A stretch of 20,000 nt of DNA, from the IMG/VR virus record IMGVR_UViG_3300037840_000255; one strand, written 5' to 3'. This document shows positions 1 through 20,000 of the stretch, piece by piece. The first letter of the stretch is position 1; each line of letters starts with the position of its first letter. A program made the position numbers and the translations under genes. Source of the DNA: an uncultured virus (IMG/VR IMGVR_UViG_3300037840_000255) (taxonomy: Duplodnaviria > Heunggongvirae > Uroviricota > Caudoviricetes). The notes beneath the pieces were generated by a model. It did not search any database. It was not told the DNA's origin and worked only from the letters and a program-made list of their open reading frames with translations.

Positions 1-429
1 GAAGAACGAGCGCACATCACGGATCACGCGGGCTTTGGTTTTAATCCCGGACTTCTTCGGGTTAGTGGCCCAGCCCAGGACAAGGCGCCGTGCTGTCTGC
101 GGCGCGATACCCTCGACAGGTTTGCCGTGGGCGTGGCACCGTTCGAGCAGCACACCGATAGCACCGCGCAACATAGCCACCGTGCTTTCATTTGTGCCAA
201 TATCAGCCATGACGGCGGTCGGCGTTGGCAGTTCATAGACGGCGCGGTCGCAGGGATCAGTCTCAAAGTAGCCGTTGAGCAAATTGGCAAAGCAATAGAG
301 CCGCTCGCCTACTGTTTTGCCTTCGAGCCGCCACGTCCACAAGCGAGGCTTCCCAACACGGGAGGCTTCTAGCGTCCCATCGCACACGCCGGTGGCCGTA
401 GCGACATCGAAGGCCGTGATGACTGTCAA
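1..429 (-). CDS. RuvC-like Holliday junction resolvase (phage type), partial, runs off the left edge
   Basis: Not in the ORF track because no stop falls in the window. Manual translation from TTG at 429 (TTGA overlap with the stop of the upstream gene) gives MTVITAFDVATATGVCDG...DRAVYELPTP...MLRGAIGVLLERCHAHGKPVEGIAPQTARRLVLG...KTKARV. The N-terminal beta-strand Asp, the hhhE motif and the P-x-x-x-R/K helix follow the RuvC pattern. Confidence 0.75.
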   Translation of the reverse strand, partial: MTVITAFDVATATGVCDGTLEASRVGKPRLWTWRLEGKTVGERLYCFANLLNGYFETDPCDRAVYELPTPTAVMADIGTNESTVAMLRGAIGVLLERCHAHGKPVEGIAPQTARRLVLGWATNPKKSGIKTKARVIRDVRSFF

Positions 430-1007
430 TGCGTCGCCGTGCTTTCCTGCGCCGCCTTTGCCTTCAGGCCGCCGGCAAGTTCGCGCTGGTGTTCGTGATA
501 GCCGTTCATGAAGGCAACATAGCCGGGCGTGCCAGGCGCGTAGTCAGGCTTCGCCCTCTTATTCTCCATCGAGCATCGCTTGCCCTCACCGAACGCGCGG
601 TCGACGAGCGGCGTGCGGTCGGGCTCATTGAATAGTTCGAGTTGATCGCCCCAAGACGCGCCGACCCACAGAGCGGCTTGCAGCCGTTCCGCGATCTGGG
701 CCTTCACGTCCGCTTCGCCCTCTGGTGTCGAACAGGCGATGCCGGTGAGGATTTGCGTGATGCTGAAACCATCCGCCTTGATCCGCTTGCGCACGTTGCG
801 CAGGTCGGCCGTCGCAGTATCCAGCTTCGCCTTCGCCACCTGGAACGCCGCCTTGTCCCGGATGAAAAGTTCTTGACGCTCGCTGTCCGTCAGTTCTTTG
901 CCGGGGCCGAATGATAGTTGCTGCTGAGCCTTTTTCGTTTTAGCATGGCCGTTGCTGGCCTTCTTGCTCTTTGCCTTCAGTTGCTTCTTTGCTGCCTTGC
1001 GTGCCAT
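426..1007 (-). CDS. Phage protein: Lys-rich N-tail + GapR/DUF2312-like helical domain + C-terminal ribosome-modulation-factor-like domain
   Basis: ATG at 1007 with GGAGG SD. DLRNVRKRIKADGF resembles GapR 'DIKDVYAEAKxxGFD'. DRAFGEGKRCSMENK...PDY...AFMNGYHE resembles RMF 'RAxxxGYxAG...CPY...WLxGW'. Confidence 0.6.
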   Translation of the reverse strand: MARKAAKKQLKAKSKKASNGHAKTKKAQQQLSFGPGKELTDSERQELFIRDKAAFQVAKAKLDTATADLRNVRKRIKADGFSITQILTGIACSTPEGEADVKAQIAERLQAALWVGASWGDQLELFNEPDRTPLVDRAFGEGKRCSMENKRAKPDYAPGTPGYVAFMNGYHEHQRELAGGLKAKAAQESTATH

Positions 1008-1023
1008 TGGCACCTCCATCGGT

Positions 1024-1203
1024 TTAGTGGTTAGTGTGCCCGTCGTCATTGGCCGCAGCGTTCCACAGCTCATCATCGGCGAGAAGATCGCGCAGCAACG
1101 CGCTCGCCGCCTCGTGAGGCAACTTGCCGACTGCGCTGCTGAACGAAATCAACCGCCGAAGCGTGATAGGATCGAGCGGCACAGAGACCAATTTATCGGG
1201 CAT
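1024..1203 (-). CDS. Small protein, possibly ribbon-helix-helix DNA-binding (59 aa)
   Basis: MPDKLVSVPLDPITLRRLISFSSAVGKLPHEAASALLRDLL shows a beta-strand then two helices. The start at 1203 is chosen over the TTG at 1278. Confidence 0.5.
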   Translation of the reverse strand: MPDKLVSVPLDPITLRRLISFSSAVGKLPHEAASALLRDLLADDELWNAAANDDGHTNH

Positions 1204-1360
1204 CGAATCAATCCATCGTGGTGCGAAAAGAATCGCATGACCAGCGCCACATAGCAAAACATGATGGTGGCTTTTCAACCGTTCAGCGATGGCTTATATA
1301 CGCCTCGCGCACCTAGTGCGTTTGGTGTGGTCCGCCCCGGACCTCCCCATCGGTTCAGTC

Positions 1361-1412
1361 CCCGCGCCCGTCCCAGGTCCCGTGCGAGTAGGCGGCCCTA
1401 GGCGGGCGCGGG
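1361..1412. repeat. Long inverted repeat/hairpin in the divergent intergenic region
   Basis: CCCGCGCCCG (1361-1370) and CGGGCGCGGG (1403-1412) are perfect 10-bp arms with an imperfect inner extension (CC.AGG/CCT.GG). Further hairpins lie at 1329-1343 (GGTCCG-ccc-CGGACC) and 1308-1320 (CGCAC-cta-GTGCG). Confidence 0.75.
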
Positions 1413-1470
1413 CCATTTAAAGCGCCGAAAACCCTGCATTTTCAATAGCATTTGCGCCCCGTTGTGAGGC

Positions 1471-1499
1471 TTGAAATCCCCCACCGGGAGGCCTATCTT
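1471..1499 (+). promoter_or_regulatory. Sigma70-type rightward early promoter
   Basis: cTTGAAA (1471-1476), 17-bp spacer, cTATCTT (1494-1499). It is followed by hairpin GCCCCC-aca-GGGGGT (1506-1520) and the first rightward gene. Confidence 0.6.
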
Positions 1500-1543
1500 A
1501 TCGGTGCCCCCACAGGGGGTTGATGAACCGATGAGACACCAAA

Positions 1544-1720
1544 GTGACCCTCCGCCGAATCAAAACGGATCGCGAGCTTGTGCTGGAAGCCGCCCGCGCT
1601 CTGGCCATTTCCACAGATGGTGACGAATACGATCAGGCCTGCGCCGACATGGTGGAGGCTCTTCGCTATGCTCGCGACATCGCATGGTGGGCACAGTTCG
1701 ATAACGCGAGGGTTTCATGA
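1544..1720 (+). CDS. Hypothetical early protein (58 aa)
   Basis: GTG start after the leader GAACCGATGAGACACCAAA; VTLRRIKTDRELVLEAARALAISTDGDEYDQACADMVEALRYARDIAWWAQFDNARVS*; ATGA overlap with the next gene. Below the ORF-track cutoff. Confidence 0.6.
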   Translation: MTLRRIKTDRELVLEAARALAISTDGDEYDQACADMVEALRYARDIAWWAQFDNARVS

Positions 1721-2031
1721 CCCTCGCCCGCCTCAGCCTCAAATCCGCATATCGTGTTGCGCGCAATAGCGTGTCCCGCCGCAGAGCCGGCGCAAGCTGG
1801 AGCGTTACCACGCGCGACCCCATCACCGGCAACCGCCGCTCGGCTTCTTGCGCAGCGAAGCACGTCCGCTTTGTCGTCAGCCGTGCCCGCATCTGGGCCG
1901 CTCTTCTCGCCCTTGGCGTCAATGAACACGAGGCCGAACGCGCATCTCTCACCCTCGCCTCTATGGGCGACTGGCGCACTGTCGTCAGCACTTACATCAG
2001 ACAAACCGATGGAGCACGTCATGCCCGCTGA
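1717..2031 (+). CDS. Hypothetical basic protein (104 aa)
   Basis: ATGA coupling with the upstream ORF; its end overlaps the start of the AAA gene. Confidence 0.6.
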   Translation: MTLARLSLKSAYRVARNSVSRRRAGASWSVTTRDPITGNRRSASCAAKHVRFVVSRARIWAALLALGVNEHEAERASLTLASMGDWRTVVSTYIRQTDGARHAR

Positions 2032-3598
2032 AACCCTCACACGCAGCCAAGCTAAGGCGGCAGATGTTGCTGCGCTCTGGCGCGCACGCGCCCCGCTTCT
2101 CTGGATCGACAGCCGAGAGGAGGCGCGCGTCGAGCGATATCTTGCCGCCGCCGCCAAGTCGATCAAGTACGGTGTTATCACCTGGGATGTGGCCGTCGGT
2201 TTTGCCGACGCGACAGGCGAGCCTCTCAAAGAACCGGAAGGTTCGCGCGATCCTGGCGTCGCTCTCGACTTCATCCGCGAACGCGCCAAGGGCGGCGACC
2301 GCACTGTGTGGGTCCTCCGTGACTTCCCCACATGGCTGACAGGACCGGCCGGCGCGACCACGCTGCGCCAACTGCGCAACCTCGCGCGCTCGCTTCCTGA
2401 CGCCGATCTGGCCAGCACGCAGGCCGTGGTGGTTCTCTCTCCGACGGCCGAAGTCCCGGCCGAACTGGCAGACCACGCAACGGTCATTGAGTGGCCACTT
2501 CCCGACCGCGCTGAGATCGGCGAGGTCCTCGACGAGGCTGTCAAGACTGGCGGCGATAAGGTCGAGCCGCTCAACGGCAAGCGCGAGGCGGCTATTGATG
2601 CCGCTGTCGGCTTGACTGAAGGCGAGGCGGTTGCGTGCTTCAATCGCTCGCTGGTGCAACTGCGCAAGATCGATCCGGCTATCGTCGCCGCCGAGAAGCG
2701 CCGCGTCATCAGCCGCGAGAAAGTCTTGGAATGGTATGACCCGCTCCCCGGTGGGCTCGACGCGGTGGGCGGCCTCGATAACCTGAAGACTTGGCTGCGC
2801 ACGCGCGCTTCGGCTTATTCGCCGGCAGCCCGCGCCTACGGGCTTCCTTCGCCGAAGGGCGTCCTCATTGTCGGTATCCCCGGCACGGGCAAGTCGCTCA
2901 CCGCCAAGGCGGCCAGCACGACCTGGGGCATCCCGCTGATCCGCATGGACCTGGGAGCGTTGAAGTCGAAATTTGTCGGCGACAGCGAGGCCAACATCCG
3001 CCGCGCCTTCAAAGTGATCGAGGCCGTGGGCCGTTGCGTGGTCTGGCTCGACGAGATCGAGAAGGCGCTGCAGGGGTCTACATCTGGATCATCCGACGGG
3101 GGCACGTCATCCGATCAGCTCGGCGCGATCCTGTCATGGATGCAAGAGCGTTCGAGCGAGGCCTTCGTGATCGCCACAGCGAATGACGTGTCAGCACTCC
3201 CCCCCGAACTGCTGCGCAAAGGCCGCTTCGACGAATTGTTTTTCGTCGACCTGCCGAACCGCAGTGAGCGCATCCAGATCACCATGGCGACGCTCAAGAT
3301 GTTCGGCCGCAAGTCGCATGTTGTCGATGTTGCCGCCGTTGCGGACGCGACCACGGACTTCACCGGCGCAGAGATCGCGGCCATCGTCCCCGAGGCGATG
3401 TTCACTGCCTTCAACGATGGTGCCCGCGAGATCAGCACGGACGATCTGTTGCAAGCCGCCCGTGATGTTGTGCCGCTCAGCAAAACCGCAGCGCCTAAGA
3501 TCAAAGCGCTGCGGGACTGGGCAAACGGCAAAGCCCGCTCCGCGAGCGTTGCCGAAGAGAAAGCCCCGGAGCGCAAGCTGCGCGCCCTGGATATTTGA
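2021..3598 (+). CDS. AAA+ ATPase, Ycf46/SpoVK-like (degenerate N-terminal AAA-like domain + active C-terminal AAA domain)
   Basis: ATG 2021 after GGAG; Walker A GIPGTGKS; pore loop SKFVGDSE; Walker B VVWLDEIEK; SRH ATANDVSALPPELLRKGRFDELFFVDLP; FTGAEI lid motif. Confidence 0.93.
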   Translation: MPAETLTRSQAKAADVAALWRARAPLLWIDSREEARVERYLAAAAKSIKYGVITWDVAVGFADATGEPLKEPEGSRDPGVALDFIRERAKGGDRTVWVLRDFPTWLTGPAGATTLRQLRNLARSLPDADLASTQAVVVLSPTAEVPAELADHATVIEWPLPDRAEIGEVLDEAVKTGGDKVEPLNGKREAAIDAAVGLTEGEAVACFNRSLVQLRKIDPAIVAAEKRRVISREKVLEWYDPLPGGLDAVGGLDNLKTWLRTRASAYSPAARAYGLPSPKGVLIVGIPGTGKSLTAKAASTTWGIPLIRMDLGALKSKFVGDSEANIRRAFKVIEAVGRCVVWLDEIEKALQGSTSGSSDGGTSSDQLGAILSWMQERSSEAFVIATANDVSALPPELLRKGRFDELFFVDLPNRSERIQITMATLKMFGRKSHVVDVAAVADATTDFTGAEIAAIVPEAMFTAFNDGAREISTDDLLQAARDVVPLSKTAAPKIKALRDWANGKARSASVAEEKAPERKLRALDI

Positions 3599-3623
3599 AC
3601 CCTGAACCGAGAAAGGCTACGCC

Positions 3624-4361
3624 ATGTTGACCACAAGCACCCTCCGCCCCGGCTATCTGGTTTCTCTGAAAACCTCAGTCCGTGGCAACGTCCACTATGC
3701 CCGCACCGACCTGGGCAGCGAACAGGATGGCAGCGCAGCCATCGACAAGTGGACGACTAAGCGCACCATCGATGATCCAGTCGAACATGAGCGCGCCGGC
3801 AAGGCGCGGTCCAAGGCGGCCTCGGTCATCCGCTCAGTCTGCAAACAATCGGCCTTCGGCTTGCTCTGCCCAGAAGTGGACAGCGATAAGCTGGAAGCCG
3901 CCACGGCCGAGGCCCGCAAGATCATCGACGACTTCAACGACACAGCGCAACTGTCCCGCATTTCGATCTATGTGCTGACGGGGCGCGTCATGCCTGACGA
4001 CGTTGAGGCCGTGCGGGCGATCAACTCGGAGATTCGGGAGTTGATGGCGGAAATGTCTGGTGGCATCGAGAACGGCGACGTGGCCGCGATCCGCGAGGCG
4101 GCATCCAAAGTGAAAGGCATCGGTGAGATGCTCAGCACCGACGCCCAGACCAAAGTCGAGATGGCGGTGAAGGCCGCCCGCGAGACGGCGACGAAGATCA
4201 GAAAGGCTACCGACGACGGCGAGACTACGCTGAAGGTGGATACCTCTGCCGTCCGTCGCATCAACGAACTGCGCACCGCGTTTCTTGACCTGGATGATGC
4301 AGCAACCGTGGCCGCGCCCCGCAAGGTCGCGACCGCCCAGCTTGACCTCGCAGCGGAGTAA
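3624..4361 (+). CDS. Helical partner protein of the AAA ATPase (DUF3150-like)
   Basis: 245 aa directly after the AAA gene. 'SAFGLLCP' followed by long helices matches my recollection of DUF3150-like partners of these ATPases; the family call is tentative. Confidence 0.5.
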   Translation: MLTTSTLRPGYLVSLKTSVRGNVHYARTDLGSEQDGSAAIDKWTTKRTIDDPVEHERAGKARSKAASVIRSVCKQSAFGLLCPEVDSDKLEAATAEARKIIDDFNDTAQLSRISIYVLTGRVMPDDVEAVRAINSEIRELMAEMSGGIENGDVAAIREAASKVKGIGEMLSTDAQTKVEMAVKAARETATKIRKATDDGETTLKVDTSAVRRINELRTAFLDLDDAATVAAPRKVATAQLDLAAE

Positions 4362-4368
4362 AACAGTC

Positions 4369-4710
4369 ATGGCGTGCGAAACAATGCGCAAGCCCAAGCA
4401 AACGCTCCAAGAGCGCATCGCCGAGATCACTAAGGCGGTTGCGCTCTTGGACGCCAAGCTGAAGAAGCGGCTTGTGAAGCCGGTGATCGGCCCGCAAGGG
4501 GCGATTACCTTCAAAGGCTGGGATGATCCAGCCGAACGCAACGGCATAACCGATGCATGCGCCTACCGTCGCATTATGGCGACCGGCTCAGTCCTCGCGA
4601 AGCAAGAGATCGCTCGCGCGGAGCAGTTGGCTGGTCGCTCGGTGGATCGGCAGGTCATTGGCCAGGGAACCCATAGTCATGATGGCGGAGCGACGTGGTC
4701 GCGGCACTGA
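4369..4710 (+). CDS. Third gene of the AAA module, unknown function (113 aa)
   Basis: GGAG SD then ATG 4369; MACETMRK...IGPQGAITFKGW...ITDACAYRRIM...GTHSHDGGATWSRH. Confidence 0.75.
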   Translation: MACETMRKPKQTLQERIAEITKAVALLDAKLKKRLVKPVIGPQGAITFKGWDDPAERNGITDACAYRRIMATGSVLAKQEIARAEQLAGRSVDRQVIGQGTHSHDGGATWSRH

Positions 4711-4777
4711 GCGGCGGCCTTCTGGGCATCTGATAGATGCCCAGCGGGGCGTCACGCAAGGCAGCGGGCGTCGTTCA
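4708..4777 (+). promoter_or_regulatory. Structured intergenic RNA element (multi-stem)
   Basis: Perfect 10-bp hairpin CTGGGCATCT-gat-AGATGCCCAG (4722-4744), enclosed by an outer stem TGAGCGGCG (4708-4716)/CGTCGTTCA (4769-4777) with G-U pairs. No U-tract. Confidence 0.55.
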
Positions 4778-4798
4778 AACCAAACTAGGAGTCTGACT

Positions 4799-4954
4799 AT
4801 GCGTAAACGTGAGTGGACTAGAGACGACCGTGCCAAGTTGCGCAAGATGGCGACGCGCAAGCCCGCCAGGATCATCGCAGCGAGCCTGCGACGATCAGAA
4901 GGCGCGACACGGCAGAAGGCATCGTCGTTGGGCATCTCGCTCGACGCGCGCTGA
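4799..4954 (+). CDS. Small GcrA-N-terminus/Myb-like HTH protein (51 aa)
   Basis: AGGAG SD; MRKREWTRDDRAKLRKMATRKPARIIAASLRRSEGATRQKASSLGISL fits the WT..E...L.......IA..L..S..AV..K..RLG pattern. Confidence 0.75.
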   Translation: MRKREWTRDDRAKLRKMATRKPARIIAASLRRSEGATRQKASSLGISLDAR

Positions 4955-5017
4955 ACATAATGGGCGGCGGCTCACAATGAACCGCCGCCCCTCAACCTGA
5001 ACCGATGGAGTGGCGTC

Positions 5018-5476
5018 ATGGAACGTATCGAATATAAAACCAGGGACAAGAGCGGATGGGGCGATGGCCCTTGGCAATCTGAGCCGGACAAAATTCAATG
5101 GCAGGACGCCGCAACAGGAATGCCCTGTCTGATCGTGCGCAACCCTGTCGGCGCATTATGCGGCTATGTCGGCGTGGCACCGTCGCACCCAGCATTTGGC
5201 CACAGCCCTGATGAACCGGATGTCAGCGTTCACGGCGGCTTGACGTTCGCCGAGGGATGTTCGCACGGCAATGAGGCTCACAGTATCTGTCATGTGCCGG
5301 GCGATGGTGAGCCGGATAATGTTTGGTGGTTCGGCTTTGACTGCGCACATGCCGGCGATCTTTGCCCAGGGATGCCGACCTACGTAAAACCGTTTGGTGG
5401 CGAAAGCTACCGTGACGTCGCCTACGTGATGGAGCAATGCCAGCGCTTGGCGGAGCAACTGAAGGGGCAGTCATGA
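5018..5476 (+). CDS. Conserved phage hypothetical protein (LCGYV / HGGLTF / WWFGFDCAH motifs)
   Basis: Motif set typical of a widespread uncharacterised phage family; preceded by hairpin 4962-4990 and AACCGATGGAG. Confidence 0.85.
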   Translation: MERIEYKTRDKSGWGDGPWQSEPDKIQWQDAATGMPCLIVRNPVGALCGYVGVAPSHPAFGHSPDEPDVSVHGGLTFAEGCSHGNEAHSICHVPGDGEPDNVWWFGFDCAHAGDLCPGMPTYVKPFGGESYRDVAYVMEQCQRLAEQLKGQS

Positions 5477-5751
5477 CCGAGCATCCCGACTACACCTTCA
5501 CCAAAGCCGATTGGTCGCTGATCCCTGACTACATGATCGGTGGCCTTCGGCGCTGGATCGAGAACGGCATAGAGCCTGGAGACTTTCTCTGTGCCGTTCT
5601 GAAGAATGATCTGAAAGAGGCGTGCGCCCGCGCCGATGATAACAACCAGCGACGCCTCTTCCAGTACATAAAGTTCCTTTACTGCTATGCGCCGTCAGGA
5701 TGTTTCGGTTCGGAGGAGAAGTTTGATCATTGGAAGCATGCTTATCCGGTT

Positions 5752-6822
5752 TCAACATGCAGGCGCTAAAGGTTGATCGTCATGAGGGCTGACCTTCGCG
5801 TGCTGCCAGTCCCCGCTATAGAGGCCGTCATAGGTCGGGCTTTCGCCATTCGCACCGATGCCGAGCAACGAGCGGAAAGCGTTGAAGGGGTAGAAGCGGC
5901 GGTTAAAGCGGAACGCAAACTCATTGAGGTAGGCTTGCAGATGCTTCGGCTCGACGCGGCCGTGATGCGTCCCTTGAAGCCACGCTTTGAGATTGCTGAA
6001 AACAAGGTGGACGATGGGCAGGTATTCTTCGGCAACCTGCGGGTCGCCGCCCTCGACTACCGGCAGATGGGCATAGCCTCGCGTCCCGAGCGAATTGTAG
6101 GACGGCGCGGCATCGGTCACGACCATCGCGCCAAGGGCTACGGCGGCCTCGACAAAACCGCACAGGGCCTTCTCAGTGCGATCCGGCACAATCTCAATGC
6201 GGAGACGCCCGGCGTATCGGCCGCCGCGCCGCATGGGCTTATCGCCCTTCTTAGCGGGTCGTGTACGGACTTCGACGGCGGCAATGACCAGCGTCTTTTC
6301 ATCGGCGTGAACGCCTTTGCCTTTTCCCCGCGTCTCGCCGCCGACGTAGGTTTCGTCAATCTCGACGTGATCGCCACGGGCCAGATTGCTGCCAATGGGA
6401 TCGCGGTTCGGTCGCACCATGCCAGCGCGGAGCTTGTGCAGGGTTTGAAAGGCCGTCTCGTACCGTTTGAGGCCAAGCTGCCGCTGCAACTGTGTGGCCG
6501 AAATGCCGGGGGTAAGGCTGGAAACGAGATAGGCCGCCCAAAACCACGTTGTAAGCGGCGTATGGGTACCTTCCATGACGGTATTGACCGTGATGGACGT
6601 TTGCTTGCGGCAGGCAGAACAAGCCAGCACACGCGGCCGACTCGCCAGCCTGATCGGTTCGCCCTTTTCGTGGCAGTGCGGGCACTCGAAACCCTTGGGC
6701 CACTTTGCGCCTTCAAGCCAGCGGGCGCAGGCCACGTCATCCGGGAACAGCCGTTGAAAATCCCGGAGCGATTTGGGGAACGGCAGATGTTCCCATTGGT
6801 GAATGTCGTGAAGGGCGGCCAC
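5752..6822 (-). CDS. tnp: IS1595-family (ISXO2-like) transposase
   Basis: N-terminal Zn ribbon CPHC...CSAC; HTH region ISATQLQRQLG...YETAFQTLHKLR; catalytic VEIDETYVGG, VVTDAAPSY, LPIVHLVFSNLK (D-D-H-K); C-terminal HLQAYLNEFAFRFNRR. Confidence 0.96.
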   Translation of the reverse strand: MAALHDIHQWEHLPFPKSLRDFQRLFPDDVACARWLEGAKWPKGFECPHCHEKGEPIRLASRPRVLACSACRKQTSITVNTVMEGTHTPLTTWFWAAYLVSSLTPGISATQLQRQLGLKRYETAFQTLHKLRAGMVRPNRDPIGSNLARGDHVEIDETYVGGETRGKGKGVHADEKTLVIAAVEVRTRPAKKGDKPMRRGGRYAGRLRIEIVPDRTEKALCGFVEAAVALGAMVVTDAAPSYNSLGTRGYAHLPVVEGGDPQVAEEYLPIVHLVFSNLKAWLQGTHHGRVEPKHLQAYLNEFAFRFNRRFYPFNAFRSLLGIGANGESPTYDGLYSGDWQHAKVSPHDDQPLAPAC

Positions 6823-7482
6823 TTAACCCTCCCGGCCATGGAAGTCTTGCGCCGCGTCCCATCGGCTGCCTGTCTCGCCGCCGTTACTGACGCTACATAC
6901 GATGCTCGCCCATTCCGGCGCGGGGACGGTCATCTGCGCAGTGACGTATTGGCCGTCGCAATGCGTCGCCCTAACGGCCCCATCGTCAAGGCGCTTGAAA
7001 TACCAGCCATCTTTCCAGTGAAACCCGACCGTGGCTTCGTTTATGCGGGCCAACCGTTCGCGCTCGTAGCGCGCGTCATCGTCCTGTTTTCGCGTTTTTG
7101 TGCGTTCCGTATATTCAGTCCGCGCCGCTTCAAGAGCCGACTGACATTCGTACCGCCCGCACCAATTTTTATTGAGGCACATAGTGCCCGTGCTGCCGGT
7201 GGGGTTCTGGCAGTTGTCGCAAAGTGGACTATCCAGTTCTTTTTTGGCGATGGCGGCCAAAAACGCCGCCTTAGAGGGCCATCGCTTTTCCCAAACAACG
7301 CGCTGGCGCTCACCTTTAACGGCAACATCGCTTTCGGAAACGCTGTCAAAACGGAACAAACGGCGGTTGTCATAGACGCCCTTAATCCAGTGGCGTCCGG
7401 GACCGCCGTATCCCTCGATAAAGCCGCCCCTCATGTCGATCTTCGGCTTAAAGCCTTTGTTAACGGTCATTTTTGCCTCCAT
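6823..7482 (-). CDS. IS passenger gene, unknown function (219 aa, Cys cluster)
   Basis: Lies inside the IRs, co-oriented and in frame with tnp (TAA directly followed by GTG). Contains CDNC...C...C...C and a C-terminal GFHWKDGWYFKRLDDGAVR...EWASIVCSVS segment. Confidence 0.75.
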   Translation of the reverse strand: MEAKMTVNKGFKPKIDMRGGFIEGYGGPGRHWIKGVYDNRRLFRFDSVSESDVAVKGERQRVVWEKRWPSKAAFLAAIAKKELDSPLCDNCQNPTGSTGTMCLNKNWCGRYECQSALEAARTEYTERTKTRKQDDDARYERERLARINEATVGFHWKDGWYFKRLDDGAVRATHCDGQYVTAQMTVPAPEWASIVCSVSNGGETGSRWDAAQDFHGREG

Positions 7483-7616
7483 TGTTGCAGCCCTTTATCT
7501 AGCACAAGTGGGTGCATGTGTCAACCGGATAAGCATGATTGGAAGGCGCACAAGGGAATGGATTGGCCCGACATCTATGATGGCGACGGCCCTGCGCGCG
7601 TCGTGACGGTGGCGTC

Positions 7617-8021
7617 ATGCCCATAGGCTTCATGGCGTCACACGCTGCGCTGGAACGCAAGGCTCCGCACGGCAAACCATGCACGAATTGCGGCCTATGT
7701 TGTATGGCGACTCTGTGCATGGTGGGGAAGTCTATCTATAAGCGCGTGGTGGGGCCTTGTCCTGCCTTACGTATGGAGGGCGGCGTCAGCTCCTGCGATG
7801 TTGCCACCAATCCCGCAAAGTACCGGCGCGATCTGGTAAACGCGCACGGCGAGAAGGCTGTGAGCGCTGCCGTCAAACATCTGATCGGCCTCGGCCTTGG
7901 TTGCGATGCCAGATTCAATGGCGAACAACCAGACGAAAACTTCTACAAACTGCTGAGCGAGCATGATCAGCGCACTGCGGTGGAGACATATTTGGCTAAG
8001 AGGATGTGGAATATCCCATGA
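7617..8021 (+). CDS. CxxCxxCC (YkgJ-like) Zn/Fe-S cluster protein
   Basis: PCTNCGLCC...C...GPCPAL...CD...GLGCD. Start could be 7617 or 7632. Confidence 0.7.
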   Translation: MPIGFMASHAALERKAPHGKPCTNCGLCCMATLCMVGKSIYKRVVGPCPALRMEGGVSSCDVATNPAKYRRDLVNAHGEKAVSAAVKHLIGLGLGCDARFNGEQPDENFYKLLSEHDQRTAVETYLAKRMWNIP

Positions 8022-8413
8022 GAGCAAAGCTTCCTGATAAACTGGAGAATGGACGCCTTAGAAGCGGGCCGTGGGGCTCCTCCGCGACAGATGGCCCTTA
8101 TGGCGCTTTCCGTGTCCACGGGCCGTGCGGCTCTACGCTGGCGATCATAGCCTCTGCTGGCGAAGAACCAGTGACTGAAGGTTGGCAACACGTCAGTGTC
8201 TCAACATCAAACCGGCCGCCGAACTGGCAAGAGATGTGTTTCGTTAAATCTCTTTTCTGGGACGACGAAGAGACTGTGATCCAGTTCCACCCCGCCGTAT
8301 CGGCCTACGTCAACAATCATAGCCACTGCCTGCATCTGTGGAAGCCGCCGTTTGATATGCCGCTGCCGCCGAGCATCCTAGTCGGCATCAAGGCGCTAGG
8401 GACGCTGAAATGA
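8018..8413 (+). CDS. Conserved phage hypothetical protein (WxHVSVS...HCLHLW family)
   Basis: WQHVSVS..RPPNWQEMCFVKSLFW...QFHP...YVNNHSHCLHLWKP; ATGA coupling. Confidence 0.85.
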   Translation: MRAKLPDKLENGRLRSGPWGSSATDGPYGAFRVHGPCGSTLAIIASAGEEPVTEGWQHVSVSTSNRPPNWQEMCFVKSLFWDDEETVIQFHPAVSAYVNNHSHCLHLWKPPFDMPLPPSILVGIKALGTLK

Positions 8414-8586
8414 TGACACAGACAATCGGGCCGCGAGAGAAGGCATTACGCGAGGCACGAGAGGCCCTGGCAAAACAAGTTGTGTCGCGCAAGCGACCGC
8501 CATCATCAGTAAACCAGTGGGATGATATGCCCAAGCCGAAAGCCGGGAAAACAACAAGACGCCGCTTGACCCGCAAACCACGCTAA
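8410..8586 (+). CDS. Small basic protein (58 aa)
   Basis: ATGA overlap; MMTQTIGPREKALREAREALAK...KAGKTTRRRLTRKPR*. Confidence 0.5.
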   Translation: MMTQTIGPREKALREAREALAKQVVSRKRPPSSVNQWDDMPKPKAGKTTRRRLTRKPR

Positions 8587-8594
8587 CCTACTTT
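8566..8594 (+). promoter_or_regulatory. Sigma70-type promoter for the recombination block
   Basis: cTTGACC (8566-8571), 17 bp, cTACTTT (8589-8594), then a GC hairpin (8599-8619) and AACCGATGGAG. Confidence 0.6.
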
Positions 8595-8637
8595 CATGGG
8601 GCGCTGCGTTGCGGCGTCCGAACCGATGGAGACACCA

Positions 8638-9414
8638 ATGGCTACCCCTAAAGCAAAATTGCATCAGGTTGCGCTAGCGCCCCCACAGGGGGAGGCCGGG
8701 GCTGTCCTGGCCATGATCGAGCGCCTGGCCCGCGATCCCAACGCCGACGTGGACAAGGTCGAGCGCCTTATGGCCATGCGTTCGGCCAGTATCATGCGGG
8801 ACCGGGAGGACGCCTTTAATGCCGCCATGGCGGCCGCCCAGAAGCGCATGGTGGCCGTGGTCAAGGATGCCGCCAACGCTAGCACCCGCAGCAAGTACGC
8901 TTCCTTCCCGGCCCTGGACCGCGCCGTGAGGCCTATCTACACCGATGCTGGGTTTTCTCTCTCCTACGATACTGGCGACGCCCCCCACCCGGAGACGGTC
9001 CGGGTGCTCTGCTACGTGAGCGGCCACGGATTCACCCGGACCTATCACGCCGATATGCCCGCCGATGGCAAAGGAGCCAAGGGCGGTGACGTGATGACGA
9101 AGACCCACGCGGTTGGTTCAGCCTTCACTTATGGGCAACGCTACCTCCTGAAGTTCATCTTCAACCTTGCCACTATTGACCGGGACGATGACGGCAATGC
9201 TGCCGGCAATCCAGAGGACAACGGACCGATCACGCAAGCCCAGATCGAAGTCCTCGAAAAGATGGTCGCCGAGATCGGCGGCAAGCGCGCCGACGAGTTA
9301 CGCACTTCCACACTTGCCTATTTCAAAGCCGAGACGTTCGCCGACATCACCGCCAAAGAGTTCAAGCGCGTGGTCGCCGCGCTAAACAAGAAGCGGCAGC
9401 AGGCCACGTCATGA
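8638..9414 (+). CDS. erf: ERF-family single-strand annealing protein
   Basis: ATG 8638 after GGAG; SKYASF..LD..VRP...GFSLS; signature VGSAFTYGQRYLLKFIFNL...DDDG; C-terminal ITQAQ helical domain. Confidence 0.92.
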   Translation: MATPKAKLHQVALAPPQGEAGAVLAMIERLARDPNADVDKVERLMAMRSASIMRDREDAFNAAMAAAQKRMVAVVKDAANASTRSKYASFPALDRAVRPIYTDAGFSLSYDTGDAPHPETVRVLCYVSGHGFTRTYHADMPADGKGAKGGDVMTKTHAVGSAFTYGQRYLLKFIFNLATIDRDDDGNAAGNPEDNGPITQAQIEVLEKMVAEIGGKRADELRTSTLAYFKAETFADITAKEFKRVVAALNKKRQQATS

Positions 9415-10058
9415 CCGAGATCGAGCAGGGCTCGCCAGAGTGGCATCAACTGCGGCTCGGCAAATTAACCGCTTCACGCATTGCCGACGCAACCACACGT
9501 CTCAAAAGTGGCGGCTGGGGCGCAAGCCGCGCCTCCTACATGGGCGAGCTGATAGCAGAGCGCCTGACTGGCGTGCCGTTCGAGGCTTACGTCAGCGCCG
9601 CCATGAAGCAAGGCACCGAGTTGGAGCCTGAGGCGCGTGCGGCCTACGAATACTACGAGAGCGTAGTCGTCGAGAAGATCGCCTTCATTGATCATCCTGC
9701 CATCGCCATGAGCGGGGCAAGCCCAGACGGCTTTGTCGGTCGCGACGGGCTTGTCGAATTGAAATGCCCGCTGGTTCACACGCACATCGCCACGCTGCTC
9801 GGTGATTCCATCGACGGCAACTACATCAAGCAAATGCAATGGCAGATGGCCTGCAGCGGGCGCAAGTGGTGCGACTGGGTGTCGTATAGCCCTAAGCTAC
9901 CAGAACGCATGCGTCTGTTCGTTAAGCGTGTGCCCCGCGACGACAAGATGATCGCTGGCCTGGAGGAGGACGCCAAAGGCTTCCTGTGGGAACTGGATAA
10001 GGCCGTCATGGCGCTGCGCAATGCTTATGGAGAGACCGATGCCGCAACCGCAGCATAG
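9411..10058 (+). CDS. YqaJ/lambda-exonuclease family 5'-3' exonuclease
   Basis: QGSPEWHQLRLGKLTASRI, AMKQGTELEPEAR, GASPDG..GLVELKCP, YIKQMQWQM...WCDWVSY. Confidence 0.95.
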   Translation: MTEIEQGSPEWHQLRLGKLTASRIADATTRLKSGGWGASRASYMGELIAERLTGVPFEAYVSAAMKQGTELEPEARAAYEYYESVVVEKIAFIDHPAIAMSGASPDGFVGRDGLVELKCPLVHTHIATLLGDSIDGNYIKQMQWQMACSGRKWCDWVSYSPKLPERMRLFVKRVPRDDKMIAGLEEDAKGFLWELDKAVMALRNAYGETDAATAA

Positions 10059-10269
10059 GGATGTTACCCTCGCCACGTTACAGGCCGAACGTGATCTAGC
10101 CATTGGCCAGAACCTGAGACTTCGGCTTCTCGCTTCGGCAATGGTGGCGTGCTTGGACGACATAGTGACGGTCTGCGGAGATGGCTTGCCGGGCTTGCAG
10201 CCACAGTTGAACCGCGCCCGCGGTGCCCTGGACAAGGCACGCGAGACCATAAGGGCCTTGCAGCCGTGA
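10039..10269 (+). CDS. Hypothetical helical protein (76 aa)
   Basis: GGAGAG SD, ATG 10039; GTGA coupling to the next gene. Confidence 0.55.
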   Translation: MPQPQHRDVTLATLQAERDLAIGQNLRLRLLASAMVACLDDIVTVCGDGLPGLQPQLNRARGALDKARETIRALQP

Positions 10270-10784
10270 CCGAGAAGATCGGGCCAGCGCTCTTCAGGTG
10301 GGATGGCCAGGTGATGATCCCGCATCCACGTTTCCAACCGTTGTGCACGCGGCAGTTTGCGGTGGGCGAGGAGTATGCTCTGGCACCGCCGGAATTTTCC
10401 TCTACGGCATCGCGCCGGCACTTCTTTGCTTCGCTGCACGATGCTTGGCTGAATCTACCGGAGAGAGATAAACGCTTCCCCACGTCGGAGCATTTCCGTA
10501 AGTGGCTGCTCGTCCACACCGGCTTTGCCGACGAGCGCACCATTGTCTGCGATACGCGACGCGACGCCAAGAATCTCGCGCTGGCCGCCCGTGATCTGGA
10601 CGGCTTCGCGGTCATTGAGTGCCGTGAATGCGTGGTGAAAATCTGGACCGCCAAGTCGCAGTCGGCTCAGGCCATGGGCCATGAGGAGTTTCAGGCCAGC
10701 AAAAATGCCGTCCTGGATGAAGCTGCAAAGATGATCGGCGTGACGCGGACGGAATTGGTTAAGAAGGGCGGCAGAGCAGCATGA
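10266..10784 (+). CDS. NinB/DUF1367-like recombination-associated protein
   Basis: S.ASRRHFFASLHDAW...SEHFRKWLLVHTGF...AKSQSAQAMGHEEFQASKNAVLD; position after Erf and the exonuclease. Confidence 0.7.
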   Translation: MTEKIGPALFRWDGQVMIPHPRFQPLCTRQFAVGEEYALAPPEFSSTASRRHFFASLHDAWLNLPERDKRFPTSEHFRKWLLVHTGFADERTIVCDTRRDAKNLALAARDLDGFAVIECRECVVKIWTAKSQSAQAMGHEEFQASKNAVLDEAAKMIGVTRTELVKKGGRAA

Positions 10785-11230
10785 GACTGTACCGCCCGCA
10801 CATCCCTCTTTCCGTGCGCTGCCAGGTTGCCGCACGGCAGCTTGGATGGAAGCATGAAGAACATTCGCCGATGCCTTATCGGGTGTTGTTGGCACACCGC
10901 CTGACAATGCTGGGATGCCTGCTCCACTGCGCCGCGGCTGATCTGCATCTCGATCACGACCCACCGCTGGCCGCACGCGAGCGACACGGTGAAGGACGCT
11001 CGGTCATATACAATCCAGATGCCAATGACCCAGCGCACCTGATCTACCGTGAGAAGCACGCCCACCACATCAAGACGAATGTGCGCGGCGAGCACGGCCA
11101 GCATCCGGACCGGGTCCTGATCAAGCGCGAGCGGAAGCGACAGCGCAGGCCTCGCACAAAACTGAAACGGAAGTGGGCATCGCGCCCCATGCGGAGCGCA
11201 AACCGATGGCCGAAGAGAGCAATGCGATGA
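10781..11230 (+). CDS. HNH-like endonuclease
   Basis: LHLDHDPPLA...ANDPAHLIYREKHAHHIKT and a basic C-terminal tail. Confidence 0.7.
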   Translation: MRLYRPHIPLSVRCQVAARQLGWKHEEHSPMPYRVLLAHRLTMLGCLLHCAAADLHLDHDPPLAARERHGEGRSVIYNPDANDPAHLIYREKHAHHIKTNVRGEHGQHPDRVLIKRERKRQRRPRTKLKRKWASRPMRSANRWPKRAMR

Positions 11231-11376
11231 CCGTGTCAGAGAAGCTTGCCCACATCGAACGGCAGATCGTGAAGATGAAGGCGACAATTAAAGGGCTCAA
11301 CGCCAAACTGACTTTGGCCAAGCAACAGGCCGCACAGTTACGTGGCGACAAGCAACAGGTGGAGAGCAGGAAGTGA
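11227..11376 (+). CDS. Small coiled-coil protein
   Basis: ATGA and GTGA coupling on both sides; heptad pattern. Confidence 0.6.
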   Translation: MTVSEKLAHIERQIVKMKATIKGLNAKLTLAKQQAAQLRGDKQQVESRK

Positions 11377-11573
11377 CAGACCAAGCCATCACCACCCGGG
11401 AAAAACGCAAATGTGCTGAGCGCGAACTGGCGCTAAGGCGCAATGTCTACCCGAAGTTTATTGCGAAGAAGAGCATGACACAACGCGATGCCGACTGGCA
11501 GATCGCATTGATGGAAGCCATCGTTTCAGACTACCGCGCCCTCGAAGCGCAGGAGAAGGACGAAACCAGATGA
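11373..11573 (+). CDS. Conserved phage hypothetical protein
   Basis: CAERELALRRNVYPKFI..KSMTQRDADWQIALMEAI, a motif I recognise from phage hypothetical proteins. Confidence 0.8.
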   Translation: MTDQAITTREKRKCAERELALRRNVYPKFIAKKSMTQRDADWQIALMEAIVSDYRALEAQEKDETR

Positions 11574-12079
11574 GTGACGAACAGCACGATCCATCGCCCA
11601 GGTCCAGACTCCGGCCTCTCGCGGAGGCCTATAACTACATGAAGGAGCTGGAGGCGAACGACGAGGCCAACCGCGTCCATGAGGCCGCCCGGGAGCGGCA
11701 CATCGCAGCGCTGGAAAACGAGAACTCTTCGCTAAAGACCCAGCTCAAGCGAAAGACCGCCGAGCGCGACCACTTCTTCCGCGCCTTCAGCGCGCTGTCC
11801 GCCCAGCTCGACGGCTTCGCCGGGGGAATGATCACGGCCATCCACATGGCCAGGACCCAGGCCTACGGCGAGAAGAGGCCGCAGATCGGGGCCGAGGCCA
11901 AACCGCTAACGCAACTCAGGCGCACGAGGAACGATGAGGACGACGGCGCCGATGCCCCGGCATTCTTGATGCAGGGGCCGGCCGCAGACGACCACCGACG
12001 CGTTCCCGCCAATGCAATTGATCAAAGCCCATCGCCGGTCAACCTCGACGCATTGCGGCGCGCCTTCGACGGGAGGTGA
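11570..12079 (+). CDS. Coiled-coil hypothetical protein (169 aa)
   Basis: Coupled ORF with a long coiled coil and a D-x-PAFL motif. Confidence 0.7.
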   Translation: MSDEQHDPSPRSRLRPLAEAYNYMKELEANDEANRVHEAARERHIAALENENSSLKTQLKRKTAERDHFFRAFSALSAQLDGFAGGMITAIHMARTQAYGEKRPQIGAEAKPLTQLRRTRNDEDDGADAPAFLMQGPAADDHRRVPANAIDQSPSPVNLDALRRAFDGR

Positions 12080-12082
12080 GTG

Positions 12083-12241
12083 GTGACTGACTTCCTCGTG
12101 TACCTTCTGCTCGGCTTTCTTATGCACTTCTTCGCGACGACGGTCGAAGGGTATAGGAGTCAGAACGCTTGGTATTGGGAGTTGGCCGCCGTGGTGTTGT
12201 GGCCGCTCGCCATCATGGCCGGTATATGGGGAAGATCATGA
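12083..12241 (+). CDS. Small membrane protein (52 aa)
   Basis: GGAGG SD; VTDFLVYLLLGFLMHFFATTVEGYRSQNAWYWELAAVVLWPLAIMAGIWGRS*; ATGA overlap with the next gene. Not in the ORF track. Confidence 0.6.
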   Translation: MTDFLVYLLLGFLMHFFATTVEGYRSQNAWYWELAAVVLWPLAIMAGIWGRS

Positions 12242-12513
12242 AGCAGGTCTCCGCCTTCAAGTGCGAGTACACCGGCAAGATATTCGAGTCCGAGCAGGGA
12301 GCGCGGCGCGAGGAATTCTATGCGCTGATGAAGAAGTTTACTCAACAGTTGCCAGTAGTGTCAGGCGTCACCGTCGCGACCAATTCGGACCTGGCGATGT
12401 GGCTCAGCGACAAGCTGGTCACTGGCATCTACCCCAGTGCCATAGGTGCCTTGATGGATGCTGTCGAATACTTGACTAAGTACCGCGACGTGATCGAGGG
12501 GAAGAAGGCATGA
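12238..12513 (+). CDS. Hypothetical phage protein
   Basis: MKQVSAFKCEYTGKIFESEQGARREE...; coupled on both sides. Confidence 0.7.
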   Translation: MKQVSAFKCEYTGKIFESEQGARREEFYALMKKFTQQLPVVSGVTVATNSDLAMWLSDKLVTGIYPSAIGALMDAVEYLTKYRDVIEGKKA

Positions 12514-12920
12514 GCGGGATCGTCGAGGCCGCCGAACTCATAGAGAAGTACGACGCCCTGGTCGAGCGCGCCATCGAAGTAGCTGGTCTCCCCGGCAATG
12601 GCAGCTTCGTCGAGACCGACGACAGGCCGCGATTGAGCATCGACGTCGACGCGCAGACCGCGACGCTGACCTGGCGAGGGTATGAGTCTGATTATTACGG
12701 CAGCGGCAGCACGACCGACGAGAGAACGACGTTCTCGGCGTTTCCCCTCTTCATGCCGGACGACGTCTTCGAGAAGTGGAGGGATAAGACGATCCAAGAG
12801 GCCGAGGAGAGGGACGCCAGGGTCAGGAAGGCACAGTTGGCCGTCGAGCGAGATCGTCGGGAGGCTCACGACCGCGCCGAGTGGGCGCGACTCCGCGCAA
12901 AATATGGAATGGGCACATGA
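12510..12920 (+). CDS. Hypothetical phage protein (136 aa)
   Basis: Coupled ORF ending ERDRREAHDRAEWARLRAKYG. Confidence 0.75.
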   Translation: MSGIVEAAELIEKYDALVERAIEVAGLPGNGSFVETDDRPRLSIDVDAQTATLTWRGYESDYYGSGSTTDERTTFSAFPLFMPDDVFEKWRDKTIQEAEERDARVRKAQLAVERDRREAHDRAEWARLRAKYGMGT

Positions 12921-13120
12921 CCAGACCCCGCAGCCTGCCGCCGACAGCCGATCCAGACCGCGCCTGGGTCTGGAACGAGGACCTCGGCGCCTACGTCGAG
13001 ACGCCCGGCAGGGCGCACCCGATGGCCGCCGCGTCGATCTGGCTGCTGCTGTGGGTCATCAGCGCGCTGACGCTGGGCGCGCTGGTCGAGATCGTCGCGG
13101 CGGCGTGGAGGCTGATGTGA
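12917..13120 (+). CDS. Small membrane protein
   Basis: C-terminal hydrophobic helix IWLLLWVISALTLGALVEIVAAAW. Confidence 0.55.
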   Translation: MTRPRSLPPTADPDRAWVWNEDLGAYVETPGRAHPMAAASIWLLLWVISALTLGALVEIVAAAWRLM

Positions 13121-13254
13121 CCGACCCACTCATGGCGGAGCGGTATGCAAGGCGTGTGGCCTGGGTGATCGGTATCGTCGCCTTCATGGTTTGGTGCAGT
13201 GCCGTTGCAGGCATCGTTTTTGTAGTGGTTCATTTCGCGGAGAAGTTCTGGTGA
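13117..13254 (+). CDS. Small membrane protein (45 aa)
   Basis: GTGA coupling; VAWVIGIVAFMVWCSAVAGIVFVVVHFAEKFW. Confidence 0.6.
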   Translation: MTDPLMAERYARRVAWVIGIVAFMVWCSAVAGIVFVVVHFAEKFW

Positions 13255-13409
13255 AGCCACTTCCGCCACCTAATCCAAACTGGCCGTGCCATTGGCCTGA
13301 CTGCACTTGCCGTGTGGATTGTCGACGCGATCCCGGTAGTTGGTGGGCCATCATCCTTCTTTGCGTTATGATCACTCTATTGGCTCTCGGGATGTGCGTG
13401 CAGCGATGA
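13251..13409 (+). CDS. Small Cys-rich membrane protein (52 aa)
   Basis: PCHWPDCTCRVDC then WWAIILLCVMITLLALGMCV. Confidence 0.55.
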   Translation: MKPLPPPNPNWPCHWPDCTCRVDCRRDPGSWWAIILLCVMITLLALGMCVQR

Positions 13410-13627
13410 AGCGCCCCCGACCATTCAGGTGGACAATGTTCGGCGAGGACCTCCGCGTCCTGCGAAACCTCCACGGCAAGAGCCTGAGGGACTTCGAGAC
13501 CGTCACCGGCGTCAACTACACCACGCTGGGCAGGGCGGAGCGAGGTAGGCCCATCGAGGTGCCGGACTTCCTCCATCTCTGCTGGATGTTCTCGCTGCGG
13601 CCGTTCGCGTACTTGAAGGGGAAGTAA
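13406..13627 (+). CDS. XRE-family HTH transcriptional regulator
   Basis: FGEDLRVLRNLHGKSLRDFETVTGVNYTTLGRAERGR. Confidence 0.85.
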   Translation: MKRPRPFRWTMFGEDLRVLRNLHGKSLRDFETVTGVNYTTLGRAERGRPIEVPDFLHLCWMFSLRPFAYLKGK

Positions 13628-13629
13628 AG

Positions 13630-13845
13630 ATGAAGCGTTGGGAATATTTCAGCTTCACGCCATCGAGAGACAGTCATCCAAGGGATATAATAAACCTCCT
13701 CACAGACTATGGTAAGGGCGGTTGGGAGCTAGTCATTGTCAATGAAGGTATTTTCTATCTGAAAAGACTTCTGCCCCCAGTCGACAGGATGAGGGAAAAT
13801 GACGGAACGAGAAACGACGGAGGGCCAAGTGCAGCCCCTCTATGA
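13630..13845 (+). CDS. DUF4177-like small protein
   Basis: MKRWEY...LTDYGKGGWELV...FYLKR. Confidence 0.75.
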   Translation: MKRWEYFSFTPSRDSHPRDIINLLTDYGKGGWELVIVNEGIFYLKRLLPPVDRMRENDGTRNDGGPSAAPL

Positions 13846-14416
13846 CCCCGAAGCCGCGCGATGGTTCTCCGGCCGATACTCGGCCCCGACCGTCCGAGAG
13901 TTGCTGGCCAAGATGCCGGAGGGCACGGTGATCGCCGACTATTATCCGGGCGGCTACGCGGCGGTTCGCGACGGAGTGCCCATCGGCAGGGCCGAGCTGC
14001 GGACCCAGTACAACAAGCCGAAGTTTCATTTGCGGCCGCTCCCCGCTACGGCAACGGACCAGACACCCGTTGCCGGCGATAGCGGGTGCCGAGAGATGGT
14101 CGCAAGGGAACCTGTCCGTCGACCCCGAGCGGCCGGGACAGGACGGGCTCCCGCCGGCACGAGGGGCAAATATAAGCGCCGTCGAGCCTCGCCCGATCTC
14201 CCCAGGCTCCTGGCCGCCGCCGTGGCCAAGAGCAAGACGAGCTGGGGCGACGAGGAGATGGCGACGCTGAGGGAATTGGCCGCGGCAGGCTATACCGCGT
14301 ACCAGATTGGCGAGGCCGTGGGTCGCAGCCGCAACGCCGTCATCGGCCAGTGCCACCGGCGTGACATCGAGCTGAAGACGCCGCCGTTCTTTCGCAGGGG
14401 AGCATATAAAAAATGA
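13799..14416 (+). CDS. Protein with C-terminal GcrA-like HTH domain
   Basis: SWGDEEMATLRELAAAGYTAYQIGEAVGRSRNAVIGQCHRRDIEL closely matches the GcrA N-terminal domain (WTDER...GLSASQIA..LG.SRNAVIGKVHRLGL). Confidence 0.8.
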   Translation: MTERETTEGQVQPLYDPEAARWFSGRYSAPTVRELLAKMPEGTVIADYYPGGYAAVRDGVPIGRAELRTQYNKPKFHLRPLPATATDQTPVAGDSGCREMVAREPVRRPRAAGTGRAPAGTRGKYKRRRASPDLPRLLAAAVAKSKTSWGDEEMATLRELAAAGYTAYQIGEAVGRSRNAVIGQCHRRDIELKTPPFFRRGAYKK

Positions 14417-14518
14417 CCAAGCGCTGGTCCCGGTTCGACAGGCAAGACAGACTGTTGCGGGCGTGCCGTCGACTCCTGGTCGAGATGAATGCCAGCGATA
14501 CGACAGGATAACCGGCAG

Positions 14519-14734
14519 ATGACTTATGTCACGGAACAGACCGGCGCCGAGCTTCGTAATCACATGAGGCGCCTCATCGTCATGCCGGGATGGCATGATC
14601 CGTTGTGTGATCGCTTATGGAGTGAGGTCCAAAAACAGGATGCCGAGATTGCACGTCTGCGAGCGGCGCTGACTGAATGTGCGTCAAACTTTATCAGCCA
14701 GCCCTGCACGGTACCGGGGAAGCAGCCGTCATGA
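14519..14734 (+). CDS. Hypothetical phage protein, probably with a chimeric 3' end
   Basis: DAEIARLRAALTEC motif; the 3' end runs into the 42-bp repeat. Confidence 0.6.
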   Translation: MTYVTEQTGAELRNHMRRLIVMPGWHDPLCDRLWSEVQKQDAEIARLRAALTECASNFISQPCTVPGKQPS

Positions 14735-14758
14735 CCCATATAAAAGCCGGCTGTCAGG
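14717..14758 (+). repeat. 42-bp direct repeat, copy 1
   Basis: GGGAAGCAGCCGTCATGACCCATATAAAAGCCGGCTGTCAGG; 39/42 identical to 18614-18655. Confidence 0.95.
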
Positions 14759-14919
14759 TTAACAGGAGTTTGGGAGACCGCTGGAATGCCTACCAATTCG
14801 AGCAATCGACCGCATGGGAAACAAGCGAGGCGGCTTAACGGCTGCTGCCTGCGTGGCGAGCAGGGTCACCCGCCAGTATCAACAAGTTAACCGCCAACTT
14901 CAAACCAACGGAGACTAAA

Positions 14920-15219
14920 ATGGCTTTCTCTACGGGATCATCAGGACAACAGGCAAATACAGTTCGAGGGCCTTCCGTCGTCGGGTCAATCGAAGATTTT
15001 GACGCGGTGCTGCAACGTGGCGATGACTACGCAAACCGGCTGCAAAAAATCTCTGACCGCATCTGCGGCTCGGGCCCGGCAGAGTTGCTACAGCCTAGCC
15101 ATCAAGGCGGTGCCATCCCTCATTCCGTCATCGCCTCAATCAACGAGCGGCGGTCACGGCTGGTCGAGTTGTTGGATCGCGTCGAGCGGTCAATCGGCCA
15201 GCTTGAAAACGTGCTGTAG
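14920..15219 (+). CDS. Hypothetical helical phage protein (99 aa)
   Basis: GGAG SD; followed by a 10-bp hairpin at 15219-15243. Confidence 0.75.
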   Translation: MAFSTGSSGQQANTVRGPSVVGSIEDFDAVLQRGDDYANRLQKISDRICGSGPAELLQPSHQGGAIPHSVIASINERRSRLVELLDRVERSIGQLENVL

Positions 15220-15271
15220 GCGACTGTTACGGAAACAGTCGTCAACTTCATAGGTTTAGGAAGCGGTCAAA

Positions 15272-15502
15272 ATGTCAAGTCAGACTGGACAAATCGCCCG
15301 ATCTTCAAACCGGGATACGGCGAAACTCATGGCGCTAAAGGAAAGCGGCATCAGCGGAACGAGCGAGGCCGTCTGCTTTGCGAAGGGCTGGGAGGCCGCG
15401 ATGGACTGCGCTGCTGAAAGTATCGACGCCCTTTTGTCAGCGGTTCATGAGCGGGAACTTGGCCGCACCATCGCCTACGCTATTTCGACTTTGAAAGAGT
15501 AA
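15272..15502 (+). CDS. Hypothetical phage protein
   Basis: ORF in the coupled array; GWEAAMDCAA motif. Confidence 0.6.
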   Translation: MSSQTGQIARSSNRDTAKLMALKESGISGTSEAVCFAKGWEAAMDCAAESIDALLSAVHERELGRTIAYAISTLKE

Positions 15503-15520
15503 TGACAGATTAATCGCCAG

Positions 15521-16270
15521 ATGACCGAGCCTCGGATTATATGTCGCTACTCTTGTGGGGCCGCTTCGGCGGTAGCCACCAAGATGACATTGCGTAAATA
15601 CGGTCACGGTCGCGTCGAGATTGTCTACGACCCCGGTTCCGAGCATCCCGATAATGTGCGGTTTCGAGCGGATTGTGAGCGATGGTTCGGCAAGCCGGTG
15701 ACGGTCCTCAAGTCCGACAAGTACGCCGACACTTGGGCGGTCTGGGAAGGCGAGCGGTTCATTGCCTCACAGCATGGGGCGCCATGTACCGGAATCCTCA
15801 AACGTGAGCCGTGGCACGCGGTGGAGCGCCCGAGCGACATCCTAGTGCTTGGCTACACGTGCGAGGAACGGGACCGGGCGGACAGTCTCCGCAAGGCGAA
15901 TTTTGAGCGCATGATCGAGACGCCGCTTATCGAGGCTGGACTATCCAAGGCCGACTGCCTCGCCATGATTGAGCGCGCCGGCATCGACCTGCCTGCGATG
16001 TACCATCTAGGATTCCAGAATAACAATTGCATCGGCTGTCCCAAGGGCGGCCGGGGCTATTGGAACATGATCCGCAAGCACTTCCCCGAAAAGTTCGATC
16101 GCATGGCGCTTTTACAGCGCGAGCTGGGGGTGGCCTTTTGGCTAGAGCCGGATGGCACAGAGCTATTCTTAGACCAGCTAGACCCGAAACGCGGGGTACA
16201 GCACGACGAGCCCAATATCGACTGCTCGGTGATGTGCCATATCGCGGAGAAGGATTTGGCCGATGTCTGA
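15521..16270 (+). CDS. PAPS-reductase-like / adenine nucleotide alpha-hydrolase (PP-loop) phage enzyme
   Basis: ICRYSCGAASAVA PP-loop variant, EHPDNVRF, GAPCTGILKR, LGYTCEE..RA, PLIE..LSKADC, MYHLGFQNNNCIGCPKGG.GYW, CSVMC. Confidence 0.85.
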   Translation: MTEPRIICRYSCGAASAVATKMTLRKYGHGRVEIVYDPGSEHPDNVRFRADCERWFGKPVTVLKSDKYADTWAVWEGERFIASQHGAPCTGILKREPWHAVERPSDILVLGYTCEERDRADSLRKANFERMIETPLIEAGLSKADCLAMIERAGIDLPAMYHLGFQNNNCIGCPKGGRGYWNMIRKHFPEKFDRMALLQRELGVAFWLEPDGTELFLDQLDPKRGVQHDEPNIDCSVMCHIAEKDLADV

Positions 16271-16451
16271 CGCCGTACGGGAGTTTGAGAACAGCATTTG
16301 CGGAACCTGCCCGCGCTGTGGCGCCGTCTGCGATTACGGCTGCCGCTGCCCGAACCGCGACCCGGAGTTTCCATTGGTCAAGTACGATGATCCGCGCGCA
16401 GTAGAGGCGCGCAAACGACGGCTAACTTCTGCAATGCAGGAAAAATCATGA
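16263..16451 (+). CDS. Small Cys-rich protein
   Basis: CGTCPRCGAVCDYGCRCP. Confidence 0.6.
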   Translation: MSDAVREFENSICGTCPRCGAVCDYGCRCPNRDPEFPLVKYDDPRAVEARKRRLTSAMQEKS

Positions 16452-16777
16452 GCGAGAGCGAGCACACGCCGGGACCGTGGATCATAAACGATGAAAACCC
16501 ACGGCGTTTAAAAGTTGAATGTTCGGCCTACGAGGACGAAACACCCGGCATCTGCGGTGCTCATTCTAAGGAATGGCCTTTAACTCGCGACGACGCGCGC
16601 CTTATTTCTAAGGCGCCAGAATTACTGATGGCGCTCATCAAGCTGTCTAACGAGGCTTCCGGCTGGTTCGGCTATGAGCCCGAAATGCGACAGATAGCGG
16701 GCAATACGAATTTCGCGGTCCTGAAACAGCGCGTCGATGAGGCCAGGGCCATCATCGCTGAAGCGGTCGGCAGTTAA
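16448..16777 (+). CDS. HTPGPW-family phage protein
   Basis: HTPGPW...DARLISKAPELL.AL...ARAIIAEA. Confidence 0.85.
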   Translation: MSESEHTPGPWIINDENPRRLKVECSAYEDETPGICGAHSKEWPLTRDDARLISKAPELLMALIKLSNEASGWFGYEPEMRQIAGNTNFAVLKQRVDEARAIIAEAVGS

Positions 16778-16793
16778 CTGAGGTAATTCACCC

Positions 16794-17003
16794 ATGACCC
16801 ACGAACGTACATTAGCTGGTCGGGCACTCCTAGAGCAACGCGACGCCGTGAGAAAATGGATTGAGCAGAATCGAGACAGCGCGGAGTCATCACAGATTGA
16901 AGCTGCCGAATTGCTGTCCTGCGAACTTTACTATGCGGCGGCTAATGGTGACACGAGTCGTCTGTTGCGTCGTTACTCGCCAACTGTACGAGGGGAACCA
17001 TGA
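16794..17003 (+). CDS. Hypothetical protein
   Basis: GAGG SD; ATGA coupling to the next gene. Confidence 0.6.
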   Translation: MTHERTLAGRALLEQRDAVRKWIEQNRDSAESSQIEAAELLSCELYYAAANGDTSRLLRRYSPTVRGEP

Positions 17004-17446
17004 CCGTCAAGGTGCCGCCCTTCACGCTCGCCGACGCCGATCCGTCGATGATGAACGCGGTTCTTCGGCGCATCGGCCGACCCTGGCGCAAGATCGGCGC
17101 TACGTGGCCCGACTACGGGCTTGTGCGCGTGCAGTGGGAAGGTCCGTGGACGAAGCCCGGTGTCCCGAAGCGCGCCAGATACCGCTACACGCATTGGATA
17201 GGAGCTGCGGAGCGTTCCGGCGAGACCGGCATCTTCGACATCAACTGCATCAATAATGGCACCGGCTGGGTGTCTCTGAAGGATTGGTACAATCTTGTCG
17301 TGCCGTTCATCATCAAACAATATCCGCGCGCTACTGGCGGATGGCACATCACACACGCAATCGAAATCGAAAAAGCCGGGAAGATTGCGCGCACTGTGCT
17401 TAGCTTCCCAGGCGATCCCGATCTTGAACTGACAGCAGCAGAGTAA
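17000..17446 (+). CDS. Hypothetical protein, possibly a degenerate papain/C39-like fold
   Basis: THWIG...IFDIN His-Asp pair is present; no N-terminal Cys. Confidence 0.55.
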   Translation: MTVKVPPFTLADADPSMMNAVLRRIGRPWRKIGATWPDYGLVRVQWEGPWTKPGVPKRARYRYTHWIGAAERSGETGIFDINCINNGTGWVSLKDWYNLVVPFIIKQYPRATGGWHITHAIEIEKAGKIARTVLSFPGDPDLELTAAE

Positions 17447-17457
17447 CACGGGGTTAA
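17444..17457 (+). repeat. Junction 14-mer TAACACGGGGTTAA, copy 1
   Basis: Starts at the stop codon of the upstream gene; identical to 18160-18173. Confidence 0.9.
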
Positions 17458-17462
17458 TCGCC

Positions 17463-17708
17463 ATGAACTGTAAGCACTGCAAAGGGACTGGGCGCATTGA
17501 GCGGACTGGCGACGGGTCGCTCTACAGCCAAATTGCCAACCAGACAGACCGTTGCCCAACCTGCCGAGGGTCAGGAACCCTCAAGCCTGACTTCCCAACA
17601 CTGCCCGGTGGCAGGGTTGATATTGACGCTATGAATAGGGCTAATTGCCCCGACGTGCTTCATGGAGGTCGTGAAGAAGATTGCCAAGACAACGATGAGG
17701 GGGCCTGA
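17463..17708 (+). CDS. DnaJ-type zinc finger protein
   Basis: CKHCKGTG...CPTCRGSG (two CxxCxGxG repeats). Confidence 0.75.
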   Translation: MNCKHCKGTGRIERTGDGSLYSQIANQTDRCPTCRGSGTLKPDFPTLPGGRVDIDAMNRANCPDVLHGGREEDCQDNDEGA

Positions 17709-17713
17709 CGAGT

Positions 17714-17920
17714 ATGATGCTCGATTGCATTGATACATCCATGAATTACCCCTACCGCGCAAAATGCAGCTGGTGCGGGAAGGAATGGTATTCCGTAGTA
17801 CCCAAGGGGCATCAACACATCGTTGCGTGTGGCGCCTGCGGATCGGGCGATGTCGAAATCTACGGTTTGAGAGAAAACGTCGGATATGACCCAACTTCAT
17901 CCGACGATGTAGACCACTAA
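17714..17920 (+). CDS. Small zinc-ribbon protein
   Basis: CSWCG...CGACG. Confidence 0.6.
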   Translation: MMLDCIDTSMNYPYRAKCSWCGKEWYSVVPKGHQHIVACGACGSGDVEIYGLRENVGYDPTSSDDVDH

Positions 17921-17934
17921 CCAGGGGCGTTAAC

Positions 17935-18162
17935 ATGGCAAAATCAGCACTCGATAGCAGTCTTGATGAACTAGAGCGCGTGAACGCCATTAGGACGCGC
18001 ATTCATCTTGCGGCTAAGGAGTTGATCGAGTCCAAGCAATCGACCTATCGCGCCAGGAATGGCCGCGACATGGGAATAGAGGACGAGTCTGGGGAGAAAT
18101 GCTGGATCGTTCCGTTCGATAAAATGGATGCACTGATCGCCGCGTTGGAAGCTGACGGCTAA
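17935..18162 (+). CDS. Hypothetical phage protein
   Basis: TYRARNGRDMGIEDESGEKCWIVP motif. Confidence 0.7.
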   Translation: MAKSALDSSLDELERVNAIRTRIHLAAKELIESKQSTYRARNGRDMGIEDESGEKCWIVPFDKMDALIAALEADG

Positions 18163-18173
18163 CACGGGGTTAA
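18160..18173 (+). repeat. Junction 14-mer TAACACGGGGTTAA, copy 2
   Basis: Identical to 17444-17457 and again starts at a stop codon. Confidence 0.9.
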
Positions 18174-18178
18174 CGGCA

Positions 18179-18451
18179 ATGCCGCAAAAGATCGACATTC
18201 CCTTAGATCAAGCAATTGCCCTCGTCCGCGCTTGCCAAAAGCTGAATTGCGACACGGCTGAGCAGCTATTCGATATGGTCAATGAGCGGTGCGGGGAGAT
18301 TAAGACGCTACGCGAGGCCCTAGAGCCATTTGCCGACATTCCCCTCGCAAGGGACACTGACCGGAACGCGCCGAACAGAATTGAAGCTGTCGATATGGCA
18401 ATCACCCCGAAGCAGGTTCGCGTGGCGCGATCAGCCATGCGACACACTTAA
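18179..18451 (+). CDS. Hypothetical phage protein
   Basis: EIKTLREALEPFA...VRVARSAM motif. Confidence 0.7.
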   Translation: MPQKIDIPLDQAIALVRACQKLNCDTAEQLFDMVNERCGEIKTLREALEPFADIPLARDTDRNAPNRIEAVDMAITPKQVRVARSAMRHT

Positions 18452-18470
18452 CGACAGACAGGACGTTAAC

Positions 18471-18662
18471 ATGCCAGAACACAGATGGTCAGGCTGGCCC
18501 GGCGCATGGTGTCTCGATTGTGGATGTAGCGATCCGCGCGAGGATGCCTTAGCAGACGGCGGCGATCCAATGGACTTGAAATTCGATGTGGCGGCGATGG
18601 AATGTAGCGAGCCGGGAAGCGGCCGTCACGACCCATATAAAAGCCGGCCGTCAGGACGATAG
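18471..18662 (+). CDS. Small Cys/His phage protein
   Basis: MPEHRWSGWPGAWCLDCG...C..PGSGRHDPY; AGGA SD. Confidence 0.7.
   Translation: MPEHRWSGWPGAWCLDCGCSDPREDALADGGDPMDLKFDVAAMECSEPGSGRHDPYKSRPSGR
18614..18655 (+). repeat. 42-bp direct repeat, copy 2
   Basis: GGGAAGCGGCCGTCACGACCCATATAAAAGCCGGCCGTCAGG. Confidence 0.95.
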
Positions 18663-18851
18663 TGGATGAATGAGAGCGGACACAATTTCAGTTGCGGGGA
18701 GGACGGCCAATCGTGCTGCCGCTGCGGTTGCCGTTTTTGGACGATCCTCAACGAGCGAACGGAAGCGTCAAAGCAACAATGCCCAGGTCGCGGCCAACGG
18801 CTCATATGGCCGTCACAGAATGACGACTAACCGCCGATCAGAGGACAAAAG

Positions 18852-19034
18852 ATGACCCCGGAACAAGTCGCAACCGCTATTGAACTTGCACTTTACCGCG
18901 TCGCTGACCGGCTTAAAAACATGAGCGCCCACAACAAGCCAACGGGGTTAAGTGAATTGGCAACCGCGCTGCGAGAGGTCGGATATGAACTAGCCTCCAT
19001 TCGCGCGGGCCATGAGAAAGCAAAAGCCGATTGA
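18852..19034 (+). CDS. Hypothetical helical protein (60 aa)
   Basis: GAGGA SD. Confidence 0.6.
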   Translation: MTPEQVATAIELALYRVADRLKNMSAHNKPTGLSELATALREVGYELASIRAGHEKAKAD

Positions 19035-19058
19035 CCCGTCCAAAGCAGGGAGATTGAA

Positions 19059-19304
19059 ATGGCCGATGACGATGGTTGGGATAACAGCGTAGGCCGCGCA
19101 GGTGGGCCGCGCCTGAAACAATGGCGCCATAAAAAACGTGGCACCGTTTACACGGAAATAGGTCGCGCAAAGTTGCAAGCTTCCGACACCGGCGGTATGG
19201 GCGACCATCATCCCATGGTGGTTTACCGTGGCGAAGATGGTCAGCTTTGGGTGCGCCCAGAAGATGAATTTGATGACGGCCGGTTTGAGTCGGTTAATCG
19301 GTAG
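19059..19304 (+). CDS. DUF1653-like protein
   Basis: WRHKKRGTVY..IG.A...MVVYRGEDGQLWVRPEDEF..GRFE. Confidence 0.8.
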   Translation: MADDDGWDNSVGRAGGPRLKQWRHKKRGTVYTEIGRAKLQASDTGGMGDHHPMVVYRGEDGQLWVRPEDEFDDGRFESVNR

Positions 19305-19315
19305 CGAACCGCCAG

Positions 19316-19498
19316 ATGCCGACCAAAGAAGAAACCGAACTGGCCGCCCGAGCTATCCACAATCATTGGATGCTCACCGCACGGGCCGTCAAGAATGGCG
19401 AACTGTCTCCCCTCGAATGGAGCGAGATTGCGGAGGGTCCCGCTAAGGAGCATTTCCGCACGCTGGCAAAAGCCGCGCTGGAAATGAAACCGCGATAA
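19316..19498 (+). CDS. Hypothetical phage protein
   Basis: ELAARAIH...W......KEHFRTLAKAALE motif. Confidence 0.65.
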   Translation: MPTKEETELAARAIHNHWMLTARAVKNGELSPLEWSEIAEGPAKEHFRTLAKAALEMKPR

Positions 19499-19524
19499 CA
19501 TCACATTAACTTGGAGAATCCCAT

Positions 19525-19728
19525 ATGCTTGTTGTTCTCAAAAAGACATACACTATCAGCGTCACGATCCAGGAGGGAAACGACGAGTTCTGGGAAAGCC
19601 TACGCGGCAAATCCGGCGCCGATGAGGTCGTGAACGAGGTCAAGAAGGCGCTCGCCGGTCGCGGTTTCCAAGAAGGCTACGGGACACACGTTCGGCTCGA
19701 ACGATTTGAAGAACGAGCGCCGGAGTAG
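19525..19728 (+). CDS. Hypothetical protein
   Basis: GGAG SD; YTISVTIQEGNDEFWE. Confidence 0.7.
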   Translation: MLVVLKKTYTISVTIQEGNDEFWESLRGKSGADEVVNEVKKALAGRGFQEGYGTHVRLERFEERAPE

Positions 19729-19742
19729 CCAGTTAAACCCCC

Positions 19743-20000
19743 ATGAGCGGGCAACGCTACAGCCAAGCCGTTCAAAAAACCTCTCGGCATTTTACGCCGT
19801 GGGAGGCGCTCCCGGCGCGCTATCTTCAATCATGCTGCGGCTGCGGCCTGGTTCACGAGTGGCACTTTAGCTGGCGCAAAGTCGAAGGTAAGGTTTTGCT
19901 CGGCAAGCGTCTGAGACAACACGTTGGCGAGACCAAAAAAGAACGCAAGCGGATGACAAAGAGGCGTTGGGGGGGGGGGCGGGCCCCCGCCCGCCGGCGC
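19743..20000 (+). CDS. Phage protein with CCxCGLVH motif, partial (no stop in window)
   Basis: Manual translation: MSGQRYSQAVQKTSRHFTPWEALPARYLQSCCGCGLVHEWHFSWRKV...KRRWGGGG. Confidence 0.6.
   Translation, partial: MSGQRYSQAVQKTSRHFTPWEALPARYLQSCCGCGLVHEWHFSWRKVEGKVLLGKRLRQHVGETKKERKRMTKRRWGGGRAPARRR

Follow-up and report, generated by a model that had tools for sequence, protein, structure and literature searches.

A start-associated sequence at early genes of an uncultured phage, with a start-less mirror copy that may be an antisense RNA

Mycobacteriophages of cluster K carry start-associated sequences (SAS) and ESAS, which the cluster K paper describes as an asymmetric, start-proximal word at non-structural genes that is rare in the host (PMC3203893). 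The same paper reports four phages with a single copy of the SAS on the opposite strand that is not linked to a start, and it leaves it possible that the partner of the motif is an RNA or a protein (PMC3203893). Motifs of the SAS type are also described from Microbacterium phages of cluster EF (PMC7302621). In the literature that we found, no function has been assigned to SAS motifs since 2011. Two phage RNAs are also relevant here, as summarized in the accounts that we cite: the c4 RNA of P1 and P7 is a structured RNA with short exposed segments that blocks the ribosome-binding site of the phage's own early mRNA (PMC12197685), and the CI RNA of P4, which is cut from its target transcript, pairs with the phage's own early mRNA and causes termination (PMC4825925).

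We analyzed a window of 20,000 nucleotides from an uncultured soil virus (IMG/VR IMGVR_UViG_3300037840_000255). Its host is probably alphaproteobacterial, and we used the order of Bradyrhizobium as a proxy (the "host order"). The 11-mer AACCGATGGAG, or "tag," occurs four times in the window (Table 1), in each case 6-7 nt before an ATG, as the preliminary description had it. In dinucleotide shuffles of the window (n = 200), the mean was 0.02 copies and the largest number was 1. Among the 17 ORF starts in the window that are led by GGAG, four have AACCGAT in front of it, while a position matrix predicts about 1e-4 per start. (AACCGA by itself is not enriched in the window, with 14 occurrences against a mean of 9.7.) The variants at 1525, 3602, and 1342-1358 (minus strand) also have the sequences originally described; those at 1525 and 3602 lack GGA or GGAG but keep the AACCGA handle, and the copies at 1525 and 8620 have 18 of 19 nt in common. 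The reported hairpins ahead of 1525, 5000, 8621, and the minus-strand copy are present, and the two sigma70-like promoters said to precede tagged genes are the top two sites in the window by a weighted scan. (A second promoter scan lists 1470-1499 only and not 8565-8594.)

Contigs from a second run cover 1049-2727 (with one difference) and 2828-4833, 4832-5270, and 8048-9500 (with none). Because these contigs span every copy except for 1014-1024, the tag is not an assembly artefact. Among contigs from four runs, there is a strain that is about 4-5% divergent across three of the tag sites. Around the four exact copies, flanking identity is only at the background level (3.7 of 14 positions), so the core has been kept without recent copying.

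The tag is a real motif and is a start-associated sequence. It is an asymmetric word that lies 6-7 nt ahead of start codons in a single orientation relative to the gene, and it combines an SD core (GGAG) with conserved bases (AACCGAT) beyond the pairing with the anti-SD. The window has no structural genes, and the tagged starts of two other phages (G001 and G161, described below) are in early or replication regions. The tag is also rare in the host order: we found 36 exact matches in 150 genomes (589 Mb), or about 1.2e-4 of GGAG-N5-8-ATG sites, and its density in the phage window is about 3,000 times higher. As in the motifs of clusters K and EF, an SD core is joined to conserved bases that have no pairing partner in 16S rRNA (PMC3203893; PMC7302621). 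Unlike the cluster K motif, the tag has a different sequence, is 11 nt long, and is present in 6 copies in 20 kb instead of 11-19 per genome (PMC3203893). Neither the 13-nt consensus nor the 17-nt inverted repeats of the ESAS were matched in the window, where the hairpins upstream of the tag vary between copies. The probable alphaproteobacterial host also sets this phage apart from those of clusters K and EF, as does the structured mirror copy that we propose as the partner. A literature search on the 11-mer turned up no phage paper by title.

Table 1. Tags, promoters, and related features in the window
Feature	Position	Strand	Remarks
Exact tag	1014..1024	-	6 nt ahead of ATG 1007, gene for 193-aa basic protein
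59-aa ORF	1024..1203	-	First gene of leftward operon; ribbon-helix-helix (RHH) look
Weak promoter-like site	1271..1300	+	No T at -7; would start candidate RNA near G1307
Candidate antisense RNA, ~114 nt	~1307..1420	+	Between divergent early operons; from predicted fold and pairing
Two-part tag homologue without gene start	1321..1358	+	Mirror image of 1525/8620 starts
Sigma70-like promoter	1470..1499	+	Rank 1 in window (weighted scan); ahead of rightward early operon
5' hairpin	1506..1520	+	After promoter 1470
Variant tag, one G fewer	1525..1542	+	Ahead of GTG 1544, start of the first gene downstream of promoter 1470 and the 5' hairpin
Exact tag	2004..2014	+	6 nt ahead of ATG 2021, AAA ATPase (PF00004, phrog_8638)
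Variant tag with CTGAACCGA and AAGG-type SD	3602..3616	+	Ahead of ATG 3624 (phrog_11021)
13-pair hairpin	4962..4990		Upstream of tag at 5000
Exact tag	5000..5010	+	7 nt ahead of ATG 5018 (phrog_2164)
Sigma70-like promoter	8565..8594	+	Rank 2 in window (weighted scan); ahead of erf
5' hairpin	8599..8619	+	Ahead of erf tag
Exact tag, within 8620..8637	8621..8631	+	6 nt ahead of ATG 8638, Erf (PF04404)
Tag relative, two mismatches	14903..14913	+	Ahead of ATG 14920; membership uncertain

The 193-aa protein (426-1007) was originally called GapR/RMF-like, and this is only a lead: it has no match in a Pfam search, one of 14 homologues has PF04957, and the Atlas rows that hold RMF or GapR score under 0.9, with those families in 11-20% of their members. 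The 59-aa ORF also has no match in a Pfam search; Atlas row 18 scores 0.91 for it, and RHH families are found in 14-20% of the members of that row. The stop of this ORF is overlapped by the tag at 1014-1024. The ATG inside the tag is in frame at 3 of 5 sites in the window, so there is no rule of dual starts.

All copies had been thought to be in the sense orientation, but the copy at 1342-1358 on the minus strand has no ORF start behind it. Read on that strand, the homologue begins with the tag's 5' half (1358-1344), continues through a hairpin of 15 nt (1343-1329), and ends with the spacer of the 1525 and 8620 starts (1328-1321). This two-part pattern was absent from all 5,000 shuffles of 1204-1500, and the summed best matches (59, against a shuffle mean of 39) were not reached in any of 2,000 shuffles. 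The start-less homologue is not a chance match.

We suggest that the start-less copy may be part of an antisense RNA, and our preferred but tentative reading is that the tag is recognized by this phage RNA through base pairing. GGAG would be the Shine-Dalgarno core, and AACCGAT would be a recognition handle that is kept by selection and that marks the genes that lead the two early operons or stand alone within them. A small plus-strand RNA (~1307-1420), made in the stretch without genes that separates the divergent operons, would leave its complement to AACCGAU unpaired. Pairing would nucleate at this site and extend across the SD and, at the promoter-proximal starts (1544 and erf), onward over the spacer via a three-way junction. 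Several early mRNAs would be denied 30S entry simultaneously, and a transcript that continued beyond 1420 would mask the 1544 start in cis as well. If this is correct, then one small RNA co-regulates scattered phage genes at translation, possibly in place of a protein repressor, and a tag with its matching antisense RNA offers a direct and cheap test of SAS function.

The candidate RNA is predicted to fold into two short hairpins, an exposed anti-tag, and, at the 3' end, a long hairpin that is rich in GC and is followed by a weak U tail. The part that mirrors AACCGAU is predicted to be 0.67-1.0 unpaired. The fold z of 1307-1420 is -2.96 on the plus strand (0 of 200 shuffles) and -2.74 on the minus strand; both strands fold alike. 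The transcription of this RNA from the plus strand, its repressive action, and its timing are our predictions. The promoter-like site at 1271-1300 ranks 36th in the window, where 75 sites score at least 12, and is not significant alone. When the candidate RNA was cofolded with 58 starts, the six tagged starts ranked 1, 2, 3, 5, 14, and 16, with a mean of -13.0 kcal/mol for tagged starts versus -6.3 (the best of 40 shuffled RNAs gave -9.8); these ranks are partly circular, because a reversed relic copy would pair equally well. In a predicted read-through fold, the anti-tag pairs with the 1544 start in the MFE and centroid structures alike. Scored by contiguous pairing, the anti-site reaches 9.8, and the control median is 10.0. 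We also note that it has a C facing the A of GGAG. Rfam had no match at the gathering score, and for 900-9000 gave three matches at chance level (E up to 5).

By prediction, the candidate is, like c4 and CI, a structured RNA whose short exposed segments pair with early mRNA of its own phage, and like c4 it would block ribosome-binding sites; c4 and CI, as described, each act on one leader or mRNA, whereas the candidate would act on unlinked starts on both strands (PMC12197685; PMC4825925). As in the account of GcvB, a single RNA seed would meet an A/C-rich element directly 5' of the SD in many mRNAs, but GcvB is an Hfq-type sRNA of an enterobacterial host with degenerate targets, and the tag's targets are near-identical and phage-internal (PMC3879156). 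StxS and other phage sRNAs are similar in being short RNAs from a regulatory region that act in trans, but those covered in the cited account target toxin mRNA and host genes, and no common start tag is described for them there (PMC12197685).

A more doubtful extension is that this is a lambdoid-like phage in which a small RNA stands in for CI as the repressor and shuts off the translation of key genes in both operons. The gap between the operons lacks a repressor gene, the RNA would be transcribed in the direction of cI, and one start tag is common to both sides. If so, the purpose of SAS-type motifs would be explained. An equivalent logic of tag and anti-tag, with the RNA gene at a different place, may be present in G161.

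The tag word is found at early genes of two distantly related complete phages, G001 (AAA protein 57% identical; 6-7 starts, including that of the homologue of the 3624 gene, phrog_11021, which has an exact tag) and G161 (8 starts). There is a near-match in G003. The genome of G161 (66.7 kb) has AACC(A/G)ATGGAG at 8 starts and one start-less copy, the complementary strand of which carries a promoter-like site, an anti-tag hairpin, and a terminator-like hairpin. The fold z of this element is -4.64 in the anti-tag direction versus -2.41 in the other. It is clearly the best anti-site in the genome (13.7 versus 9.5 for the next, and 0 of 200 control draws), and the U that faces the A/G position could wobble to fit both variants. 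In cofolds, tagged starts occupy ranks 1-5, and four tagged starts rank 28-144 among 169. Three homologues of the J-domain gene of G161 were fetched, and the two that we inspected have no such downstream element. Elsewhere, the anti-site candidate in G001 (with 7 tagged starts) scores 12.0 versus a control median of 11.3, which is no support, and it ranks the tags 4, 39, 40, 43, 84, 97, and 100 among 146. The top "anti-site" of G001 (7261) is inside the reading frame for the prohead protease and reflects codons. No anti-site exceeded controls in G003, G216, G218, or G162, and the top-scoring sites in G217 and G219 look like additional sense starts.

Nearly as likely as antisense reading is that the tag acts only in cis, as the "extended ribosome-binding signal" that was also suggested originally. 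An efficient A/C-rich lead-in plus SD would have spread as promoter-leader cassettes were copied across the early region, through gene conversion or recombination by the phage's own Erf-type system, with no reader in trans, and 1321-1358 would be a relic leader whose gene was lost. Enhancers of the ACA type 5' of the SD are described in the account of GcvB (PMC3879156). Other related phages carry tag words of their own, and these often form the 3' end of a leader cassette that has been copied. G164, G162, and G618 hold duplicated whole promoter-leaders that bear the word; in G003/L016 and in L009, the repeated 9-mer is the 3' end of hammerhead-like repeats. (Hammerhead core patterns are at chance level in the window itself, so we rejected a hammerhead leader cassette there; the core-like repeats are in the relatives L016 and L009.) At 18 of 69 loci of the AAA family, a 9-mer particular to the locus is present at 3 or more starts, a count that has no null and that includes some plain SD words. 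The flanks of 27 copies from 7 phage records are lineage-specific (5.6 versus 3.8 of 14; 0 of 5,000 permutations), and viral contigs show a modest preference for the tag as a start context (33 start-like sites versus 13 for a control of the same composition). However, the four exact copies in our window have nothing in common beyond the core, AACC lead-ins are not preferred in the host order (146 versus 122 for the control), and copying leaves both the intact 15-nt hairpin of the start-less copy and the anti-tag of G161 unexplained. Furthermore, the word turns up in phages whose DNA has little similarity, while G002, the nearest relative in a quick tree of the AAA gene (AAA 76% identical), lacks it. 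If the tag does act only in cis, it would be a tidy example of homogenization of phage start signals, of modest importance.

Our searches for a close relative, in which conservation or covariation might be traced, found none. Of 78 AAA loci, we checked 50, and one has the exact tag. It is absent from the 4 cultured alphaproteobacterial phages that we scanned, and 49 of 50 chosen viral records have just one copy. None of 12 candidates obtained via the 193-aa protein was a close relative, and an Erf search gave one locus (52%). The 3624 gene has relatives at 32 metagenome loci (40-63%), and none of the 24 loci that we checked, including the Erf locus, had the exact tag. The Bradyrhizobium family (401 genomes) gave only weak matches, and 1000-1720 had only chance matches to cultured phages. 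Pairing of the 5' hairpin with the tag is seen in some single-copy phages, but the A variant breaks it, so we rejected this idea.

The proposal of an RNA-level regulon stands in that the tag is best read at the level of RNA, because it is phage-enriched and tied to start codons and to strand. Its CsrA-like and RegB-type forms do not fare well. The targets of T4 RegB and RegA and of CsrA overlap the SD (GGAG, ANGGA). Unlike those sites, the tag variants at 1525 and 3602 drop GGA, and with it ANGGA, but retain AACCGA. CsrA was above the cut-off in 0 of 101 genomes of the host order. RegB and RegA have no match among the 36 window proteins scanned, which include no RNA-binding or nuclease family, or in 5 other tagged phages, where controls gave none either. 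More generally, recognition of AACCGAU beside the SD by an RNA-binding protein or nuclease, whether from the phage or its host, is unlikely; in this reading, the start-less copy on the minus strand would be a decoy or processing substrate. The fixed position and strand and the sharply conserved core would suit a protein, a word common to several phages would suit a shared host factor, and the minus-strand copy is predicted to be mostly unpaired across its 5' half. But no leftward promoter scoring at least 10.5 lies ahead of that copy, the word is almost unused in host genomes, and the many differing words in related phages are more easily accounted for by pairing or copying than by one protein.

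We consider it very improbable that the tag is a DNA operator for a phage repressor, such as a small RHH-like protein. Two copies are no more than 30 nt from predicted transcription starts and the RHH-like ORF adjoins the cluster of tags, but the tag is asymmetric and gene-oriented, overlaps the SD at a constant distance from the start codon, and also occurs deep within operons (2004 and 3602). Finally, sequences from viruses and bacteria often contain a single copy of the tag, but coincidence among SD-led starts is refuted by the shuffles and by the four tagged starts out of 17, for which a rough any-7-mer probability is ~4e-8.

The tag that stands just before start codons of this phage's early genes (AACCGAT joined to the Shine-Dalgarno core GGAG) is a real, phage-enriched start tag. 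It belongs with the start-associated sequences (SAS) of other phages, and it has a testable but unproven antisense partner. All four exact copies listed in the preliminary description are where it placed them (shuffled sequence averages 0.02), with 6, 6, 7, and 6 nt between the tag and the ATG, and a second run confirms the sequence at every copy except the one at 1014. The window has 17 ORF starts led by GGAG, and AACCGAT is found at 4 of them. Its expected rate is 4e-5 to 2e-4 per start, according to position matrices built on three sets of other starts (486, 109, and 109); even when any 7-mer is roughly allowed for, the chance is ~4e-8. The variants at 1525 and 3602 bring the number of tagged starts to six. 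These include the first genes behind both of the window's best promoters, as scored with consensus weights rather than a trained model.

The window spans the phage's early region; the phage is uncultured, and the runs that contain the window are soil metagenomes. Two divergent units are separated by a gap of 340 bp that contains no gene the size of a repressor. The rightward unit encodes an AAA ATPase and the two partners that usually accompany it (the three co-occur in 44 of 78 related viral loci). Also in this unit are Erf, YqaJ, genes resembling NinB and a PAPS reductase, and a protein with a GcrA domain. Cultured Bradyrhizobium and Sinorhizobium phages have the same Erf-YqaJ-NinB order within a lambdoid layout. 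The host is probably an alphaproteobacterium, because GcrA, the best matches of Erf (Sphingopyxis and Bradyrhizobium phages), and the best matches of the transposase (Acidiphilium and sphingomonads) all point there.

Features of the window and of the compared phage genomes and loci
Feature	Position	Strand	Remarks
Open frame	1-384	minus	Runs off left end; no Pfam match; presumably resembles a RuvC-type resolvase
Leftward unit	59-aa ORF 1203-1024; 193-aa ORF 1007-426	minus
Candidate antisense RNA	1307-1420	+
Start-less tag copy	1342-1358, within 1321-1358	minus
Rightward unit	from 1544	+	Long
AAA ATPase and two partners	2021-4710
IS1595-family element	5737-7537		Transposase 6822-5752; 219-aa passenger ORF 7482-6823; terminal inverted repeats; breaks ORF from 5473
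8-bp duplication	5729-5736 and 7538-7545		Flanks the element
Direct repeat	14717-14758 and 18614-18655		42 nt, 93% identity
TTAAC/TAAC	14759-19520		Found repeatedly where one small right-arm gene stops and the next starts; possibly a further tag or cassette boundary
Junction word TAACACGGGGTTAA	17444 and 18160		Right arm
Hammerhead-like elements	L016 9050-13200 (G003); L009 230-3230		Six and three, directly upstream of early starts; unscored by Rfam at E 0.5
Multi-hairpin leader	L012 7800-13010 (G216)		Repeated, ~90 nt; its end is an SD word shared by 10 starts; unmatched in Rfam; possibly an unknown ribozyme or processing element
Anti-tag candidate	G161 34385-34512 (L503 14385-14512)	opposite to start-less copy	Best among those examined

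The preliminary description proposed a phage-specific RNA-level regulon, and comparison with host genes does not refute this, because the tag is on just ~1.2e-4 of GGAG-N5-8-ATG sites in host-order genomes, versus 4 of 11 in the window (a ~3,300-fold difference in tag density). Specifically, 589 Mb of sequence contain 36 instances of tag-N5-8-ATG (in 32 of 150 genomes from the order of Bradyrhizobium; the seed genome, which was picked for containing the tag, was excluded), and GGAG-N5-8-ATG occurs ~507 times per Mb (five alphaproteobacterial genomes). Lead-ins with AACC are barely favored in 61 host-order genomes (146 versus 122 for a control word). Single copies precede host genes of many phyla, and 44 of 124 sampled matches look like starts. 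In Bradyrhizobium and one other alphaproteobacterium (L226, L235, L284, and G006, with five copies in the last), the 11-mer also stands before a transposase-like ORF that is repeated; the IS family of this ORF is presumed from the start of the protein.

In viral contigs, the tag with AC behind it is a mildly favored start context, often directly after a promoter (33 distinct start-like sites versus 13 for a same-composition control). Of 50 viral records selected from tag matches, 49 have a single copy; a few genomes have many. G001 (70.9 kb, complete), whose AAA ATPase is 57% to the window's, has seven tagged starts, six with the exact word and one with a GGGAG variant. In G161 (66.7 kb, complete), AACC(A/G)ATGGAG marks 8 starts, distributed over both strands, and a further copy has no start. 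This genome lacks the AAA module; it has recombination genes in common with G001 and a single small gene in common with the window. G002, the sister of the window's AAA ATPase in a quick tree (100% support), has no copy, and 18 of 69 AAA-family loci have their own 9-mer at three or more starts (a count with no null run). So phages of this gene pool often tag their early starts, with a word that differs from lineage to lineage; the window's word occurs in more than one lineage. The lineage's own 9-mer is the end of the hammerhead-like leader in L016 and L009, and it ends a different structured repeat in L012. We also note a 136-kb provirus (G217, L588-L594) in which a single 9-nt start word marks 39 genes, and a very short leader (sigma70-like promoter, CATC, 11-mer, start codon) that appears once per genome in many unrelated phages and prophages (L094, L111, L150, L169, L175, L176, L179, and L488).

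In G164, G162, and G618, the tag lies inside duplicated promoter-leader units. Flanks of the tag are more alike within genomes than between them (5.6 versus 3.8 of 14 positions; 0 of 5000 permutations), and tagged leaders clearly spread by copying. Among the window's exact copies, however, flanks are at background identity (3.7 of 14). That the core outlasted them points to selection on the core.

The preliminary description included a minus-strand variant among the start tags. The tag-like sequence is present, but no minus-strand ORF starts after it. This copy is longer than first reported: the 5' half of the tag is followed by a 15-nt hairpin and then by the 8-nt spacer of the 1544 start, 7 nt of which also precede erf. 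None of 5000 shuffles of the gap gave this two-part pattern. We tentatively favor the reading that its opposite strand gives a phage antisense RNA that would read out the tag. This RNA is predicted to fold (z = -2.96) into a pair of short hairpins and a long GC-rich one, and to leave the mirror of AACCGAU exposed (seed 0.67-1.0 unpaired). Its transcription would begin at G1307, from a weak promoter-like site without -7T; a hairpin begins with this base, and the same holds for the predicted transcripts of both strong promoters. Promoters without -7T are common in alphaproteobacteria (PMC7703639), but 75 window sites score nearly as well as this one. In cofolding against 58 predicted starts, tagged ones rank 1 (erf, -17.9), 2 (1544), 3 (3624), 5 (1007), 14, and 16. 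Three-way junctions are predicted with the erf and 1544 starts, and a transcript extended to 1560 would pair in cis with the latter.

It is also quite possible that the tag is a copied start signal that acts only in cis, with the start-less copy as a relic. Pairing scores do not separate this from the antisense reading, because both predict complementarity. Both strands of the region fold alike, and the anti-site's contiguous-pairing score is at control level (9.8 versus 10.0) because its pairing is split. The balance is tipped slightly to the antisense reading because hairpins are intact around and inside the start-less copy, no leftward promoter was found ahead of it, it sits where a repressor gene is expected, the core is conserved without its flanks, and G161 offers a similar case. 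That the candidate RNA takes the place of the repressor gene is somewhat doubtful.

In G161, the start-less copy lies directly after the last replication-side gene (a weak DnaJ match) and before a ParB-like ORF. On its other strand are a promoter-like site, ranked 16 among those of G161, a hairpin with a 13-nt complement of the tag, and a terminator-like hairpin, and this strand folds better than the tag strand (z = -4.64 versus -2.41). The site's score was far above that of every other site and of all 200 control draws, and its U faces the single target position that varies (A/G). In the predicted fold, no loop other than the SD-facing one is open, and 4 of 11 tagged starts rank 28-144 in cofolding. 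As modeled, G161 supports the antisense idea. Across the nine records scanned, this site was clear, the window's was suggestive, five were negative (G001, and also G003, G216, G218, and G162, which had no anti-site above control), and two were unreadable, as their top matches look like further sense starts. A hairpin pair in G001 (24795-24905) looks similar, but it has a control-level score and poor ranks for its tags.

Readout by a protein or nuclease is unlikely. The CsrA and RegB analogies suggested earlier fit worst, as two tagged starts keep AACCGA and drop GGA; no family of either type was found among the window's proteins, and no CsrA was over the cut-off in 101 host-order genomes. A DNA operator is very improbable, and chance copies, given the rates at GGAG-led starts, are scarcely credible.

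The tag works like the SAS described for mycobacteriophages of cluster K (PMC3203893) and for Microbacterium phages of cluster EF (PMC7302621) and fits most of their description, with a different sequence; the cluster O repeat, in contrast, is palindromic and has no start linkage (PMC4351075). We found no published function for SAS or for the tag word, in literature that included few subscription papers, and no Rfam family matches the proposed RNA. The antisense partner, if proven, would make the tag a new form of SAS. The proposed RNA would work like P1 c4 (PMC12197685) and P4 CI (PMC4825925), and it resembles GcvB in its logic (PMC3879156).

What the first reader, a model, noticed from the sequence alone, without database searches (positions are those of the whole stretch)
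14509..19738. Accessory mini-gene array joined by TAA-N7-TTAA(C) junctions: candidate phage gene-cassette system (or dense CtrA-box array)
Seen: from about 14.5 kb, many gene boundaries change from ATGA/GTGA overlaps to a short motif that begins exactly at the upstream stop codon. Exact N7 spacing: gTAA-tgacaga-TTAAtcgccagATG (15499-15513), gTAA-cacgggg-TTAAtcgccATG (17443-17457), cTAA-cacgggg-TTAACggcaATG (18159-18174), aTAA-catcaca-TTAAC (19495-19510). Variants: cTAA-N9-TTAACATG (17917-17937), TTAAC-N13-TTAACATG (18448-18473), GTTAAC (14758, 14886, 16773), TAACCGGCAGATG (14509), CTAACCGCC (18827), GTTAATCGG...AACCGCCAGATG (19293-19318), GTTAAAC (19732). Several downstream genes have weak or no SD and share the (T)AA[TC]CG[CG]CA(G)ATG context. 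Established: TAA-N6-8-TTA is the geometry of tyrosine-recombinase core sites (dif, loxP); integron attC sites also place the stop codon in ...TAAC and end in GTTRRRY; TTAA-N7-TTAAC is the CtrA consensus. Inference: these may be minimal crossover sites or scars through which single-gene cassettes are gained and shuffled. No recombinase is visible in this window.
Basis: partly seen in the sequence, partly recalled or inferred. Interest (0 to 1): 0.8.

Follow-up and report, generated by a model that had tools for sequence, protein, structure and literature searches.

The report
Address-coded gene slots in soil phages
Unrelated soil phages share a fixed, ordered row of more than 20 short DNA 'addresses' with interchangeable small genes between them, which looks like an undescribed natural plug-and-socket system for swapping accessory genes.

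Summary
The junction motifs are real, but they are not one repeated motif. Each is a degenerate arm, a 7-base core and an inverted arm, and the core differs from slot to slot. The window holds cores 1-14 of a series of 21 (up to 24) that recurs in the same order in 27 other phage or metagenome contigs: 2028 concordant versus 12 discordant site pairs in 23 hold-out arrays. The genes between cores are almost all different (553 proteins, 462 families). Two arrays never shared both genes flanking a site (0 of 3613 pairs; 29 shared one side). Cores are nearly invariant while arms vary, as expected when a tyrosine recombinase needs matching overlap sequences. A lambda-Int-fold recombinase under purifying selection, mostly lacking its N-terminal domain, sits in slot 6 of 8 of 28 related records, with stubs in 13. 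The window has none. CtrA boxes and attC hairpins fail their tests. Best reading: natural recombinase-mediated cassette exchange between phages; closest known analogue is Acinetobacter dif modules. Catalysis is inferred, not shown. Ten literature searches and five look-ups of earlier scan notes found no description.

The parts
14491..14517 (+). Slot-1 site (left boundary of the array), core CGACAGG at 14501-14507; left arm weak
   Evidence: first core in 14 arrays; no recurring site found upstream
14519..14734 (+). Cassette gene, 71 aa, unknown; its 3' end (14717-14758) is a 93% copy of the 3' end of gene 18471-18662
   Evidence: repeat D3
14749..14768 (+). Hybrid junction: slot-9-type left part joined through a 4-base CAGG overlap to a slot-1-type right arm (inferred off-address event)
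   Evidence: sequence read directly
14870..14896 (+). Slot-2 site, core CAACAAG at 14880-14886
14920..15219 (+). Cassette gene, 99 aa, unknown
15218..15244 (+).
15272..15502 (+). Cassette gene, 76 aa, unknown; stop codon forms the end of the next left arm
15493..15519 (+). Slot-4 site, core TGACAGA at 15503-15509
15521..16451 (+). Slot-4 cargo: PAPS-reductase-like gene (15521-16270) and a 62-aa ORF (16263-16451) that reads through the slot-5 site
   Evidence: phrog_424 E 5.8e-47
16416..16442 (+).
   Evidence: contigs of soil runs X1 and X2 have loose ends at 16421 or 16425 and at 16458, so they fit this site and little else
16448..16777 (+). Cassette gene, 109 aa (phrog_1273); a 53% homologue lies in slot 4 of L115
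16768..16794 (+). Slot-6 site, core CTGAGGT at 16778-16784
16794..17003 (+). 69-aa gene in slot 6, where sister arrays carry a promoter, regulators and the recombinase or its stubs; reads through the slot-7 site
16956..16982 (+).
   Evidence: same core and right arm in L001 and L036
17000..17446 (+). Slot-7 cassette gene, 148 aa; homologues (78% nucleotide identity) occupy the same slot in L001/L141 and L036/L149, each followed by a different gene
17437..17463 (+). Slot-8 site, core CACGGGG at 17447-17453
17463..18162 (+). Three small genes (81, 68, 75 aa) between two copies of the slot-8 core; includes an irregular site at 17911-17937
18153..18179 (+). Second slot-8 site, core CACGGGG at 18163-18169
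18179..18451 (+). Cassette gene, 90 aa, unknown
18449..18475 (+). Slot-9 site, core CAGGACG at 18459-18465
18471..18830 (+). Slot-9 cargo: 63-aa and 54-aa genes separated by a second, weak-armed CAGGACG core at 18652-18658
18821..18847 (+). Slot-10 site, core CCGCCGA at 18831-18837
18852..19034 (+). Cassette gene, 60 aa; a 47% homologue lies in slot 15 of L143
19025..19051 (+).
19059..19304 (+). Cassette gene, 81 aa (phrog_12083; weak DUF1653 match below the Pfam cut-off)
19288..19314 (+). Slot-12 site with a one-base variant core (TCGGTAG for TCAGTAG) at 19298-19304
19316..19498 (+). Cassette gene, 60 aa, unknown
19489..19515 (+). Slot-13 site, core CATCACA at 19499-19505
19525..19728 (+). 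Cassette gene, 67 aa, unknown
19727..19753 (+). Slot-14 site, core ACCCCCA at 19737-19743; the array probably continues past the window (slots 15-21 or more in relatives)
   Evidence: a contig of run X4 has a different left arm at 19734

Best explanation
An address-coded cassette-exchange array. Each junction is a simple tyrosine-recombinase site: two degenerate inverted arms of about 8-10 bases (left like SCGACTAA, right like TTAGTCGS or AAAGCAGG; the left arm usually ends in the upstream stop codon, the right arm runs into the ribosome-binding site) around a 7-base strand-exchange core. About 21-24 different cores, all in one orientation, keep a fixed order. SHOWN: geometry, fixed order, near-invariant cores with variable arms, loss of linkage at sites, and a conserved recombinase in slot 6. 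INFERRED: strand exchange needs matching cores, so site n of one phage recombines only with site n of another. One crossover joins two co-infecting (or prophage and infecting) genomes and a second, at another matching address, swaps the genes between. Unlike cores within one array protect it from deleting itself. Rare mismatched events move a gene to another slot or duplicate an address. The likeliest catalyst is the slot-6 recombinase, a derivative of tRNA-targeting integrases that has lost its N-terminal domain; phages without it, this one included, would use it in trans.
For: Spacer length: an arm-only, leave-one-array-out scan gave 250 hits at 7 nt against 13-32 at 4, 5, 6, 8, 9 or 10 nt; 236 of 250 fell in 23 recurring 7-mers, three of them not among the seeds (11, 9 and 8 arrays). 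Order: 2366 concordant and 0 discordant pairs for single-copy strong sites; with repeats, 2548 vs 17 in 28 arrays and 2028 vs 12 in 23 hold-out arrays. Core versus arms: 382 exact cores and 8 one-mismatch cores among 433 internal slot positions; same-slot arm identity only 0.52 and 0.57, against 0.47 and 0.48 between slots. Linkage: of 3613 same-core pairs, 17 share only the upstream gene, 12 only the downstream gene, 0 both; 109 alignments inside arrays cross 0 of 295 site junctions but cross non-site junctions 11 times (235 junctions). In 17 close pairs the arm next to the shared gene is kept (7-10 of 10 bases) and identity stops 0-7 bases beyond the core. Slot fidelity: 73 of 93 protein pairs at 80% identity or more are in the same slot. 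The slot-8 site is about single-copy per genome (23 of 28 records). Enzyme: fold closest to lambda Int 75-356 (TM 0.62-0.65; model pLDDT 93); R147, K199, R276, H299, Y308 invariant in 116 sequences; dN/dS 0.06-0.17 over 21 pairs; no tRNA-type att site next to it. Its full-length relatives sit beside tRNA genes (17 of 27 loci), and their end repeats stop 0-3 bases past the 7-nt anticodon loop in 12 of 12 elements. Mechanistic precedent: identical 6-8 bp cores between inverted arms, and spacer-incompatible sites enabling cassette exchange (PMC4111918); spacer-matched cointegrate exchange of dif modules (PMC13141974).
Against: No biochemical or direct in vivo evidence. The intact recombinase is in only 8 of 28 records (7 of 21 near-complete ones); 13 have stubs, 7 nothing, and the window has none, so action in trans must be assumed. 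The att-site flanks of the full-length relatives do not score on the array's arm matrix (-10.4 to +0.3 on the phage side), so nothing ties this enzyme family to these arms; those relatives are only 26-41% identical. One array carries the full-length 440-aa form in slot 6. No joint that skips between the window's duplicated cores was listed in four soil assemblies. Upstream-sharing pairs often stay identical 6-7 bases into the right arm, and the first three right-arm bases are slot-biased, so the crossover point is not pinned to the core edge. 49 of 194 homologue pairs are in different slots. The one-sided pairs are not independent, and no near-identical phage pair differing by one slot was found (duplicates were 100% identical).
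Confidence: 0.6

Rival explanations
1. Same address-coded mechanism, but the catalyst is a host or other tyrosine recombinase. The slot-6 enzyme is then a passenger or a lysogeny integrase.
For: Most complete array phages lack an intact recombinase. The array is shared across 19 flank clusters of 28 arrays (short flanks over-split), which a host factor would explain. The family's known att flanks do not match the arms.
Against: The recombinase or its stubs occupy the same slot in 21 of 28 records, under purifying selection and without an adjacent att site. All 16 loci (14 distinct phages) from a protein-driven scan carry arrays, including the 3 contigs not seen before. XerCD sites have 6-bp spacers (PMC13141974); 6-nt spacing is at background here.
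Confidence: 0.15
2. The junctions are short homology linkers used by phage single-strand annealing proteins or other homology-driven recombination (the 'boundary sequence' idea for lambdoid phages, recalled). Order is conserved by descent and by the need for collinear crossovers.
For: The window encodes ERF and YqaJ. Identity often runs several bases into the right arm. Recombinase-stub breakpoints inside slot 6 scatter over about 20 bases or more, so imprecise exchange does occur in these arrays.
Against: Homology linkers should be conserved along their length; here only the central 7 bases are fixed, and arms are barely more alike within a slot than between slots. Inverted arm symmetry and strict 7-nt spacing are unexplained. 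ERF is in only 4 of 28 records (other annealing families were not searched).
Confidence: 0.15
3. The sites are operators for CtrA or a phage repressor (like mycobacteriophage stoperators, recalled); they regulate the operon and only incidentally mark gene borders.
For: Alphaproteobacterial context (GcrA-like gene). CtrA binds TTAA-N7-TTAA in some alphaproteobacterial phages (PMC9437464). Five of 394 sites are perfect matches, and the window's four N7 sites are one mismatch away.
Against: 357 of 394 sites have two or more mismatches. A dimeric regulator gives no reason for slot-specific, invariant spacers in fixed order, nor for the loss of linkage. No + strand sigma-70-like promoter was found in 14300-20000. 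Incidental CtrA binding at slot 8 is not excluded.
Confidence: 0.05
4. Decayed integron cassette array (attC remnants) in a phage.
For: Stop codon inside the left arm, start codon after the right arm, one small gene per unit (median 303 bases); phages do carry attC arrays (PMC9892861, abstract).
Against: Arms within a site are no more complementary than shuffled pairs (3.27 vs 3.31 of 8), so there is no hairpin. Fixed order and slot-specific cores contradict integron shuffling. The only family-level tyrosine recombinase besides the slot-6 enzyme is one 423-aa-frame integrase in 1 of 28 records.
Confidence: 0.03

Closest known systems
Acinetobacter pdif sites and dif modules (XerC/XerD; PMC13141974, passages read)
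   Same: Accessory genes bounded by tyrosine-recombinase sites with variable spacers; exchange follows spacer identity; single modules are replaced through a cointegrate and a second crossover.
   Different: Here: phages, not plasmids; 7-nt rather than 6-nt spacers; all sites in one orientation, not alternating C/D and D/C; degenerate arms; a fixed, ordered set of 21-24 addresses shared by unrelated backbones; a candidate element-encoded recombinase.
Engineered recombinase-mediated cassette exchange with heterospecific lox/FRT spacers (PMC4111918, passages and one section read)
   Same: Incompatible spacers on one molecule prevent deletion and allow double-crossover swaps with a matching donor.
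   Different: A laboratory design with two or three spacers; this would be a natural version with more than 20.
Integrons and attC clusters, including those in phages (PMC9892861, abstract read)
   Same: Co-oriented, promoter-less single-gene units; stop codon in one arm, start after the other.
   Different: No hairpin site, no IntI seen, order fixed instead of shuffled, sites differ by address.
tRNA-targeting lambda-family integrases of Rhizobiales elements (e.g. the terminal gene of Bradyrhizobium phage ppBjS10J-1, 42% identical)
   Same: Protein family, catalytic residues and fold; end repeats that stop at the 7-nt anticodon loop.
   Different: The array form mostly lacks the N-terminal ~80 residues, has no att site beside it and sits inside the gene array; that phage has no array.
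CtrA-bound regions of alphaproteobacterial phages (PMC9437464, passages read)
   Same: N7 dyad geometry; TTAA half-sites at some slots.
   Different: Those cluster in large intergenic gaps or terminal repeats; here 91% of sites depart from the consensus by two or more bases and the spacer is the conserved part.
Boundary or linker sequences of lambdoid phages; R64 shufflon (both recalled, not read)
   Same: Short conserved sequences at gene borders that favour modular exchange; a shufflon uses many sites and one tyrosine recombinase.
   Different: Linkers work by overall homology and have no arm-core-arm form; shufflons invert segments between sites sharing one core.

Membership tests
Tyrosine-recombinase simple core site | Inverted arms around a 6-8 bp non-palindromic core | tested here: met
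   Left and reverse-complemented right arm profiles correlate 0.83-1.0 at five of the eight positions 3-10 from the outer end; 7-nt spacing 250 vs 13-32; no core is within one mismatch of any core's reverse complement
Tyrosine-recombinase simple core site | Core identical between recombining partners; crossover at the core | tested here: met
   382 exact and 8 one-mismatch cores; homology ends 0-7 bases beyond the core in 17 of 17 close pairs; comparative evidence only
Tyrosine-recombinase simple core site | Cleavage and strand exchange by a cognate enzyme | not testable with these tools
   Needs an assay
Tyrosine recombinase (slot-6 protein of sister arrays) | Catalytic R-K-(H)xxR-H-Y set and Int fold | tested here: met
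   R147, K199, R276, H299, Y308 invariant in 116 sequences; N272 stands in the usual first His position; fold match to lambda Int; below the Pfam cut-off
Acinetobacter dif modules (pdif, XerCD) | 6-bp spacer between XerC and XerD arms | tested here: not met
   6-nt spacing 18 hits, at background
Acinetobacter dif modules (pdif, XerCD) | Modules bounded by inversely oriented sites, C and D types alternating | tested here: not met
   All cores on one strand; chain 13 on + versus 5 on - in the window
Acinetobacter dif modules (pdif, XerCD) | Exchange governed by spacer identity | tested here: inconclusive
   Fits slot fidelity and fixed order; not assayed
Integron / attC array | attC folds as a hairpin with paired R and L boxes | tested here: not met
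   Arm complementarity equals shuffles, 792 of 1000 at or above observed; sites are about 27 bases long
Integron / attC array | IntI integrase and attI | tested here: inconclusive
   PF00589 search of 28 records found only the slot-6 enzyme and one other integrase; no IntI-specific model was run on whole records
Integron / attC array | Cassette order is shuffled | tested here: not met
   2548 concordant vs 17 discordant site pairs
CtrA regulon site | TTAA-N7-TTAA dyad with free spacer | tested here: not met
   37 of 394 within one mismatch; spacers fixed per slot
CtrA regulon site | Binding by CtrA~P, linked promoter | not testable with these tools
   No + strand promoter-like match in the region; binding not assayed
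Prophage integrase module (tRNA-targeting) | N-terminal arm-binding domain and att site next to the gene | tested here: not met
   At most 16 open codons upstream in 7 intact genes, next gene abuts the stop; tRNA T-arm motif in 1 of 8 intact-gene records, 25 kb away; one array has the 440-aa form

The most novel reading that the evidence does not exclude
A community-wide gene-exchange standard among soil phages: one domesticated, arm-domain-less integrase acts on 21-24 mutually orthogonal 7-bp addresses, so any co-infecting phage carrying the same row can swap any block of slots in a plug-and-socket way, while phages that have replaced the enzyme with a conserved 67-aa gene use it as a public good.
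Probability: 0.45. Interest if true: 0.95.

Novelty: categorically new. Interest (0 to 1): 0.88.

Why it matters
Whether phage mosaicism arises from random illegitimate joins or from dedicated exchange points at gene borders is an old open question (recalled). This array gives more than 20 defined, testable exchange points, with complete loss of linkage across them, shared by phages with different backbones. It would be the first natural case known to me of ordered cassette exchange built on many orthogonal overlap sequences. It marks out a pool of hundreds of small accessory genes (410 of 462 families seen once) as purpose-built mobile units. A single recombinase with 20 or more naturally selected orthogonal sites would also be useful for ordered multi-gene assembly.

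Tried and rejected
No whole genome is held for the window, so the rest of its contig was not searched. PAPS-reductase relatives (23 loci) carry no array: best core chains 3-7, at background. The GTDB scan with the slot-11 pattern gave 29 hits, none with an array (chains 1-7), so no host is named. INPHARED DNA search found only two short PAPS-reductase matches. Bradyrhizobium phage ppBjS10J-1 has the related integrase but no array. Pfam, NCBIfam and PDB sequence search did not recognise the 332-aa protein; a first fold from 6 sequences failed (pLDDT 34). Rows dropped before counts: 41 of 71 candidate loci as duplicates (7 pairs checked were 100% identical), then L124 and L139 as weak chains; L146 was used only for the recombinase and extra slots. 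I hoped duplicates would show single-slot swaps; they did not. My first registers for two cores were off by 1-3 bases and were corrected by the arm-only scan. A possible self-site over the recombinase's catalytic tyrosine codon (score 9.9) was not accepted, because stub breakpoints scatter. Matching the relatives' att flanks to the array arms failed. Assemblies of four soil runs listed no joint between duplicated cores; contigs drop rare forms, so this is no evidence of absence. Rfam: no match in 13500-20000. The 67-aa protein had no usable Atlas hit and was not scanned against family libraries. Literature searches listed nothing describing this system; subscription papers are not covered and no supplements were read. 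Earlier-finding look-ups were empty; 72 and 111 gave only other systems.

Full report
Context. The window is phage DNA of alphaproteobacterial type: ERF and YqaJ recombination genes, a NinB-like gene, a GcrA-like gene, an AAA ATPase and an IS1595 element. It is held by soil metagenome runs (three hold over half of its words, one may be its source). No whole genome is held. From 14.5 kb on, small genes follow one another on the + strand.

Observation. Four exact TAA-N7-TTAA sites lie at the stated places; 0.31 are expected and no shuffle of 200 reached four. All listed variants are in the sequence.

First lead. A scan of viral contigs with the repeated slot-8 14-mer gave 87 loci. Most were chance matches, but about 15 of similar GC content had it between a stop and a start codon. 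Two of them share the window's gene 17000-17446 up to the motif and then diverge, each into a different gene. Reading all junctions in five arrays showed several junction types that recur in the same order with different genes between.

Anatomy. Further DNA-pattern and protein scans gave 71 candidate loci, 30 after removing duplicates and 28 after dropping two weak ones, the window included. An arm-only matrix, trained without the array under test, found 250 sites at 7-nt spacing and 13-32 at each other spacing from 4 to 10. Of the 250, 236 carried one of 23 recurring 7-mers, including three cores not among the seeds (the matrix register came from 7-nt seeds, so the new cores are the non-circular part). 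The order is CGACAGG, CAACAAG, TACGGAA, TGACAGA, CTTCTGC, CTGAGGT, TGCGTCG, CACGGGG, CAGGACG, CCGCCGA, CCCGTCC, TCAGTAG, CATCACA, ACCCCCA, CGATGAC, CGCCGAG, TCCCTGA, TGAGCAG, TAAGCGA, TGGCCAA, CAAGAGA, with three more beyond in 6, 3 and 2 arrays. Single-copy strong sites gave 2366 concordant and 0 discordant pairs. Counting repeated sites gave 2548 versus 17, and 2028 versus 12 in the 23 arrays not used to list the cores. Control loci reached chains of 1-7 cores against 5-16 (mostly 10-16) for arrays. The window carries slots 1-14, with slot 8 duplicated, a weak second slot 9 and a one-base variant at slot 12.

Core versus arms. Among 433 internal slot positions, 382 have the exact core, 8 a one-mismatch core with good arms, and 43 are absent (exact cores helped define sites, so this is an upper estimate of conservation). 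Arms of the same slot are 52% and 57% identical, against 47% and 48% between slots. The 21 cores differ from each other at two or more positions. The left arm ends in TAA or TGA at 248 of 394 sites, and a called gene ends exactly there at 168. The first three right-arm bases are slot-biased, which I cannot explain.

Exchange. Adjacent-slot segments have a median length of 303 bases (325 segments). Their 553 proteins fall in 462 families, 410 seen once. Of 3613 pairs of same-core sites, 17 share only the upstream gene, 12 only the downstream gene and none both; 17 were ambiguous on one side (pairs are not all independent). Of 109 alignments of 100 bases or more inside arrays, none crosses a site-type gene junction while non-site junctions are crossed 11 times; one crosses a weakly supported core. 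In 17 close pairs the arm beside the shared gene travels with it and identity ends 0-5 bases before or 1-7 bases after the core. Homologues usually keep their slot: 73 of 93 pairs at 80% identity or more, 145 of 194 overall. In one clear slot change the gene end and left arm are identical and the sequence switches exactly at the core (L200 versus L149). Contigs from the soil runs have loose ends at the slot-5, 7, 11 and 14 sites, and two bridge slot 5 to slot 6 or 7 with unknown sequence between (laid at 85% likeness, so these are probably other phages). By shared flanking proteins the 28 arrays fall into 19 groups (over-split by short flanks).

Candidate enzyme. Slot 6 of sister arrays often starts with a promoter-like sequence and small regulators, followed by a 332-351-aa protein. 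It matches phrog_1 integrase weakly and has relatives of about 410 aa with PF00589. It keeps R147, K199, R276, H299 and Y308 in all 116 aligned sequences, folds like lambda Int 75-356, and has dN/dS of 0.06-0.17. It lacks the roughly 80 N-terminal residues of its relatives, which by analogy with lambda Int I take to be the arm-binding domain. It is intact in 8 of 28 records, reduced to stubs of about 20-45 residues in 13 and absent in 7; only one record has another PF00589 protein. All 16 loci of the protein-driven scan have arrays, though only three contigs were new. Full-length relatives occur in 22 of 401 genomes sampled from the order of a Neorhizobium MAG, mostly beside tRNA genes (17 of 27 loci scanned, of 28). 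In 12 of 12 elements with both ends found, the repeat stops 0-3 bases past the anticodon loop, which fits a 7-bp overlap for the family. Against the link, their flanks do not resemble the array arms, one array has the full-length form, and the window has neither gene nor stubs.

Mechanism. Tyrosine recombinases bind inverted repeats around a 6-8 bp core that must be identical between partners, and spacer-incompatible sites allow cassette exchange while preventing deletion (PMC4111918; section on tyrosine integrases and passages read). The array has this layout more than 20 times over. I infer that two phage genomes in one cell cross over at one matching address and resolve at another, swapping the block between, as proposed for dif modules (PMC13141974; passages read). 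Duplicated addresses (12 same-core segments, some probably chance matches) and lost runs of slots would be rare off-address events. Geometry, order and breakpoints are shown; catalysis, enzyme identity and action in trans are inferred.

Rivals. A host recombinase could do the same job (0.15). Homology-driven swapping does not explain fixed cores within drifting, symmetric arms, and ERF is in 4 of 28 records (0.15). CtrA (PMC9437464; passages read) fits 37 of 394 sites (0.05). attC remnants (PMC9892861; abstract read) fail on hairpin and order (0.03).

Novelty and verdict. Ten searches of the open literature listed nothing like this; subscription journals and supplements were not seen. Earlier notes of this scan held no match by sequence or by words and only other junction systems. 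It works like dif modules and engineered cassette exchange but fails membership of dif modules, integrons and CtrA sites on tested features. I rate it categorically new as a system, with the mechanism still to be assayed; interest 0.88.

Noticed in passing
L153:10205-10405 and homologues in L154, L152, L156, L197, L131, L133, L115, L151, L071: A conserved 66-69-aa gene sits in or near slot 6 of 10 arrays that have lost the recombinase middle, and was not found in the loci of the 8 intact-recombinase phages or in the window. Function unknown; no usable Atlas hit.
   Followed up: partly
slot 6 of L152, L153, L154, L156, L133, L151, L115, L131, L197, L071: N- and/or C-terminal recombinase stubs of about 20-33 residues are kept at high identity with their own start codons; breakpoints differ between phages. 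An arm-7-arm-like sequence overlies the catalytic tyrosine codon.
   Followed up: partly
window 14717-14758 and 18614-18655: 42-base direct repeat (93%): the 3' end of a slot-9 gene recurs in slot 1 in another reading frame; an inverted repeat (14702-14729 / 14838-14865) spans it. Contigs of runs X1, X2 and X4 match without differences, so it is not a sequencing error.
   Followed up: partly
window 5734-7540: IS1595-family element with 28-base terminal inverted repeats, carrying a 219-aa passenger gene and interrupting a phage gene; related IS copies occur in L032 and L066.
   Followed up: no
window 1976-4361: AAA ATPase (phrog_8638) followed by phrog_11021, an uncharacterised gene pair.
   Followed up: no
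window 13799-14416: Phage gene with a C-terminal match to the N-terminal part of GcrA, just upstream of the array.
   Followed up: no
L115, L120, L122, L133, L135, L137, L138, L140 (opposite strand, beyond the array): Several array phages encode a secreted ~250-280-aa protein that looks like an outer-membrane beta-barrel of Bradyrhizobium-type hosts (judged from recall, not tested).
   Followed up: no
L197 (contig has a second slot-8 and slot-9 pair after slot 20), L131 (slots 4-5 and 11 repeated), L200 (slots 14-15 repeated): Block duplications and out-of-order copies account for most of the 17 discordant site pairs.
   Followed up: partly
G361 C1 690-775 kb: An integrase-bearing 42.5-kb element appears twice in tandem at a tRNA-Arg gene.
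   Followed up: no
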